This document shows positions 1-64,000 of a DNA stretch of 64,000 nt, piece after piece. The translations under genes were made by a program, and so were the position numbers. Below the pieces are notes generated by a model, which saw only the letters and a program-made list of their open reading frames with translations, did no database searches and was not told the DNA's origin. Location of the stretch: the IMG/VR virus record IMGVR_UViG_3300046777_002716, positions 37,898 through 101,897 of that record. One strand, 5' to 3'. How positions within the stretch are numbered: the stretch's first letter is position 1; the number at the start of each line of letters is the position of its first letter. Source of the stretch: a virus.

Positions 1-10
1 AACTTTTTCT

Positions 11-475
11 TCAATAGTTTTCTGAAATTCCCGAAACGATTTCATAAACTTTCTTTTTCTGATGTTCTGGAATAATCTTATTTAGTTTTATGATAAGCAT
101 TCCATTTTCAAATTTTACATCAGAAATTTTTACATCATCAGAAAGAGTTCTACTCCAAGTAAATGCTCTTTTTGCAAGTCCTTTATGCAAATACTCATCA
201 GTGTCGGAGGACTCAACTTTTTTAGATTCTACAAACAACTTATTGTTTTCAGTAGAAACTTCGATATCATCTTTCTTATATCCAGCAAGAGCAAACTCCA
301 GTCTGAACTCCGTGCTGCTTTCCTTTACATAGTTATATGGTGGATAATTTGGAGAAGATTCATTTGCTGTTGCAAATCTCTGAATCCACTCATCCATTCC
401 AATTCCCCATCTTGCAGAATCATTTAGTAGTTTATCAACATCAATAGCGTATTTTACAGTTGTTGTATGAAACAT
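11..475 (-). CDS. hsp20: Small heat shock protein (Hsp20/IbpA family)
   Basis: NYPPYN, LEFALAG, YLHKGLAKRAF and FENGML motifs of the alpha-crystallin domain; follows regA as in T4-like cyanophages; AAGGAG SD. Confidence 0.96.
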   Translation of the reverse strand: MFHTTTVKYAIDVDKLLNDSARWGIGMDEWIQRFATANESSPNYPPYNYVKESSTEFRLEFALAGYKKDDIEVSTENNKLFVESKKVESSDTDEYLHKGLAKRAFTWSRTLSDDVKISDVKFENGMLIIKLNKIIPEHQKKKVYEIVSGISENY

Positions 476-565
476 GGTTTTTCTCCTTAAGTAAGCGAGT
501 TTGTAACTTAGGACCCCTAAGGCATCCGTAGCGTATGGGGGGTGCTAGCACCTCTCTCCCATCAA
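476..565 (-). promoter_or_regulatory. Structured 5' UTR of hsp20, ROSE-like RNA thermometer candidate
   Basis: Three possible hairpins; the last is CUC-G-CUU/ACUU/AAG-GAG, pairing UCGCU against the SD with a bulged G. Confidence 0.6.
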
Positions 566-585
566 TATTATATATCGAAGAATAC

Positions 586-610
586 AAAAAAGGGGAGTGT
601 TGAACTCCCC
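586..610 (-). terminator. Rho-independent terminator after regA
   Basis: GGGGAGT-TCAAC-ACTCCCC followed by T6 on the minus strand. Confidence 0.85.
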
Positions 611-616
611 ACAAAA

Positions 617-1057
617 TCATTCGGTTTCTTCTACCTTCTTTTTCTTTGCACCAATATTGTATTTGGTTTCAAGAGTCCATTCACCCTTGTCCTTATAAGA
701 CAATACTTTAATTTGATTTAAAGGAGCAATATCTTGAATTTTTGTCTCATCTACAACGGTAATCAATCCCCAATCTGCAAGAAGTTGCACAATACGATTT
801 CTGCGCTGTACATCATTTACAGTTAGATTTGCATGTTTACCGTCAAGAGCAAAAAGTTCCTTAAAACTTACAATGAAATATCTACCTTGCTTATGCAAAA
901 TATGACAAGATTGGTATAGTTTCTTTTCTTTACGAGACGCGACTCCAATTCTAGTCAAAGTTTCACGAACCTTTAGAAAATCATCAGGTTCATTTAAAAT
1001 AACTTCCACCATTTGATCAGGTGTCCAACTCACAACAGGTTCTTTAACAACGCTCAT
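617..1057 (-). CDS. regA: Translational repressor RegA
   Basis: DDFLKVRETLTRIGVAS and LYQSCHILHKQGRYFIV signatures of T4 RegA. Confidence 0.98.
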   Translation of the reverse strand: MSVVKEPVVSWTPDQMVEVILNEPDDFLKVRETLTRIGVASRKEKKLYQSCHILHKQGRYFIVSFKELFALDGKHANLTVNDVQRRNRIVQLLADWGLITVVDETKIQDIAPLNQIKVLSYKDKGEWTLETKYNIGAKKKKVEETE

Positions 1058-1440
1058 TTTTTTCCTCCAGTCTCAAATTTTGATTTAATAAAATTAAGTT
1101 GTTCTTTAGTAAGAATCCTCAAAGCGTTTTTTGCCTTTTCATTATTGTAACCATAATATCGTTTGACATATTCTAAGTCTTTGATTTCATCTTTACCGAT
1201 CCAAGGAGAAAATCCCCTATTGATCCTCAGACTATTTATAAAAAAATCATATTGCATCTTTTTAGGAAGAAAATGATATTGATTTATTTCATTAACAAAC
1301 ATCAACCTGTCAATATATCCAGATAGGCACTTATTAATAATATATGGTGAATAATCCTTTTCTGCAGAAGGATCATTATCCATTAAATTTTCTTTTGTTT
1401 TGTTGATTGAATTTAACCAATCTTTTAACTCATAAGTCAT
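1054..1440 (-). CDS. gp62: Clamp loader small subunit gp62
   Basis: LKDWLNSIN, YIINKCLS, YYGYNNEKAK motifs; immediately upstream of regA. Confidence 0.95.
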   Translation of the reverse strand: MTYELKDWLNSINKTKENLMDNDPSAEKDYSPYIINKCLSGYIDRLMFVNEINQYHFLPKKMQYDFFINSLRINRGFSPWIGKDEIKDLEYVKRYYGYNNEKAKNALRILTKEQLNFIKSKFETGGKK

Positions 1441-2495
1441 CTGATAATCTCCAAATCATTCCCTTGTTTCCAAAGTTCAAGTTCAGTTCTTAAAGTACCT
1501 TCTGCCTTAAGTTTATCGTACCTCTTAGTAGACTTTTTTTTCCACCATGCAATAACCTCTTCTGGTTCATAACCAAATTTGGAAAGATAATACCTTTTCT
1601 TCTCAGTCAAAGATTTGGCATGTTCTATGCATAGATTAAATTCATTTAATTTCGGATGATTTTTTAAAGAGTTTCTAATAATGGAAATCATCTTAGTTTG
1701 AATCTTCAATTTTTTAGATGACTTATCAGCAGATATAAGTCTTTCTCCACCATTGGCATTATTATTAAACCACCAAAACATTTCCCTAAAATAATCATCA
1801 TGAAAAAGAGGAAGAAAATTACTTTCAGTGTCCCCTATGTGTCGGATAAAAGGTTTAAGACCATCATACATGGATACCCCCTTTGTTGTACCGTATAATG
1901 AAGTTGTTTCAAAGTATTGAAGATCAGTTCCATACTTTCCATCAAATTGTCTTTTGAGTTCATTAGAAGATGCCAGTAGTGCAAGAAGTTTTCCACCAAG
2001 ATAATTATATCCAAATGGTTGAACTGGGACAATGTTAAATCCCATAACAAAATTTTTATTAATTGTCGATAATTCAAGCACCTCACCAAAATAATCGTTC
2101 CTTGGTTTAGAGTTGATTGTTGGTGATCCAAATCTAATCACCCCGACAATTTTATTAGTATTATTCTCTACTACAATCCATTTTATTGTCCTACCAGGAA
2201 TTGCTTCTTCAATAGGATTAGATGCAGTAGAGTTTAATATTTCAGAATAAAGTTCTTGATTATACTTACTCTTTGGTTTAGAACTAGTATCAACCTCATG
2301 TATGGAGAAGTCCATATCCATTGGATGAATATTAAAATCCGAAAAAATTTCATCTTCAGGTCCAAACAATTTACCTAAAGAGTTATCTAACCTACTCTTT
2401 TTTACAAATCTAAGATAATCATCAATACGATTAAATTTAGAATAGTATTGTATAAACTGATCTGCTGCCCAAATTGCATCTTCAATAGATAACAT
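1437..2495 (-). CDS. DUF4338 / Druantia DruA-like protein
   Basis: PGR..GVIRFGSP..R, VPVQPFGYNYLGGKLLALL and FETTSLYG..SMYDGL match the recalled DruA motif series (GR..LGSP..RD; PPYN.LLGGKL.A.L; TTSLYG..SQYNRL). Confidence 0.75.
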   Translation of the reverse strand: MLSIEDAIWAADQFIQYYSKFNRIDDYLRFVKKSRLDNSLGKLFGPEDEIFSDFNIHPMDMDFSIHEVDTSSKPKSKYNQELYSEILNSTASNPIEEAIPGRTIKWIVVENNTNKIVGVIRFGSPTINSKPRNDYFGEVLELSTINKNFVMGFNIVPVQPFGYNYLGGKLLALLASSNELKRQFDGKYGTDLQYFETTSLYGTTKGVSMYDGLKPFIRHIGDTESNFLPLFHDDYFREMFWWFNNNANGGERLISADKSSKKLKIQTKMISIIRNSLKNHPKLNEFNLCIEHAKSLTEKKRYYLSKFGYEPEEVIAWWKKKSTKRYDKLKAEGTLRTELELWKQGNDLEIIR

Positions 2496-2496
2496 A

Positions 2497-3084
2497 TCAA
2501 CTAACTAAAAATTTCTTTTCATATTCTAGTAATTCTTGTGGAGTCACAATATAATTACTAACAGGATCTACTGGTTTATTATACCACTGTCTACCATAGT
2601 TTCTGGTAACAAGTTTAATGTCTAGATATTGATATTTTTTATCTGTCGGAACATATACCCGATACTTTCCTCCTCTGTTAGAAGTCAAGAGAGAAAGACT
2701 TTTATTTTGTTCTGATAAAATATCAATAGTTGTACATGCGGTTTTAAATATTTGCAAATATCTATCATAATCATTGACATAAATTTCATGATTATCCATT
2801 AGCATCTGATAGATAAATTGCGGGGAATAGCAGTGATCTTTACATATTACCCATTTTGGATCACTTTTCTTTTTCTCTAATGCTTTTTCAGTAATGAATC
2901 CAGAGGGAACTGAAAGAGAATGCACAAGATCATAAAAAGGGCGAGTGATAGATCTAACTGCATCGGTTTTATTTCTATTCTTTCTCCAAAAATCAAGAAC
3001 CTCAAGATTTTTAAAATCTAAAAATGTTCTATAGCAATAAACCTCTAGACGAGATTCATTAGTAATAACTTCAATTTTCTTCAT
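2497..3084 (-). CDS. Hypothetical protein, possible His-Me finger nuclease
   Basis: 195-aa ORF tightly packed in the operon; CKDHCYSP ... TIDILSEQNKSL pattern. Confidence 0.5.
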   Translation of the reverse strand: MKKIEVITNESRLEVYCYRTFLDFKNLEVLDFWRKNRNKTDAVRSITRPFYDLVHSLSVPSGFITEKALEKKKSDPKWVICKDHCYSPQFIYQMLMDNHEIYVNDYDRYLQIFKTACTTIDILSEQNKSLSLLTSNRGGKYRVYVPTDKKYQYLDIKLVTRNYGRQWYNKPVDPVSNYIVTPQELLEYEKKFLVS

Positions 3085-3280
3085 AATCAGGTTTGTTGTA
3101 CTTCAAGTATTCATAAAAAGTCAGTTTCATCTCTTTTTGCGACATACCACAGTGCTTTGCTGCGGCAGGAAGAGTCATTTTTGCCCTAAAAAGTGCTTCA
3201 TTTGCCTCCTTCACATTTTCGGGAGTAGTCTTTACTGATTCTTCCTTTAGATCCTTATAATTAATTTTGTATGGGTTCAT
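3071..3280 (-). CDS. Small hypothetical protein, HTH-like
   Basis: MTLPAAAKHCGMSQKEM resembles a helix-turn-helix; overlaps both neighbours. Confidence 0.6.
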   Translation of the reverse strand: MNPYKINYKDLKEESVKTTPENVKEANEALFRAKMTLPAAAKHCGMSQKEMKLTFYEYLKYNKPDYEEN

Positions 3281-4236
3281 TTAAAAGTACAATCACACAT
3301 TATTTCAGTAAGACATGCCAGAAGATTAATTTCTTGGTCAGCAACAAAACTTGCCTGATATTGATACTTGGCAATTATGAGTACTGCAGAAGCAATGCCA
3401 GGACCATCTAAGTGCTCATATGCTGAATCATAGATACGACGCAAGATAATGTTAACATCATTGTCAAGGTTTGAACTAACCCATTTACGAACTTCTGGAA
3501 AATTTTTATCTTTAAGATGTTTAATTAGTTCATTTACTGTAACATCAGAAAATGATGCAAGAATACTACTATCGATTTCTCCATTAATAGAGTGTCTCTG
3601 AAGAACATTGAGTAATCTCCTAGTGTCAGGGAAATGACTCTTGATTAGTTCAACAATAACCTTTTTATCATACTTAATATTCTCTTGATCAAGAATATAG
3701 GATACTCTCTTGAAAGTATCCGCCATCATTTGTGGTTTTTGTTCCTTGGGAATTGGAGTGTACTTTAGAACAACACATCTTGACTGAATGGGTTCAATAA
3801 TTTTATTCAAATTATTGCAAGTAAAAATAAAACAAACATTGTTGTGTAGTTGCTCAATCACACCACGAAGACAGAGCATTACATCATTAGTAGTACCATC
3901 AAACTCATCAAAAAATACAACCTTTTTCTTATCACTGAACATTGAAACTGTAGTTCCAAAGTTAATTACCTGATTTCTAATAGTGTCAAGGTATCTTCCT
4001 TCAGATGAACCATTAAGAAATAGTACATCTTGCTTTGTAATTTTGCACAGTGTTTTGATAGTTTGTGTTTTACCACATCCCTGAGAACCTTGAAGGATAA
4101 GATTCTGATTTAGTTGACCTTCTTTCACTGTGCTAAGGAAAAAATCCTTAACATCATTAGAAAGAATTAAGTCTTCTACTGTTTCTGGTGCCCATTTCTC
4201 AACCCACAGAAAAGGTTTGTTATCAGTAATTTGCAT
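3277..4236 (-). CDS. gp44: Clamp loader large subunit gp44 (AAA+)
   Basis: FLWVEK, Walker A GSQGCGKT, Walker B FFDEFD, SRC motif, C-terminal FVADQEINLLACLTEIM. Confidence 0.96.
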   Translation of the reverse strand: MQITDNKPFLWVEKWAPETVEDLILSNDVKDFFLSTVKEGQLNQNLILQGSQGCGKTQTIKTLCKITKQDVLFLNGSSEGRYLDTIRNQVINFGTTVSMFSDKKKVVFFDEFDGTTNDVMLCLRGVIEQLHNNVCFIFTCNNLNKIIEPIQSRCVVLKYTPIPKEQKPQMMADTFKRVSYILDQENIKYDKKVIVELIKSHFPDTRRLLNVLQRHSINGEIDSSILASFSDVTVNELIKHLKDKNFPEVRKWVSSNLDNDVNIILRRIYDSAYEHLDGPGIASAVLIIAKYQYQASFVADQEINLLACLTEIMCDCTFK

Positions 4237-4251
4237 ATCAAAAATTAAAAA

Positions 4252-4689
4252 TCAAAAACAATATTTTTTCAAGACGTATGTAACTTTTTCTTCCTTATCC
4301 TCCATCCAATATGCTTCATGTTCAAAGTGCCTGTATTCTTTCCCATATTTGGAAACTAATTGATTAATCTCTAGTTCTTTATCTTTAGAGATTGGCATCT
4401 TAGAAATAGGAATTCCAAATTCTAAGATATTACCGAATGAATTTTTACATGATTGGGCAAAATGGACAGATTCGTGTAATAAGGTTTCATTTATTGTACT
4501 ATGAATATCCATACTGACAGATTTGATTTTGTCAGTGCAGATATTCATAGTTTTACTTTTTGAATTATACCACCCAAAAATATCATGTTGTCTACAAATT
4601 GAACCGTTTTCTACAACGTTAATTTTTTTTGAGATTAATTGGTAGACCTCATAATTAATTGGAGTAAGATAAAGTAAAAACTCCATCAT
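4252..4689 (-). CDS. Putative zincin-type metallopeptidase
   Basis: TLLHESVHFAQ (HExxH) followed by EHEAY third-ligand motif. Confidence 0.65.
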   Translation of the reverse strand: MMEFLLYLTPINYEVYQLISKKINVVENGSICRQHDIFGWYNSKSKTMNICTDKIKSVSMDIHSTINETLLHESVHFAQSCKNSFGNILEFGIPISKMPISKDKELEINQLVSKYGKEYRHFEHEAYWMEDKEEKVTYVLKKYCF

Positions 4690-5354
4690 TCAAAAGTAGA
4701 GTCTGGTTCCATAGCAATGTAATACTGTACATTAGCATTAGTATTTGTGAACTGAGAAAGAAGTTTTTTTGATACTACTACATCGTAAGCACCGGAGATA
4801 ATTTTACTGAGATTCTCAACTTTAAAGTTAAATGTAAACTCCTTGTCAGTTTCACCTACAATGATTGAATATTCATTAGAAGTGTCGGTTTTCTTATCCC
4901 GAACCACCAGTCTAATAACCCCAGCGTCACCGATAGCAGAAATATCAGGAAGTTGATAAACTGCTGCTGCCTTTACTAGTTTTTCTAGAGAACCATTTTC
5001 TAGTTGGAAACATACATCCTGGGAAGGAAGTTGAATTTCTTTTTCTGGTGGTGAAATAATCACATTGGGGTCTGCATAAAAATACTTTACCCTGCGCTTA
5101 CCTTCACGAATAGTAATATAGTTATCTTCAGCAAAATCGAGATCAGGATCTTTATGAAGACTCAAACCATTCAAGAACTGGTTTAGATCATAAATTGCAA
5201 ATTCCCTAGGAAATAACTCACTAATTTCTGCTTCTGCGAGAATATTCTTAGCAATAGAAATAGTGCGAAGTTTATTACCCTGTTTTACAAGAATTGATTG
5301 ATTAATTCCAGCAAAGTTCTTGAGAATGGTAAGAGTGTTATCAGATAGTTTCAT
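4686..5354 (-). CDS. gp45: Sliding clamp gp45
   Basis: MKLS..TL.ILKNFAGINQS, FAIYDLNQFL, C-terminal YYIAMEPDS. Confidence 0.98.
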   Translation of the reverse strand: MKLSDNTLTILKNFAGINQSILVKQGNKLRTISIAKNILAEAEISELFPREFAIYDLNQFLNGLSLHKDPDLDFAEDNYITIREGKRRVKYFYADPNVIISPPEKEIQLPSQDVCFQLENGSLEKLVKAAAVYQLPDISAIGDAGVIRLVVRDKKTDTSNEYSIIVGETDKEFTFNFKVENLSKIISGAYDVVVSKKLLSQFTNTNANVQYYIAMEPDSTFE

Positions 5355-5377
5355 AGTTTCGTATTAAAATTTTATAA

Positions 5378-5857
5378 TCAGCGGAATTCGGTCAGACCAT
5401 TATCTTTGCGCGAATAATGACCATCGAAGTGAAGCAGAAGCATTGCGTAGTGAATCACTTTAAGAAGATCGCGCTTGTTGCGTCCATCCTTATCACCATA
5501 TCGAGAACCATACTTAAGGATGTTTGCCTGACAAAAACCAGGAGCAAGGTCTTTTGCTGCCATCAGGTCAATTGTCTGAATGTCATTGTAACTTTCATTG
5601 TGACCACAGTAGTGACTACCATAAGTACTGGTCACATAGTCCTCAATATCCTTGAGGATTTTGTCTTCGTTGTATTTCCAGAGATGATTTTTAATTTCGC
5701 TCATTTTAGGATTGTTAATCAAGAATTCTAGATCGCTATGTCCCCAAGGGGTCATACTTTCGTTAACGGTGGTTTTTTCAATGTTAATCTTATCATCACT
5801 ACCAATAGAAAATTTGTATACATTGGTAATGTTTCTTTCTTCTTCAGGTCCAAACAT
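5378..5857 (-). CDS. DUF3310-family protein (T7 gp1.7-like nucleotide kinase domain)
   Basis: HY..IQTID..GFCQANILKY..RYG.K...DLLK..HY motif. Confidence 0.75.
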   Translation of the reverse strand: MFGPEEERNITNVYKFSIGSDDKINIEKTTVNESMTPWGHSDLEFLINNPKMSEIKNHLWKYNEDKILKDIEDYVTSTYGSHYCGHNESYNDIQTIDLMAAKDLAPGFCQANILKYGSRYGDKDGRNKRDLLKVIHYAMLLLHFDGHYSRKDNGLTEFR

Positions 5858-5891
5858 AATTAGGGGAGGAAGTCATAATTAACCTCCCCCA

Positions 5892-5920
5892 ATTATATCA
5901 GAATGGTTTAGCGAAGTCAA
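5892..5920 (-). promoter_or_regulatory. Sigma70-type promoter at the end of cobS
   Basis: TTGACT-17 nt-TATAAT. Confidence 0.7.
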
Positions 5921-7031
5921 CAGGCGTAGTTGCAGGTTCCACCGATTCGGTACTAGGCATCTGGAAATCCACATCCACCTTGTCATACAGTTCCAGGAAG
6001 GACTGTTTGGTTTCGTCGTCAAAGCGATTCACACAAACCTGAATTGCTTTTGCCTTATCGTTGAAGATACTGTAGGCACGAATGATGTGAACCAGACGAC
6101 GAGTGCTGATGATTTCCTCAATACCACCATCGTAGAAGGTCTTGCGGATGATGTCTGCCCAATCAACCAGACGCTTACAGAAGTTGCGGTCTTCTACACC
6201 AAGGTCCAGAGCAACTCCCTCAAGAATCTTCTGTTCCGCAGAAGGGGCAGGATAGGACTGCTCAAAGGTCACAGGGAAACGCTCAAGGAATGCTTCGTTG
6301 AGAACGTTAGTACCAATGAAACGACCATCATCAGAACCCTTACCCTTAGTGTTTGCGGTGGCAACTACGTTGAAACCAGGGGCAGGTTTCACAAAACGAC
6401 CGATTTTCTTGAGGAACACACCCTTGCCTTCAAGGATGGATTGGAGACACAGAATCTTGTTAGAGGCAAGGTCAATCTCGTCAAGAAGCAGAATAGCACC
6501 ACGCTCAAGTGCTTCAATCACGGGACCGTTATGCCAGGCAGTTTCACCATTCACCAGACGGAAACCGCCAATCAGGTCATCCTCATCAGTCTCGATGGTG
6601 ATGTTCACACGAATCAGTTCACGCTTCAGTTGAGCACACGCTTGTTCAACAGCGAACGTTTTACCGTTACCCGAAAGACCCGTAATGAACGTAGGATAGA
6701 AGAGACGGGACTGAATAATTTTTTTGATATCGTTAAAATTACCAAACTTGACGAAGGTATCATCTTTTGTAGGGATCAGATTTTGCTCAAAAGCGGGCAT
6801 AGCAGGAGGTGCTTGGAAAGTACGCTCAATTTCTTCCACTACGTCCTGGGTCACTTCCAGATTCCAGCGACCACGATTGGTTTTATATTTTTCAAGGCGA
6901 CGAGTAACAGTGGGATAAGAAAGGTTGTTAGCAGCACAGAAACCTTTGATATCACCAGAAGTGATTTCAGTACCAAAACTTTGCTTCAGATTATCGATGA
7001 GTTGTTGTTCAGTCATTTTTTGGCGAGGCAT
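5898..7031 (-). CDS. cobS: CobS-like MoxR-type AAA+ ATPase
   Basis: Walker A GLSGNGKT, Walker B LLLDEID, ATANTKGKG, NEAFLERF, STRRL. ATG at 7031 preferred over TTG at 7055 because the -10 box lies at 7064-7069. Confidence 0.92.
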   Translation of the reverse strand: MPRQKMTEQQLIDNLKQSFGTEITSGDIKGFCAANNLSYPTVTRRLEKYKTNRGRWNLEVTQDVVEEIERTFQAPPAMPAFEQNLIPTKDDTFVKFGNFNDIKKIIQSRLFYPTFITGLSGNGKTFAVEQACAQLKRELIRVNITIETDEDDLIGGFRLVNGETAWHNGPVIEALERGAILLLDEIDLASNKILCLQSILEGKGVFLKKIGRFVKPAPGFNVVATANTKGKGSDDGRFIGTNVLNEAFLERFPVTFEQSYPAPSAEQKILEGVALDLGVEDRNFCKRLVDWADIIRKTFYDGGIEEIISTRRLVHIIRAYSIFNDKAKAIQVCVNRFDDETKQSFLELYDKVDVDFQMPSTESVEPATTPVDFAKPF

Positions 7032-7063
7032 AATGAAGGGTGTTGTTGTTTTCAACTGAAGTA

Positions 7064-7118
7064 ATTATAACAGGATGGTGGGGAGCGGGATGCTCCCCGT
7101 GGACGGTTTGGAAAGTGG
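7064..7118 (-). promoter_or_regulatory. Putative early promoter: CCACTTTCCAAAC box, hairpin, -10 box
   Basis: CCACTTTCCAAACCGTCCAC, then GGGGAGC/GCTCCCC hairpin, then TATAAT; same architecture at 9322-9376. Confidence 0.65.
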
Positions 7119-7119
7119 A

Positions 7120-9300
7120 TCAGGCAACCAACTCCACAAATTCCCCAAGAACTTTTTTGTTCATCTTTTTGCCCTTTAGGGATTTCACAAATGCGGATTT
7201 GATTTGAGATTTGCTTGCATCATCAGATACAGAGAATTCTGCATCATTAGACAAAGCACTTGCGGAAATACCAAAGTAGGTATGATACCCAGAACTCTTG
7301 ATGGAGAAAGTCTTCTCTTTCCTCCAAGAGTTCATTACACGGTCATAGTCATCACCATAATATCCACAATAACGGCGAATGAAACTACCAGAATCACGAG
7401 ACTCCAGAACTCGCATACCGATAAAGTTCACGGTAGGAAACTTATCGCGGAGATTGCGGAGAAGAACATCAGTAAAACCGTGATACTCACAGTCCAGAGA
7501 GTAGGTGTTTCCAGTCTTTCGGTCACGGAGGAATGTGGTTGATGGGTTGTAGTGAACCGTACCGATATAAGGTTCCTTCTCCCAACGTCGTTGGACTTCC
7601 TTGTGAACCTTTAGTTGTGATGCCTCACCATCGGTAAGAACCACACACTGAACCTTCTGGAGTTTATTCTCCTTCTGGAATTGTGGAAGAATTTCGTGAA
7701 GAGTAATCAGTGCTTCATTCAGAGGAGTGCCAGAAAGACTCCACCCAATAGGAACACTATAACGCACCCTGTATTGGGCATTATACCCAAAACACTTAGC
7801 AATACGATACATATTCATCATCTGTTTTTCAAGGGTCGAACTGTTCACTTTGCTGGTGAGCATATTCATCATAGAGAACCAGGGACCAACCTCCAGAAGA
7901 CCATCTTTCTTCACATAGTAATCTTCGGGCATAATTGCCTTACCGTTTTCATCATAACGAACACGGGGATAATCTGTGGTGAATGCATAAACCTCAAAAG
8001 GAATACTGACTTTCTTACAGAACCAAATAAGGTTGAAGAGTTGCTTGATGGTATCAAGCATCACATCCTGCATAGAACCAGACCAGTCAAGAATAAAGAT
8101 AAGACCGTGATTCTTACCGTTGGCAAGAGTGGTTACTTTCTTGAAAAGGTCTTCATTGTACTTATAGGTATGAAGTTTGGAGCAATCAAGAATACCAGTA
8201 CGGGCAGTAGAAGCACGGGCATAAGAGTCTGCTGCCTTACGGCACTCAAACTCTTTCACCAGATAGTTCACTTCCTTCTGGGCAGAACGCTTGAATTCTC
8301 GGTACTCTTTATCAACCTCACCAAAGATTTCATCCTTACTATACCCACATCCTTCAAGATAGGATGCCCAAGAATCATCACATGCTTTGTGAATCTCGGT
8401 ATTTGAATTGATTACTCGGTTCAGATTCACCTTAGGAATCTCAACATAAGTATTCTCATATCCATTACTATTCATAAGTTCCTTGAGTGCTTCCTCAAGG
8501 GACTTGACAGTTTTTACATCGGGTTCTTCTGGTTCAGAAGGTCCACCATTAGTAACAGAATCCTGAAGGTCTGAGGGTTTCTTCTGATTGCTACTTTCAC
8601 CAGAATTATCTGGGGTAGATTTTTCGTTACCCTGACTCTCATCCTGGTCATTCTCACCTTCCTCCTGGTCTGCAAAATCGGATGCAGAAGAACTACCAGA
8701 ACCACTAGTTTGGTTCTCGTGAGAATCCCAATCAATCTTGGTTTGTTCTTCCTTTTTGTTCTTACAATACTTGTAGAGAACTTCTGCAGCATCTAGGGCA
8801 TCTGCAAAAGTTTCGGTTGCAGCAATTTGGTCAATAATTTCCCGCTCCTCATCGGTGAATTGGAGATTCAGATGAGTACCAATTTTGAAATATAGGTTTG
8901 CACGGTCGGCAAGATTATAGGTGTTCAGGTCATCATCACCAATCTGGAAGAAATCCTGTTCAGCAAGTTCTTTGTAACCACCAAAGAAAGTCTTACCCAG
9001 ACCAGCATAACGACGCTTCATCAGACGCTCAATACGAGCATCCTCAACCACATTGACGAACTGAGGAGGAATCTTACGCTCCTTCAACCAATCCTCATCG
9101 GGAGTGTAAAGTGCGTGACCCACTTCGTGACCCACCAGAAGGTCATACACGGTCCCACTCGCCTTCTCCCACATAGGAAGAGTCAGAACGCGAGTATGGA
9201 CGTTGAAGCAGGCAGTCTGAACCTTCTTATGCTCAACCACAAGGTCTTCAGTGGCAAGCAGTTTTGCGAGTTGAGACTTGATTTCGTGATTGACGGGCAT
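7120..9300 (-). CDS. CobT-like protein: N-terminal metallopeptidase plus C-terminal VWA domain
   Basis: GHEVGH and NVVEDARIE peptidase motifs; acidic linker; MIDAS DWSGSM, GTP and LTDG; adjacent to cobS. Confidence 0.88.
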   Translation of the reverse strand: MPVNHEIKSQLAKLLATEDLVVEHKKVQTACFNVHTRVLTLPMWEKASGTVYDLLVGHEVGHALYTPDEDWLKERKIPPQFVNVVEDARIERLMKRRYAGLGKTFFGGYKELAEQDFFQIGDDDLNTYNLADRANLYFKIGTHLNLQFTDEEREIIDQIAATETFADALDAAEVLYKYCKNKKEEQTKIDWDSHENQTSGSGSSSASDFADQEEGENDQDESQGNEKSTPDNSGESSNQKKPSDLQDSVTNGGPSEPEEPDVKTVKSLEEALKELMNSNGYENTYVEIPKVNLNRVINSNTEIHKACDDSWASYLEGCGYSKDEIFGEVDKEYREFKRSAQKEVNYLVKEFECRKAADSYARASTARTGILDCSKLHTYKYNEDLFKKVTTLANGKNHGLIFILDWSGSMQDVMLDTIKQLFNLIWFCKKVSIPFEVYAFTTDYPRVRYDENGKAIMPEDYYVKKDGLLEVGPWFSMMNMLTSKVNSSTLEKQMMNMYRIAKCFGYNAQYRVRYSVPIGWSLSGTPLNEALITLHEILPQFQKENKLQKVQCVVLTDGEASQLKVHKEVQRRWEKEPYIGTVHYNPSTTFLRDRKTGNTYSLDCEYHGFTDVLLRNLRDKFPTVNFIGMRVLESRDSGSFIRRYCGYYGDDYDRVMNSWRKEKTFSIKSSGYHTYFGISASALSNDAEFSVSDDASKSQIKSAFVKSLKGKKMNKKVLGEFVELVA

Positions 9301-9321
9301 TTGTTTTTCTCAGTTGCCACT

Positions 9322-9376
9322 ATCATACAAAAAAAGAGGGTGGTTAGACCCTCTCTTGTGCCAGTTTGGAAAGTGG
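9322..9376 (-). promoter_or_regulatory. Putative early promoter with CCACTTTCCAAAC box, overlapping a terminator-like hairpin
   Basis: CCACTTTCCAAACTGGCAC, then AGAGGGT/ACCCTCT with T-run, then TATGAT. Confidence 0.65.
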
Positions 9377-9382
9377 TTCAAA

Positions 9383-11080
9383 TCAATCAAGTTTGTCCAG
9401 ATTTGTTTCAAAGATATTATTAATCCAATTACCACCCATTGCATCCATAATTGCCTCTGCAGACTTTTTATCAGAAGCAAAACCTTCACTTAAAAGATAA
9501 TCAGTAATTAGATTTTCTGCCATTTTTGTAGTATATTCTTTACCAGCATATTTAAATGTCTTATCTCCACGCTTTCTATAAAATCTAAATGCATCCTCAA
9601 ATGTAGATCCAATTTTAGCAGGACCTACTTTTGCACGACTACGAATCCTACCGCTAGGATCCATTGTGTTGTATACATTAGTTTTTATATTCTTTGGTTT
9701 TTCCTCTTTTGGTTCCTGTGATCCAGCAATTCCAGCACCAACGAGACCTGCTCCTGCTGCAATAGGTCCAATTTTACTACCTTTTGGTTTTTTAATTGGA
9801 GGTTCTTTACCAGTTGTAGCATACTTTTCCATTCCTGGATATCTCATATTACCACCTTTTTCCGCAGGTGATAAAGTTGCCCTTACAGTGTGTGTTAAAC
9901 CACTACCAGTTCCACCTTTTCCAGTTGAAGGTTCGGAGGATTTTTTATTCTTTTTAGTGGATGATGTTGAAGAACTGCCAGGAGGTAAAGCAATATCTCT
10001 TTGTGCTTGTCCAGGAAGTTGTTGTGGTTTAGGTGCAGTTGCTCCTTTATTCAATTCTGGTTTTGGTGATTTAGCAGTAGGAACTAATTTTCCTCCAGGT
10101 TGTGCAGGTGTTGGAGATGATTTAGGAAGTGCCTCAGGTTTGAATGTAGGTTTGGATGATGTTTTTCCTGCAGATGGGAGTGCTTTAGGAGTTGGAGAAC
10201 CTGGTAATACTCTATTTGGAAGTTTACTAGAAGGACCTTCTTTTGGAAGACCACGTTGTGCTTGAGGTTTTTTAGGGAATTGCTTCCAAGGATCTGCTGC
10301 AGAACCTTTTGGCATTCTTCCCGCTGTCTTAGAAACTGTCTTAGAGACTGTAGGTGCAGATTTTTGCCCAACATTACCAACAGTTCTAACGATTGGTTGT
10401 GAGAACTGTTTTAAAACGTTGGTTGCCGGTTTTAGTCCAGCCATGTGTCCCATTCCCAATGCCAATGTTGTTGCTAGTGTATCAGTTACACCTCTTTTTG
10501 CAACATAAGAAGGGGTCATTCCTCCAGATTTTGGAGTTGATGGTTTTGGTGAAGATGCTGCTTGAGATGCTTTTTTCTGAGCAAGCATATCAGCATACTT
10601 ATTCGCTCTTTCTGGTGCGGGTGGTTTTCTTTCTGCTCTCGCTTGTCTAATTGCTCTAGTTTGGGTTTCAAATGCTGGTTTGTTAACCTTACTTAACTGT
10701 TTTCCGGTAGAACTAAATCCACCTGGGGTATAACCTTGCTTAACTAGAGTTTTTGCAGGTAGTCCTCTAACTGCAGGTGTTGCTTTCTTAAGAAGACCAC
10801 CAGCAGCTTTTAATCCTGCCTTAACTAAAGATAATTTTACTTCAGTAATATATGATTCTTCTAGCAACTGTTCTTCATCATAATATTCCAATACATCTTC
10901 AACAAATGTTAGTGCAAGATCATTCTCAATAATTAGATCTGCAAAATACTCAGATTCTTCTACAGATTCAAAAATATTATTACTATCACAGAAATTTACA
11001 ATATCTACGAAAAGAGATTCTTCTACATTATAAACATTATTATATGCTTCTTGGAGATCCCTAAGGTGAAATGCTTCCAT
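9383..11080 (-). CDS. Pro/Lys/Ser-rich low-complexity late protein, probable internal virion protein
   Basis: 565 aa; acidic termini (LQEAYNNVY; DYLLSEGFA..AEAIM), basic disordered centre; TATAAATA just upstream. Confidence 0.7.
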   Translation of the reverse strand: MEAFHLRDLQEAYNNVYNVEESLFVDIVNFCDSNNIFESVEESEYFADLIIENDLALTFVEDVLEYYDEEQLLEESYITEVKLSLVKAGLKAAGGLLKKATPAVRGLPAKTLVKQGYTPGGFSSTGKQLSKVNKPAFETQTRAIRQARAERKPPAPERANKYADMLAQKKASQAASSPKPSTPKSGGMTPSYVAKRGVTDTLATTLALGMGHMAGLKPATNVLKQFSQPIVRTVGNVGQKSAPTVSKTVSKTAGRMPKGSAADPWKQFPKKPQAQRGLPKEGPSSKLPNRVLPGSPTPKALPSAGKTSSKPTFKPEALPKSSPTPAQPGGKLVPTAKSPKPELNKGATAPKPQQLPGQAQRDIALPPGSSSTSSTKKNKKSSEPSTGKGGTGSGLTHTVRATLSPAEKGGNMRYPGMEKYATTGKEPPIKKPKGSKIGPIAAGAGLVGAGIAGSQEPKEEKPKNIKTNVYNTMDPSGRIRSRAKVGPAKIGSTFEDAFRFYRKRGDKTFKYAGKEYTTKMAENLITDYLLSEGFASDKKSAEAIMDAMGGNWINNIFETNLDKLD

Positions 11081-11102
11081 TTTTTAAAAATAATTTTTTA
11101 GT

Positions 11103-11110
11103 TATTTATA
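11103..11110 (-). promoter_or_regulatory. T4-type late promoter
   Basis: TATAAATA about 22 nt upstream of the 565-aa ORF. Confidence 0.8.
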
Positions 11111-11243
11111 AAAAAGAAGCACCCCTTTCGGAGTGCTTTTTCTTGAGTGCTTGGCGTCGTGCCTTTGCTTGTCGGAGTGCTTGCGGTTTGAGTTTTCGCT
11201 TCTGCTCTTTTTTAGAATGGTGATAGCGGTTAGGGACTATCAT
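11106..11243 (-). CDS. Small highly basic protein (45 aa, not in the ORF track)
   Basis: MIVPNRYHHSKKEQKRKLKPQALRQAKARRQALKKKHSERGASFL; directly downstream of a consensus sigma70 promoter. Confidence 0.7.
   Translation of the reverse strand: MIVPNRYHHSKKEQKRKLKPQALRQAKARRQALKKKHSERGASFL
11110..11138 (-). terminator. Rho-independent terminator
   Basis: AAGCACTCC-GAAA-GGGGTGCTT followed by CTTTTTT. Confidence 0.75.
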
Positions 11244-11268
11244 AATTTTGATGTAGTAGAGGAAATCT

Positions 11269-11297
11269 ATTATAGAATAACACTATTTATTTGTCAA
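11269..11297 (-). promoter_or_regulatory. Consensus sigma70 promoter
   Basis: TTGACA-17 nt-TATAAT, exact consensus. Confidence 0.85.
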
Positions 11298-11696
11298 GTG
11301 TCCATAATATCCCATTTTTTTCATTAAAGCAACCGCTTCATCATACTTATCAGGTTTCACTGCTATGTAAAGATGTTTTCCAATTTTATCCCTATTATTA
11401 TCAGATACACTTCCTATCTGCAGATGGTTTGGATTTACACAAAGTTTATTATCACATATATGTCTAATAACTTTTCCCTTTGGAATAATTCCTTTATGAA
11501 GTTCATAAGATACTCTGTGTGCCTTTTTTTGTTTATAATTATCTCGTATTACTCCATATTTTTTATTAACAACTCCACAGATAGTTCCAGTCCATTCCCA
11601 ACAATCATCACCTTTTTTTACATTTTTCCAAAACCTTTCTTCTAAAGTTCCCTGATAGTTTCCACCAACGTGATTATTATGAACTCCTTTAGGCAT
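11283..11696 (-). CDS. Free-standing HNH homing endonuclease (HNH_3-like)
   Basis: CWEWTG, YG, AHRVSYELH.G, HICDNKLCVNPNHL, DNNRD. Confidence 0.92.
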   Translation of the reverse strand: MPKGVHNNHVGGNYQGTLEERFWKNVKKGDDCWEWTGTICGVVNKKYGVIRDNYKQKKAHRVSYELHKGIIPKGKVIRHICDNKLCVNPNHLQIGSVSDNNRDKIGKHLYIAVKPDKYDEAVALMKKMGYYGHLTNK

Positions 11697-11746
11697 TTTT
11701 TAGTAGCAGTTATACTTATTTATAAAAATAACACTTCTACTAAAAA
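11697..11746 (-). promoter_or_regulatory. Late promoter inside a hairpin that sequesters the HNH start region
   Basis: TTTTTAGTAG...CTACTAAAAA inverted repeat abutting the ATG, with TATAAATA (11717-11724) in the loop. Confidence 0.8.
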
Positions 11747-11748
11747 TA

Positions 11749-13464
11749 TTACAATTCAGTTTTATAGGAAAAACCAGATTTTTTTTCAAATTTTACTGTG
11801 CGATCAAATTTATCCTGAAGATCTGATTTATGAGAAATTACAAATACATTAGTATCTTTAACAACATATCTAATAATTTTTAAGAATTCATCTGCACCAA
11901 ATCCATCAAGTGATCCATCAAAAACTTCATCAAATATAAGGATATTGCAATTTACGGAATTTTTGACTCTCGCCACTTCACGCCAAGCAAACAACAAACT
12001 CAAATCAATTCTTGCTTTTTCACCTTCACTGAAAGAACTATAAGAAAAGTCTTCGTGAATGGGTGATTTTACAGTCTCGTTGAATTCTTCATCTAGGTGG
12101 AAATTGATATAAAAATCCATCATTTGAAGATAACGATTTACCTGCTGATTTATGAACGGAAGATACTTTTTGATAATCTTCGTTTTTACACCATCATCCT
12201 TGAGTAGGGAATAGGCAAAATCGTAATAGACGATTTCTTCTTTTTTCTTTGAGAGGTCTTCTATTGTATTCTGGAGATTTGTTTTAAATTCCTCTAACTT
12301 GTCGTGCTCAATATTTCTATTTTCAAGTTGTTCGGCAATAGTTTGAATTTCAGATTCAAGATCTCGAATTTGTCTTTGGTTGAGTGAAATCCGAGTATTG
12401 TTTTGAGAAATCTCATGATTGAGTTTAGTAATCTCCTTAGATATTTCTAGAAATTGACGCTCTCGTTCTTGTTCTAATTTTATAGTCTCCTCAAGTTCTT
12501 GAAAACCTTTTTGGAGTTCCTTTGCCTTATTTTGAGCGTCGGCAATTCTATCTAGGCGAAATCTTTCATCAATGTCTTGAGTACAGGTTGGGCAAACCGT
12601 ATTTTCGTTAAAAAACTTATGCTCTTTAGTAATGACAGATACTTTCTGAGATAATTTACCCCTGAGATTATTAAGTTTTACTAACTTTTCTCCAGCACCA
12701 ATAAGATCCTCTTGTAGTTGAGACTTATTAGAAATTTCTACCTCTACTTCTGAGTTATGAGACATATGCTCACTAATCTCATCAGTCAACTTTAAAATTT
12801 TCTTCTTATTCGCTTTTATATTAGCGTTTCCACGATTCTCAAGTTCCTCAATAAAGTTCTCTTGCATTCTCATTTTTTCTTTGAGATTTTCCCTAAGAAC
12901 TTCAAGAGATTTGATTTGGTCTTTTTGAGATCTGATCTTATCCTTTACTAAGGAATTCATCGCAGAAAAAATGCGAATATCCAAGAGATCTTCAATTACT
13001 TCTCTGCGATTTGCAGTTGTCAACTGCATAAATGGAACGAAGGTACTGGAACCAAGAATTACAATTTGAGTAAAGGACTTATAATTTACCTTTAGAATAC
13101 TTTCCTCAAGAATCTTTTGATTGGCGCGATCATCCGCTTCTTTATGAAGGAGAGAACCATTAACTTCGATGTCGAAAACATTTGGTTTAATGCCACGACG
13201 AACAAGATACTCTCTACTGTTGATAGAAAATTCAATCTCAACGAGACAATCCTTTTCATTTGTCGTATTTACTAATTGGGGTTTATTGATTTTGCGGAAA
13301 GGTTTATTGAATAGTACAAATGTAAGAGCATCAAGAACTGTAGATTTACCTGCACCGTTTGTTCCTATGATTAAATTTGTCTGATTTTTCTGAAAATCAA
13401 TTTCCGTCCAATTGTTTCCCGTACTTAGAAAATTTTTCCATCGAATTTTTTTAAATGTTATCAT
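11749..13464 (-). CDS. gp46: Recombination endonuclease subunit gp46 (Rad50/SbcC-like)
   Basis: GTNGAGKST Walker A, CPTC zinc hook, FSEGEK signature, DEVFD. Confidence 0.98.
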   Translation of the reverse strand: MITFKKIRWKNFLSTGNNWTEIDFQKNQTNLIIGTNGAGKSTVLDALTFVLFNKPFRKINKPQLVNTTNEKDCLVEIEFSINSREYLVRRGIKPNVFDIEVNGSLLHKEADDRANQKILEESILKVNYKSFTQIVILGSSTFVPFMQLTTANRREVIEDLLDIRIFSAMNSLVKDKIRSQKDQIKSLEVLRENLKEKMRMQENFIEELENRGNANIKANKKKILKLTDEISEHMSHNSEVEVEISNKSQLQEDLIGAGEKLVKLNNLRGKLSQKVSVITKEHKFFNENTVCPTCTQDIDERFRLDRIADAQNKAKELQKGFQELEETIKLEQERERQFLEISKEITKLNHEISQNNTRISLNQRQIRDLESEIQTIAEQLENRNIEHDKLEEFKTNLQNTIEDLSKKKEEIVYYDFAYSLLKDDGVKTKIIKKYLPFINQQVNRYLQMMDFYINFHLDEEFNETVKSPIHEDFSYSSFSEGEKARIDLSLLFAWREVARVKNSVNCNILIFDEVFDGSLDGFGADEFLKIIRYVVKDTNVFVISHKSDLQDKFDRTVKFEKKSGFSYKTEL

Positions 13465-13717
13465 TTTTGGGAGGAATTACGATATCGTCTGGTGTAATCA
13501 CGGCATACTTGTAATTATACAGTTTACAAGTCTTTATGGCAAGTTCATCATCAACTTCAACCACATCCATTTCTTGGTCTTCCTGTTCTTCAACCATTTG
13601 GGCATATCTAATGGCATCATCCTCCTCTTCAAAAAGAAATAATACCTTATGCCCATATTGATCTTGAACGGCATAGGCACCGTCATCTTTTCTATCTTTA
13701 AGAGTGAGAAGAAACAT
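13451..13717 (-). CDS. Conserved acidic hypothetical protein between gp47 and gp46
   Basis: 88 aa with FEEEDDAIRYA and ITPDDIVIPP; translationally coupled. Confidence 0.8.
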   Translation of the reverse strand: MFLLTLKDRKDDGAYAVQDQYGHKVLFLFEEEDDAIRYAQMVEEQEDQEMDVVEVDDELAIKTCKLYNYKYAVITPDDIVIPPKNDNI

Positions 13718-13718
13718 T

Positions 13719-14753
13719 TTATTCTACTTCGCAAGCTTGTTGATATAAATCTTTGAAAATTCCTTTGATAATATTTTTATCATAATTAAATTCAGACTCT
13801 TCAATATAGCGATTCAATATTGAAAGGGTGTTTTCGTCCTCATCTACTACAAAATCTTCACTTTCCTGGATATCAAAATTCTCTACGATTTTGAGTTCAT
13901 GAACTCCAGAATTGTATAGTTTATCAATAAACTTTTCAAAATCTTTAGGATTTGATTTTTTTCTAACAATAACTTTTACAATTTTGTTCTCGTATTCTGA
14001 AGTATTGAAAAGTTTGTGGTTGGTATCCTCATAATAGATGTTATGGAATAATTTATAAGGATTATCAATTGGGGTGTGTTCTAGGGTTTCAGTATCAAAG
14101 ATGTGAAATCCACGAGTATCATTCACATCATTCCAATACATTTCATATGGATTACCTAGGTAGAAGACCGTTCCATTGTCTGATCTAGTGTGATAGTGTC
14201 CCGAGTAGACACGCTCGAACTTCTCAAATAATTCGCTACCCAAACCATGCTCCATGACGAGGTTTTTATTAACTCTAAATCCATGGAGTTCAAGGTGCCC
14301 CATCGCACACTTGCAAGATGTCTTTTGAATAAGTTTGAGAGTTTTTTCCTCATTTTGTTGATTAATCCAGGGTAAGAATAGAATACTGAGTCCTTTTATA
14401 TTAACTTCTGTTGGTTCGCTATAAGTTCTAATATTAGAATAAGTTTGGAGAAGAAGTTCTGGAGAATTTACATTATTGGTATTCTTGTAATAAGTGTCAT
14501 GATTGCCAATAATCATATGAACTTCATATTTTTTGAGTGGATCAAATACTACACGCTTTGCCCACTCAAGACTTTGATAATCAATTGATTTGCGACTATC
14601 AAAAGCATCTCCCATATGAATTACTGCTTCCACTCCGTACTCTTCCAATTTGGGGAAAAAAACATTTTTATAAAAAAGTTCAAAGTAATCGTGAAGATGT
14701 TTTGAACCTTTTTTCGCACCGTAATGGGTGTCACAAATTAAACCCACCTTCAC
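13719..14753 (-). CDS. gp47: Recombination endonuclease subunit gp47 (Mre11/SbcD-like)
   Basis: DTHYG, HMGD.FD, IGNHD, SGHYH phosphoesterase motifs; GTG start overlapping the HNH stop. Confidence 0.98.
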   Translation of the reverse strand: MKVGLICDTHYGAKKGSKHLHDYFELFYKNVFFPKLEEYGVEAVIHMGDAFDSRKSIDYQSLEWAKRVVFDPLKKYEVHMIIGNHDTYYKNTNNVNSPELLLQTYSNIRTYSEPTEVNIKGLSILFLPWINQQNEEKTLKLIQKTSCKCAMGHLELHGFRVNKNLVMEHGLGSELFEKFERVYSGHYHTRSDNGTVFYLGNPYEMYWNDVNDTRGFHIFDTETLEHTPIDNPYKLFHNIYYEDTNHKLFNTSEYENKIVKVIVRKKSNPKDFEKFIDKLYNSGVHELKIVENFDIQESEDFVVDEDENTLSILNRYIEESEFNYDKNIIKGIFKDLYQQACEVE

Positions 14754-15310
14754 TTTTGCTGCCTCCTACTATTTTCTTTTGCAGTTTTCATAAGATGCTC
14801 TTCATGAGTAATGATTTGGAGATTATCTGGGTGATGTAGTCCACCCTCAAACAACGGAATGATATGGTCTACATCATACTGCACTCCAGTGGTAAAAGTC
14901 AAGTGCTGTGCTTCTTGATATATTTCTTGTATTTCTCTCAATTCATTTTCAGTAATTTCAATTGGAATACCTTGTTTCAATCTAGCATGTCTTCTTCTTT
15001 GTTTTTCACAACCTACTGCTTTACCTCTTTCAGATTTAGCATATTTTCTTTTGATAGAATTAACTAATTCTCTATTATTTTCACAATATTGTTGTTTCTT
15101 TTCTTTCGTCCTATAAGGTTTCATCAACTTTTCATTATTAAGTTTTTCTAAACCTTTCAATATAGCACAAGGAGCGCAATTATAACTACTAACATATTTT
15201 TCATAACTGCCACAATATTTACAAGCGGTGGAACCGATATAAGTTTTTTTACCTTCTGCTATTGCTTGCAATCTATTTTGTCTTCCAACACCACTATATT
15301 GATTAGGCAT
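14750..15310 (-). CDS. Free-standing HNH homing endonuclease with N-terminal Cys4 zinc finger
   Basis: CKYC..CAPC; VDHIIPL..GGLH..NLQIIT. Confidence 0.92.
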   Translation of the reverse strand: MPNQYSGVGRQNRLQAIAEGKKTYIGSTACKYCGSYEKYVSSYNCAPCAILKGLEKLNNEKLMKPYRTKEKKQQYCENNRELVNSIKRKYAKSERGKAVGCEKQRRRHARLKQGIPIEITENELREIQEIYQEAQHLTFTTGVQYDVDHIIPLFEGGLHHPDNLQIITHEEHLMKTAKENSRRQQK

Positions 15311-15313
15311 ATT

Positions 15314-15350
15314 GCTCCAAAATGTTATTGCTATTTATACATTATGGTGC
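15314..15350 (-). promoter_or_regulatory. Late promoter inside an SD-sequestering hairpin
   Basis: GCACCATAATGT pairs with ACATTTTGGAGC (contains GGAG); TATAAATA at 15332-15339 between the arms. Confidence 0.78.
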
Positions 15351-15351
15351 T

Positions 15352-15873
15352 TCATCTGTTTTGGGAACGATAAGATACATTATCCTTGATCGTATTATAG
15401 TCGGAACTGCTCCCAGAAAGCAAACTGTCATCGACCATCATAACTTCATCGAATCCAGTTCTTTCAATAATTTTAGTTTTAATATCTAATTGTTTCTTTT
15501 CTCTTTGAATTCTCCTCAAGAATGCATAATGAATAATCTGAGTAAAATATGCAAAAGGATTTTTAGATTTTTCTGGATCAAAATTGTGAATGTACTGAAC
15601 ACAGTTTTCAATACCATCAGAAATCATATCATCCCTAAACATGTAATTAACAAAGTTTGGTTTATATGATAAATGAGTGGCAATCTTTAAAAAGCATTCT
15701 CCCAAATAATTAGGAATTTTTGGTTTACCTTCCCAATAACCAGATTTTGGTGGATACTTATCATGCTTTTCAAAGTATAATTGTTCTGCCTTAGCAACTT
15801 TGGTTCGATAAACTATAAGTGCTTCCAACAATTCTTTATTATTTACATAATGTTCTGGTTTTTTCTTGGGCAT
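15352..15873 (-). CDS. gp55: Late-transcription sigma factor gp55
   Basis: HYVNNKE, YLGECFLKIA, NPFAYFTQI..AFLRRI..EKKQ. Confidence 0.98.
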   Translation of the reverse strand: MPKKKPEHYVNNKELLEALIVYRTKVAKAEQLYFEKHDKYPPKSGYWEGKPKIPNYLGECFLKIATHLSYKPNFVNYMFRDDMISDGIENCVQYIHNFDPEKSKNPFAYFTQIIHYAFLRRIQREKKQLDIKTKIIERTGFDEVMMVDDSLLSGSSSDYNTIKDNVSYRSQNR

Positions 15874-15905
15874 GGCATTGTTCTCAAATAATACATGTTG
15901 ATGAT

Positions 15906-15935
15906 ATTATACCACATCTTTAGGGGGCTTGACAA
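15906..15935 (-). promoter_or_regulatory. Sigma70-type promoter for gp55
   Basis: TTGTCA-18 nt-TATAAT with extended -10 TGn. Confidence 0.7.
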
Positions 15936-15957
15936 GGTATCAAAATGTGTGTAGACT
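15929..15957 (+). promoter_or_regulatory. Divergent sigma70-like promoter on the non-coding strand
   Basis: TTGACA-17 nt-TAGACT. Confidence 0.5.
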
Positions 15958-16048
15958 ACCTTTGTCCCGGTTGAAGATAAGTACTAAGAAGCTTTTAAAT
16001 TTTAAAGTACTTAAAGATACTTAAGAGAAAATAATATTAAAAAATACC

Positions 16049-16471
16049 TTAAAGATCATCGGTAGAATCCACTTGAAGATCTTTAAATAATCTTTCTAGT
16101 CTTTTTCTAGCATCCTTTACTGATGATAGATATCCCATTTTCTTAGATGGTTTAATCATTCCACTCTCCATAGATGATATACCATCATCATCCATCATTA
16201 AGTAATTTTGATAAACATCTATTAGTTTTTCATCATTACTTTCAGTCATAGTTATAACTTTATCAAGTTTAATCATAAAGAAATCATCATTAGATAATTC
16301 CATCCATGGTTTTATCTTGACATATTGAGATCTGTTGTTATGAAGTATTTTAATTACAACAGGATTCTGGAGAACAATTATAGGATCTCCATCATTTTCA
16401 TCTATCATGATGAGTGAGAAAATCTCTTCTCCAGATACCAGTTTTAATACACAGTAAAACTCTTCTCCCAT
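16049..16471 (-). CDS. Conserved hypothetical protein (often labelled methylamine utilization protein in cyanophages)
   Basis: LKLVSGEEI, LQNP, KPWM, MGYLSSV..AR..LE; usual position between uvsW and gp55. Confidence 0.75.
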   Translation of the reverse strand: MGEEFYCVLKLVSGEEIFSLIMIDENDGDPIIVLQNPVVIKILHNNRSQYVKIKPWMELSNDDFFMIKLDKVITMTESNDEKLIDVYQNYLMMDDDGISSMESGMIKPSKKMGYLSSVKDARKRLERLFKDLQVDSTDDL

Positions 16472-17934
16472 TAGTCTTTAATTGGTATAGTTACAATTTC
16501 ATAATTAAAATTCTCTTCAGAATAGATTTTAATTCTTTCTATAAGATGATTTAATGTATAATTTTTTCTAGCCTTATAACTGATGTCATCGGCAATGTCA
16601 TATAATGTTGCTTTGGTTTTGTTATTTCCTTTTCTTAACACTCTGCCGATAGATTGTAGATTTCTAATTCTAGATTTGGATGGAGAAGCAAAAATTACGT
16701 TATGAAGATTTTTGATGTTAATTCCAGTACTGAAAGTACCGTAAGAAGCAACAATAATCGCATTATTTTCCCTTTCAGTAATTTCTCTTACTTTTTCTCT
16801 ATCTTCAACATCAACACCACCATGTACCAGAAATACATGACGATCATCAGTCTTGCTGTTATTTATTAAATCGTAAAGAGGTTTACCGTGACCTTCTACC
16901 CTTGAAAAAAGAATAAGACTATTACCCTTCAAATCTAAGGCAAGGTTTTTGATAAAGTTATTTCTTTTTTCGTGATTAATAATATACTGCACTTCATCTT
17001 CAAAAGTTTCAAACTTATTTGGTTTATGCTTTAGGAGTAGAACTTTAATGTCCAATTGTGCAACATGACCCTTTTGCATAAGTTCATCGGTTCTTATGAT
17101 TTTATAAGAGGGACCAAATAAACCTTCTAAGACCCACTTATGTGTTTGGGATCCATCTAGTGTTCCAGTAAATCCAAAACGATATTTTGCATCAAAAAGT
17201 TTTGTCATTATAGATACTAATGACTTGGATTTAAAATTGTGTGCCTCATCACCAATAACCACATTAAATCTGGAGAAATACTGTTTTGGCAGTTTATAAA
17301 TGGATTGCCATGTAGTGATTATGACTTGGGAATCAGTTTCTCTTTCTTTTCCCGCATAGATTTTGTGGCAGTATGAACCAACATCCCATCCATAATCTGC
17401 AAAATCTTTATACATTTGTTCTACAAGGGAAGTCGTTGGAACAACTACAAGAATATTTTGCTCTTTCTCAACGTAATATCTTGTTATCGAATAGATCATC
17501 AACGACTTTCCAGAAGCAGTTGGAGATATCAATAATTTGCGATTATGTCTTAAGGCGTCGTATACTCCCTCAATTTGGTAATCGCGGGGAGAATGTTTAC
17601 TGATAGCAGTCATATAATCTTTTACACCTTCTTTTGAAATCATCTCATTGACTTCAAAAGGAAGACCATAATACTTATTGTCTTTGAAATCGTAAGTATA
17701 ATTATGGTCTTTGCAAAATTTGATTATTTTGTCTAATAACCCAGCATAAATTTCTCCAGTGTTTACATTAAACAAGTAGATAAATCCATCCCACCACTTG
17801 TTTTTGTACGCTGGAGAAAATTTTGCGTTTGGAACTTCAAACTGAAATGCGTCACGAAGTTCATAATATACATGAGGTTCAGATTCTATGTGGAGATAAA
17901 CCTCATTCTTTTTTGATATAACCAAATGCGACAT
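16471..17934 (-). CDS. uvsW: UvsW helicase (SF2)
   Basis: PRDYQ, SPTASGKS, DEAH, QSIGRVLR. Confidence 0.98.
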   Translation of the reverse strand: MSHLVISKKNEVYLHIESEPHVYYELRDAFQFEVPNAKFSPAYKNKWWDGFIYLFNVNTGEIYAGLLDKIIKFCKDHNYTYDFKDNKYYGLPFEVNEMISKEGVKDYMTAISKHSPRDYQIEGVYDALRHNRKLLISPTASGKSLMIYSITRYYVEKEQNILVVVPTTSLVEQMYKDFADYGWDVGSYCHKIYAGKERETDSQVIITTWQSIYKLPKQYFSRFNVVIGDEAHNFKSKSLVSIMTKLFDAKYRFGFTGTLDGSQTHKWVLEGLFGPSYKIIRTDELMQKGHVAQLDIKVLLLKHKPNKFETFEDEVQYIINHEKRNNFIKNLALDLKGNSLILFSRVEGHGKPLYDLINNSKTDDRHVFLVHGGVDVEDREKVREITERENNAIIVASYGTFSTGINIKNLHNVIFASPSKSRIRNLQSIGRVLRKGNNKTKATLYDIADDISYKARKNYTLNHLIERIKIYSEENFNYEIVTIPIKD

Positions 17935-17967
17935 TCATATTATTATCAGTTACAAATATTTATTTGG

Positions 17968-18399
17968 TCAATTATATCCTGCAGTAAACTTCATGAATTC
18001 AATCGCATTTTTAATTTGAAAAGTTCTATTAGAAATAGTTTTAATTATCTCCTCAAGAAACCTTAGCATTACATCATAATATTTTACCTTTAATTCAAGT
18101 TTACTTAGTCTCTCATCGGCGTCCATATGCCTCTGTATGGCGTCCTTTTCTCTTACCTTATACGGAAATGGTTCCTCTACGTAAACCTCTGCTGGCGCCT
18201 TTCCTGTGTAGTAATTATACCGTTCTAACTTAACTCTTTTATATGATTCAGTAGCCTTTTCTCTGAGAAGTGTTATTGTATTGTATATTGTATAATATTT
18301 GGAATGAAGTTGTGGAATTTTTAAAGATTCATCGTGCAAATTGTCAGGATCGATGACAGAATCTCTCTGCCACATTTCCTGAATTTCATCAAGATTCAT
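17968..18399 (-). CDS. uvsY: Recombination mediator UvsY
   Basis: ESLKIPQLHSKY, YYTGKA, R.FQIKNAI. Confidence 0.96.
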   Translation of the reverse strand: MNLDEIQEMWQRDSVIDPDNLHDESLKIPQLHSKYYTIYNTITLLREKATESYKRVKLERYNYYTGKAPAEVYVEEPFPYKVREKDAIQRHMDADERLSKLELKVKYYDVMLRFLEEIIKTISNRTFQIKNAIEFMKFTAGYN

Positions 18400-18956
18400 A
18401 AAGGTTTGCCGTTAGTGTCTAGTATATTGTAAATAGTATACTTGAAAGTTGCATCCGCTGTAAAGTACTGGACATCTGGTTGTGTCGCATTAAAATCTAA
18501 AGATGATAATGATGTAGGATATAAATCTTTAAATTTTACAATAGCGGTAGTTTTGTAATTGCTATTTAATATGTAAAGACTCCCATCACTGAACGCTCTT
18601 TTAGGATCATATGGTTGAAGAGTGTCATCTGGATCAGAAATAAGATCTCTATAATTTTGTGCAGATTCTGGAAAACCAAGACCAGTTATCCAATTGTGGA
18701 CGGCCATATAATTTTCCATGTTCTCATCGACCATGAATCTAATACTCAGATCTCCATAAGTGATCTTATCTCCAGGTACATCAATATCTTTCAAATAGTT
18801 TGGTTGCAATTCAGTACCAAGTACGATTTCTGGAATTTTTGCAGAATTAGAAAAGAAAGATATCTTGGGATCTTTTGCAATAGTAAATTTAAATCCTATT
18901 GGGGATAAAAAATTTCTATTTGTAATTTGACCTGGAAATGAACAAGGATTTGCCAT
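18396..18956 (-). CDS. gp3: Tail tube terminator / tail completion protein gp3
   Basis: NFLSPIGFKF, PGDKITYGDL, F.VDE.MENY..HNW, FKDLYPTSLS. Confidence 0.9.
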   Translation of the reverse strand: MANPCSFPGQITNRNFLSPIGFKFTIAKDPKISFFSNSAKIPEIVLGTELQPNYLKDIDVPGDKITYGDLSIRFMVDENMENYMAVHNWITGLGFPESAQNYRDLISDPDDTLQPYDPKRAFSDGSLYILNSNYKTTAIVKFKDLYPTSLSSLDFNATQPDVQYFTADATFKYTIYNILDTNGKPL

Positions 18957-19126
18957 TATTTCATAGGAATATTAGTTGGTTCTAATTTAAATGTCATCTG
19001 ACGGACACCTTTTGATCCGGGTCCAATTTGTCCTTTTCTAGATTTATTTAAATTCTCTTGGGATTTTTTATCTAGAGGAATTACATTCCTAGAAAGATCT
19101 TCTTTAAATTCTTGAAATGATTTCAT
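18956..19126 (-). CDS. Small internal-head-protein-like ORF (56 aa, not in the ORF track)
   Basis: Begins MKSFQEFKED, similar to the T4 capsid-targeting sequence MKTYQEFIAE; CTAAATA upstream; TAATG overlap with gp3. Confidence 0.7.
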   Translation of the reverse strand: MKSFQEFKEDLSRNVIPLDKKSQENLNKSRKGQIGPGSKGVRQMTFKLEPTNIPMK

Positions 19127-19144
19127 TTTTATTTTTATTTAGAT

Positions 19145-19172
19145 AAAAAAAGACCCCCTCGAAAGGGGGTCT
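19145..19172 (-). terminator. Rho-independent terminator after gp23
   Basis: AGACCCCCT-TTCG-AGGGGGTCT followed by a T-run. Confidence 0.92.
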
Positions 19173-19191
19173 GGTCCTTGTGAAGCAATGC

Positions 19192-20592
19192 TCACATTAG
19201 GTTTGCAACCTTTACTCTTCTGTAGTAAACGTTGGCGTTGGTGGTTAGAGCACCTTGACCTTGTGCAGCGCCTTCTGCGAATGGGTTTGCAACTAGACCA
19301 TATCTGGTCTTAAATCCAATCTTAGGCTGGAAGCTGTTCTCACCAACCGCACGTACCATCTGTAGAGGTACATATGGGCAGTAGAATAGACCTGCGTCAT
19401 AAGGTGAAGAACCCTTATAACCAACAACGTAGAACTGGTTAGCAGATACGTTAGCAGAATAAGGATCGATATAAACCTTATACTTGCCCTGAAGAACACC
19501 TGCGAAGGTGTTACCAGTGTCATCTACCTGGAGGTTTGCGTTGAGTGCAGGGGTGTAATCAAGAACACCTGCCATGGTGAGTGCAGAAGCAACGTCAGCA
19601 GAGCAGAGGATCATGTTACCCTTTCCTCTACGAGTTTGCTGTGCGATAGCGTTAGCATCGCGCTCGATTTGGAAGATTAGACCCTTGAACTTCTCAACAG
19701 ACCAACGACCGTTGGAGTCAACGTCGAGGTCGAAAGTACCAGCGGTAGCGGTATTTACTTGAGCACCAGGCTTAGCAACCTTGTAGATGGTACGGATGAT
19801 TTCGCGGTTGATCTCAGCAAGAATCTCAGTTGAGAGAATGTTTGCGAGTTCCGCTTCAGCATTCAGACCGTGGATTGCCTTGAGGTCCTGAGCAAGCTCA
19901 AGTGAGTACTCAGCCTTTAGGGCACGTGACTTGGCGGTAACGGTGACTTTCTCGATTGAGAATGCCATCTGGTTGAATGCACCAGATCCACTACCATCAA
20001 GACCTTCTGCGTCAGCAGTATTCATGCCTTCACCAGCATTATATGCTAGTTGATTTGCAGCAGAAGCATCTAGGATAGATGGGTTAGTACCACCTTGGGC
20101 GGTTGTACCCATACCAACAGCAGCATTGGTGAATCCTGCGGTTAGGGTGCGGCCAGCGTTTTGACCAGAGAATGCGGAATCTACTTCGTTGTAGAAGGTC
20201 TCATTTCCGCTCTGGTTGTCGTAACGTGAGCGCATTGCGAAGATTAGTCCAGTAGGACCGTTCATTGGTTGAACGCCACACAGATCGTAAGCGATCAGGT
20301 TAGGCATTGAACGACGAATAAGGCTGATTAGAACAGGATCGAAACCTGCAGTAGGACCAGCGTTGAAACCTTGAGCACTACCACCGAAACCAGCAGCACC
20401 TGCAGTTGAAGCAGTGAAGTTGGTTGGGGTCTCATAGAGGAACTCGCGGGCTTCGCGTAGTTCTCTCTCTTGGTTTTCGAGCAGGATAGCGGTTACAGAT
20501 CTACGGTGTGAATCTTTGATCTGATCTAGTCCTTGATAGTCAAGGATAGGAGCCCACTTCTCCTGCAGGTATTCGGTATTGAACATCTGCAT
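19192..20592 (-). CDS. gp23: Major capsid protein gp23
   Basis: LLENQE, GVQPMNGPTGLIFAMRSRY, KSRALKAEYSLELAQDLKAIHG, IGFKTRYG. Confidence 0.99.
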   Translation of the reverse strand: MQMFNTEYLQEKWAPILDYQGLDQIKDSHRRSVTAILLENQERELREAREFLYETPTNFTASTAGAAGFGGSAQGFNAGPTAGFDPVLISLIRRSMPNLIAYDLCGVQPMNGPTGLIFAMRSRYDNQSGNETFYNEVDSAFSGQNAGRTLTAGFTNAAVGMGTTAQGGTNPSILDASAANQLAYNAGEGMNTADAEGLDGSGSGAFNQMAFSIEKVTVTAKSRALKAEYSLELAQDLKAIHGLNAEAELANILSTEILAEINREIIRTIYKVAKPGAQVNTATAGTFDLDVDSNGRWSVEKFKGLIFQIERDANAIAQQTRRGKGNMILCSADVASALTMAGVLDYTPALNANLQVDDTGNTFAGVLQGKYKVYIDPYSANVSANQFYVVGYKGSSPYDAGLFYCPYVPLQMVRAVGENSFQPKIGFKTRYGLVANPFAEGAAQGQGALTTNANVYYRRVKVANLM

Positions 20593-20642
20593 TTTTGTTT
20601 ACCTCTTTAAAAAAGTTTTAGTTTGACTTTATGATATATAAA

Positions 20643-21803
20643 TCACTTTTTGGCGACTCTGCCAAGAGTCTGAAGATATGCTTCCATCATTGGTGATACT
20701 GATTCTTGATAAGAATCATTACCTATAGTTGCTTCTTCGGATAAATTCTCAGAGTCATCTCTTTGAGTACCAGTATTTGCTGGGAAGTATGATTCCCTTA
20801 GAGTTACTAGTTTCTCACGATAGTTCTCTTCACAATCAAACTCAACATTTTCCGCAAGAGAAGCGAGTTTGTCTTTCTGAGAAAGTGCTAGACCCTCAGC
20901 GACATCTGCAAAAATTACATCAGCAACTGACTCTGCTAATCTTCTATTTAGAGCAACATTTCTTTCGATTTGCTCGTTGAGTTTTTCTTCCATTTCATCA
21001 AGTTTATCTACCATACTCTCGATTACATCATATCTATCTTCAGGGATTGAAACATAATGATCTTCAAAAAGACTCTTCATTCCTTGTAGGAATGATTCGG
21101 TCATTTCGGTCTTAAGACCGTGCTCAACTGCGAGTGCATTTTCAGAAATCCACTCATCAGCAACATACTCAAGATAAGCATCTACACGCTCAGTGAGTTC
21201 TTGCTTAATGAACTCAACTTCTTCGACAAGTGCTTGCTCATAGGTCTCTTGAAGTTGCTCTTTGATTTCAACAACTTTTGACTTAATAGCAGCTTCGAAA
21301 ATAGTGCGTGCTTTTTCTTGGAATTCTTCAGAAAGTTCTTCACCAGCAAGAAGAGCATTAACATCTTCTTCGATGGAGAATTCTTCTTCAACTTTTTCTT
21401 CTTTATCTTTTTTAGAAGACTTTTTCTTATCTTCTTCTTCCTCGTCTTCCTCTTCATCTTCTTCATTATGAGAAGCTTCGGAAACCACTTCTTCGCCGTC
21501 TTCTAGTTCTTCTTCATCAACTACAAGATCTTCACCCTCTTCTTCAGTTTCTTCTTTAACTGCAGCGGCTTTGGCATTTACTACATCTCTAACTTGTGCT
21601 AAAGTTGCAGCAGGATCTTTTAGTTTTGCGGAATCATCATCTGGACGATAATTTTCTGGAGTAGGTCCACCTAGATCTTCCCAAGCACCAGTTTGACCGG
21701 GAGTTGCAACTCCTGATGCATTACCTGATTTGATTGGTTCGGCAGGTGCAGCCCCTTTGGTTACTACGTTTTCCATTTCTTGTAAATTTCTACCAACGGA
21801 CAT
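20643..21803 (-). CDS. gp22: Prohead core scaffold gp22
   Basis: LSEEFQEKARTIFEAA, YLEYVADEW, acidic coiled coil; between gp21 and gp23. Confidence 0.96.
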   Translation of the reverse strand: MSVGRNLQEMENVVTKGAAPAEPIKSGNASGVATPGQTGAWEDLGGPTPENYRPDDDSAKLKDPAATLAQVRDVVNAKAAAVKEETEEEGEDLVVDEEELEDGEEVVSEASHNEEDEEEDEEEEDKKKSSKKDKEEKVEEEFSIEEDVNALLAGEELSEEFQEKARTIFEAAIKSKVVEIKEQLQETYEQALVEEVEFIKQELTERVDAYLEYVADEWISENALAVEHGLKTEMTESFLQGMKSLFEDHYVSIPEDRYDVIESMVDKLDEMEEKLNEQIERNVALNRRLAESVADVIFADVAEGLALSQKDKLASLAENVEFDCEENYREKLVTLRESYFPANTGTQRDDSENLSEEATIGNDSYQESVSPMMEAYLQTLGRVAKK

Positions 21804-21832
21804 TTTAGATTGATTGTGTTATAATCTATATT

Positions 21833-21840
21833 TATTTATA
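21833..21840 (-). promoter_or_regulatory. T4-type late promoter
   Basis: TATAAATA upstream of gp22. Confidence 0.8.
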
Positions 21841-21842
21841 AT

Positions 21843-22493
21843 TTAAAGATTTGAAAGAAATTCTTGGAACAATTCAACCTTATGTTCCTGTAGTTTTCTT
21901 TCATCTACTAGAGTATTAATTCTACGCTTTGTAGATTCTGCAAGTTTTTCGCGGAGAATTCCTCCTTCCCAAACCCACTCTTTACCTTCCATAATTCCTT
22001 GAACAAATGCATCAGGTGCTGAAGGATCGGCAACGATATCTGCTGCTGTTGCAAGCATGAAATCTTCACCAACAATTTTATGACCTTCGTTGGTCATTTT
22101 GAGTGAACCAACACCACGAGAAGAAACGCCAAGACAAACGCCTTCGGAAATAAGAGATTTTGCAATCTTACCCATAGGGGTCTCAAGAAGTTGTGCCTTA
22201 CCAATAAAATTATTACCTTTTTGTTCTAAGGAAACAATTTTGTGAGAAACTCTGTCTAGATTTACTGTTGGACCATCTGGATGTCCAAGTTCTCCAAGAG
22301 CACGACCCTTATTGACGAAAGATTCGTTATATCTCTTTACCTCACGGGCAAGAGTTTGAATAGGATACATTCTTCCATTACGGTTGCAAATGTCTCCTTG
22401 AAGGAAAACACCTTCAATATACATTTTCTTTTCACTACCCTTTCCTTCGGTAATGAATTTAACTTGTGAGACTTCTTCGGTGATGAGTTTCAT
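21843..22493 (-). CDS. gp21: Prohead protease gp21
   Basis: NRNGRMY, ALGELGHP, GVSSRG.GS, D.VADPSAPDA. Confidence 0.98.
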   Translation of the reverse strand: MKLITEEVSQVKFITEGKGSEKKMYIEGVFLQGDICNRNGRMYPIQTLAREVKRYNESFVNKGRALGELGHPDGPTVNLDRVSHKIVSLEQKGNNFIGKAQLLETPMGKIAKSLISEGVCLGVSSRGVGSLKMTNEGHKIVGEDFMLATAADIVADPSAPDAFVQGIMEGKEWVWEGGILREKLAESTKRRINTLVDERKLQEHKVELFQEFLSNL

Positions 22494-22494
22494 T

Positions 22495-23025
22495 TTACTC
22501 TGAGACTAACTGTACAATTTCGGTTACGCTGACACCACTATTGGTATCTGTTGTATATGCTGATACTTTTACGCTTCTAGCAATAGTTGCCCCAGTAATA
22601 TTGGGGTTTGTTATTGAAGAACTATCATAATTAATGGTTACTGATTTTTCATCAGCAGAAACAATCGAATTATGAACTGTATTAATACCAACAGTAGGTG
22701 CTCCCTCAATAGTCACATAGTCTGATAGTAAAAATGGGTTGCCCGCATTATTATCAAAAGTCAGTTTGGTTGTGACACCAGTTGTGATGCCAACAATTTG
22801 TTGTCTTGCAATTCTTTCTTTAAGAACTTCAGCACTATAAGTACTGATATGAAAATCATTTGCTGTTGCAACAGGGTTTGTACCAATTGCAACATAACAA
22901 CCAACTCCACTGGAAGCAATGGAAATTCTAAGATATCCACTCTTAAGGGTAATTGGATTGCTAACTGCAGCAACTCCTGGAGTTACCGCAATATTTTGTG
23001 TATTTTGAACAATTTTTACTGCCAT
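22495..23025 (-). CDS. Probable virion structural protein
   Basis: 176-aa beta-rich ORF in the head operon between the portal and protease genes. Confidence 0.7.
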   Translation of the reverse strand: MAVKIVQNTQNIAVTPGVAAVSNPITLKSGYLRISIASSGVGCYVAIGTNPVATANDFHISTYSAEVLKERIARQQIVGITTGVTTKLTFDNNAGNPFLLSDYVTIEGAPTVGINTVHNSIVSADEKSVTINYDSSSITNPNITGATIARSVKVSAYTTDTNSGVSVTEIVQLVSE

Positions 23026-23216
23026 TATTCGTTATCCCATTCAGATTCTTCCTCACTTTGTTCATTATTATCACTTCCACCAAACATTGAATCTGCTACA
23101 ATTGGGCGAGCATTCTCAATTCTTTCAGAAGCTTTTGCAAACAAGATATTTTTAATACTATCAGATACTTCCGCTGGAGATCCATTGGTAGCAATCAAAT
23201 CGATAAGTTCTTCCAT
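23025..23216 (-). CDS. Small acidic prohead core protein (gp67-like position)
   Basis: 63 aa, acidic; directly after gp20 with TATAAATA at 23241-23248. Confidence 0.7.
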   Translation of the reverse strand: MEELIDLIATNGSPAEVSDSIKNILFAKASERIENARPIVADSMFGGSDNNEQSEEESEWDNE

Positions 23217-23243
23217 AAATTTATATTTTAATTATAATGTTAT

Positions 23244-24932
23244 TTATATTTTCCCACCTTTGGGTTTTGGAATTTCTACCATTGAGGTATCTATTGTTGG
23301 TTCAATAGGAGTTTCACCATTTGCACCTTGTTCTATTCCTGCTGCCTGATCTGGTGGTATTTCTCCTTCTGGTGGTAATGGATTACCATTTTCGTCTACT
23401 GGAGCATTAGGATCAGGAAGAATACCTTTTGCAATTTCATCTTCTATTTGCATATCAATATCAATAATTTCAGCATCAGTTTGACGAAGAATCTTTTTGC
23501 GTACATACTCTGTTGAATAATATTTTCCAATATATGGTTCAATAGTTGTTGCAAGAGTAAGTCTATTTGTAAGAAGTTCTGCTTCTTTTAGTTCGGCAAA
23601 ATGATTATCATATAGGAAATCATATTGTATATGATCTGAAATTTTTTCCCAATCTTCTGGAGAAACTACATTTTTTAAGAGTAGTTGTGTGCGAAGCATA
23701 TCATTGAATAGATTTGCAAAACGCTTTCTTAAACGTCCAACAAATTTGGAGAACATCAATTCGTCTCTGAGAATTTCTGATGAACGCCCCAGATTAAATC
23801 CATCTCCTCCACCAGCAATTCTAGATTCGGGAACACCTAGTGCTCTATAAAGTTTCTTTTGAAAGTATTCAATATCCGAAAGTTCTCCAAGATTTTGACC
23901 ACCTGGTAAAGTTGTAATTTCTGTTCCTCTTCCACCTTCTCTGCGAGGCAACCAGAAATCTTCAAGCATACTCATGAATTTTCTATCATCACGAACTTCG
24001 CCGGTGTTTGCGTCATATACAAGTTTATTTCTATAGCGAGACATAACCTCTTTGAGGTACTGTTCTGCTTTTACTTTAGGAAGATTACCTACATCAATAT
24101 AAAAAATACGACGCTCTGGTGCTCTTGATAATCTATAAATTACCAAAGAATCCTCAATCATTCTAAGTTGGTTGAGGGCTTTGATTGCTTTATGTAGATA
24201 TGATAGTACAGTTCCTTTATTTCTATCTACCAATCCAGAAGAACAATATGTTATGGAATCTTTTGCAATCTTTACTCCCTTTTTAGAACCACCAGTAACT
24301 GTTCCTGATGGAAAATTTGGTGTGGGGGTATAAATGTAGAACTCTTCAATATCTGGAAAACTTTGATCCTCATCTGTAGAGGAAAAGTTTATATTTGAGT
24401 AATTATTTGCACCATTCTTTTTCTTTTCTTGACGCACATGCTTCAGTTTCATGGGATCAATATATCTAAGTTCTTTGATCCCTTCTTCTGGTTTCTTTTG
24501 GTCGATTACTTTCAGATAAAAAAGTCTACCATCAATATACCAATTCCTGAAAATTTCGTGACACTTTTTATCAAAATCCATCATTTCTTTGATGGATTTG
24601 AATTCGTCTCTTATTACGTCCTTTAATCTATCGCTTGCATTTAAATTAGATAACTCAATTTCAACTGGTGAATCATATAGATCACTAACAATTGCTTCGT
24701 TAACGACGTTTTCGATAGCATTATCACACTCTGGATGGAGTGCCATTTCACGATATCTACGAATTAAATCGTATTCAGTCCTGTAAACACCTTCAATATC
24801 TACATATTGACCATAAAATCCAGATTGGATAAAATAATCAACCCCGTCCTCATTATTAGGAGGAACGGGGGAAACTATAGATTTGGACTTTTTATCATTA
24901 TCTTCAATCGAAAAACCAAAAAGTTTCGCCAT
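23244..24932 (-). CDS. gp20: Portal protein gp20
   Basis: IYRLSRAPERRIFYIDVGNLPK, EDFWLPRREGGRGTEITTLPGG. Confidence 0.99.
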   Translation of the reverse strand: MAKLFGFSIEDNDKKSKSIVSPVPPNNEDGVDYFIQSGFYGQYVDIEGVYRTEYDLIRRYREMALHPECDNAIENVVNEAIVSDLYDSPVEIELSNLNASDRLKDVIRDEFKSIKEMMDFDKKCHEIFRNWYIDGRLFYLKVIDQKKPEEGIKELRYIDPMKLKHVRQEKKKNGANNYSNINFSSTDEDQSFPDIEEFYIYTPTPNFPSGTVTGGSKKGVKIAKDSITYCSSGLVDRNKGTVLSYLHKAIKALNQLRMIEDSLVIYRLSRAPERRIFYIDVGNLPKVKAEQYLKEVMSRYRNKLVYDANTGEVRDDRKFMSMLEDFWLPRREGGRGTEITTLPGGQNLGELSDIEYFQKKLYRALGVPESRIAGGGDGFNLGRSSEILRDELMFSKFVGRLRKRFANLFNDMLRTQLLLKNVVSPEDWEKISDHIQYDFLYDNHFAELKEAELLTNRLTLATTIEPYIGKYYSTEYVRKKILRQTDAEIIDIDMQIEDEIAKGILPDPNAPVDENGNPLPPEGEIPPDQAAGIEQGANGETPIEPTIDTSMVEIPKPKGGKI

Positions 24933-24964
24933 TTTATAAATTTAAACTGCTTATTTTAATATAT

Positions 24965-25555
24965 TTAGTTGATATCTTCACCACCTGCTGATGGAGAATT
25001 ACCTTTAATTGCTTCCCACCAGAGAATTTGGAATTCAACAGTAAATTCCTGAATTGTGCTAGTACCATAATCTAGAGCGATTGAACCAACTGCGGTTGGG
25101 AATACATCATAAAAATGATATGCTCTAAGGGTAGTTCCGTCACGATCCAATTGATAAACAAATGCATCTGCAGTGTATGCAGTAGGATCTGTTACACCTG
25201 TGTTATCAGAAACTCTATTGATCTTGTTCATCCAGTTCTCAAAAGCAGAACGAATGGCAAAATCTGTATCGTTGATAACTGTTACAGTCCAACTTTCAAA
25301 AGATCTATCTCCAGCAACTTTTAAAGTACGACCTCTAAAAGGTACATCAATTGGATTTACCTGAGATGCTGGCAAGTTTGCTCCTTTAACTAAGAATCTT
25401 GCCTTATCGAGAACATTAGAGTCTGCTGGAGCAATATCTGGGAAAGAAAGAACAACTTCAAAAAGGTTACTTCTTGCGCCACCACCTGTTAATTTACTTT
25501 TAAAGTCAGTAATCTTCCTTAGTGGAGGTGGATTTAATTGATTTCTGGTTGCCAT
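24965..25555 (-). CDS. gp19: Tail tube protein gp19
   Basis: GGARSNLFEV, PFRGR..KVAGDR.F..WTVTVIND.DF.IR. Confidence 0.98.
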   Translation of the reverse strand: MATRNQLNPPPLRKITDFKSKLTGGGARSNLFEVVLSFPDIAPADSNVLDKARFLVKGANLPASQVNPIDVPFRGRTLKVAGDRSFESWTVTVINDTDFAIRSAFENWMNKINRVSDNTGVTDPTAYTADAFVYQLDRDGTTLRAYHFYDVFPTAVGSIALDYGTSTIQEFTVEFQILWWEAIKGNSPSAGGEDIN

Positions 25556-25574
25556 AGTTTTTTAAACCTCTAAA

Positions 25575-27725
25575 TTAAAAGTTTCCGATTACTTCTTCAA
25601 AGTCAACACCAGTTTTGGTGGCAATGAAGTTTAGACCAATGAAGTTAATTGATCTTGCTGGTTTGATATAAATGTCAGCAACGAATTCGTTGTTGTCAAT
25701 AACTGCAGCAGTATTATTAGTTTCATCACAAATTACGACATAATCAAAAATACCTCTCTTTGCCTGTACATCACGTAGGAATGGTTCAATAGTATTTACA
25801 AAGTTTGTTCTTGTGATTTCATCATTAAATTCAAAGAGTTGATCTTTTGCTGCTTGTGAAATGGCATTCTCAAGATAAATGAACAGACGACGAACATTGA
25901 TTCTGTCAAATGCAGATGCTTTACCAAGTCCAGTTCTGTCACCAAAGAGAATAATTCCTGCTCCAGGAGAGAAAATTACTGGATTAATTCTATTTGAGTA
26001 CAGTTTATCTCTTTGTGCTTTAGTTGGATTGTATGGTAATTTAATTGCATTGAGGATCGCACCTCTTGATGTGCCCGCAGGTGAATACCAAGCAAAGTTG
26101 TTGATATCATTTCTAGCACATAGTCCAGCAATATCACCATTTAGAGGTACATATCTGAAAGTATTTGAGAATCTGTCATACATGTACTTATAACCACTAT
26201 CAAATACTGCATATGATGAAGATGTGATTGGTGCATAGAAACTCAGAACATTTTCTGTAATGTCTGCTGCAGAATTAATGGTTACTTCAACCTGCGATGC
26301 TGTGTCTGTTATTGCAGCACCTCTATATGGAGAAATAAATGCAACAGCATCCTTTCTCAATTCGGCAACGGAAATTAGTTTATTTGCAAGTGCTTGGGCA
26401 GTTTCTTTTGTATAACCTGCAGAACCCATTAGTAGAAAATCTACTTGGAAATTTTCTGTGCTTTCAAATAGATCATAACCTGCAGAAAGTTTTGCAAGAT
26501 CTACTGTTAAAGACCCAGCAGAATTAATATCAGATTGTCCATTATAATCTTTACCGCCAGATAGTGAACTTGTTAATGCACCACATGCACCAAAAACAAT
26601 ACCATCGGTATCTTGATCCCATCCAATATCAGTATTTAAAGTAAATCCTGAAGAGAATCCAGTAGTTACTATTCCTGCAGGAGCACTACCACCAAAAATT
26701 GTGGAAGAACCACTTTCTAGATATTTTCTCCAATAGGAAGGACTACCAACTGAGAATTCTGCATCTTTACCCTTAGAAAGACTTAAGTGTTTTTCTAAAA
26801 TAGTACCTGCGTTTCCAGTTACCGAACCTAAAGAGTCAATAACTACAATATGCACTTCATCGAATCTAGAATTTCTTGCAGCAGCATACCCTGAAGTTCC
26901 AGGTCTAGGAGCAAGATTATTCCAATTTGTGGTAGAATTTGTGGTAAGTTCGATAGTTTGTTGATCGAACCAGTCTACTTGTGAAGTAATGCTTGTTGTT
27001 GCAACTCCAACACCACTATTGTTTACAATAGAGATGTCGTTGGCAGTAGAAAACGCATAAACACCACTAGGTTGATAATCAACCTCTGTCTCTGTTCCTG
27101 CTGCAGAAACGTGACTTAAAACTTTTACACCAATTGATCCAGAACCAATTTCTGTAATGATACCCTTTAAATATCCATCCAGAAGTGTTGTACTTCCTAC
27201 TCCTGGAAGTACTGAATTAATTGCTTGTGTAACTCCATACCCAAGAACAACATTTGCAGTTGCAATACCGAGAGTTTGATCTACTTTGGCATCAATAATT
27301 GCAACCTTGATTCCATTTGCCCAAGAACCTGGATTTTTTGCTGCGACAACTACATTAGTAATTGTATTCTCGTCGTAACCAAGTTGATTGTAGTGCTCTA
27401 GACTTTTAATTTTTACACTACTTGCAGTACCGACGAAACCATTTCTAAGGGAATCGTCATCTGCTCTTACAACTCTTAGTGATCCACCATAAGCAAGGTA
27501 GGATGATGCAGTTAACCAATGCTCATAGTGCTTGTCTACTGAATATGGTTCTCCGAAAATTTGTAGTAAATCATTTTCGTTCTCTACTAGAGTAGGTACA
27601 TCTACCTGACCCTTAGCAAATGGTGCAACAATTGCACCCACTTTATTGGATGAAGGGGTAGTTCTCCCAATAGTTAAATCAACTTCCCTTACTACAATTC
27701 CAGGAGATGCTAAATTTAGCGGCAT
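25575..27725 (-). CDS. gp18: Tail sheath protein gp18
   Basis: SPG..VREVDLT, SPAG..RG, SAFDRINVRRLF, IYIKPARSINFI. Confidence 0.99.
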   Translation of the reverse strand: MPLNLASPGIVVREVDLTIGRTTPSSNKVGAIVAPFAKGQVDVPTLVENENDLLQIFGEPYSVDKHYEHWLTASSYLAYGGSLRVVRADDDSLRNGFVGTASSVKIKSLEHYNQLGYDENTITNVVVAAKNPGSWANGIKVAIIDAKVDQTLGIATANVVLGYGVTQAINSVLPGVGSTTLLDGYLKGIITEIGSGSIGVKVLSHVSAAGTETEVDYQPSGVYAFSTANDISIVNNSGVGVATTSITSQVDWFDQQTIELTTNSTTNWNNLAPRPGTSGYAAARNSRFDEVHIVVIDSLGSVTGNAGTILEKHLSLSKGKDAEFSVGSPSYWRKYLESGSSTIFGGSAPAGIVTTGFSSGFTLNTDIGWDQDTDGIVFGACGALTSSLSGGKDYNGQSDINSAGSLTVDLAKLSAGYDLFESTENFQVDFLLMGSAGYTKETAQALANKLISVAELRKDAVAFISPYRGAAITDTASQVEVTINSAADITENVLSFYAPITSSSYAVFDSGYKYMYDRFSNTFRYVPLNGDIAGLCARNDINNFAWYSPAGTSRGAILNAIKLPYNPTKAQRDKLYSNRINPVIFSPGAGIILFGDRTGLGKASAFDRINVRRLFIYLENAISQAAKDQLFEFNDEITRTNFVNTIEPFLRDVQAKRGIFDYVVICDETNNTAAVIDNNEFVADIYIKPARSINFIGLNFIATKTGVDFEEVIGNF

Positions 27726-27761
27726 TTTTTATTCTCCGTTCTATCCAGAATTATCTAAAAG

Positions 27762-27769
27762 TATTTATA
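27762..27769 (-). promoter_or_regulatory. T4-type late promoter
   Basis: TATAAATA upstream of gp18. Confidence 0.8.
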
Positions 27770-27791
27770 AATTCCTTTGGTTTAGTTCTGC

Positions 27792-29516
27792 TTATCTATA
27801 ATCCCACATATATGAACGATCACCATATTCATCCAGATTCCATACTTCCATTGCTTGACCTTCATTTTGAGAGTTAGCAATTAACCACCTATCACCAGTT
27901 TCTTTTTCTACAACAAATATTTCTTCATCTAAACCATCTACAATAAAACCAAATGGGGACATATCCTGTTCAATCTGATTTTTTTGTTCTTCATAAATTC
28001 TTTTACGAACATCATTGTTCGTCATTTCTTTAAAATAATCTTGTGCAACTAACCATGCAAAAATAACAAGACACATTGCTAGGTCATCATTACAACCTTC
28101 TTCTGCAGCAAATGAATTATGTTTTTGGATAAAAGTAGTTAACTCTGCAATTATGTCATAATCATTTATCAGCAATTTATCATCTTCTATCAATAATTTT
28201 AAATTAGAACAACCTAATTTTTTAACAGCAGCAGTCATCCTTACACCCATCTGCGACTTCTTACCACTAAATCCAGATCCCACAATTTGTCCAGCTCTAC
28301 CTCTCATAGAACACATGAGCATGTTGTCATACTCCAAGTCAAAATGTAAAATATTGGCAACTTGATCCCCAATATCATTAACTTCAGCAAGTATCCAAGC
28401 ATTATTATATGCCTTAGCAACTTTTTCAATTACACTTGGAAATAACATTGGTTTAATTTCATTATTTTTATATTTTGCAACAACTTTGTATGGAAAATTT
28501 GTAATATCAAATACTATAAATGCCGAATAATCGTTTCCAATTCCTCTAGCAACGTCAACTGTTATTAGATAATTATTTTCTTCTTTTGGATTTTCATAAA
28601 CATCTAAACCTTTATCACCTCTCTTAATCGGATCATCATAAACCAGTATTTTTAATTTACTTGGATTAATCAGTGTTCCTACAGAACCAAGGAATTCGCA
28701 AAGGTGCTCTGCTCTAAATTGTTCTTCACTTGTGTTGGCAATAGTCTGCTCCTTCCATGCCTCATCTCTTCCAGGTACTTCACTCCAATGAACTTCCGTG
28801 GCAACGAATGAATTTTTCCCTCTCTCAGCATCATGCCACATTCTATAGAAGTGATTCATACCCTTGGGGGTTGAAACTATAATAACCTTTGTAGACTTAC
28901 CAGATGAAATTGTAGGATAAACAGAAGCAAAGAAGTCATCTGCAATATGGTTTGGAACGAAAGCAAATTCGTCCAAGAAGATAATATTGAATGACATACC
29001 TCGAACAGCAGATGCTGAAGTGGATGCTGCAATAATTTTAGAACCATTTTCCAATTCTAATGATCCTTTGTTCCAAGATACAATTCCTTGTTGCATCCAT
29101 TTTGGCAAATTCTCATATGATAATTGTAATCTACTCAAGATTTCTCTAGATGTCGATGCTTTGTTTGCAAGGATACCAATATTCACATTATCATTAAATA
29201 CCACATAATGTAATAGGTAAGAGACTACAGTAGTTGTCTTTCCTACCTGTCTAGGCATTTTGCAGATATTGAATCTGTTCTTATGGAAATTTGTTACCAA
29301 CCTTTCCTGAAAAGGCCACATTTCAAAACCAACGAGACCATCATCAACGTTAACAATTTTGATATAGTTTTTTGCAAAGTAAACCGGATCTTCTTTACAC
29401 TTTAAGAATTCAAGAATCTGTGCCTCAGTCCATTGAATTGTTGTGTTTGCCCTTTTTAAATTAGGGTTAGAAAGATATGCATCTCCAGCCTTTAATCTAA
29501 TATCTTCAATAGTCAT
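27792..29516 (-). CDS. gp17: Terminase large subunit gp17
   Basis: PRQVGKTT, IFLDEFAF, STPKG.NHFY, DVARG..DYSA, DDLAM. Confidence 0.99.
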   Translation of the reverse strand: MTIEDIRLKAGDAYLSNPNLKRANTTIQWTEAQILEFLKCKEDPVYFAKNYIKIVNVDDGLVGFEMWPFQERLVTNFHKNRFNICKMPRQVGKTTTVVSYLLHYVVFNDNVNIGILANKASTSREILSRLQLSYENLPKWMQQGIVSWNKGSLELENGSKIIAASTSASAVRGMSFNIIFLDEFAFVPNHIADDFFASVYPTISSGKSTKVIIVSTPKGMNHFYRMWHDAERGKNSFVATEVHWSEVPGRDEAWKEQTIANTSEEQFRAEHLCEFLGSVGTLINPSKLKILVYDDPIKRGDKGLDVYENPKEENNYLITVDVARGIGNDYSAFIVFDITNFPYKVVAKYKNNEIKPMLFPSVIEKVAKAYNNAWILAEVNDIGDQVANILHFDLEYDNMLMCSMRGRAGQIVGSGFSGKKSQMGVRMTAAVKKLGCSNLKLLIEDDKLLINDYDIIAELTTFIQKHNSFAAEEGCNDDLAMCLVIFAWLVAQDYFKEMTNNDVRKRIYEEQKNQIEQDMSPFGFIVDGLDEEIFVVEKETGDRWLIANSQNEGQAMEVWNLDEYGDRSYMWDYR

Positions 29517-29519
29517 AAA

Positions 29520-30770
29520 TTAATAAATCTCTCTCCACCTCATAGAAACACCAACGTTAGTTAGATCCGTTCCAATATTACTTACACGAACTGAAAAAAT
29601 TTCAGAATTTGTTGAATCATAATTTTGTGCTAAGAAATTCTTTCTTGATGTAGGTCCATTTACAGATGCAGATGATGTTGCTGCTGGTTTTTGTAAATTC
29701 TGACTATCGCCTGCTGCATAACCACCCATAAAGTCTTCATAAACTGCAGTAGTAATTCCAGTAGCAGACTGATTATATTCTACTACTGATTCATCATTCT
29801 CAGAAATCCATTCTCCAGTCGCACTAAATCCCTCAAAGTTTCTGATCTTTACAACCTCATATTTTACATTAGAACCAACGCTGAATACCTGAACGTCTTC
29901 AAGTCTAATAATTGCTCTATTTGGATATCCTTTGAAAGAGTTTTTGAGTCTGATTGCAATAATTGGAACAGTTGAACCAACACCAACTGTTCTAAGTGAT
30001 GTTGTGTGAGAAAATTCTTTTCCTACCTCAGAGTACCCACCTTCGCTGATAACACTTGCACAAATGTGAGCAAATGATCCGCCCGCACCAACTTGTGCTC
30101 CAGTATTTCTAACCTCTGCTCTCACTGGAAGATTTGGATTAGACATATAGACGGTTTCAAGATGATTTGAATTGTAGAATTCGTGTGCTACAATATTCTT
30201 CCCATCCATACTAAAACCACAACGAACTCTACCAACTCCTAACCATTCAAAGTCAGTAAAAACTAGTTGAGTTTTTGTAATATCGAGATTAAATCCAGAT
30301 ACACCACTACCATCTAATTTATCTTTATTCCATTGAGATTGTGGAACTCTTCTTTCTGATGCACCGACTCCAGTTTGTGATCTAATAACAAAGTTTAAAG
30401 TTCCATTTGATTCTTGTTCTAAGTAAATACCATTATTATCATTAAAATAACCAACTCTCTTGATTACATTTTGTTGTGCTGATCCAAAGTTGAAAGAATT
30501 AAAAATCAACTGTGATTTTCCAGGCATATAATGATGATATCTCTTAGACTGATGGATTGTATATCCATTAGTGCTAATACCAGACTGAAGAATTGCTGAT
30601 GCTTTATTTCTATCAAATGAAACAGTAGCACCAGTTCCAACCTTTACGTCAATAAAGTCTGGGTCAATAGAATATCGATGTTTATAATCACCCAGAGTAT
30701 ATGGGTCAGATGTTCTTAGGCGACCAAAAGCATCATCTGCCGGTCTAAATGGTTCATACAGATGTGACAT
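29520..30770 (-). CDS. Probable virion structural protein (beta-sandwich rich)
   Basis: 416 aa, DAFGRLR N-terminus, WLGVGRVRCGF; between gp16 and gp17. Confidence 0.7.
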   Translation of the reverse strand: MSHLYEPFRPADDAFGRLRTSDPYTLGDYKHRYSIDPDFIDVKVGTGATVSFDRNKASAILQSGISTNGYTIHQSKRYHHYMPGKSQLIFNSFNFGSAQQNVIKRVGYFNDNNGIYLEQESNGTLNFVIRSQTGVGASERRVPQSQWNKDKLDGSGVSGFNLDITKTQLVFTDFEWLGVGRVRCGFSMDGKNIVAHEFYNSNHLETVYMSNPNLPVRAEVRNTGAQVGAGGSFAHICASVISEGGYSEVGKEFSHTTSLRTVGVGSTVPIIAIRLKNSFKGYPNRAIIRLEDVQVFSVGSNVKYEVVKIRNFEGFSATGEWISENDESVVEYNQSATGITTAVYEDFMGGYAAGDSQNLQKPAATSSASVNGPTSRKNFLAQNYDSTNSEIFSVRVSNIGTDLTNVGVSMRWREIY

Positions 30771-30771
30771 T

Positions 30772-31575
30772 TTATATTACTCTCCAGGAATTACCTTTCC
30801 AAATAAGTGTAAGTGATCCATAATCATAAGCAATAATTGCTCTATCTCTACCATCTATTAGGTCTGTTGCTGACGGTAGTATCGTAATATATCTATTAGT
30901 TCCTTTTGATGCTTCTCCCAACTCGTCCTTAACAACAAAAATTTTTCCTTCTCTATCTGCTCTTGGTAGAGTAATAGTGACTGCACCTGCATAGTTTACA
31001 CCGATGTAGTAGTCTTGATGTTTTATGGTGTATGTTGATGTAGTCACGGATGTTATTGGAACATCCATATAAGTGAGATTTGTCTCACCACCTCCACCTA
31101 AGGTGGAGAGTTGTTGTTGAATACGATTTAAAAATAATTTATAATGTTTTTGGAGATCCTCAAGAGTTGCAAAATTTTGATCCAATGGAGTTAGTGGATC
31201 TTTTGTTTTTTCTTGTGATGAATTATTTAGAAGACCTTCACTAACCAATTTTTCTTCTTTTACTGGTTTAGTTTCTACTTTTGCAAGACGATCATAATAA
31301 TCTGGAAGTTCATCTAAATGTTGAGATGCAATTACAGATGCTATTTCCTCATCTTTTGTATGTTCCTTTTCAACCTTTATCCCTTTTTTCAGTTGATTTT
31401 TAATTTTAGAAACAGGAACATCGTGCTTTTTAGCAATCTGCTCTGGAGTTTTAAAGGGTTTTAGTTGTTCAATAAAAAGTTTTTCAAAAGAGTCTCCAAT
31501 AAGAGAATCAATTTCATCTTTTTTCTTTTTTTTCTCTTGTGCAACTAATTTAAAAAGATCTGATAATTCAGTCAT
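30772..31575 (-). CDS. Hypothetical virion protein with a DUF5661-like module
   Basis: QLKKGIKVEKEHT..A..IA..HL.E.PDYY..L module; LGGGG linker; C-terminal beta domain. Confidence 0.65.
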   Translation of the reverse strand: MTELSDLFKLVAQEKKKKKDEIDSLIGDSFEKLFIEQLKPFKTPEQIAKKHDVPVSKIKNQLKKGIKVEKEHTKDEEIASVIASQHLDELPDYYDRLAKVETKPVKEEKLVSEGLLNNSSQEKTKDPLTPLDQNFATLEDLQKHYKLFLNRIQQQLSTLGGGGETNLTYMDVPITSVTTSTYTIKHQDYYIGVNYAGAVTITLPRADREGKIFVVKDELGEASKGTNRYITILPSATDLIDGRDRAIIAYDYGSLTLIWKGNSWRVI

Positions 31576-31607
31576 TAGATATTCCTCATATTACCACTTT
31601 ACTATTA

Positions 31608-33140
31608 TCACCACTTGACTCTATTAGACCAATAAGCCGCTGACATTTTGCCCTTTGAAATATTCTTAGCATGTCTTGCCTTGAATCTTTCACGGCGACT
31701 TGCATACTCTTTTGATTCTCCTTCTTTCTTCGGTGATCCTTTTACACCTCTCTGACCAAAACGAATAATTTTTTCTTTTCCGTTTTCACATGCTTTTACT
31801 ACATGAGACTTACCCGTGAGTGAATCACCCACGGGATCAGACTTTGGGGAGTTGCACTTCATCTTTGATTTATCAATAGATTCCATAAATTCCATAAATG
31901 TTTTGCCGCATGGTTCATAAGAATCTGCAGTTCTAACCATAGAACTTGGACTAGACTTTACTGGAGGAAGATCAACACCAACAAGTTTTTTAACCATCTG
32001 TGATGGTAGTTGTGATCTTTGGGATGGACTCATTTTATGTAGTTTTTCCTGAGCAGAAGTTAGTTTTTTGCCACCTACAGTAAAACTAACTTCTTCCTCA
32101 ACTTTATGTTCCCCACTATCAATATAGTCTGCGGCACTATCCAAATAATCTGCCGCTTTAGTAATTTTTGATTGTACCCATGCTTCTATATTACCTTCAC
32201 CTTTCATTTTATTGCGAAGTCTTTTCGCTGCAGAAATAATTGTGGAAAGTTCTGATCTTGCCATAGAATATTCATGATCATTAGATTCTGTAAAATTACC
32301 AGGATGTGGACTATTAGCGTGGTAATGTGGGTTTGACATTGCAACACCAGATAATTTTGAAGGTAATGAGAACATATCCCAATATTTTGGACCATACTTG
32401 CACTCAGATCTTTTCTCATCTTTAGCACACTTTGGGCAATATCTAACCATTTCCATGGATTCGGATTGAGTACCCCAATTTTTTGCACCAACTTTACGAC
32501 ACTTTACTAATGCACCAGAAGCATAAGCACTTGGCCAAACATCATATCTGGATTTTACTTTGTGGTAGCAAGCATCTTTTTTACCACTACCTTTTCCTGG
32601 GGTATCTTTTTTTGCCTCGTTTAGTTCCATTGCTTCTTTAATTCCGGGTTCTGCTTTTATGTAGTTTGGGTCTTTTTTTCCTTTTGCAAAAGTAGGTACC
32701 ATAGTTGGTTTTTCACCACTACTTTTAGATTGTTGATTCTTGTCTTTCTGTCTTTTTCTACGAACGGCAGATCTAATCAACGCATCACCTTTTTCACCCT
32801 TTCTTTTTAATGCCGATAATCTCCCACTACTAAAACATTTTGGTGTTTTAGTTTCACCTGGTTCGTTTGCACATGGAGATCCATCTGCTTGAACCCATCC
32901 AGGTTTTCCATCCTTTGAACGAGAACCTTTAAACCAATGGTGTAAGGTACCTTCTTTCAAATCTTTAATCCAGGTATCTGGTGTTTTATTATGTTTAGAA
33001 ACAAAATTATTATGTAATTCCTTAGCAGTTACATCATACTTTTTCATAATATTTCTCATGAGTCTATCAATAGAATCATAAGAAATATCATCTAGTTTTT
33101 TTAGACGGTCTTCAAGTTCTGTAACTGAATTTTTTTTCAA
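31608..33140 (-). CDS. Modular basic late protein, probable internal head (poly)protein
   Basis: Several short modules (KDACYHKVKSRY..WPSAYASG; EAWVQSKITKA.DY; RFKARH..SAAYWS..KW); internal KTFMEFMES. Confidence 0.7.
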   Translation of the reverse strand: MKKNSVTELEDRLKKLDDISYDSIDRLMRNIMKKYDVTAKELHNNFVSKHNKTPDTWIKDLKEGTLHHWFKGSRSKDGKPGWVQADGSPCANEPGETKTPKCFSSGRLSALKRKGEKGDALIRSAVRRKRQKDKNQQSKSSGEKPTMVPTFAKGKKDPNYIKAEPGIKEAMELNEAKKDTPGKGSGKKDACYHKVKSRYDVWPSAYASGALVKCRKVGAKNWGTQSESMEMVRYCPKCAKDEKRSECKYGPKYWDMFSLPSKLSGVAMSNPHYHANSPHPGNFTESNDHEYSMARSELSTIISAAKRLRNKMKGEGNIEAWVQSKITKAADYLDSAADYIDSGEHKVEEEVSFTVGGKKLTSAQEKLHKMSPSQRSQLPSQMVKKLVGVDLPPVKSSPSSMVRTADSYEPCGKTFMEFMESIDKSKMKCNSPKSDPVGDSLTGKSHVVKACENGKEKIIRFGQRGVKGSPKKEGESKEYASRRERFKARHAKNISKGKMSAAYWSNRVKW

Positions 33141-33160
33141 TTTTTTTACCCAATAAAGAC

Positions 33161-33577
33161 TTAATCTTTATTATTTAGAAAACCTTGCTTTAGAAGTTTT
33201 GATAATTCTGAAGTTGAACCAACAAAAACTGCATTATTGGTAACATTGTTGGTAGTTTTTGTAGACTCGTCTTCAATATCTTTGACTTTTTTCTGTAGAT
33301 CAATTAATTTATCTGTTGTATCCGCAACACTTTTAATCAGTTGTCCAGCTACTTCATATGCTCTAGGAGAATCACTTTCTCCAGCAAGTTCCATTATTCC
33401 ATTAATTGCCTCTTGACCCTTTTCGATTAGTGAATATAAATTTGCTCTTGTATATTCATAATCTTTTTTTATATCTTGTGTTATTGTACTAAGAACTTCG
33501 ACATCAGTCTTAGTAGATTTAACATCAACTATTTGAGAATCCATGTTGTTATCAATATTATCTAAATTGGTATTCAT
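33161..33577 (-). CDS. gp16: Terminase small subunit gp16
   Basis: DYEYTRANLY, SDSPRAYEVAGQLIK, FVGSTSEL. Confidence 0.97.
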   Translation of the reverse strand: MNTNLDNIDNNMDSQIVDVKSTKTDVEVLSTITQDIKKDYEYTRANLYSLIEKGQEAINGIMELAGESDSPRAYEVAGQLIKSVADTTDKLIDLQKKVKDIEDESTKTTNNVTNNAVFVGSTSELSKLLKQGFLNNKD

Positions 33578-33586
33578 AATTAATTA

Positions 33587-34384
33587 TCAAATATCTTTTT
33601 GTTGAGTAGGACTGTATTCTTTTCCATCAAAGAACATTTCTATACTTTCATTGAATCCATAGTTATCATCTGGATTAGCATCAATTGGATCTGGTGTAAC
33701 TGTATACCTCATTTCTCTTTTTGCATTTCTGGTATCAGTTCCACTATAATAATCAACCTGTACTTTACGAATAAGACCATCACTAGAATCAGAAATTGGT
33801 CCAAATAGAGATATCTTTGCAGTAAAATTAAAAGTATAAATTAAAATTCTTCTAGTTGAGAAATCTCCTTCATAATCATCAGTAAAAGTAACGCTATCTA
33901 AAACAATTGGTATATCTCTTTTTTCTCCAATAGAATCAATCAAATCAATAGTCATATTGAAGGATGGTTGGAAATATGGCAATACTTGTTCAACAACTTG
34001 TAAGGCATCATCTTGCAACTTGCACATTAAATTCAATTGAAAACCAATATTGTACGGTACTGGTAAGAAAACTTTCTTTATATTATCTGGACTACAAGCC
34101 TTAAATGTTTGAGTAACCCCAGATTTTCTAGTTGCATCATATTGAATAGATGTCATTTCAAATGACATTCTAGGCAATGTCATTGCTATTGGTTTATTTA
34201 ATTCTGGTTGTTGCTCAATTCTTGCAAGAAACTTTTGCATAGGACCATATGCAAGAGGAACTTTCATTTCACTGATACTATCTCCATCAGAGTCTTTATG
34301 CCTAATGTAGATATTATTGAACAGTGTTCCGAAAGAAATAACTGTTTTTCTAATAATTTGGTGATAATAGTAAGTTCCTAGCAT
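33587..34384 (-). CDS. gp15: Tail sheath stabilizer gp15
   Basis: FGTLFNNI, VPLAYGP..KFL, LPRMSFE, EQVLPYFQP, DDYEGDF. Confidence 0.97.
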   Translation of the reverse strand: MLGTYYYHQIIRKTVISFGTLFNNIYIRHKDSDGDSISEMKVPLAYGPMQKFLARIEQQPELNKPIAMTLPRMSFEMTSIQYDATRKSGVTQTFKACSPDNIKKVFLPVPYNIGFQLNLMCKLQDDALQVVEQVLPYFQPSFNMTIDLIDSIGEKRDIPIVLDSVTFTDDYEGDFSTRRILIYTFNFTAKISLFGPISDSSDGLIRKVQVDYYSGTDTRNAKREMRYTVTPDPIDANPDDNYGFNESIEMFFDGKEYSPTQQKDI

Positions 34385-35775
34385 TAAAATGTACCAAATG
34401 GATTTGATTCTGAAAAGTCAACAATTCCTTCTGCTTCTTCTTCAAGTTGTATATTTTCACTGTATTTATCATAAAGATCCCAATTATCATAAGATTTAAC
34501 AGAATAATATGCACTAGAAGAAGAACCAACAATAATTTCTCCAGGGTAAAACCCCTTTGTTGCTGCATTATCAACAAAAGAGACTTTCAATGTCTTTGTA
34601 TCAAAGTCCCAAGATTTCACTCTTCCAGTTGTTCCGGATACAGATCCAGTTACAATTTCATTAAACATATATGTACCAAATCCAACTAAAACAGGTGGAT
34701 TTTCTATTACAATTGATGGAGAAACTGTATATCCTGCGCCAGGATTAGTAATTTTGAATGATGCAATAGTCTGTGAGGTACCGACTACAGCAACTGCAGT
34801 TGCAGTTTCCCCAATTCCAATATTACCATTAATAGATACAACAGGTGAATTTACATACCCACCTCCACCACTAGTAATATTAATTTCTGAAACACCATAT
34901 AAATTAGTTTCAATTGAGCATGTTGCTGCAGCTCCAGATCCTCCACCACCGATAATATCAATAGTTGGTGCAACCGTATAACCTGCTCCAGCATTTGTTA
35001 ATGCTATAGATTGAATTGAATATACTCCAGACTTTTCGGTTGTTATTGCGACCGCAGATGCATTGATACCACCAAAAGGTGCTGAACTAATTGCCACTAC
35101 AGGTACTGAAGTATAACCATAACCATCATTATTGAGGAATATTTTTCTAATATAACCAGTACTGATGCTTGCATTTGCAGTAGCAACTGAACCAGAACCA
35201 ATAAGACTAATAGTTGTTATATAACCTTGATCTTCTATCTGTGTATCAATTTCTTCAATTGTAGTTTCAATAACTTCATCCTCATATTCAAATAGTTCAC
35301 ACTTTAATTCATAGACATATAATTTTCCCAATTGATAAAATGGTTGTTCATGTTCAACAAATTTTACTTCAAATAATCTTTGTCCTAGAGGAAAATAAAC
35401 TAAATCACCCTCTCTCGGTCTAGAAGAAACCTCAATCTCATTAATATTTGATGCATTATTAAATGGTGCAATAAAATCCTCAAATCTTTCTTTTGATATA
35501 ATTAAACTAACCTCATCTTTTAAACTCATCCCAAATTTCGTAAGAATATCTCCAGAACCAGTATATCCATCATAATTGTTTACATATGCTTCGATCGCAT
35601 AATTATCATCAAATTTTGATGATGATATTTCCTTAAGAATAGTTTCTTTTCGTACAAACTTTCTAGGAATGTAGATAACTTCTACACCATAGATTCTTAA
35701 TTGCTCATTAATTAGTTCTTGAACAAGTCTTTGTTCGTTTGGAGAACCTTGTAGAAAAAAAGGATTAAGTGCCAT
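34384..35775 (-). CDS. gp14: Neck protein gp14 with an internal Gly-rich repeat insertion
   Basis: RPREGDLVYFP, EHEQPFYQLG, C-terminal DFSESNPFG; G.GY..P.V.I repeats. Confidence 0.95.
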   Translation of the reverse strand: MALNPFFLQGSPNEQRLVQELINEQLRIYGVEVIYIPRKFVRKETILKEISSSKFDDNYAIEAYVNNYDGYTGSGDILTKFGMSLKDEVSLIISKERFEDFIAPFNNASNINEIEVSSRPREGDLVYFPLGQRLFEVKFVEHEQPFYQLGKLYVYELKCELFEYEDEVIETTIEEIDTQIEDQGYITTISLIGSGSVATANASISTGYIRKIFLNNDGYGYTSVPVVAISSAPFGGINASAVAITTEKSGVYSIQSIALTNAGAGYTVAPTIDIIGGGGSGAAATCSIETNLYGVSEINITSGGGGYVNSPVVSINGNIGIGETATAVAVVGTSQTIASFKITNPGAGYTVSPSIVIENPPVLVGFGTYMFNEIVTGSVSGTTGRVKSWDFDTKTLKVSFVDNAATKGFYPGEIIVGSSSSAYYSVKSYDNWDLYDKYSENIQLEEEAEGIVDFSESNPFGTF

Positions 35776-35777
35776 TA

Positions 35778-36620
35778 TTATCCAATAAAGTCGTAAGGAG
35801 GTAATTCGTATTCTAGTGCCATTCTCTGTTTGAGATCTTCAAGTTCTCTTTCAGCATCCTCGTATAGTTCTCTGCCGTTAAGTTCAATACCACCAGGAAG
35901 TTTAACACCCCTAAATTTAATAAGATTTTGACCCCATTGTTTTTTCATCAATGAAGTTAAATATTTTTTTAGGAAACTATCATTATATACTTTAGTAAAA
36001 TCATTTGGATCCAAAATTCTGTAACAATCTATAATTAAGAACGAATCCAGACTTTGGGACTTCCAATCGATGTCCAAATACATTCTATTTTGTCTTTTGT
36101 TATATCTTATTTGCTTATCAGTAGTTAAAAGAAAATCAATATCTTCCAGATAACTTTTAACCATTGCATATTGAAGAAGTTCTACAGAGTTGAAATAATA
36201 TAAGTCATTAAGAAACAATTGATATTTAATACTAAACATACCTTGGGAAATTGAACTTGTGTCAAATTTCCAAACTTTTTCGATACCAATTACAGAATCT
36301 GGTACTTGAATATAATTTGATGTCTCATAAAAATTATATGTTTCTGTACCAAAACCAACAATATTAGAAGTTCCTGTGGTTGTAACTATCCCAGGACCTT
36401 GTGTTCCCTTCGCTTTTCCTCTATCAAGATCGTCTTGGGTAATTTTATATTTCAAATACATTCTTTCGACACCATCGAAGTGTCTCTCATAAAAATATTG
36501 TAATGCATCATCAACAAGATCGTCGATTTGTTCGTCAGAAATATTAATTTCTAATACAGGAGCACCAAGTCTTCTAAGACAATAATCAATTAATTCTTGT
36601 CTGCTTGAGGGTTTGGACAT
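35778..36620 (-). CDS. gp13: Neck protein gp13
   Basis: YCLRRLGAPVLEIN, QWGQNL.KF.GVKLPGG..LNG. Confidence 0.97.
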   Translation of the reverse strand: MSKPSSRQELIDYCLRRLGAPVLEINISDEQIDDLVDDALQYFYERHFDGVERMYLKYKITQDDLDRGKAKGTQGPGIVTTTGTSNIVGFGTETYNFYETSNYIQVPDSVIGIEKVWKFDTSSISQGMFSIKYQLFLNDLYYFNSVELLQYAMVKSYLEDIDFLLTTDKQIRYNKRQNRMYLDIDWKSQSLDSFLIIDCYRILDPNDFTKVYNDSFLKKYLTSLMKKQWGQNLIKFRGVKLPGGIELNGRELYEDAERELEDLKQRMALEYELPPYDFIG

Positions 36621-36621
36621 T

Positions 36622-37077
36622 TTAATAGGTTCCTCCGTCTATTTCATTTGACCAAGTTGGTGTACCTGAATCATCGGTTGTCATTATATAGTTTGTATAA
36701 TTAATACCATTTTCTGGACTACCTGTAGATACCATTAGTCCTTCACTATTAAAATATGGTATTCCATTTTCAAAATGTGGACCATAATAAAATCCACCTA
36801 CAACAGTAGAAATTCCAGATATAAATGAATTTCTTGCAGTAAATTCATCAAATCTTAAATCATCTCTAATGTATAAATCACCATCAATATAAACATCATT
36901 TTTAAATGTACTTACACCAACAAATGTTGATATGCCACTTACATAAAGTTCACGTACAGAGGCTATTCCACCTATTACGTTATCTGCTACAATTGCCCTT
37001 CCACCGGAAGATCCAGAAACGCTAGAAACAACCTTTATTGCATTTTGTTGACCAACTCTAACTTTTATGTCTGCCAT
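36622..37077 (-). CDS. Hypothetical virion-associated protein
   Basis: 151 aa ending IDGGTY, a fibre-type motif; SGISTF/GVSTF repeats. Confidence 0.65.
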   Translation of the reverse strand: MADIKVRVGQQNAIKVVSSVSGSSGGRAIVADNVIGGIASVRELYVSGISTFVGVSTFKNDVYIDGDLYIRDDLRFDEFTARNSFISGISTVVGGFYYGPHFENGIPYFNSEGLMVSTGSPENGINYTNYIMTTDDSGTPTWSNEIDGGTY

Positions 37078-37421
37078 TATCTAGTAACTCCTTCTGTTAC
37101 AAGAACCATTCCCTCAATGACACGATTTTTTATGTTTGTTGGATCAGTAATTACAACATCATAAATGTATCTGCCCGGTTTAATGTTCTTTGTTTGCTCT
37201 GCAGTCAATTTTAATAATATATTTCCAGCACTTGCCGGAAATGAAATAACAGCATCAAAATCTATCGCATTAGAACTTCCTGCCCATTTTCTCATTTGAG
37301 CAGCAACTGTATAACCGGTTAAATCAAAGGATGAATTTGTCTCAGATCCTTCCAGTGTGAATGATTGACTAAAATCAGATCCAGCATTCACAATAATATT
37401 ATTAACATATACTGCTGCCAT
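37077..37421 (-). CDS. Small Ig-like virion/baseplate protein
   Basis: DLTGYT..AQMRK, L.LTAEQT..I.PGRY.YDV, RVIEG.V.V..GVT. Confidence 0.7.
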   Translation of the reverse strand: MAAVYVNNIIVNAGSDFSQSFTLEGSETNSSFDLTGYTVAAQMRKWAGSSNAIDFDAVISFPASAGNILLKLTAEQTKNIKPGRYIYDVVITDPTNIKNRVIEGMVLVTEGVTR

Positions 37422-37452
37422 CTATTCTTTAATCTCTACTTTTTATTTATGT

Positions 37453-37623
37453 TTAAAGAGAACCTAAAGAAATCATCACCTCTTGCTGCTTTAAATATAA
37501 CTTACAATATAGTTTAGCAAATTTTTTCAATTCTTCTGGATTTAATTCATCAATTATTCTGGAATGCTTCTCATATTCAAATAATTTATCAATAGTTTCA
37601 AGTTCAACATCATTTGGTTCCAT
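37453..37623 (-). CDS. NblA-like phycobilisome degradation protein (56 aa, not in the ORF track)
   Basis: MEPNDVELETIDKLFEYEKHSRIIDELNPEELKKFAKLYCKLYLKQQEVMISLGSL; AAGGAG 7 nt upstream; fills the apparent gap. Confidence 0.6.
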   Translation of the reverse strand: MEPNDVELETIDKLFEYEKHSRIIDELNPEELKKFAKLYCKLYLKQQEVMISLGSL

Positions 37624-37813
37624 GAATCAACTCCTTAAGTAAAGATTTAATTTCGTCAATGTCTTGGCGCATTTGCTCAATTTCTCTTTTTTGAGAATCT
37701 CTATTATTGATACTATTTACATATTGATTATATGCAATATTATCACAATTTATAATGGCACCCGTATTTTCATCACGGTATAAATTTGGGTGCCCCTTAA
37801 CCGGAATCATCAT
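37610..37813 (-). CDS. Conserved small hypothetical protein
   Basis: VKGHPNLYRD..TGAIIN plus C-terminal coiled coil; ATGA-coupled to the VrlC-like gene. Confidence 0.8.
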   Translation of the reverse strand: MMIPVKGHPNLYRDENTGAIINCDNIAYNQYVNSINNRDSQKREIEQMRQDIDEIKSLLKELIHGTK

Positions 37814-40800
37814 CGGATTGCAATACTTCTCAAATCTTTAAATCTTGGTGCATATGCTTGATTTGTTCCAGACATTACAATTTTAATTGTATACCCAGTA
37901 AAGTCACCAAGATTATTAGCATTAAATTCATATTCTAAGAATTGATTATCAAGACTTGCTGGGACAAACACATCTGGCAGACCACTATTATTTGATGGAT
38001 CAATTACATCTGGATAACCATCTTGGTTAAAATCTGATGTCAGATTATTATAACCTGGGAATAGTTCAAAAGATTGTTCTACTTCACTTGAATCTGGTCT
38101 GATCAGACTGTATAAGACTCTAAAGTCCGCTGAGGAGTGTCTGTATGCTCCTACAATCACTTTTAGTGCAGTTGCTGGTTGAGTTAGTCTAACAGTATTA
38201 GAAACATATACAGAAGCGTGTGGATCGTCTAGAAGAGAGTTAACTCTATTATCCAAAATATAATTCGAAACTGGACTATTAAGTCTACTACTTAGTAATC
38301 TAACTGAAGAATTCTTCCAGAAGATCATCGGTGATAGATTAGTATCTGATGTTGATAGATTAATCTTTGTGGTTAAAGATTTATTTCTTAATAATCCATC
38401 AAGATAAGTTTCCTCATTAATATTAGAGCATACAATTCTTGTTGATGTTAGTTTGTTTTCTTTAGCAATTTCTACATTTTCATATCCTTGATCTTGGAAT
38501 GAAATTTCTGTACCATCAACACTAGTTCCACTCACGCTTCTAATTTGTGCAGTAATCTCAGTAACAGATCCTGGTACAATACTAGAAATTTCTGGAATTA
38601 TAGTATCATATTGGATGTTTTGTGTAGCAATTACGTTATCTCCACCACCAGTATATTCTACATTAAATGAGATTTGTGGTGCTGAACTCAAACTTGCATC
38701 AGAAGATCTATTAGTTACATTACTATCAAAATTAGATCTATCAAATTCCACATAATAACTATCAATATCATTACCAATATCTGAAATATCATGTGTAGTG
38801 TTTATTCTTCTTAAAGATACTCCACTTAATTCATACTTGTAAACCTCAGTATTAATGTCATGATCTAAAACCAGCGTTGAATCTATTCCTCTACTAATTG
38901 TTAAAAGTTGACCAGTTCCTACAGACTCATACTTGATGATTTCATTCTCAATCTTAATATATCCAGGATTTGATCCACTAACAGCAATTCCCTCAAATGT
39001 ACCAAACTCTGAAGTTGATGCAACACTTATTGATGTACCTGATGCTAGTAATGGGGAAGTTAATTTAGTTGGTGGAATATTTGATTCAATATTATTCAGT
39101 ATAAGTTTGTTATTTGCTGCATACATTCCATGGTTAAATTGATTAACCTTCATAAAGTTTCCTGAATAAATTCCACCTACAGGAGTAGATGATGTAATAG
39201 TTGTACCTGCAAGAGATACTGCAGTTCCACTATTATTATAATAGACTAATGTTGAAACCCCAACGGTAGTAAATGATTCACCTTGAACATTGGATATGTA
39301 AAGAGTATCAACCCCATTAATTGCTGTTATTGTAATTCTGGCATCTTTTCCAGCAGCAGGTGATACATCAGATGTTTTTATACCTACTACATCTCCGACA
39401 CTATATCCATTACCTGCAGAAACAATGCTGGTTGAAGTAATTGTACCATTAGTTGCATTTATATTGAGTACTAAACCAGATCCATTACCAGTAATAGAAT
39501 AAGTTCCAACATTTGATGATGTTGTGTAGTTGGAACCACCAGTTGTAATACCAACTGATGATGCTGCACTACCAGTTCCAGTAATATAACCGTAGTTATA
39601 AGTCTTTACTGAATCTGCAATTTTTCTTCCAGTAGTTAAAATTCCTATCAAATTATTGTCAGTAATGGTACTTACACCAATTGCAAATCTTTTTGGTAGT
39701 GTTGTGACTGGATTTTCAGTGAGTGTTGGAACATAACCATTACTTTGGTTGAGAGTAGGATTTTGGAAAAATACACTACCTGTTTTTGATGTAAACTCTG
39801 CTTTGTAAAGTTTAAACTTCATATCTTGATATTGGTTTGCTGTCCAAATAGAACCATTCTGAGATTTAAATAGACTTCCAATAGCAAATTGTTTAGTGTA
39901 ACGAACACTTTCTGCATCAGGAAGAGTTGCAGTATTAACTGTCTTTTCTCCCATTTCAGCAATCCAAACTTCATATTTGTCAGATTGTGGTGCAAGAAGT
40001 ACAATTGCATACTCCAAACCAGGTGCAAGATAAATTGGATAATCAAATGTTACTTTTGTTGGAACTGTTGCATCATTAGAAATGTTAATATCTGATGGTT
40101 TAAGTGTTACTGGATTACCAACAATAACTCTTGTAGGAGTACCTAATTCGACAGTTCTAACTTCAACCGTTACTGGTGCATTTTCAGGATCTTTAGAAGC
40201 AAAGAATATATCAACCGCAGTTAAATATGCACCATTTGAATCGTCATTTGGCGAGTTGCCATTTAAATCTTCAATGTTTCCACCAACTGAGAAAGACTGT
40301 GCTAGAGGATCTACAAAGTAAACAGTTGTATTAGTTGTAGTTATTCTTTGTCTTTGTTCCCAAGTTCCTTCTGCTTTGTAGATTGTTTCTGCTGAAGAAA
40401 TTAATTTACTTCCTGGCAGTGGTGTTTCATTTGTTGAACTTGATGATAGTTTATAAACTTTAGAACCTGTTGCGATTCTAACTGGTGGTGTTGGATTTGA
40501 TAAAGGATCTCTTAAGAAGAATGACCCTTGAAGATCACCATAATTATCAGAAATTAATCTGAGATCTTTTACATATGCAATAGCACCACTTGTTTGTCCT
40601 ACCAATTTCATTCCAGTGACAACATAACCAGAATATAAACCTTGTGCCTCTGCACACAAACTATTAATATCTACGTTTAATACTTTAGAAGATGCACTAT
40701 ATGAAGATGGAATACCCTCATTTTTCAGATATGGGTTAATATTATAAGTTACGGTTGGTGCGTTAAAAAGTCCTTCTTTATGATTAGGAACAGCAACTCT

Positions 40801-43800
40801 AAAACTAATTAAGTTTTTACCACCATAAGAACCAATCACAGTTTCATTAACTGCAAATGCTGAGGAAGCACCATAATTAGTTAAGGTAGAATCTGGTGAA
40901 ATTTCTATAAGTTTTGGTATAAAATCAACACCACTATTTCCATCCAAGAATTGATAGATTCTTGTAAGTGGTTTTAGATTTACTGCACTAAATCCAGTAT
41001 TTCTGGATCTCATGTAGAGTTCTGTACCAGAAGATAGTAAACGATCTTCAACAGTAGTTGAAGTACTTCTACCAACAACTTCAAATCTACCAGTTGCTCT
41101 TAACCAAACCCAATTTGTTTGATTGATGTTTACATCTTGAGATCTAATTGTTCTGACCCATCTATCACTTGCAGGATTTAACTTAACATTTCCACTATAA
41201 GAAACTACGTGGAATGGGTTTACGTTTTCTACCTTAGTTGCAAGTGGTTGTTCAATCCACCCAATAGAATCATACTTTAGTGTAATTACATCATTTGTTT
41301 TTTGTACATTTGAATCATATAAATCAAAATTATTGGTTAAATCTAAATCTTCATCTATAAAAGATTCTGCATAAACTGGTAATAAATTAATACTATTTCT
41401 ACTAACTCTTGGAGTTAATTCTTTATTTTCACTATCTACTTCTACAGTTGAAACTTGATTATTAATTAGGTCACTATTTTTAAAATCATCTACAAAGAAA
41501 CCTGTTTTAAATCTATTAAACCCTTGAGCATCTTGAATTTGTAAAGTTTGTGTATTCAGTTCAAGAAGTGAAAGTGATGTGATTCTTTCTAGGTTTTCTA
41601 CTCTATCTTCAATAAGTCCAATATCTCTCATTGTATATCTTCTGTTATCTGAAAGTGAAACAGAAGCATCTTTTGGATTATAGAGATATGGTGGAAGAGT
41701 GATTGTAGATATCTCCATCACATCATCTGGTTTTGATGGTGCTTTTGGATTTACTGCTGGTACACCCTGTAAAACAATGAAGTTTCCTAGTTTATCAAGA
41801 TAAACTTTATCAATTCTACCAAGATAAAAATCATATCCAACTAAAGAACTTTCATTTGGAGAAAGAATTAATTTTGGTTCTTCACCAAAAATTCTAGATG
41901 AAAAATCAAATGGTGATGAGGATGATCCAGTAAATACTGATACTCTTGGTCTAAAATCTAGAGTGTCTGATGCTCTTACATTATTTTTTCCTATTGAAGG
42001 GATGTCTTCAGAAAATCTTGCTGCTTCATAACTATTAACTGTAAATACATCACCAGTATCACTTGAAGGTACAGTGTAATAGTCAAATACAACTAGAATC
42101 TTTCTAGATGGTGCTTCCTCTCCAGAATTTCTTATAATTCTAGAATAATCATAGTATTGATCTTTTTGACCCTTATCCAGAGTAAATTTATTGGTAATAT
42201 TTTTGTAACTACCAGAAGTAATAGATACCAAATCTGTATTAATTCCAGATTCTTCAAATAGAACAGTTTCACCAGTTACAAATCTGTTGCCATTGAGGTA
42301 AACAATACCTAAAGTATTAGATGTAGGTTTAGTTACAATTCTTGCTATAGTTTTACTAGTATTACCAATGATATTCTCACCAATAATAGCATTTACATCT
42401 ACATTTGCAATAGAACTAAAAGTAACTGTATCTAAAACAGGATTTGATGTATCTAAAGACTCATAGATTGCAATAACTTTTGCAACGTCTGGATAATTTA
42501 GGCAAATTTCTTCGTCATGTACTCTCAATCCATAATATGGATTATAAGTAAGACCATCATTGATTGAAGAATTTGATCCAGTTCCTGATTGTGGATATTT
42601 GGATAGATTTACATTAATTACTTTACTACGATTAATCTTTTTAATCTTACTTTGAATGCCATTCTTAATGAATGTTGCGTTAATCGCAGCGATATTCTTA
42701 TTTGAAATATTGCTGAATGTAACTTGATTATTCAGCAATGTAACTTTATCTGAAGTTAATGGTTCAATAGTACCATCTTCATAGTGAATTGAATATCTTT
42801 CTTCATCAAATGCTTGGAATTGTGATAGTACTGAACTAATTCCAAGATTAAAATTAGATGTAGATACTGTAAGTGTATTACCTGATGGTGTTAATGTTGA
42901 ATTTGACTGTGCTCTAAATGTTAATATTGAAGAATTTAGATTTGTAGAAGAAATGTTGGAATCTGGAAATCTTGCATACAGATAACCTTCTTGTTCATTT
43001 CTAATTTTTGGAGTACCAATAGAAAATGTAGTACTTGTTTGTGCTGCTGGAAGAGCACCATCACAAATTCCAGGAACACTAGTAACTGATGCTAGTGTTA
43101 TTGAGGATCCATCAGAAGAAACTGATTGAACTCTATTATATGTTTCTGTTAGGAATCCAACTCTCTGATATCTAATAATAGAATCTACTGAAATGCCTCT
43201 GAATAATTTTCCAGAAGAAGTAACAGCACCTGTAGATTGAATTGTAATTACATCTGTAGGAGAAAATCCAAAGGGAGTTGATTTATCTAACTGAGTATCT
43301 GCAATAAATGCAACAGAAAAACCAGATACTGCAGTTGACTGAAATACTGACTTAATATCTTGTGTAGAGTATGCTGTTATAGACTTAATAGATCTTGAAT
43401 AAAGATCTATACCATTAATTAGTAGTTGTTCACCTACAATAAAAGTACCAGATGTTTGTCTGAGATAAATTGTATCAGAACCACTACCAGCAGATGTCAC
43501 ATATCCACTAGCACCACTGCTTTTTCCTTTTACAAATGATGATGCTGGCAGTTCTGTACTTGAAATACTTTGATTTAATACAATCTGTACATATGTCTGA
43601 ATATCATACAGATATAAATCCCAATTAGTACCAGAACCTGAATATGAGGAATCTGTTACATTAAAGGCATAAACTCTTGCATCACCGATTTTAGTACCTG
43701 ATGGTGATGATGTTGAAGATTTTCTTCTATTATATAACTCAATTGTGCCTTTTTGTTTTGGACCACCCGAAACATTATTCACTCTAATCAAATTTCCCAT

Positions 43801-44994
43801 TTCGAATGGGATATTTGCATTTGAAATTGTTTGAGTTGTTCTTGGTTTTGGAACATCTACAATTTCGACCCCAGTCTTTTCAATGTCATATCCTCTAACA
43901 TATGCTTTTCCTGGAGAAAACTTTATACACATCAGATCATCTGATGGAGTATTACCTTGATCTGTTTTCTCATCACTAAAGAATAGACCATCATTTCCGA
44001 GTCTATTATTAAGTGAATTATTAATTGAAAACTCAAAAGGATCTATTACATAATCACCAGATTCATCATATGTCCTTTGTGCAAGATAGTCTCTAATGAT
44101 TGAGTATTGTGATTTAGTCTCGATTTTTTTAATAGAACCATCTTTAACCCTCAATAGTTCTACAAAATCTGTATCATTTTCAATATCATCTATAAGTTTT
44201 TTAGTTAAAACTAAAGAAATTTTAAATCTATCTGCTCCAGGAGCAGCATAGTTTGTAAATCCTTTAGCATTATCATAGAGAGATGGATCATCTTTTGCTG
44301 TGATAATCTGCTCATTAATTTTTAAACCAACTCTGTATGATGGTGTATTTGTGTAATAATCTAAAATAATGGTTTGTTTAGGGACTCTTACAAAAGTTCC
44401 TCTAATAAAATAAACACCTTCACCAATTGACGCTGCAGAACCTGTGAAGGTTGAATCTGATGAGATTGTTGATGCAAACGCTGTGCCTGCATTAATAACA
44501 GTACCATTATATTCTACGTTTTCATTTGCAGATAGCAATTCACCATCAACAAATTCGCTAAAATTAAAATTATTATCTGAATCTTGATATTTTACATATA
44601 AAGTTACATTATCAACTTCGGAATTTGGAAGTTGAACCATTTGAACTGTTGCTGTTGTTCCAGAAACTTGTCCAGTAATTTTTTTTCCGACGAATTTCTG
44701 AATATATGCAGCAATATTAACTCCAAATTCGGTTGAATTTAATTTTACCGCATAAAATTGATTATCATAAACAATATTACCTGGGATCACCATGGATCCC
44801 TCTTTAAATATATGACTACCAAAAGACTCTACTTGATCCTGTAGTATAGATTGTAGAGTATTTAATTCTCTAGCCTGTATTGGTTTTCCTGGATTAAAAA
44901 GAACCTTATAATAGTTTTTATCTCTAGAACCAACAATAGGATCACTAAAATCGTCGTAATATGGACTTACATTGAGATTTGTTTTCTGAGCCAT
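37810..44994 (-). CDS. Large virion structural protein, VrlC / DUF4815-like
   Basis: PYYDDF, QARELN.LQSILQ.Q, APGADR, LA.RTYDESGDY, RRYTMRDIG, DPLAQSF. Confidence 0.9.
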   Translation of the reverse strand: MAQKTNLNVSPYYDDFSDPIVGSRDKNYYKVLFNPGKPIQARELNTLQSILQDQVESFGSHIFKEGSMVIPGNIVYDNQFYAVKLNSTEFGVNIAAYIQKFVGKKITGQVSGTTATVQMVQLPNSEVDNVTLYVKYQDSDNNFNFSEFVDGELLSANENVEYNGTVINAGTAFASTISSDSTFTGSAASIGEGVYFIRGTFVRVPKQTIILDYYTNTPSYRVGLKINEQIITAKDDPSLYDNAKGFTNYAAPGADRFKISLVLTKKLIDDIENDTDFVELLRVKDGSIKKIETKSQYSIIRDYLAQRTYDESGDYVIDPFEFSINNSLNNRLGNDGLFFSDEKTDQGNTPSDDLMCIKFSPGKAYVRGYDIEKTGVEIVDVPKPRTTQTISNANIPFEMGNLIRVNNVSGGPKQKGTIELYNRRKSSTSSPSGTKIGDARVYAFNVTDSSYSGSGTNWDLYLYDIQTYVQIVLNQSISSTELPASSFVKGKSSGASGYVTSAGSGSDTIYLRQTSGTFIVGEQLLINGIDLYSRSIKSITAYSTQDIKSVFQSTAVSGFSVAFIADTQLDKSTPFGFSPTDVITIQSTGAVTSSGKLFRGISVDSIIRYQRVGFLTETYNRVQSVSSDGSSITLASVTSVPGICDGALPAAQTSTTFSIGTPKIRNEQEGYLYARFPDSNISSTNLNSSILTFRAQSNSTLTPSGNTLTVSTSNFNLGISSVLSQFQAFDEERYSIHYEDGTIEPLTSDKVTLLNNQVTFSNISNKNIAAINATFIKNGIQSKIKKINRSKVINVNLSKYPQSGTGSNSSINDGLTYNPYYGLRVHDEEICLNYPDVAKVIAIYESLDTSNPVLDTVTFSSIANVDVNAIIGENIIGNTSKTIARIVTKPTSNTLGIVYLNGNRFVTGETVLFEESGINTDLVSITSGSYKNITNKFTLDKGQKDQYYDYSRIIRNSGEEAPSRKILVVFDYYTVPSSDTGDVFTVNSYEAARFSEDIPSIGKNNVRASDTLDFRPRVSVFTGSSSSPFDFSSRIFGEEPKLILSPNESSLVGYDFYLGRIDKVYLDKLGNFIVLQGVPAVNPKAPSKPDDVMEISTITLPPYLYNPKDASVSLSDNRRYTMRDIGLIEDRVENLERITSLSLLELNTQTLQIQDAQGFNRFKTGFFVDDFKNSDLINNQVSTVEVDSENKELTPRVSRNSINLLPVYAESFIDEDLDLTNNFDLYDSNVQKTNDVITLKYDSIGWIEQPLATKVENVNPFHVVSYSGNVKLNPASDRWVRTIRSQDVNINQTNWVWLRATGRFEVVGRSTSTTVEDRLLSSGTELYMRSRNTGFSAVNLKPLTRIYQFLDGNSGVDFIPKLIEISPDSTLTNYGASSAFAVNETVIGSYGGKNLISFRVAVPNHKEGLFNAPTVTYNINPYLKNEGIPSSYSASSKVLNVDINSLCAEAQGLYSGYVVTGMKLVGQTSGAIAYVKDLRLISDNYGDLQGSFFLRDPLSNPTPPVRIATGSKVYKLSSSSTNETPLPGSKLISSAETIYKAEGTWEQRQRITTTNTTVYFVDPLAQSFSVGGNIEDLNGNSPNDDSNGAYLTAVDIFFASKDPENAPVTVEVRTVELGTPTRVIVGNPVTLKPSDINISNDATVPTKVTFDYPIYLAPGLEYAIVLLAPQSDKYEVWIAEMGEKTVNTATLPDAESVRYTKQFAIGSLFKSQNGSIWTANQYQDMKFKLYKAEFTSKTGSVFFQNPTLNQSNGYVPTLTENPVTTLPKRFAIGVSTITDNNLIGILTTGRKIADSVKTYNYGYITGTGSAASSVGITTGGSNYTTSSNVGTYSITGNGSGLVLNINATNGTITSTSIVSAGNGYSVGDVVGIKTSDVSPAAGKDARITITAINGVDTLYISNVQGESFTTVGVSTLVYYNNSGTAVSLAGTTITSSTPVGGIYSGNFMKVNQFNHGMYAANNKLILNNIESNIPPTKLTSPLLASGTSISVASTSEFGTFEGIAVSGSNPGYIKIENEIIKYESVGTGQLLTISRGIDSTLVLDHDINTEVYKYELSGVSLRRINTTHDISDIGNDIDSYYVEFDRSNFDSNVTNRSSDASLSSAPQISFNVEYTGGGDNVIATQNIQYDTIIPEISSIVPGSVTEITAQIRSVSGTSVDGTEISFQDQGYENVEIAKENKLTSTRIVCSNINEETYLDGLLRNKSLTTKINLSTSDTNLSPMIFWKNSSVRLLSSRLNSPVSNYILDNRVNSLLDDPHASVYVSNTVRLTQPATALKVIVGAYRHSSADFRVLYSLIRPDSSEVEQSFELFPGYNNLTSDFNQDGYPDVIDPSNNSGLPDVFVPASLDNQFLEYEFNANNLGDFTGYTIKIVMSGTNQAYAPRFKDLRSIAIR

Positions 44995-44997
44995 TTC

Positions 44998-46557
44998 TTA
45001 AAATTCCAGGATAATTTTAATGTCTTCTTTTTGTCTAGAACTTCTAGTTACTGTGGGTCTATTATCAATATAGATTACGTCACCAGACTTATTATTTATC
45101 TCAGGATTTGCTAATCCATTTGTAAATTGTACCCCTAGATTTACAATTTTATTCGAAATTGTTGTTGTAATTCCGGTAAATGTATTGTCTATAACGGCGT
45201 TAAATCCTCCACCAACTTTAGAAACTTGATTGGATGAGTTAAATTGGAGAACTTTTCCAGTTGTAGATAATCCAACATAATCAGTTTGGTCATACGTTGT
45301 TGGATTAAAATATAAAGATCTATCTTGATAGTATTTCAACACTTTTGTTTCAGAATCATAAGATGCAACATAACCAACAGCAATTCCACCAGTAACTGAT
45401 TGTTGTATCTTATCTCCAACAGAAATGGAACCAGATGGTGTTCCAGAAAATCTCATTGCATACACTGATGAAAATTCATTAGAACTGAATTTTGTTGTAT
45501 TAATTCCAGTTGGATCATATACAGTGGGATTCTTTATAATTCCAACTTGAGAAAACTTAGTATCTGTTGGGAAATTTTTTGTAGAATCATCAAATCTGGC
45601 ATAAATTAAAATTTTATCTGCACCCAGTTCTTTGTAAATATCATAACCATGACCCTTAGATGGTGGAATAATTGGAATTAACTCGGCATATTGACTTGGA
45701 TTTAGATTAGTTCCAAGATCAACAATACCATAAGTATAATTTTTTCCACCAGAAGTTACAATAGCATCTGTAATTTTTCCAGAAGAATCAAGTTCAACCG
45801 TTACTTCTGCACCAGTACCATCTCCAATAATATTACAAGTTTGACCAGATGCAAGAGTATAACCTAAACCACCATTTTGGATGTATACCTTTTTTATTTG
45901 ATTTTCATTTACTGCAGAATTGCCATTTTCTCTGACAGATACTATTTGTGCATCTGTGGTTGTTTGCCAATCATTGGGTACAGTAATGTACTCAATTGAA
46001 TCAAATTTGATGATATCACTAGGAGAAACCGTATATAGATATTTCCAAACGTAACCATCACCACTTTCTCCAGCTCTTGAAGGTTCTAAATCGGTGAATG
46101 TTGGTTCATCTTGTGATGCATTTCCAGTTTCATTAGTACCTGAAGATCCATTATCAATGCAAATATAAACTTTGTACTCAGAGTTCATTACATAGTAATT
46201 GGCATCATATAATCTCATCGAACCTGTAATTGGTGATGGATTTATAACGCTGTAGTCTGGTCTGTACATTTCATATTTTGTACCCTGAACCCAGTCAATT
46301 CTTCTGATTACTCTTCTAATATTGGCACTTGTAATTTTTTTACCGAAGAGAATAGTAGATTCATAGTGATTAATATAATCGCCATTATCTACTGGATCTG
46401 GTGGTGTAGTATTCCAATTAGCATTTCTACCAAATCCAGGAGCAGTCGGATTTGATAATCCTACAAAAACATAATAAGAATTTGTAGAATCCTTAACAGA
46501 ATCTATGAAATTTGTCGCGTTAAGGATTCTAAATTGATCTGTTACAAGTGCAGACAT
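44998..46557 (-). CDS. gp8: Baseplate wedge subunit gp8
   Basis: YKVYICIDN, DGYVWKYLYT, SGDVIYIDNR, QKEDIKIILEF; start moved to MSALVTDQF because TATAAATA lies at 46578-46585. Confidence 0.93.
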   Translation of the reverse strand: MSALVTDQFRILNATNFIDSVKDSTNSYYVFVGLSNPTAPGFGRNANWNTTPPDPVDNGDYINHYESTILFGKKITSANIRRVIRRIDWVQGTKYEMYRPDYSVINPSPITGSMRLYDANYYVMNSEYKVYICIDNGSSGTNETGNASQDEPTFTDLEPSRAGESGDGYVWKYLYTVSPSDIIKFDSIEYITVPNDWQTTTDAQIVSVRENGNSAVNENQIKKVYIQNGGLGYTLASGQTCNIIGDGTGAEVTVELDSSGKITDAIVTSGGKNYTYGIVDLGTNLNPSQYAELIPIIPPSKGHGYDIYKELGADKILIYARFDDSTKNFPTDTKFSQVGIIKNPTVYDPTGINTTKFSSNEFSSVYAMRFSGTPSGSISVGDKIQQSVTGGIAVGYVASYDSETKVLKYYQDRSLYFNPTTYDQTDYVGLSTTGKVLQFNSSNQVSKVGGGFNAVIDNTFTGITTTISNKIVNLGVQFTNGLANPEINNKSGDVIYIDNRPTVTRSSRQKEDIKIILEF

Positions 46558-46591
46558 TTTAATATAGTTTTTTTCTATATTTATACTATTA

Positions 46592-49500
46592 TTATAAAGT
46601 CTTTTTAATAGGACCAATATCTCTCAATCCATAACCTCTTCTTTGAATAGTTGGGAAAGTAGATAACCCAGAGTTAACCATATATGAAGAAACTGCAATT
46701 GATATTGGAGAAGATGCTCTTGTAAATCCAGAAAGTCTACCCCAAGAGAACTTACCAACAGATAATCCTGTAGTTGCGATACCAACTATAGAAGACGAAG
46801 AATGAACATTACATGTAATAATACCAACACCTGCATTAAATGAATTAATAATGTAAATATTATCTAAGAATGTTGTTCCAACTCCAACTACATTGTTGTT
46901 ACTATTGTTAATAGAAATTACACCGTTTCCTACAGAAGTATTGAAAATATAAATTGGTTGACCAACTGTTAATCCGGTAAATGGTGATAGATTTGGATCT
47001 AATGTAAATTTTATAGCAAGTGATGTTCCAATTCCACTTGATGTTGTAATACCAGTAATATTACCAGAGAAACCTTCAACTACTTTTACATTAGAAATAT
47101 TTTCATATATTGGATTTGGTAATGGTACAATAATTTGAGGTGGATTTGATGTTGTGTATCCAAATCCAGGATTTGTTATTGTAACATTGGACAATGAACC
47201 ATTTAATATAGAGATAGATGCAGTTGCCGTTGTACCAATACCAACACCAATTGATGGTGGTGCAGAGATACTAACATTTATAGAAGTTCCAATATATCCA
47301 CTTCCACCATTATTAATTGTCAATGATTGTATTGTACCATTAGGGGCAACTGTTGAAGTAACAGAAGCGGAAACTGGGTCTGGAGAACCTGAGATAATAA
47401 GAGCATCAAACTCAATATTACCGGGTGAAATATTTTCATAATTAAAGAATTGTGCATCATCAACATAAATTTCTGTATCTGAGGTAGAAATATTTTTAAT
47501 TACTTTCGCAGTTGGATAAATTTGAGACTCTAAAGAATCTCTAGATTTGGACGTAATATTTCCATCAATAATCATGTCAACTTTTTGTTTTGTCCAACTC
47601 ATTGGTTTTGATATTACGGTATCAATACCTTGTAATGAATATAAATCGGTTTGAATTCTATCAGAAGCAGAAATATTAACTATTGTTCTAGAATTTTGTG
47701 TAGTAGTGATTCCAAGATAATTATTATTTTGATAGACTTGTACTTGATCACCTAGTTTCAATGATTCTGTTACATTAACAATGGAACTATCACCGGAACT
47801 TCCTCTATAGAAGAAAATTGCAATTTGATCTTCAGGTTTTGGTGGTGTTGTAAATGTAAATGATGTTCCACCATTAAATTGATAGGAAACTTTTGGTTGT
47901 TGAAGAATACCATTTACAAATATAAGAAGTAGTGAATCAAAATCAATTAATTGAGAGTCTGCATTTGATGAATCTTTTTCAAAACTTAGTAATTGTGAAT
48001 TATAATAAAGTGGGAATCTAGTTCTAATTCCATCTTGATAATTTTTAATAGAATCTATGTAATCTATTTGACCAAACTCCCAAGCGGAGAATGAATCAGT
48101 AAATGTATCAAGAACTGTAAGTTCAAAATCCGAAACTGTTGAGGATAGTCCATATGCAGTAACTAAACCAACAGGTTTAATAACATCACCTTTTTTAAAT
48201 CCATATCCAGGTCTGCTAATACTGAAGTTAGTAACTTCAAATAAAGTTGAACCAATACCTACAGTTGAACTTGCACCTACCTCAACGTTTATCAATAATC
48301 CAGAACCAGTATCAGTAGTTGCTCCAACACCAAGTCTAGAAACACCAATTACTGGTAGATTTTCATAATTTGGTGAGGAAATATTAATTGTTGGATTAAC
48401 ATATCCACTTCCACCATTAATTATGTTGAATGAGAGTGTTCCACCAGCACCTACATTCGCTGTTATACTAGCTGCACTACCAATATGACCACTTTCACTT
48501 ACATCCACTGATACTGGACTTCTATAACCAGAACCGTAATTTCCAGTAGTTCCTATACCAATTGAAGTTATAGATCCACCAGAAACAATTGCAGTAACTG
48601 AAGCACCAACTAAAGGAGCATAACCAAGTCCAGGTGTTGATCCAAGAGATACAATCAAACCTCCTCTTGGTAATTGATTCATGTTGACATCAGATTGTGA
48701 AATTACAATTGACCCATTAGAGGATGTAATACCAGAAAATACTATACTACTAATTCCAGATATCGTATCAACTTCAATAGAATAATTATTATCCGAATTA
48801 TTTTCAGTTGTTGGGGTTTGGAAAATTCCATTAATAAAGACTATACCATTTCCACCACTTGTTCCTAAACCTACTGTGTTGATTCCCAAAGTAGATAATG
48901 TATATTCTTGGTCAATTCCAGTAAATCTTTCGGATATATTATCATAAACTTTATTTGAACTATAATCATTTCTCAAGAATACTCTACCATTAAAATATGA
49001 TCTAGATTCTGGGAGGTTATCAAGATCTTCTAGAATTTGATCTTCAATAGATCCATTTGGTGGATCTGTAAAATGTATTTGACTACCTACAATATTGAAA
49101 GATCCACGATATAGTTTTACGGAAGAAGAATCATTATGTGCTGATTCTTTGGAACCGACAACTCCTCTTTCAACTTCAACTAATGGTAAAATTCCATTAA
49201 ATGTAATTGGTCCATTATTAGTAGTGCCCAATCCAACATTAACCACTTTCATATATTCTTCATCAATTCTGAGAATATCTCCAGGAATTATTGATGAAAT
49301 TCCACTTAAGGCAAATATGGTCATTCCCATGCCAATTTGTGATCCGTTATTAACTGTATAATCTAATAGAGAATAAGAAATTGGGTATTGTACAACATTA
49401 TCAATAGAAATAATAGATTTGCTATTTTTATCGCTCATTTCAAGTTGGTGAGCATTTCCTTCACCAATTGATGTAAATGTTACACATATTCCAGCCAATG

Positions 49501-52500
49501 CATATTCTTTTCTAGTTGAAAGTTTAAATTTATCATTATTGATTTTATACGCATAAACTGTGCTTGGTAATAAATTTGTAAGTATACCAACATGGTTCAG
49601 TGTTTGACCAATTCCAAGTGGTAGTGATCCAATTCCCAAGAAAGATGATGCTGGGCGATAAATTAGTTCTTCACCTGTACTGAAGAAGTGATTAATAATA
49701 TTAAATTCTCCAGTTTCTAAGTTTAAAACATCTGTATCAGATGGATCAAATGTCTTCATGAAGATTGGATTTCCCTGATAAGTAGCATCAAAACTGTAAA
49801 TATTGCGGAATCTACTATTAGCAGAGTAGTATTTTGCAGTCTTAACAGATTCGATAATATTTCCATACTCTAGATTGGGTGGGGTATTTACTGTATCGAG
49901 ATCAGAGAAAAACTTTTCACTAAAAGAGATAATTTCAAAAGTTCCAGAATATTCTGGATCAGGATAAAACTTGAGACTTGCAAGTGAACCAGAAATTTCG
50001 CTACCAAATGTACCAATACCAGAGGTACTTCCAATTGATAAGAATGGATATTGAATTACATATGAATTATTATTGTCACTAATCATCATTAATTGATGTA
50101 ATGCGCTAGTATTTCCTATGCTTACCTTCACCACAGACTTTACAGAAGTAAAATCGGAAATATCTAAAGATACTATGGTAGATGCTGAGGAAACATTGGA
50201 ATAATCAGAGACATAATTTACAGTTCTTTCAAAACCATCCAATTGACCTGGTTTTTTAAATCTGTAAACGTTATTTCCTAGTGATGTAGTATTAAATCCT
50301 ATATTTTTACTTCTAACAATAACATTGTTGTTAGAAGTATTTGTATAATTAAGATATAAAATACCATTAGAAATTGATGCCCCAAATGAACCAATAAAGT
50401 TGCTACTTAATTCTGAGTTGGAATCAAAATAGAATTCTGCAATATTGGTATCAACATCATCATGATTCAAGTAAATTTCTACATAATTCATTTCATTTGT
50501 GACAGTATCAATAATATGAATATGAGAATGTAATGATTTGCATGAATTTGCATCTTTTAAAATCAATGATGTTGTAACACCAGCATTAATAGAAGTATTT
50601 GATCCTGTAAAATCAACAAATCCTATTGATACCGTTCCAATTCCAGAAGAGAATGATAAGAAATTATTATCTAAAATTTTGATATTATAATCAACTTCTA
50701 ATGGTTCTACTGGATTCATCTTTAATGAAAGTGTACCAGTCTCACTAAAATATCCTACAACTTCTCCTATTGGATTTTCTGAGTTTGTAACAGTACCTTT
50801 TTCAAGAGTATAAACATTTTCATCATCATTAATAACGACCAACTCAGTAAATTGAACTTGAGTAAAATCATTATTTGTAATTTGTAGAAGATATCTATTA
50901 TATTTTGTTGAGGGAGAAATACTTAGTAAGTTAACAATATTTCCAGTACCAAAATCAGAACTAGAAAAACTTTCACTAATATCATCAATTTCAAGAACCC
51001 TATTAGTTCTAACTTCAACATAATCAGTTAATTTTTTACTGTTTAGTTTTAAGAACTTTGATGTATTATTAATAGTATCTACATCGGTTACAAGATCAAA
51101 ATTATTAATCGTATCAACTCTATTATAGTCTACAATATCATATAAAATGCTAGTATAATCTTCAACAGAAGTTGTACCAACACCGACATTTTCTGTAATG
51201 GTTGTATCTGCAAAATTTTTCAATCCACTTGGGTGAAGAATACTATTGACTGGAGTTACAATATTCTCCCATTCTTGATTAGATCTGACTGAATATGATA
51301 AATTTTGATAATAATCATTATCTGGTATTACTTGTGTATCTTCATCCAATTTACCAATATCATCAGACCAACCAAGAGATTTTTTAGAACTATAGTTTAT
51401 ATTAAATTGTCCTGTAGTTTTTTCTACATTATTAATAGTTGCTAAGGTTCCAGATTGTACACCTCTTATTATTTGTCCAATTAATGGTTCATAAGATCCT
51501 GTAACTTTAATAGAACTTTCATTATTTTTAACTACTTTAAGATCTTGAACATTATTATCAATGTATAAAAATTCACCATTAATAAATTGTGAATAATCTT
51601 GAGTTACTTCAAATTTTGGATAATTCTTATAATTTGTAATACTACCATAATATTCCTGAACTGTTTTTGCAATACCAATATTTGTAGTAATTCCAGAAAG
51701 ATTATATTCTAATTTTCTTTGAAGTAGGGTTCCACCATTCTCATAATTAGTAACATCAAAGAAGATATAACCATAATCTTCAGAATTGAATCCGTCACTA
51801 CTTTCTTGGTATTTTTGAACACCCTCAACATATATTTTGTCGCCGACTTCAAATGGTTCAATATCAAATCCATTTAGTGGAGTTACAAGATAACATGTAA
51901 CAATTCCAGATTGTGATGAAGTTATTGATTGAATACCAACACTATTTGAATTATTAATTGCTTTAATCTCAACAATTGAAGAAGGTATACCCTTTGGTGG
52001 TGTATCAATGCTTACAGAATTGATAGAAGTTCCTGAAATATTTGCAGTTAATTGTCCGGATTCTATAATAGTTCTAGTTTCACTATTAATAATAATTAAA
52101 TCTGGAGCAGATGTATAATTTTTTCCACCATCAATTACATTTACATTTGTAATTGTATTTGAGTCTTTAATTGTAAGTGTTGTTGGTATTTCTGCAGTAG
52201 GTCTTAAAGTTTTGTCAGAAGAATATTCAAATCCTTCATTCAAAATTCTTGTCTCTTGAATTTTACCAATATTATTAGATTTTGCAATTAGATATGCACC
52301 AAATCCACTTTCAGAGTCTATTCCTCTAAAAGTAGGAATTTTTTTAAATCCAATTCCAGGAGAAATAGTTCTTATTCTATCAATGCCACCATTTGCAGTT
52401 CTTGAATTAGTATAATATTCAATTAAATCGCAATTGGTGGAATTATATGAAGTATTTTCTGGTTTGCGTTGTAGTGATATATTAAATACAGTCTCACCAA

Positions 52501-55500
52501 CACCAGAAATATTATATGAACCATTGTAGACACTATCAACAAAATTAATTTGTGAATAATTTTGAACCTCTGTATCTGCAGTACTAATATAACCAGATTT
52601 TTCTAAAGCATAGAAAAGTGTTGATGGAATTTCATCATTATAATTTATAGTTAGTGATGCGTTAGTAGAAATACCAACAGTACCTACAGTAGAAATTGTA
52701 AATTGTGAGGTTGATCCTACAGAAATGAATTCATCGCTAAATTTATCATCATAGAAAATTTTAAAATTATATCCAGAAAGTGATGAATCAGTAAGATCAA
52801 ATACCAAACTATTATTTCTAATAGATTTAATTGGTGGATTTACCGCAGCAATTTTATGTGTTGCTACTGGAGATGAAGTTAAATTAATAATTAATGGAGA
52901 ATTTCTAATAGAATCTATAAGTGTTTCGCAAAGTTTAATTCTATTATCATCAACTTTATAAACATAGTATAGATTATTATTAAATAATCCGCCAATGACC
53001 GTACCATTTGATGAATATATGATTTTATCACCAGTAACTAGGTTGTGATTAGTTAATGTAATTTGATTTGAGGTAGTATCAATTTCGGAAGAAGTAAATG
53101 TAATTGGATTGATTACTAATTTATCAGTTAAAGAATTGTATTGAACAGTAACTGAACTTGATGTACCAACTCCTACAGAGAGACCTGGTTTTACATTTAG
53201 TGTAATGCTGTCCCCAGAAGTCAATCCATGACTTGTAGAAATTGAAACTGTAGTAATAATACTATCAATATTTGCTTTAATCTGACCATAATCAGTTTCA
53301 AATGAATAAAAGTAATCATCACTACCATTATTTCTAAAGAATAAACCATCTGTTGTGGTGGTTAATCCAACCTGTGTTACAATACCAATATAATCATTAG
53401 ATTTTTTGATAACGTAGACTTTTTGAGTATTACCAGTAAAAGGTATATTAAATGCTGAACTTGTTTCTGTATTTGCAACAGAAATTGCAGAAGAAGTTGA
53501 TAACTTACTTAATGTAACTTCTTGGTTTGTTTTGAAAGGATGTCCAGGCAAATAAATTGATTGTGTTGGAATAGAAATATTTTTGTTATAAGTTCCTATC
53601 TTATATACAGTACCTATACCAATACCTGCAGTTACTCCAACTCCAATAGATTGTTTTGGATTGAAATATACAACATCATTTACTTTTGATTCAAAATACT
53701 GTGATGATTTATCAATAGTAAATGAATTTGGTAAGTAATTTACAGATGTTGTTGCAGTGTGAGCAGTACCAGTTGTTTCTCTCACAACTCTCAATACATT
53801 TTCATTACCATAAATGTTTATTACTGATAGAGTTTCATTTTCTATTCTAATAGAACTTCCTATTGAAATATTCTCCGGAATTGTTGAGACATAAATGTCT
53901 GTTACTATTCCAGAAACAGCATATGATGGAACATTATTGATTAAAGATGTGTTAAATGTAGTTACTCCAATCCTAGAAAATCCATTAATATCATTCAATG
54001 ATGTTGAAACACCAGATACATTAACATAATCTCCATTAATAAGAGAATGGTATTCTGAGGTATATACTTTTATTTGATTTGAATTTTCCCAAGTAAGTAC
54101 AGTATCACTATAATTTAAAATAGATGTTTCTATACTATCAATTTCTTTACCAATAATACTTGAAACTTCTGCAAATAACCCAGATCCATCAGTACCTTCT
54201 TCATCAAAAATTAATCTGTCACCGATTTTATATTCATCACCACTATCAATAATATCAAAATCTTCTACAAAACCAGAAGAAACTGACTCTACGACAGTTA
54301 TTTGATCTATAACTTCGTTTGATTCTATTATAAAGTCATTTCCAGCAAATTGCTCATTTACATTGTATGGAAGTGTATTTCTAACAAGATTTGAATTATT
54401 AAAATCAAAAGATTGATCTAAAGATACATTTTCTAAAATAAATTTAGATCTATATTTTTCTCCAATAAAATATGGGAATTCACCTACAAGATTACCAAAT
54501 AAATCCTCTACAGAAGTTGCAAAATATGCATAGACACCATTTGGAAACTCTGGAGTAACACAATATCTTCCATTATATTCGTCTAGATCACCAGAATTTG
54601 TAAATTTATAATCTTCTATAAAAGATCCAATACTAAATTCTGAAGGTCTATTCTCAATATTTGAAATATTTTTAGTATATCCAGAAACTAGTCTCTTAAT
54701 AGGTGAATTATTATCTTGAGGATTTGAATATCCATATGATCCATAAATTGGATTTCCATCATAAGACCACCCAATAATTGGTGAATGTATTCCTGCAATA
54801 TCACCAAACTTTTCTTGAATATTTTGTGAATATCCAGAAACTGTATACTGTAGATTATTAAGTGATGAAATAATTAATTCATTTGCGGTTGATCTAATAT
54901 CACCCTCTTCACCATAAAATACATTTTTGTTTATAGTAATTTTTCTAACTTGTGGATCAAAAATAGAATTTTTACCAGCTGGTTCTACAAGAATTGTAGT
55001 ATTTGATGGATCATATCCAACACCAGAATTTATAATTGCAATATCAACAAGTTTATTGTTAACAATAATAGGTTTAATTAATGCACCAATTCCACTACCG
55101 ATTACTTTAATTTCTGGTGTAGAATAGTACTCAGATCCACTATACTGAATATTAATATCTGTAATTTGCCCATTTATGATTATTGGTTTTAATTGGGCAT
55201 TTTTACCATTTTTAACTATTATTTGTGGTTTTTTATGAACATTAATGTTTGTTGATCCATAATCAGATCCATTTTCATAAACATAGATACCCACAATTTG
55301 ACCCTTAACAATTGGTGTTGCATTAATAGTTCCAATTGCTTGAGTACTTCCAATTCCAGCAGCACTATACTGTACGTTTAGAGAAATTTCTGGATAATTA
55401 AAAATTTGATAACCAGATCCAGTGGTACTAAATTTTACATATTTTTTTCTTTGATAATTGTCAATATATGTTCCACCTATACCAGCATCAGCGAGTCTAA

Positions 55501-58456
55501 AAGTATTATCATCTACTTTTAATACATGGTATTGGTTTGTTGTAGATAATCCAGAAATAGATGCAGTTTCATAAGAATATGTTACTAATTCTCCATCATT
55601 AAAACCATGATTTTCGAAAGAAATTGTATTACTGATAGTGGATATACCAGTTGGTTTTACTATTAGTTTTCTGTTTTCATACCCTTCACCAGAATTAATT
55701 ACTTTAATTTCTGTTAAAGTTTTCTTTGGTTCAGTTTTAAACTTATGAATTCCAGAAGTTGAAGTAGTAGTAAATCCTACAGTATTAATTCCAGTTCTAT
55801 AATCTGATAGTCTTTGATATAATTGTATTGTAGTGTCACTAATATATTTTGCATAGTATGTTGCACCATTCTTTAGAGTTAACCCAGTATCACCATTTAA
55901 AGATCCAAAAGTACCAATCCCAATAGGATTATTGTTAACTGGATCATAAATGATAGATTGACCATCAATTAAACCATGGGGAGTAGGGAATGTAATTGTT
56001 TCCGAAGTAACATCTATACCTCCACCAAATTGAATTTGTCTTGCATCAAATTCAATTTCTCTTCTTCTTAGTTCAATTATTGGTTCAAAGGATGCACCTT
56101 TACCATTTCCACCATTGAAATCAACAGAAACTAAAACATCAATATCAAATTCTTGTGGTTCAACATAAATTTTATCAACAGATCCTCTAACAATAGGTTG
56201 TAGTAAGGCATTTCCTGAAGATGGTACAATTAAAGGAGGATTGATTACATCATAACCATTTCCACCATTTAATACATTAACAGATTCTAGTGGTCCATAG
56301 TAAATGTTATCATTAGTCTTATATCCACTAATTTCAACACCATTGATAAGCATACCAACGGAACCAACAGGTGTAGGATCAGATTCACCATCACCAATGT
56401 TTGTATTCAATGGGAACTTTCTAAGAATTTTTTGTGCGGATATTAAGTTTTCTTTTTGATTATTGAGTGTAAATCTATGAGAACCTGATGGGAATGAACT
56501 AAATTTAATATAGTTATTGGTACCAATAAATGATTTTGAAGTATATAATCTTATCTGCCTTTTATCATTAATTACTTCAACATAGTAAATTCCTTCGGAT
56601 AAATTTGAAATTGGTTGATCTGAATAAGAGTAATAAATTTCAGATCCACTAAAGAATGATACCTTATTGATAAAATTAATAATAGAGTATAGTCCAGTAT
56701 CTTGATCTAATCCTGAAATTCCAGATGCTAGATATGTGAAAATATTTTTTTCAATTTCATATGATGGTAATGAATTTGATGCAACATACATGTAATCATC
56801 ATTTTCATTATAAACATTCTGAACATCAGACTTTAAATTATCAAATTCTAAAGGAACAATAGAACTGGAAGCAAAGTTTACTTTTCTTCTAATATCATAA
56901 TTAAATGAAGAATTTAAAGTGAATGTACCATTTGTACTGATTTGCTTATCGTTAATCTCAGTAACAACAAGGTTAGACGCAATAACGATCTCACTATTTC
57001 TATTCAATACCTCAATGATGTCACCAACTTTAAGACTTGATTTGTCAATATCAGTTTTTAAAGTTACCTGAGATATTAAACCAGAATCAAAATAGTCAAT
57101 TTGATATCTTGAACTAGTATTATAAATCCAACTATTAGCAAATATTTCTTTACGAGTTTTATTAATTTCTGGATTTTTTATTACTTCACCAAGATTTTTA
57201 ATAGTAATTTCTTCACCAATATCTGATGATGAAGATTGACTAATTAATTTAAAATCTGATAGAACACCAGTTATTCTTAATTCTACTTTCTTGGATACAT
57301 CTCCATTTTCATATCCATAATATGTTTCGTCAGATCTAATAATATCAGTAGTATTGATTTGCTCAGTAATTCCAGAGCAACCAAAAAATTGATCAATACT
57401 CTTACTAGTGTAAGAAATAATATTGTTTCCAGAATACAAAATACCAGATTCTGGGAATCCAATTGTAGAATCTACAGTTATCACCTCAGATCCTTCAAAA
57501 ACTGTTTCTAGTGCTTTTGTACTACCAGTTATATTGAAAGTTCCTGTAATTGTTGGGAAAGAATCATTATATCCAACAAATAGTAAAAGTTTATAATATG
57601 TTTTATTTTTTCTTCGGATTATTTCTACCTCAGAAACTGAGGCACTAGTATTTTCGTCAGTACTTTTTTTTATTGTTTGACCAGAAAGAAGGAGTGGATC
57701 TCCAGAAATTTTTTCTGCAACAACAATTTCTCTTCTAATAAAAGATGCTGATGAAGGCTTGATTAGAAACTTTTCTAAATCAATTACCTTAGGTGTTTCT
57801 CCAAAAAGAACATTAAAAAGAATTCTGAAAGATTCTTCAGTACCTTTTGATTGGTAAAGTGTCTTTGCTTCTTTAATAAAATTTCCTACGTTTAGTTCTG
57901 GAACAAAATCAGAATTTTCTAAACCAGGAGTAAGTGTATATTTTAATTTTTTATAAAATTCCTTTAAAAATAGGGAACTAAGATTCTCTACAGTTGAACC
58001 ACTGTTATGGGAATCCGCAGAAGATTGTGAGAATACTAATTCTTCATAATTTAATTCCTGATGGTAATTTGTTACACCACTAAATCCACGAATACAACCA
58101 GTAAATGAATTGGTAGTAATTCCAGTATATGTAATTATTTCATCATCAATTTTAAGTAGACCGTAAGAACTTGGAAATCCTTTTGTACTTTCAACAACTA
58201 TAGTTGAGGAACTTTGGTCAATATTAGAAGAAAGTGTGGTTGATCCTACAATAACTTCTGGTGTTAGGTTATCAAGTTTTAAATACTGATCTAAATTTTC
58301 ACCAAGGTCAGATGATCCACCCTGATATTCCTGAGAAATATAGTACTGTCTTAAAAATTCGACAGCTTTTGGACTTTCATCTAAGATAAATTCTGGTAAT
58401 TGATTATCAATTATTTGCTGAACCTTTACCCTAGATTCAAAACCATTTTGTACCAT
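46592..58456 (-). CDS. gp7: Baseplate wedge initiator gp7-like protein (3954 aa)
   Basis: QLPEFI, YQSKGT.ESF.ILF, HSPIIGW.YDGNPIYG, DLDEYNGRYCVTPEFPNG.YAYF, DNDYYQNLSYS, HPSG; between gp6 and gp8. Confidence 0.88.
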   Translation of the reverse strand: MVQNGFESRVKVQQIIDNQLPEFILDESPKAVEFLRQYYISQEYQGGSSDLGENLDQYLKLDNLTPEVIVGSTTLSSNIDQSSSTIVVESTKGFPSSYGLLKIDDEIITYTGITTNSFTGCIRGFSGVTNYHQELNYEELVFSQSSADSHNSGSTVENLSSLFLKEFYKKLKYTLTPGLENSDFVPELNVGNFIKEAKTLYQSKGTEESFRILFNVLFGETPKVIDLEKFLIKPSSASFIRREIVVAEKISGDPLLLSGQTIKKSTDENTSASVSEVEIIRRKNKTYYKLLLFVGYNDSFPTITGTFNITGSTKALETVFEGSEVITVDSTIGFPESGILYSGNNIISYTSKSIDQFFGCSGITEQINTTDIIRSDETYYGYENGDVSKKVELRITGVLSDFKLISQSSSSDIGEEITIKNLGEVIKNPEINKTRKEIFANSWIYNTSSRYQIDYFDSGLISQVTLKTDIDKSSLKVGDIIEVLNRNSEIVIASNLVVTEINDKQISTNGTFTLNSSFNYDIRRKVNFASSSIVPLEFDNLKSDVQNVYNENDDYMYVASNSLPSYEIEKNIFTYLASGISGLDQDTGLYSIINFINKVSFFSGSEIYYSYSDQPISNLSEGIYYVEVINDKRQIRLYTSKSFIGTNNYIKFSSFPSGSHRFTLNNQKENLISAQKILRKFPLNTNIGDGESDPTPVGSVGMLINGVEISGYKTNDNIYYGPLESVNVLNGGNGYDVINPPLIVPSSGNALLQPIVRGSVDKIYVEPQEFDIDVLVSVDFNGGNGKGASFEPIIELRRREIEFDARQIQFGGGIDVTSETITFPTPHGLIDGQSIIYDPVNNNPIGIGTFGSLNGDTGLTLKNGATYYAKYISDTTIQLYQRLSDYRTGINTVGFTTTSTSGIHKFKTEPKKTLTEIKVINSGEGYENRKLIVKPTGISTISNTISFENHGFNDGELVTYSYETASISGLSTTNQYHVLKVDDNTFRLADAGIGGTYIDNYQRKKYVKFSTTGSGYQIFNYPEISLNVQYSAAGIGSTQAIGTINATPIVKGQIVGIYVYENGSDYGSTNINVHKKPQIIVKNGKNAQLKPIIINGQITDINIQYSGSEYYSTPEIKVIGSGIGALIKPIIVNNKLVDIAIINSGVGYDPSNTTILVEPAGKNSIFDPQVRKITINKNVFYGEEGDIRSTANELIISSLNNLQYTVSGYSQNIQEKFGDIAGIHSPIIGWSYDGNPIYGSYGYSNPQDNNSPIKRLVSGYTKNISNIENRPSEFSIGSFIEDYKFTNSGDLDEYNGRYCVTPEFPNGVYAYFATSVEDLFGNLVGEFPYFIGEKYRSKFILENVSLDQSFDFNNSNLVRNTLPYNVNEQFAGNDFIIESNEVIDQITVVESVSSGFVEDFDIIDSGDEYKIGDRLIFDEEGTDGSGLFAEVSSIIGKEIDSIETSILNYSDTVLTWENSNQIKVYTSEYHSLINGDYVNVSGVSTSLNDINGFSRIGVTTFNTSLINNVPSYAVSGIVTDIYVSTIPENISIGSSIRIENETLSVINIYGNENVLRVVRETTGTAHTATTSVNYLPNSFTIDKSSQYFESKVNDVVYFNPKQSIGVGVTAGIGIGTVYKIGTYNKNISIPTQSIYLPGHPFKTNQEVTLSKLSTSSAISVANTETSSAFNIPFTGNTQKVYVIKKSNDYIGIVTQVGLTTTTDGLFFRNNGSDDYFYSFETDYGQIKANIDSIITTVSISTSHGLTSGDSITLNVKPGLSVGVGTSSSVTVQYNSLTDKLVINPITFTSSEIDTTSNQITLTNHNLVTGDKIIYSSNGTVIGGLFNNNLYYVYKVDDNRIKLCETLIDSIRNSPLIINLTSSPVATHKIAAVNPPIKSIRNNSLVFDLTDSSLSGYNFKIFYDDKFSDEFISVGSTSQFTISTVGTVGISTNASLTINYNDEIPSTLFYALEKSGYISTADTEVQNYSQINFVDSVYNGSYNISGVGETVFNISLQRKPENTSYNSTNCDLIEYYTNSRTANGGIDRIRTISPGIGFKKIPTFRGIDSESGFGAYLIAKSNNIGKIQETRILNEGFEYSSDKTLRPTAEIPTTLTIKDSNTITNVNVIDGGKNYTSAPDLIIINSETRTIIESGQLTANISGTSINSVSIDTPPKGIPSSIVEIKAINNSNSVGIQSITSSQSGIVTCYLVTPLNGFDIEPFEVGDKIYVEGVQKYQESSDGFNSEDYGYIFFDVTNYENGGTLLQRKLEYNLSGITTNIGIAKTVQEYYGSITNYKNYPKFEVTQDYSQFINGEFLYIDNNVQDLKVVKNNESSIKVTGSYEPLIGQIIRGVQSGTLATINNVEKTTGQFNINYSSKKSLGWSDDIGKLDEDTQVIPDNDYYQNLSYSVRSNQEWENIVTPVNSILHPSGLKNFADTTITENVGVGTTSVEDYTSILYDIVDYNRVDTINNFDLVTDVDTINNTSKFLKLNSKKLTDYVEVRTNRVLEIDDISESFSSSDFGTGNIVNLLSISPSTKYNRYLLQITNNDFTQVQFTELVVINDDENVYTLEKGTVTNSENPIGEVVGYFSETGTLSLKMNPVEPLEVDYNIKILDNNFLSFSSGIGTVSIGFVDFTGSNTSINAGVTTSLILKDANSCKSLHSHIHIIDTVTNEMNYVEIYLNHDDVDTNIAEFYFDSNSELSSNFIGSFGASISNGILYLNYTNTSNNNVIVRSKNIGFNTTSLGNNVYRFKKPGQLDGFERTVNYVSDYSNVSSASTIVSLDISDFTSVKSVVKVSIGNTSALHQLMMISDNNNSYVIQYPFLSIGSTSGIGTFGSEISGSLASLKFYPDPEYSGTFEIISFSEKFFSDLDTVNTPPNLEYGNIIESVKTAKYYSANSRFRNIYSFDATYQGNPIFMKTFDPSDTDVLNLETGEFNIINHFFSTGEELIYRPASSFLGIGSLPLGIGQTLNHVGILTNLLPSTVYAYKINNDKFKLSTRKEYALAGICVTFTSIGEGNAHQLEMSDKNSKSIISIDNVVQYPISYSLLDYTVNNGSQIGMGMTIFALSGISSIIPGDILRIDEEYMKVVNVGLGTTNNGPITFNGILPLVEVERGVVGSKESAHNDSSSVKLYRGSFNIVGSQIHFTDPPNGSIEDQILEDLDNLPESRSYFNGRVFLRNDYSSNKVYDNISERFTGIDQEYTLSTLGINTVGLGTSGGNGIVFINGIFQTPTTENNSDNNYSIEVDTISGISSIVFSGITSSNGSIVISQSDVNMNQLPRGGLIVSLGSTPGLGYAPLVGASVTAIVSGGSITSIGIGTTGNYGSGYRSPVSVDVSESGHIGSAASITANVGAGGTLSFNIINGGSGYVNPTINISSPNYENLPVIGVSRLGVGATTDTGSGLLINVEVGASSTVGIGSTLFEVTNFSISRPGYGFKKGDVIKPVGLVTAYGLSSTVSDFELTVLDTFTDSFSAWEFGQIDYIDSIKNYQDGIRTRFPLYYNSQLLSFEKDSSNADSQLIDFDSLLLIFVNGILQQPKVSYQFNGGTSFTFTTPPKPEDQIAIFFYRGSSGDSSIVNVTESLKLGDQVQVYQNNNYLGITTTQNSRTIVNISASDRIQTDLYSLQGIDTVISKPMSWTKQKVDMIIDGNITSKSRDSLESQIYPTAKVIKNISTSDTEIYVDDAQFFNYENISPGNIEFDALIISGSPDPVSASVTSTVAPNGTIQSLTINNGGSGYIGTSINVSISAPPSIGVGIGTTATASISILNGSLSNVTITNPGFGYTTSNPPQIIVPLPNPIYENISNVKVVEGFSGNITGITTSSGIGTSLAIKFTLDPNLSPFTGLTVGQPIYIFNTSVGNGVISINNSNNNVVGVGTTFLDNIYIINSFNAGVGIITCNVHSSSSIVGIATTGLSVGKFSWGRLSGFTRASSPISIAVSSYMVNSGLSTFPTIQRRGYGLRDIGPIKKTL

Positions 58457-58460
58457 ATTA

Positions 58461-60380
58461 TTACCTCGTTAGTTCCCCGTTTGAATAACTTGATCTGTAA
58501 GAATCCTTAGAAAATACAACACCGGATATATCATCACCCGATGAAATCACATCTTTAACCATATTTATTGCACTCTTAGAAACGTCAAATGAAATATAAA
58601 GATCTTTAAGACCTATAACATCATTTGACTCAGGAAATGCCTGTATCTCAATAATATTTTCTGGTAAATCAGTTGAAGTGATATTTATAGAACCTAATAA
58701 AATTTCACCTTTTTCATAATCAACAGTACCAGCAGAACGAACAACAATTGGTGTTTTCATAACAGATGTTGTTCCAACTCCGGATATTACTGGATATGGT
58801 TTTACTATTGAAATAGTTCCGGTTTTTAAATCTTGGTTGGGAGTATCTGTCAAGTAAACTGTATCTACTTCTCCAGCAATTTTAAATCCAGTTGATTTTA
58901 TATTGTATCCACCTGGATTTACATGAAACTTATTGCCATAACAAATTTCATATTGTGATGGTTGATTAATTAGTGCTTTTAAGTCTCTTCTAATTCTAAC
59001 TTTAGTAATATTGGAAGTAATTGCAGAATCTGTGGTGTCAATAACCTGAAGAACTTTACTATATTTAAATCTACCACCAAATGTATTAAGATTAGTTGAA
59101 TTTGAATACGTGATAAGAGATTTCTCCACTCTTGATCTTAGATCATTAACATTACCAGTTTTTGAATAATCATAATAAATTGATGAGTCAATTTCAACAT
59201 ACAGTATCTGTAAGTCTATGATATCTGCACTAATTCCAGAAATATTATATTGCTTTAACTTACTTAGAATCTGTTGTTTATTGAAATCAGATACATAAGT
59301 TCCATTTTTTGGTTTGATACTTATTAGTACCTTACCAAATTGTGGAGGAGTAAGTTCTTCTCCACCTATAACTGAAACAGATTCTGTATCTGGATAAATT
59401 TTTGTCTTGATAATTGCCTCATAGTCTCTTGCAGTTACTGCTCTGTACTGAGATGAATATATTCTTGGGGCAAAGTATCTAATTGAGTCAATATTTTCAA
59501 TATCAGAACCATTCTGAGACTTTTGAATGGTTGTAACTACAATGTTATTAGATGGTACTATTGTTACATCACTTGCATTTTTGAGAGTTCCTGCAAATGA
59601 GAAATTATCAGCACCATTACCATCCTTACCATCGGTAACAATATAAGTTACAGTAATTACTGATCCATTTTCAAGTTTTTTACCAAATACACCATCACCA
59701 AAAAGAAGTTCATATTTTTCATCCTGAACTTCTTGAATTAAATAGATTTCTGATCGAGAATCAATATCAAAAATATTATCAACTGCAGAATAAATTCTTC
59801 CAAGACCCGTATCACTTTCACCCTTTACATAAACACTAATGGTAGAGGTGTCAATATAAGAGTTGTTTAAAATAAATCTTTGATCAAGAGATCCATCAAC
59901 TATAAATTGTTTTCTTAAAAAAGTACCTTCTTTAAGGGTTATATTGGAGAAAGTTGCTGTCCCGTTTACTACACTAGCAGAAATATTGGTGGGTGAAGAA
60001 AAAACATAAGAAGATCCAGAAACCGCTCCTGTACACACTAGACCCGCCTGTAGGGTGAGTGTTGGGGTTTCTGAAGTAGTTTGTACACTAAATGAAACAA
60101 CTGCCTCTGAGGCGCTTCTTGATTTAGGTACGTATCCAATATTTCTTGCTAAGGAAACAACATTTTCTCTAACAGTTGCCGAATCCAAAAAGGATTCATT
60201 GACAACCATGTTTGAGTTAAATGCATTAATATATGTATTATACGCTAGAGTATCGATCAGTACTGAAAAATTAGACCCCTCAAAGTCAAAATCCGTGAAA
60301 TTTGAATTTGCACGAAGATAGTCCTTAATAGAGGTCCTTATCTGATCAAAATCTAAATTGGTAAATTTTGTAAAAGGCAT
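58461..60380 (-). CDS. gp6: Baseplate wedge subunit gp6
   Basis: LDFDQI, FTDFDFEGS, LAYNT, ESFLDSA..RENVVSLA, QYRAVTARDY. Confidence 0.98.
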   Translation of the reverse strand: MPFTKFTNLDFDQIRTSIKDYLRANSNFTDFDFEGSNFSVLIDTLAYNTYINAFNSNMVVNESFLDSATVRENVVSLARNIGYVPKSRSASEAVVSFSVQTTSETPTLTLQAGLVCTGAVSGSSYVFSSPTNISASVVNGTATFSNITLKEGTFLRKQFIVDGSLDQRFILNNSYIDTSTISVYVKGESDTGLGRIYSAVDNIFDIDSRSEIYLIQEVQDEKYELLFGDGVFGKKLENGSVITVTYIVTDGKDGNGADNFSFAGTLKNASDVTIVPSNNIVVTTIQKSQNGSDIENIDSIRYFAPRIYSSQYRAVTARDYEAIIKTKIYPDTESVSVIGGEELTPPQFGKVLISIKPKNGTYVSDFNKQQILSKLKQYNISGISADIIDLQILYVEIDSSIYYDYSKTGNVNDLRSRVEKSLITYSNSTNLNTFGGRFKYSKVLQVIDTTDSAITSNITKVRIRRDLKALINQPSQYEICYGNKFHVNPGGYNIKSTGFKIAGEVDTVYLTDTPNQDLKTGTISIVKPYPVISGVGTTSVMKTPIVVRSAGTVDYEKGEILLGSINITSTDLPENIIEIQAFPESNDVIGLKDLYISFDVSKSAINMVKDVISSGDDISGVVFSKDSYRSSYSNGELTR

Positions 60381-60381
60381 T

Positions 60382-60783
60382 TTATCTTGTTGCCTCTAGT
60401 ATGAATGAAAACTGTTGTGCTGGAATTTCTTGTCCAATGATATTAAAAGTCACAGTAACTTCAAATTCATTCAAATCTGGTCTTGGATCTACCTGAACCA
60501 ATACATTATCTACTCTTGGTTCATAATTATTGATTACATTAATAATTTGATCTTCTATGATAGAAGCAGTCGCATAATCAACAAAATCAAAGAGACTGCT
60601 TCTTACATTAGAACCAATGGTAGAATTAAAGAATCTTTCCGTTGGAATTGTTTCCACCAGATTTCTAATAGAACGAATAATAGCGTTCTGATTCTTAAGG
60701 ATTGGTAAATCCTTAGTCACTGGATGAGGTTCAAAGGATAAACTAATATCCTTAAATGATCTGGATATCCTGGTGATTGCCAT
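60382..60783 (-). CDS. gp25: Baseplate wedge subunit gp25
   Basis: FKDISL.F..HPVT.D, ERFFN..IGS, NYEPRV. Confidence 0.97.
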   Translation of the reverse strand: MAITRISRSFKDISLSFEPHPVTKDLPILKNQNAIIRSIRNLVETIPTERFFNSTIGSNVRSSLFDFVDYATASIIEDQIINVINNYEPRVDNVLVQVDPRPDLNEFEVTVTFNIIGQEIPAQQFSFILEATR

Positions 60784-60813
60784 TGGACATGGAATTTCTT
60801 TTGTTATTTATTA

Positions 60814-61062
60814 CTATTTCCAGGGAGAACCATAATTAGGTTCTGTCCCATAATCCCAGTCATCATAATCTTCATCATTTCTGATTTGTTTATGAATTTC
60901 TGATTGTTCCTTTAAATAATGCTTATTTTTTGGAACATCATCATGCATAATTTCCTGAATTGTCTTTTTCTCAGAAATATTATCATAATCTGTAATCAAT
61001 TTTGTGGTTCCCCACATATTATACATGTAGTCTTTGTCTCTATCCACTGGTAAATTGGACAT
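60814..61062 (-). CDS. Conserved hypothetical protein
   Basis: 82 aa, MWGTT.LITDY, IRNDEDYDDW.YGTEP; AGGAG SD. Confidence 0.8.
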   Translation of the reverse strand: MSNLPVDRDKDYMYNMWGTTKLITDYDNISEKKTIQEIMHDDVPKNKHYLKEQSEIHKQIRNDEDYDDWDYGTEPNYGSPWK

Positions 61063-61130
61063 CTTTAACTCCTGTTTTTATTAAAAAACAGAAACTTTTA
61101 TAAAGGAGGTTCCTATCTCCTTGTTATTAT

Positions 61131-61487
61131 TTAACGATTTAGAGTTCTTAGACTGTAATTATCAGAATTGAGATATTTTAGTAATTCCAGCGCAATTAAT
61201 TTGGGGTTTCCTTCCCCACAAGTATAAACATCAATTGCTATGCAACCCCTTTCTGGCCATGTATGACATGAAACATGACTTTCCGATAGTGCAATAACAA
61301 TTGTACATCCCTGAGGAATAAAGCAGTGCTGAAAAATGTTTAGAATGGTCATACCAGCACGGTTAATTCCCCTTTCCATGACCTCCTGAAGGGAATTTCC
61401 GTCGTTTAAGAGGTCAAAATCTACTCCATATACCTCTAATAAGAGGTGATTTCCCATTGAAAACTTTTCCAAGGCATACAAATCCAC
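61131..61487 (-). CDS. speD: S-adenosylmethionine decarboxylase proenzyme (SpeD family)
   Basis: G.HLLLE, F.PQG.T, LSESH (pyruvoyl cleavage site), HTWPE, DVYTCG; real start may be TTG 61472 or ATG 61457. Confidence 0.93.
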   Translation of the reverse strand: MDLYALEKFSMGNHLLLEVYGVDFDLLNDGNSLQEVMERGINRAGMTILNIFQHCFIPQGCTIVIALSESHVSCHTWPERGCIAIDVYTCGEGNPKLIALELLKYLNSDNYSLRTLNR

Positions 61488-61498
61488 TAAAAATATAT

Positions 61499-62089
61499 TT
61501 ATTTTATATAAAATCCCTTGCGTAAGTAGTCCTCATCCTTTATGTACATCATATTTTCTACCTTTTCATCGTCCCATACGGGTATTGCGACTGAGTTGTT
61601 GTACCTAAAGTCGGGATTTCTTCTAAAATGAACTTCTATTAGGTTATTTTCGATAAATTCACAGTTTATCCACTCATAACTACCCTTTAAATCATCCAAA
61701 ATTGATGGAAATTCGACTTTTTTATCAATTTTTTCCCATTTTTTCCACTTATATAAGGGATCTTCTTCATTTCTTGTACCCAACACGACAAGATCACAGT
61801 TTTTATTATGAAAATCCACACTCAGATGGTCTCCATCAAAGATTTCACACCAAAATTCCGCTGGATGTATATGATCCGTGTACTTTTTTAGATGTTCCTT
61901 ACGAGCAGAACGACCCATACCGAGCAAATTAAAGGAAGGGCGCACAATATAAAAGTCGGGTTTGGGAACAGTTGTACCAGAAGGACCACATGTATACCCC
62001 AAAACCCGACTTAAAAATAGTTTATTGTACACCCAGAGGTCTGATGAATGTATGTTTAACCATTCATCAGTACCGTCTAGATGATCCAT
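61499..62089 (-). CDS. ATP-grasp-like protein
   Basis: YNKL, YIVRP..N..GMG, EIF.G.H.SVDF, INCEF...LIEVH.R match the ATP-grasp motif order. Confidence 0.6.
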   Translation of the reverse strand: MDHLDGTDEWLNIHSSDLWVYNKLFLSRVLGYTCGPSGTTVPKPDFYIVRPSFNLLGMGRSARKEHLKKYTDHIHPAEFWCEIFDGDHLSVDFHNKNCDLVVLGTRNEEDPLYKWKKWEKIDKKVEFPSILDDLKGSYEWINCEFIENNLIEVHFRRNPDFRYNNSVAIPVWDDEKVENMMYIKDEDYLRKGFYIK

Positions 62090-62233
62090 TTATTTTCCCT
62101 GACCTCTGTACTTTTTACGAGCTTTATTGCGAGAAGTGGCGGCGTACTTAGTATTAGCCCCGCAGCCCTGTCGAGTGTTCTTGGGTTGAGACTCGATAAT
62201 TTGCTTACCACCTGATGATTTTTTTACAGCCAT
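62090..62233 (-). CDS. Small basic protein (47 aa, not in the ORF track)
   Basis: MAVKKSSGGKQIIESQPKNTRQGCGANTKYAATSRNKARKKYRGQGK; AGGAG upstream; fills the gap exactly. Confidence 0.8.
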   Translation of the reverse strand: MAVKKSSGGKQIIESQPKNTRQGCGANTKYAATSRNKARKKYRGQGK

Positions 62234-62234
62234 T

Positions 62235-62396
62235 TTAATTTTCTCCTATAATTTCGGTTTCAAGTTCATCTGGACTTGGAGAACCTGTCTGATAATATTC
62301 AATCGACAGGTCTTCCATAATATTGAAATACTCTTCCTCCGTAAGATTAGTGTAAATTTTACGTCCCCTACAAAGGATGTTGTATACTTCTGCCAT
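62235..62396 (-). CDS. Small acidic hypothetical protein
   Basis: MAEVYNILCRGRKIYTNLTEEEYF...; ATG at 62396 avoids overlap with the upstream gene. Confidence 0.75.
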   Translation of the reverse strand: MAEVYNILCRGRKIYTNLTEEEYFNIMEDLSIEYYQTGSPSPDELETEIIGEN

Positions 62397-62400
62397 TATA

Positions 62401-63150
62401 TCAAATAATTCTTGTTTTTTCGTGACCAACTCTGATGCGAGGATCACACCAAATTTCAAAACCTGCTTCCTTTGCATCCAGGCAGAAACTTACATCTTCT
62501 CCACACATGTCTTGAACCTGACCAGATTCAAATACTTGCATTTTAGGAGCAAACCATGGATATTTCATTTCTGGATGCTCGAATACTCCGTTTTTGATTA
62601 GAACCCAACCAAAACCAGTGTAGTCTACGGTGAAAGGTTTACGACGCTTGGTAATACTCTCTACGGTTTCATGATTCATGACACCACCATTACCTCTGAA
62701 GTCGTCCTCATCTAACCAGTGGGCGACTGAGGTTGTGTGACCGTCTTCTGTGGCATACCATCCAGATGCAATGTCCTTGTCCATAAGGACCAGTTGCCAG
62801 AACTTTTCGGTATTGAAGATGATGTCAGAATCAATCCATAATTGCCAGTCGTACTTTAGTTTTCCGTCCCAGGGAATCTGATCGGGTCCTTTGAGTACAT
62901 TCGCACCAAGACACTTACATCTTGCAAAGTTTACCATGGAAGAATAATCTTGAGAAATCTGAATACTTGCACCAGATTGTACAATGTCAAAACAGAGTTG
63001 CACAAAATTTTTCAGATATGCATACGATACCCCTCTACCGGGTAGGCAAAATACGATGGATTTTCCTCTCACCATTTCTTTTGCCCGTTCGTAGTCCCAT
63101 TCGGATTCAACTACTGGGGTTTTTGCTTTTACTGTAAAACCTTTAGTCAT
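62401..63150 (-). CDS. GT-A fold glycosyltransferase-like protein
   Basis: WIDSDI (DxD), GFGWVLIK.GVFE, GEDVSFC, VGHEK. Confidence 0.8.
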   Translation of the reverse strand: MTKGFTVKAKTPVVESEWDYERAKEMVRGKSIVFCLPGRGVSYAYLKNFVQLCFDIVQSGASIQISQDYSSMVNFARCKCLGANVLKGPDQIPWDGKLKYDWQLWIDSDIIFNTEKFWQLVLMDKDIASGWYATEDGHTTSVAHWLDEDDFRGNGGVMNHETVESITKRRKPFTVDYTGFGWVLIKNGVFEHPEMKYPWFAPKMQVFESGQVQDMCGEDVSFCLDAKEAGFEIWCDPRIRVGHEKTRII

Positions 63151-63198
63151 GGAATTAATTAGTTTACTTTCATATCATACTCTATTATGTATTGGGTG

Positions 63199-63396
63199 TC
63201 AATCTCTGTCTTTTTCGGTCAGTACCAAGTCCGACCCTTCGAGTGTAAATGAGATTTCTGTGTCTTCGTACCATGATAGTTCATTCACAATCCATTCTGG
63301 GATCGTAATGAAGTACTCCCCACTAATTGGATCAACCTCTAAGGACTTAAAATTTTCTCCGGAATTTTTTTTCATATCTTTGAACGGTTTTTGCAT
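63199..63396 (-). CDS. AbrB/MazE-like swapped-hairpin DNA-binding protein
   Basis: GEYFITIPEWIVNELSW.EDTEI.F..EG..LVL. Confidence 0.75.
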   Translation of the reverse strand: MQKPFKDMKKNSGENFKSLEVDPISGEYFITIPEWIVNELSWYEDTEISFTLEGSDLVLTEKDRD

Positions 63397-63624
63397 TATA
63401 TATGAGGTCTGTGAGACTTTTTTATTGGGCGGATTTTTTTATTTTAGAGTCTTATAGAACGGTCGCTTGGGTAACACTTTGTAGGTTAGGGTAGTTAAGG
63501 GTTTTATAATCGCCCCCACCCCCGCCGCGTTAACTGTCAAACACGAACGCACGAATAGGGCGGTAAAGTATAAAGAACTGCCGCCCACTAACGTATACCT
63601 TAGGTGCGGTGGGAAAGGGTAAGG

Positions 63625-63650
63625 AAAGGGGGCAGAATTGCCTGCCCCTG
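63625..63650 (-). terminator. Probable terminator after the 108-aa ORF
   Basis: GGGGCAG-GCAATT-CTGCCCC followed by CTTTCCTT (weak T-tract). Confidence 0.55.
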
Positions 63651-63657
63651 TTGTAAT

Positions 63658-63984
63658 TTAACCTACAAATGATTCTAAAACAGTGCTATTGTAGAGGTTA
63701 CAAATAGCATCATCGGCATCATAATCGGGTTCGGGTTCGGGTTCAAATGCTATTTCAACTGCCATACAATCGCAGGCGGGGATGCCATAATCTCGCGCAT
63801 CATGACAGCGTGTGAAATAGGAGTCATCATCGGACGGCGATACAAACAAATAGCGCGATCCTAGGTCTGAAATGAAACGCCGAACGATGCTATCCTCAGC
63901 ATCATCTAATCCCGTAAAATCATCATTCACCAGAGCACAAATCCAATGCGCGGGAATGACATAAGGTTGAAGGTCAATTGCCAT
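63658..63984 (-). CDS. Acidic hypothetical protein, probable early gene
   Basis: IPAHW..ALVNDD.TGLDD.E motif; GC-richer coding than the rest of the window. Confidence 0.7.
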   Translation of the reverse strand: MAIDLQPYVIPAHWICALVNDDFTGLDDAEDSIVRRFISDLGSRYLFVSPSDDDSYFTRCHDARDYGIPACDCMAVEIAFEPEPEPDYDADDAICNLYNSTVLESFVG

Positions 63985-64000
63985 GATCCTAGGTGTGGTG

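Follow-up and report, generated by a model that had tools for sequence, protein, structure and literature searches.

The hsp20 gene of a T4-like cyanophage raises the question of whether a virus governs its own small heat-shock protein through the kind of RNA leader that is already known on bacterial ibpA-type genes. The original prediction, made from the DNA letters, proposed a ROSE-like RNA thermometer of three hairpins in the hsp20 5' UTR. The DNA analysed here (the window, 64,000 nucleotides at its full length) is a section of a 102-kb viral contig that is estimated to be 48% complete, and the linked sequencing runs carry the label of freshwater or lake-water metagenome. Judged by gene order and nearest relatives, the phage is a T4-like cyanophage (Kyanoviridae); the nearest isolates are DSL-LC02, P-TIM68 and S-SRM01. 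The genes that frame the leader are the following.

1440-1054, minus strand: gp62 clamp-loader subunit
1057-617, minus strand: regA, a translational repressor gene and the upstream neighbour of hsp20, with the intergenic region between the two
11-475, minus strand: hsp20, 154 aa, IbpA-like small heat-shock protein, AUG at 475-473, cyanophage core gene T4-GC 170

The hsp20 product matched Pfam HSP20 (4.7e-14), PHROG 432 'Hsp20' (2e-49) and the NCBIfam families IbpB (2e-24) and IbpA (1e-21), the latter two under their equivalog cut-offs. BLASTP aligned the product to E. coli IbpA at 29% identity (E = 8e-23), and the alignment takes in the YPPYN and G-x-A-x-R-x-F blocks. The small heat-shock gene call of the original prediction is thus borne out, and by these matches the window hsp20 encodes an IbpA-type protein. 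The gene belongs to the core set of T4-like cyanophages (PMC3037559). It follows regA immediately in the window, DSL-LC02, S-CAM7, S-B05, S-PM2, P-TIM68, S-SSM7, S-SM2 and ACG-2014f, and lies away from regA in P-SSM4, S-SM1, S-RIM8 and S-RIM14. The leader moves together with hsp20, independent of regA. An odd passenger sits elsewhere in this replication module, between the clamp-loader genes: a 352-aa ORF (1437-2495, minus strand) that matches Pfam DruA, the Druantia anti-phage system protein (E = 3.8e-13).

The interval between regA and the hsp20 start codon was resolved into the following parts.

585-610, minus strand: intrinsic terminator of the regA side, from the terminator scan, with a GC-rich stem-loop of 7 bp (610-592) and then a T-run
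567-572, minus strand: TATAAT, a sigma-70-type -10 box, perfect hexamer, 4 nt 5' of hairpin 0
535-562, minus strand: hairpin 0, from the MFE fold, with AUGGG/CCCAU as outer stem, the purine bulge AGAGA on the 5' side, GGUG/CACC as inner stem and CUAG as loop
528-534, minus strand: linker ACGCUAC, from hairpin 0 to hairpin I
511-527, minus strand: hairpin I, GGAU(G)CC-UUAG-GGGUCC, which contains a U-G pair and, three positions below the tetraloop, the bulged G523
500-510, minus strand: spacer from hairpin I to hairpin II, 11 nt, A/U-rich, single-stranded
483-499, minus strand: hairpin II, the proposed sensor, anti-SD CUC(G)CUU (499-493) paired with SD AAGGAG (488-483), G496 bulged, loop ACUU
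473-482, minus strand: unpaired 7-nt spacer AAAAACC, then the AUG start

The terminator is the sole terminator-like site that the scan found in the first 1500 bases. It sets hsp20 apart as a transcription unit of its own, and relatives show the same order of terminator and then promoter. The terminator and the -10 box on its 5' side mark the hairpin stretch as a leader and not as coding sequence. A two-hexamer promoter scan gave no match at the leader, where no -35 element is recognisable for the TATAAT box, and a heat-shock (sigma-32) promoter was found neither here nor at any other leader inspected. A T4 late promoter was considered for the window leader and rejected, as its -10 region has two mismatches to the late box TATAAATA. 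Across relatives, a TATAAT-like hexamer (at most one mismatch) stands just 5' of the first hairpin in 65 of 69 leaders, and 26 of the 69, mainly from marine isolates, come within one mismatch of TATAAATA. The window promoter thus looks like a sigma-70 -10 box, not one of heat-shock type. In many relatives with two hairpins, and in L013, L018, L063, L080 and others, the -10 hexamer is followed directly by the lower stem of hairpin I, which covaries. Were transcription to start at the normal distance of 6-8 nt, part of this selected stem would be lost; in these phages, therefore, transcription may start unusually close to the hexamer, or longer transcripts that begin upstream may matter.

The minimum free energy fold of the leader yields exactly hairpins 0, I and II, and all three lie on the minus strand where they had been predicted. 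Two details of the prediction needed correction. The first hairpin had been drawn with the loop UA, and because a loop of 2 nt cannot form, its loop must be the 4-nt CUAG; the second hairpin was rightly placed, and the bulged G523 has to be added to it. The third hairpin, CUC(G)CUU-ACUU-AAGGAG with a bulged G and the SD 7 nt from the AUG, is as described, the bulge being G496. Within it, UCGCU at 498-494 pairs with AGGA of the SD AAGGAG. Hairpin II was also considered as a terminator and rejected for lack of a following U-run. Hairpin I is probably a stable folding or stabilising hairpin.

ROSE elements are defined by their place in the 5' UTR of small heat-shock genes, by two to four hairpins and by a 3' hairpin in which the SD is paired with U(U/C)GCU containing a bulged G (PMC3669281, PMC11182007). 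According to the NMR work of Chowdhury 2006, as cited in PMC11182007, a network of non-canonical pairs surrounds this G. Each of these defining features had been invoked for the window leader (the hairpin number, the U(U/C)GCU:SD pairing in the last hairpin and the bulged G), and each is present.

For comparison, we collected the hsp20 loci of 80 IMG/VR viral contigs (58-82% protein identity) and 18 cultured phages. All collected hsp20 leaders fold into the same architecture, and the leader was found in every Kyanoviridae isolate checked. The element predicted for one locus is thus confirmed there and proves to be general to phage hsp20, mostly in a form with two hairpins; besides the window, 21 leaders have three. 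An anchored Python parse of 73 distinct leaders showed that the bulged base of hairpin II is G in 71 of 71 parseable leaders and that hairpin I carries a bulged G in 70 of 70. The parse mis-assigned hairpin II in two of the 73 (S-SSM7, SCTP-2) and hairpin I in three (DSL-LC02, S-SSM7, Paride), in all of which the hairpins are visible by eye. The anti-SD in relatives reads CGCU after U or A, or else UGCU, and the spacer between hairpins I and II varies from 2 to 16 nt.

Hairpin II occurs in two pairing registers. Class A, to which the window belongs, has CUC(G)CUU paired to AAGGAG; class B has AGAC(G)CUU paired to GAGGUCU, 3 nt nearer the start codon. In either register the GGAG core is buried, and CGCUU with the bulged G is retained. 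Within class A hairpin II is nearly invariant, which is expected for the SD arm and is notable for the non-coding anti-SD arm. Between the classes the pairs of the lower stem are exchanged: counted from the bulge, the three positions are AU in 44 and UA in 26 of the parsed leaders, GC in 45 and CG in 25, and AU in 45 and UA in 11. Single compensations were found additionally in S-WAM2 (GUC/GAC), S-TIM66 (CCAC/GUGG) and DSL-LC02 (AGAU/AUCU). Covariation across Kyanoviridae leaders had been proposed as a check on the prediction, and the result is favourable, with compensatory changes present and pairing of the UCGCU type with the SD kept in all 71 parsed leaders.

The hairpin sequences are too divergent for a sequence aligner, and MAFFT with RNAalifold on fixed-length leaders therefore recovered fragments of the structure only. 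For this reason a hand-given structure, a covariance model and the anchored parse were used instead. The covariance model, R1, was built from 16 class A cyanophage leaders with the hand-given structure. In the 27 sequences aligned by R1, an alignment that is fitted to the model's own structure and so favours pairing, standard pairs occupy 96.5% of cells versus 79.5% in shuffles and eight pairs change on both sides; neither value was reached by any of 500 shuffles, and the model-free anchored parse agrees. Shifting the 3' partners by one column lowers pairing to 57-59% in the same alignment, where all seven pairs of hairpin I covary. R1 aligned the class B leaders by sequence and not by structure, so the cross-class pair counts given above were taken from the Python parse.

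Hairpin 0 is limited to the three-hairpin subset, which comprises 22 leaders counting the window and includes S-PM2. In these 22 its outer stem is AUGGG/CCCAU or the compensatory AUGAG/CUCAU, its 5' bulge is purine-rich and 3-5 nt long, and its inner stem of 4-5 bp varies freely in sequence with pairing kept. The 18-mer that runs from the end of hairpin 0 into hairpin I recurs unchanged in the marine phage S-PM2 and in 20 further viral contigs; a search with it returned 22 viral contigs, one of which is an unrelated match.

Infernal searches with the Rfam ROSE families had been suggested as a further check, and they support the assignment in part. In a scan of 341 nt the best Rfam match was ROSE_3 (RF02523), with all model positions 1-69 aligned (25.4 bits, E = 0.0026), a score that does not reach the gathering score of 43 bits; Rfam ROSE (RF00435) and ROSE_2 (RF01832) gave no match at E up to 10 in the same scan. 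The alignment to ROSE_3 covers the GGAUGCC...GGGUCC hairpin with its bulge and the ACUCGCU...AGGAG pairing. The hsp20 leader was likewise the top ROSE_3 match, below threshold, in three of five other whole cyanophage genomes (S-RIM14, 20.9 bits; S-SM1, 15.2 bits; P-SSM4, 13.9 bits). Rfam run at E up to 1 over 20 whole loci lost such weak ROSE_3 matches.

The reverse search led directly to a bacterial counterpart. R1, which contains cyanophage sequences only, was run against the 4.6-Mb chromosome of E. coli K-12, and its sole match at E up to 10 was the leader of ibpB (32.3 bits, E = 1.8e-4); the ibpA leader was not recovered in this search. Both E. coli leaders precede genes for proteins homologous to the phage Hsp20, and both are described as ROSE-like thermometers (Waldminghaus 2009 and Gaubig 2011, as cited in PMC6096418 and PMC3669281). 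The sensor arms of ibpB, CUC(G)CUU and AAGGAG, are identical to those of the window hairpin II, and the ibpA sensor hairpin reads CUC(G)CUG-AUUU-CAGGAG. There are also differences. The upstream hairpins of E. coli ibpA are unlike those of the phage leader, and hairpin I of ibpB has no bulged G, unlike phage hairpin I. In addition, the E. coli leaders, cited as about 96 nt long (PMC6096418), belong to a sigma-32 operon, whereas the phage leader has no sigma-32 promoter.

The two-hairpin ROSE-like type of Pseudomonas ibpA (Krajewski et al. 2013, PMC3669281), which likewise lies in the 5' UTR of an IbpA-type gene, has the same hairpin I, GGAU(G)CC...GGGUCC, with the same bulged G as the phage. 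As in the phage, its hairpin II is short, with U(U/C)GCU paired to the SD, G-C pairs flanking the core and the AUG unpaired (PMC3669281). In contrast to this type, the phage leader stands behind a TATAAT-type or phage-type promoter and not a sigma-32 promoter, the window and about 20 relatives have an additional 5' hairpin, and the host of the phage lives at 10-30 C. Because of this temperature range, the set point of the phage element, if there is one, must differ.

The known cyanobacterial elements resemble the phage leader less closely. The Anabaena 'avalong' leader (PMC4152365, PMC4477652) has a ROSE-like anti-SD with a bulged residue whose deletion abolishes induction, but this residue is U where the phage has G, and its first hairpin is long. 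The Synechocystis hsp17 type (PMC4477652) differs from the phage leader, which consists of two or three separate hairpins with the AUG unpaired. Nor is the leader a fourU element, as its anti-SD is CUCGCUU and not UUUU. On these comparisons of sequence and fold, the phage leader is nearer to the proteobacterial ibpA/ibpB type than to hsp17 or 'avalong', and by its defining features it is classed as ROSE-like, though under the Rfam score threshold.

ROSE-like leaders of ibpA-type genes were thus known already, and what is new is the viral host. Our literature search found no paper that joins cyanophages with RNA thermometers or describes such a leader in phages, in agreement with the guess that none had been described for cyanophage hsp20. 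A 2024 paper lists as phage RNA thermometers only lambda cIII, SP-beta blyA and the leader of a gut-phage sigma-70 gene (PMC11182007). These three are similar to the hsp20 leader in being phage 5' structures that gate translation by temperature, yet they belong to other structural classes (alternative structures and, for blyA and the sigma-70 leader, fourU) and to other genes; none is ROSE-like or on a chaperone gene. The hsp20 leader would bring a whole viral clade into the ROSE-like family.

Together these comparisons lead us to consider it probable that the leader exerts ROSE-like translational control, as a thermometer, on the phage's own IbpA-type gene. In the proposed mechanism, the transcript would begin beyond the regA terminator, just 3' of the TATAAT box, and its two 5' hairpins, 0 and I, would fold stably. 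Hairpin II would pair the anti-SD CUC(G)CUU with AAGGAG and so block the 30S subunit at low temperature. The bulged G496 and the short stem of 3+3 bp would make this hairpin labile, such that warming would unzip it and allow Hsp20 to be translated. Temperature sensing is a reasonable expectation from homology. In bacteria, hairpin II alone gives thermoregulation. Heat induction is lost in ROSE-like elements when the bulged residue is deleted, and induction also fails after stabilising deletions in hairpin II (PMC3669281, PMC4152365). That hairpin II opens by temperature in the infected cell is what we infer, as are the position of the transcription start and the phage's gain from the leader. 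A conserved ROSE-like leader would imply that the phage produces its chaperone conditionally, by temperature or by protein-folding stress, and the leader thereby offers a concrete, easily testable link from water temperature to the infection programme of a phage.

Folding in silico has limitations for elements of this type. With ViennaRNA the predicted unpaired probability of the window SD is 0.07 at 20 C, 0.12 at 37 C and 0.30 at 50 C, by a method that shows no opening for the E. coli ibpA thermometer, which served as control from 10 to 42 C. Because this control stays closed, nearest-neighbour folding, which had been suggested at 20-45 C as a check on the prediction, cannot judge ROSE-like elements. 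In favour of the thermometer, removal of G496 in silico locks the SD, which then stays closed throughout, in the same model that fails on ibpA. The predicted opening of the phage hairpin lies well above lake temperatures, which in this model would be weak evidence against thermosensing.

An alternative to thermosensing is suggested by the bacterial proteins themselves. IbpA of E. coli, Cedecea and Vibrio binds its own ROSE-like 5' UTR and represses translation, and in the gamma-proteobacterial protein this self-repression depends on R93 together with an aromatic residue 34 (PMC10474464). The phage leader might similarly be chiefly a feedback operator to which Hsp20 binds, repressing its own synthesis until titrated by unfolded or aggregating proteins, for instance in the late burst of capsid production. 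Its output would then follow proteotoxic load and not temperature, and it could act jointly with thermosensing. In the window protein, R103 aligns with R93 and Y44 with Y34 of E. coli IbpA, and neither residue varies among 12 diverse phage Hsp20s. Furthermore, hairpins 0 and I are conserved beyond what masking of the SD needs, and the predicted stability of hairpin II is high for a cold-water host. In contrast, the window Hsp20 has W and S where IbpA has the cationic R97 and K98, IbpA self-suppression depends on oligomers and not on dimers (PMC10474464, Discussion), and feedback alone leaves unexplained the strict conservation of the bulged G, the thermolabile feature. On balance we regard a leader that is chiefly such an operator as unlikely. 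The broader proposal, in which the leader would be mainly a folding-stress sensor and heat would come second, with Hsp20 bound to its own 5' UTR and released when the burst of phage structural proteins or damaged host photosystem proteins takes it up, is one that we hold as a tentative possibility. If it were true, the virus would run a chaperone feedback loop that was brought in with an ibpA-like gene, itself now a fixed core gene in the ocean's most abundant myoviruses.

The thermometer reading also has to be weighed against a role for the leader that is independent of temperature, in which it would act as a constitutive damper and mRNA stabiliser, keeping initiation at a fixed low level and shielding the 5' end from RNases during infection. 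Stable 5' stem-loops do stabilise transcripts, such a role has been proposed for hairpin I of Pseudomonas ibpA (PMC3669281), and the nearest-neighbour model gives little opening at 10-30 C. A damper needs no bulge, however, yet the bulged base is invariably G in the parsed hairpins II and the ROSE motif is kept through two pairing registers; moreover, bacteria have the same hairpin in a form that responds to heat (PMC3669281, PMC4152365). We therefore consider a fixed damper improbable.

Whether the conserved ACTCGCTT stretch might instead be a DNA site for a transcription factor arises from a 2024 study, which named ATTCAAACTCGCTTAAATA, 31 nt 5' of S-PM2d130 (hsp20), a putative Pho box for host PhoB (PMC10976474). 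In that study PhoB failed to bind the fragment, and hsp20 was unresponsive to low phosphate (PMC10976474). The compensatory changes between the two arms, in turn, indicate an RNA helix and not a DNA site. The Pho-box reading, rejected on the published negative gel shift (PMC10976474), is in our estimation very improbable. The published 'putative Pho box' of S-PM2d130 (S-PM2, LN828717.1) coincides with the anti-SD arm of the ROSE-like hairpin. A ROSE-like leader accounts for this upstream sequence, proposed as a Pho box, without PhoB binding (PMC10976474).

The window alone gives mixed signals on whether the fold could be fortuitous. The leader folds no better than chance, with 135 of 200 shuffles folding equally well (z = +0.42). 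A scripted scan of the window, which called a hairpin when it had a bulged G on its 5' side, covered the SD and ended 1-9 nt 5' of the start codon, returned one of 62 ORFs of at least 80 aa and two of 2281 ATGs, the second of which opens a spurious frame of 31 aa. That AT-rich intergenic DNA folds this way by chance agrees with the shuffles but not with this low background, with a structure that is conserved and covaries over more than 70 distinct leaders (40-80% protein identity) or with the reciprocal match to the E. coli ibpB leader, and by the comparative data we take this reading, whose probability is negligible, to be refuted already.

A bulged-G hairpin over the hsp20 SD is also present outside the cyanophages, in Pelagibacter phage HTVC104P, Pseudomonas phage Paride and Salicola phage SCTP-2. 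HTVC104P and Paride have a bulged-G hairpin I as well; the HTVC104P leader lies downstream of a perfect TTGACA-17-TATAAT promoter, and Paride has the canonical UUGC form. A scan of bacterial-genome contigs matched two MAG contigs, at least one of which carries the leader. This 6.4-kb contig (RFNU01000168.1, our L093), from the MAG 'bacterium isolate LLD_282' of Lake Lanier, encodes a phage-type hsp20 (57% identity) and is probably a phage contig within a bacterial bin. Its leader scores 49.7 bits with R1 and has the anti-SD UCUUGCUU.

Follow-up and report, generated by a model that had tools for sequence, protein, structure and literature searches.

What a protein of the DruA family does between the clamp-loader genes of a T4-like phage is the question raised by this locus. 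DruA is a component of the widespread Druantia type I defence system. The window (the whole stretch of 64,000 nucleotides analyzed here) comes from a freshwater T4-like cyanophage and carries a DruA-family enzyme with an acyltransferase fold in the spot that a DNA adenine methylase (Dam) takes in about 90% of T4-like cyanophages. The slot lies on the minus strand and is bordered upstream by gp44, the clamp-loader large subunit (positions 3277 to 4236, 319 aa; Pfam Gp44_lid 4.2e-16 plus AAA; phrog_168 2.2e-101), and downstream by gp62, the small subunit (1054 to 1440, 128 aa; Pfam Phage_clamp_A 5.2e-8; phrog_225 1.1e-43). The last gene of the unit encodes the translational repressor RegA (617 to 1057, minus strand; Pfam Translat_reg 2.3e-43), directly 3' of which there is, on the same strand, a terminator-like hairpin with a T-run (592 to 610; a 7-bp stem with five GC pairs, then TTTTTT), identified by consensus match only. 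Three coupled minus-strand ORFs of 69, 195, and 352 aa had been described between gp44 and gp62, and their coordinates (3071 to 3280, 2497 to 3084, and 1437 to 2495, respectively) and tight junctions confirm this arrangement: gp44 and the 69-aa ORF overlap by 4 nt, the 69-aa and 195-aa ORFs by 14 nt, and the 352-aa ORF and gp62 by 4 nt, while the 195-aa and 352-aa ORFs are 1 nt apart. The neighbors of the 352-aa gene in the window are gp45, gp44, gp62, and regA, and it would share a transcript with the clamp-loader genes.

The 352-aa protein is a member of the DUF4338/DruA family (subfamily A) with a confident GNAT fold, so that both the family identity and the GNAT similarity proposed in the earlier note were borne out. 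PF14236 (DruA) matches residues 77-197 with an E value of 3.8e-13 (49.7 bits against a gathering cut-off of 27), an alignment that covers only positions 59-178 of the 297 in the HMM; with phmmer, residues from about 100 to 343 align to distant members that match PF14236 at full length. The DruA model of PADLOC (1.1e-8) and phrog_19197 (2e-162) also match, and among the 669 representative clusters that match the protein at an E value of ≤1e-3, many have a full-length PF14236. The AF2 model has a pLDDT of 91. The top 50 Foldseek matches were all GNAT-type folds, and the 114 chains found by VIA at a Z of ≥8 were likewise all GNATs, aligned over 136-168 residues (the fold assignment is put at Z 9-10.6, the best being 10.6). 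The closest structural neighbors are N-acetyltransferases of proteins and small molecules (8osp, RimI, Naa50, and SpeG-like), with Z about 10. The GNAT core comprises residues of about 57-310 (positions 1566 to 2327, minus strand; VIA aligned range, 55-310), and a helical insertion (residues 233-294) lies between its last two strands in the AF2 secondary structure.

The motifs from which the family had been recognized, GSP...R (residues 123-132), GGKLLALL (residues 167-174, at the beta4-alpha3 junction; positions 1974 to 1997, minus strand), and TTSLYG (residues 197-202), are all present, on invariant or nearly invariant columns of a 34-sequence family alignment. In this alignment, G118, G168, K169, L170, G202, Y210, and W318 are invariant from the cyanophage to the distant cellular members, and S124, R132, and S199 are nearly so, a pattern of conservation that fits an active enzyme. 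In the beta4-alpha3 loop, Q159-P-F-G162-Y-N164, the Q and the G are kept and an N stands at the end, followed by the invariant G167-G168-K169; the CoA-binding pattern Q/R-x-x-G-x-G/A is thus neither clearly kept nor clearly lost. Region 233-300 has a net charge of +5, the insertion and the C terminus being mildly basic, which is not diagnostic.

The earlier note had suggested a GNAT enzyme like Mom, and of this the GNAT fold stood, while similarity to Mom at the sequence or profile level did not. Structurally, Mom of phage Mu (8bv8) aligns to the model with a Z of 9.9 and an rmsd of 3.3 over 156 residues (VIA), a match no better than those to acetyltransferases of proteins or small molecules, since Z values within 1 of each other count as tied. 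Comparison of the 34-sequence alignment with Mu Mom by hhalign gave no signal (probability of 0.1), and a PDB sequence search with the family profile returned chance-level rows only, without finding 8bv8. Mom transfers glycine from Gly-tRNA(Gly), a charged tRNA that it binds, to the N6 of adenine in double-stranded DNA; its function requires an HTH-like insertion near the C terminus and the essential residues R111, S124, D149, and R151, and its authors consider that the substrates of GNATs cannot be read from the fold (PMC13219725). The DruA-like family has nearly invariant S124, R132, K169, S199, and Y210, which are at most candidate counterparts of the Mom residues.

We found that, across cyanomyoviruses, the slot before gp62 holds either Dam or a DruA-like gene, and this is what is new here. 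The order is gp44, the 69-aa gene, Dam or DruA-like, a small ORF in some cases, gp62, and regA; it is found with Dam in S-MbCM7, S-SKS1, P-SSM2, S-PM2, syn9, P-HM1, and S-CAM1 (for S-SKS1, a gene left without annotation ahead of gp62 proved to be a D12 Dam, 3.2e-28) and with the DruA-like gene in 12 isolates. When the gp44-gp62 slot was surveyed in related phages, Dam was the occupant in most: among cyanophage records, whose counts are inflated by near-identical isolates, gp62 is present in about 463, Dam in about 419, and the DruA-like gene in 30. PF02086 (Dam) is absent from the whole genome in 14 of the 15 distinct complete DruA-like genomes, S-SCSM2R being a carrier of both genes, and two other DNA methylase families, PF01555 and PF00145, are also absent from the five DruA-like phages tested for them. 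Conversely, PF14236 was not found in any of four Dam phages tested, and none of 127 IMG/VR loci has Dam within 4 kb of the DruA-like gene. Other cargo of the slot (denV, purN, and ferrochelatase) coexists with Dam, which is displaced by the DruA-like gene only.

This alternation is not the product of one event. On a gp44+gp62+regA tree, in which only 7 Dam phages were placed, the trait requires two to three changes and a single split fails the AU test (p 0.019), so that the swap has happened at least twice; one clade consists mostly of DruA-like phages, with the Dam phages S-SKS1 and P-SSM2 nested among them. An argument for horizontal transfer, from DruA-like identities of 82-85% versus 55-56% for gp44, was dropped as proof because, unlike regA and gp62, gp44 of the window is divergent from all its relatives.

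The DruA-like and Mom-like labels of the cyanophage homologs are already published as predictions, and to call the system undescribed, as had been done, was an overstatement. A DruA-like CDS was reported in six Synechococcus phages, with structural similarity to DruA at a TM of 0.73 (Phold preprint, 10.1101/2025.08.05.668817), and the S-SCSM2R homolog was annotated as Mom-like (PMC12801897). DruA-like phages infect Synechococcus, Pelagibacter, and freshwater hosts, and the sequencing-run matches listed for the gene were all DNA metagenome contigs from freshwater, wastewater, and groundwater, with none from RNA. In HTVC008M, it directly follows the DNA polymerase gene. Relatives are fused to ParB_N (three distant DUF4338 proteins, P0290, P0305, and P0319), to GIY-YIG plus NUMOD3, or to DUF3102, and a fusion of a DUF4338 GNAT to DndF has been described (PMC10853773).

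The 195-aa protein (minus strand) has a confident fold (AF2 pLDDT, 92.6) to which no other could be matched. It has no match in Pfam, PHROG, PADLOC, or NCBIfam, its model has no Foldseek match in the PDB at an E value of ≤0.001, and its matches in BFVD and in the Atlas are uncharacterized phage homologs and viral clusters without names, respectively. The highest Z was 5.0 in VIA-wide, for the C-terminal helices of TetR, and 3.7 on VIA re-ranking; the lists of folds contain a single nuclease, SciA of phage T5 (9qgx; 99/121 residues aligned), at a Z of 3.6 that lies within the noise range. Its previous label as a His-Me-like nuclease goes back only to the invariant D83-H84...N127-x8-N136 (C85 and C117 are also invariant), with no HNH profile and no persuasive structural match. 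In the AF2 model, some 33 helical residues separate the D-H strand from the next strand, and no HNH family appeared among the matches of 29 homologs at an E value of ≤10.

By tblastn, the 195-aa gene occurs in 17 phage records, all of which also carry a DruA-like gene; about half of the DruA-like phages lack the 195-aa gene. In IMG/VR it lies immediately upstream of the DruA-like gene in 47 of 80 loci, with a gap of 5-23 nt and a divergence of 40-87% in the 195-aa protein across these loci. In about 27 of the 80 loci and in seven isolates it is found far away, beside UvsW; a complete 258-kb IMG/VR genome with such a UvsW-side copy has the DruA-like gene and no Dam. S-B68 also has the two side by side, with their order reversed and the genomic surroundings different. 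That the 195-aa gene and the DruA-like gene are functionally linked is partly supported, and since the former is found only in DruA-like carriers and adjacent in 47 of 80 loci, a role as nuclease or specificity partner is plausible. Of the proposed pairing of a nuclease with a modifier, the pairing held (never without DruA-like, and recurring in S-B68), and nuclease is a candidate identity only. We consider it somewhat unlikely that the 195-aa protein has nothing to do with the DruA-like one and that their nested distribution reflects shared phage ancestry. The remote copies beside UvsW, the DruA-like phages without the gene, and the concentration of DruA-like phages in one clade would fit such a common descent; against it stand the adjacency kept across so wide a divergence, the recurrence of the pair in S-B68, and the nested Dam phages S-SKS1 and P-SSM2, which are not among the 17 tblastn matches.

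The 69-aa gene (3071 to 3280, minus strand) is a small cyanomyovirus gene (T4-GC 160/phrog_1920, 4.8e-29) that usually precedes either Dam or DruA-like. Judged by its presence in 435 phage records, mostly beside Dam (tblastn), it is a widespread cyanophage gene, generic to the slot rather than specific to the module. Its protein may be a small HTH protein, the label it had been given, behind which there are one GenBank annotation and the nearest named Atlas clusters, UPF0175 (score of 0.86, a language-model lead only); it has no Pfam match, and a PDB sequence search returned chance-level rows only. NCBIfam and PADLOC gave no match for the 195-aa, 69-aa, or 145-aa ORFs. A universal three-gene cassette is contradicted by the frequent company of the 69-aa gene with Dam and by the subfamily-B DruA-like genes, which lack the 195-aa gene in 80 of 80 loci. 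The opposite reading, taken from isolates only, that the three genes form no conserved unit, was corrected for subfamily A by the IMG/VR survey.

What, then, might the DruA-like protein do in the place of Dam? We give about an even chance to its being a functional stand-in, a post-replicative DNA-modifying GNAT that would do the job of Dam by other chemistry and mark newly replicated phage DNA. Context favors the replication-coupled DNA modifier suggested earlier, through the position of Dam and the fusions to ParB_N and to GIY-YIG plus NUMOD3; the fold match is not specific to Mom. With a fast-evolving 195-aa partner beside the gene, an alternative chemical marking of the phage DNA is probable. 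From such genomic evidence we infer that DNA is the substrate and how it would be modified, as well as a role against restriction and any cutting by a nuclease: the mark would be acyl or aminoacyl, placed most likely on an amine of a base (adenine N6, for instance), the donor an acyl-CoA or a charged tRNA as in Mu Mom, and the likely benefit the evasion of host restriction. The 195-aa neighbor would depend on the GNAT in function, as an accessory that either cuts unmarked DNA or confers specificity. A more elaborate version, which we regard as unlikely, is a mark-and-cut module in which the GNAT adds a non-methyl mark (acyl or aminoacyl) during replication and the 195-aa protein, as a nuclease of new fold, destroys unmarked host or competitor DNA, with the same chemistry serving Druantia type I for self-marking. 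According to a preprint, SMRT sequencing gave an "m6A" signal at CAGCTGNC when, and only when, cells expressed Druantia type I, a system with no methylase domain (10.1101/2024.04.14.589459). This signal would fit DruA as a DNA adenine modifier, and shared GNAT chemistry, if true, would explain how it arises without a methylase.

A DNA substrate has to be weighed against others that GNATs are known for. It is rather unlikely, in our view, that the enzyme acetylates a protein or small molecule and excludes Dam only because cassettes are exchanged at a recombination hot spot. Its substrate would then be, for example, a polyamine or a protein of the host or the replisome. The best structural neighbors are N-acetyltransferases of this kind, and the gp44-gp62 interval is variable, with unrelated cargo (denV, purN, ferrochelatase, and speD) nearby, so mutual exclusion in such a hot spot could reflect exchange of cassettes rather than a shared function. 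However, the other cargo coexists with Dam, which the DruA-like gene alone displaces; in 14 of 15 cases Dam is lost from the entire genome and not from the slot alone; the DUF4338 relatives are fused to DNA-binding and DNA-cutting domains; and the HTVC008M gene sits behind the DNA polymerase gene.

We consider it very unlikely that the target is tRNA or aminoacyl-tRNA, as in toxins of the TacT/AtaT type or in TmcA, with a reshaping of host translation as the outcome. Although the GNAT fold has members acting on tRNA, Mom itself binds charged tRNA, and the operon contains a translational repressor, RegA, this would leave unexplained why the gene and a DNA methylase alternate across genomes and why relatives are fused to ParB_N and GIY-YIG, and similarity to TacT or TmcA was not above that to other GNATs in VIA. 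Least of all do we expect a catalytically irrelevant mimic that titrates or blocks host Druantia type I, an extremely unlikely reading even though the family is that of a defence component and phages often carry mimics of defence proteins. The idea of a decoy found no support because the catalytic-looking residues listed above are invariant, or nearly so, from phage to bacterial members; the gene is moreover present in phages of Synechococcus, Pelagibacter, and freshwater hosts alike, and no context related to DruB-E was found.

The alternation of Dam and DruA-like in a well-sampled phage family amounts to a natural experiment, and it points to DNA marking by the DUF4338 fold. To our knowledge, Mom is the only GNAT so far known to modify DNA; the stand-in reading, if true, would place a second class of DNA-modifying GNATs beside it and would explain how Druantia type I discriminates self from nonself. 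Abundant phages of seas and fresh waters would then also carry a DNA modification that had escaped notice, relevant to restriction, sequencing artefacts, and phage-host ecology. The cultured cyanophages S-SRM01, S-CREM1, S-T4, and S-PRM1 offer tractable material for single-gene tests.

Among known systems, DruA of Druantia type I shares with the phage protein the Pfam family (above the gathering cut-off), the match to the PADLOC DruA model, and the invariant G-G-K-L, S-L-x-G, and Y motifs. Unlike it, the phage gene stands alone in a lytic phage, without DruB-E genes: no DruE-type domain (MZB/DUF1998, PF09369) was detected in the 101.9-kb contig, as the earlier note had stated for the DruE helicase in the window, and the Druantia partner genes are likewise absent at 14 isolate DruA-like loci. 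The locus is therefore not a Druantia system, and we take its protein to serve the phage, whereas DruA of Druantia type I serves host defence. Fusions of ParB_N to DNA methyltransferases are a familiar architecture in phages and plasmids, and their N-terminal ParB_N recurs in the distant DUF4338 relatives, although the 352-aa protein of the window is without this domain. Mom of phage Mu and the DruA-like protein are both phage-encoded GNATs in which additional helices are inserted ahead of the last strand; each is a one-gene candidate for a DNA modification that counters restriction, and each gene has a small upstream ORF, com for mom and the 69-aa ORF here. They differ in size, about 231-241 aa for Mom versus 352 aa with large N- and C-terminal helical extensions for the DruA-like protein, and in timing, since Mom is late and the DruA-like gene would be expressed within the replication operon. 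Finally, the D12-class N6-adenine DNA methyltransferase Dam of T4-like cyanophages shares with the DruA-like gene the position and the operon, and in many cases the 69-aa gene upstream, and its distribution across genomes is reciprocal to that of the DruA-like gene; in fold and chemistry the two are unrelated, Dam being a SAM-dependent Rossmann methyltransferase and the DruA-like protein a GNAT acyltransferase.

The leftmost genes of the window are all on the minus strand. Between the clamp-loader genes gp44 (3277-4236) and gp62 (1054-1440) we found ORFs of 69 aa (3071-3280), 195 aa (2497-3084), and 352 aa (1437-2495, the DruA-like protein), and since the junctions from gp44 to gp62 are overlaps of 4 and 14 nt or a 1-nt gap, the earlier observation of three tightly coupled ORFs here is real and correct. 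gp45 (4686-5354) and a 145-aa ORF (4252-4689) precede gp44, while gp62 is followed by regA (617-1057), a terminator-like hairpin (610-592), and an Hsp20/IbpA-type small heat-shock protein gene (11-475, assigned by synteny with annotated relatives), which is also found 3' of regA in other cyanomyoviruses. The source IMG/VR contig is 101.9 kb long (estimated completeness of ~48%); the window sequence was found in freshwater metagenomes, and among isolates it is closest to S-SRM01, a freshwater Synechococcus phage (78% nucleotide identity across this block). The 145-aa ORF matched only phrog_16003 (unknown function, 1.5e-10) and nothing in Pfam, PADLOC, or NCBIfam, and its H-E-x-x-H motif (LLHESVHF) suggests a small zinc metallopeptidase. 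The G+C content is 0.29-0.39 over the gp45-regA block versus 0.42-0.49 past ~5,900, with the shift at ~5800-6000, and this step, together with a divergent gp44 (54-62% identity to most relatives, 80% in four IMG/VR loci) beside close regA (83-90%) and gp62 (72-80%), points to a mosaic replication module. Two giant ORFs, also on the minus strand, occupy 37810-44994 (2,394 aa) and 46592-58456 (3,954 aa).

The gene directly upstream of gp62 is a D12-class DNA adenine methyltransferase (Dam) in S-MbCM7, S-SKS1, P-SSM2, S-PM2, syn9, P-HM1, and S-CAM1, sometimes with a ~47-aa ORF intervening, and the DruA-like gene fills the same position in the phages that carry it. The S-SKS1 Dam (SWZG_00111, 3786-4676 of its locus) is annotated as "hypothetical protein" (PF02086, 3.2e-28). 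Other genes of the interval (denV, purN, ferrochelatase) occur alongside Dam; the DruA-like gene alone displaces it. In the phage collection, gp62 is present in ~463 cyanophage-labeled records, Dam in 419, and the DruA-like gene in 30. Whole-genome profile searches covered 15 distinct DruA-like genomes that are complete and found no Dam in 14 of them, the sole exception being S-SCSM2R, where Dam is located elsewhere in the genome; they found no DruA in four of four Dam phages. Ignoring relatedness, our own arithmetic puts the chance of at least 14 such absences among 15 at ~1e-13 for a Dam carriage of ~90%. Likewise, Dam was not found within 4 kb of any of 127 IMG/VR DruA-like loci, nor were N6_N4 and C5 methylase families in profile searches of five DruA-like phages. 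Relatedness does not explain this alternation away, because the trait requires two to three changes on a tree built from gp44, gp62, and regA for 12 DruA-like phages and 7 with Dam, in which the DruA-like phage S-CREM1 is nested in a Dam clade (support 99/96) and the Dam phages S-SKS1 and P-SSM2 are nested in the DruA-rich clade, and because a single split was rejected (AU test, p 0.019). A ~46-aa ORF separates the DruA-like gene from gp62 in several phages (L011, 4098-4238; L022, 3646-3786; L010, 4131-4423), and Dam phages have a similar small ORF (T4-GC 650) between Dam and gp62; this would fit an exact exchange in which only the enzyme gene was replaced.

The assignment of the 352-aa protein to DUF4338/DruA was borne out by Pfam (49.7 bits against a curated cut-off of 27, E 3.8e-13) and the PADLOC DruA model (1.1e-8), and it also matched phrog_19197 (2e-162). 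Homologs abound in metagenomes, with >6,400 clusters when grouped at 90% identity and, at 50%, 669 (E<=1e-3). The motif series noticed earlier falls on invariant family columns (G118, G168-K169-L170, G202, Y210, W318); S124, R132, and S199 are near-invariant. A confident AlphaFold model (pLDDT 91), based on 34 diverse homologs, had only GNAT acyltransferases as leading neighbors in Foldseek (E ~0.007-0.05) and in VIA (114 chains at Z>=8, best Z 10.6), in agreement with the GNAT similarity anticipated in the earlier note. Outside the predicted core are helices at both termini and, before the last strand, a helical insertion of net basic charge (residues 233-294).

The three genes had been taken as one cassette, of which only the tie between the 195-aa and DruA-like genes held. 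The 69-aa ORF (phrog_1920/T4-GC 160), as a lead only a candidate HTH protein and perhaps UPF0175-like, is a generic gene of the interval, present in 435 phage records, mostly 5' of Dam, as is often so in Dam-bearing cyanomyoviruses. All 17 phage records with the 195-aa gene have a DruA-like gene. It lies 5-23 nt upstream of subfamily-A DruA-like genes (the type of the window) in 47 of 80 IMG/VR loci, in the order gp44-69-195-DruA-gp62-regA, and next to subfamily B in 0 of 80. Otherwise it is found directly 3' of uvsW (the single complete IMG/VR genome with such a copy has DruA-like and lacks Dam), and in S-B68 the two genes sit side by side at another genomic site in reversed order. At adjacent loci, its identity to the window protein is 40-87%, versus 82-88% for the neighboring DruA-like protein. 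A partner never found without DruA-like, often dispensed with by it, and evolving fast fits a dependent effector, perhaps a nuclease, or a specificity factor. The protein has invariant residues (D83-H84-C85, P88, C117, N127, N136 among them) and an N-x8-N spacing reminiscent of HNH motifs; since no HNH profile matched, the "His-Me-nuclease-like" label stays a lead. Pfam, PHROGs, PADLOC, and NCBIfam gave no family, and the model (pLDDT 92.6) gave no convincing structural neighbor, the best being TetR C-terminal helices (Z 5.0), with the T5 SciA endonuclease within noise (Z 3.6). The family profile weakly matched three PAP5/pTAC12/HEMERA orthologs (E 0.18-0.7, not significant), pairing window 2497-2900, the C-terminal half of the ORF, with 8qma_H residues 337-404; ~7 of 12 invariant positions are common to both (EEN..L, TD, W, NYI..P). 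PAP5, a plant plastid RNA-polymerase-associated protein described as lacking a structural homolog in the PDB, was not among the best 50 of the VIA search; a cyanophage-plastid link would be curious, if real.

What, then, might the DruA-like protein do? The locus is not a Druantia system: the absence of a DruE helicase noted for the window extends to DruE-type domains in the whole 101.9-kb contig, and the neighbors are replication genes in 14 isolate loci. A decoy of host Druantia, also proposed earlier, is unlikely. The best-supported reading, which we regard as roughly an even call, is that DruA-like would act as a GNAT/Mom-like DNA modifier in Dam's place. Several observations point to DNA: ParB_N (three cases), a SegE-type GIY-YIG nuclease with NUMOD3, and DUF3102 occur as fusion partners of distant DUF4338 relatives; a GNAT domain of the DUF4338 type joined to DndF has also been described (PMC10853773), and pelagiphage HTVC008M has a DUF4338 gene directly 3' of its DNA polymerase gene. 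HTVC008M (KC465899.1) codes for two paralogs (86176-87126 and 99535-100659) and phage Mosig EXVC030M (MT647606.1) for one (14442-15614), the nearest among isolates to the ParB_N-fused relatives (~32% identity). A preprint (10.1101/2024.04.14.589459) reports that an SMRT "m6A" signal appeared only when cells expressed Druantia type I, although that system lacks a methylase domain. An adenine-acylating GNAT would yield a signal of this kind, in our reading and not that of the preprint's authors.

As an "undescribed system," the locus is so only in part. The Phold preprint listed six Synechococcus phages, S-PRM1 among them, with a CDS structurally similar to DruA; the S-SCSM2R homolog was annotated "methylcarbamoylase mom," with anti-restriction proposed (PMC12801897), and that of S-CREM1 "iron-binding protein" (GenBank). 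Against these sources, the near-complete reciprocal distribution of Dam and DruA-like at one position appears to be new, as do their repeated swap, DruA-like phages without a recognizable DNA methylase, and the 195-aa gene as a dependent partner. The system lends itself to direct tests and has a bearing on how Druantia type I works biochemically.

Comparison with Mom of phage Mu, a GNAT that modifies DNA adenine, gave no match by profile, while the structures align over 156 residues (8bv8, Z 9.9, rmsd 3.3 Å), a score level with ordinary protein and small-molecule acetyltransferases; with GNATs as all of the leading structural neighbors, the model thus shows a GNAT fold common to both proteins, but not a specific kinship with Mom. 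Near its C-terminus, Mom carries an HTH-like insertion that is essential and predicted to bind DNA (PMC13219725), of which the 233-294 insertion of DruA-like may be the topological equivalent.
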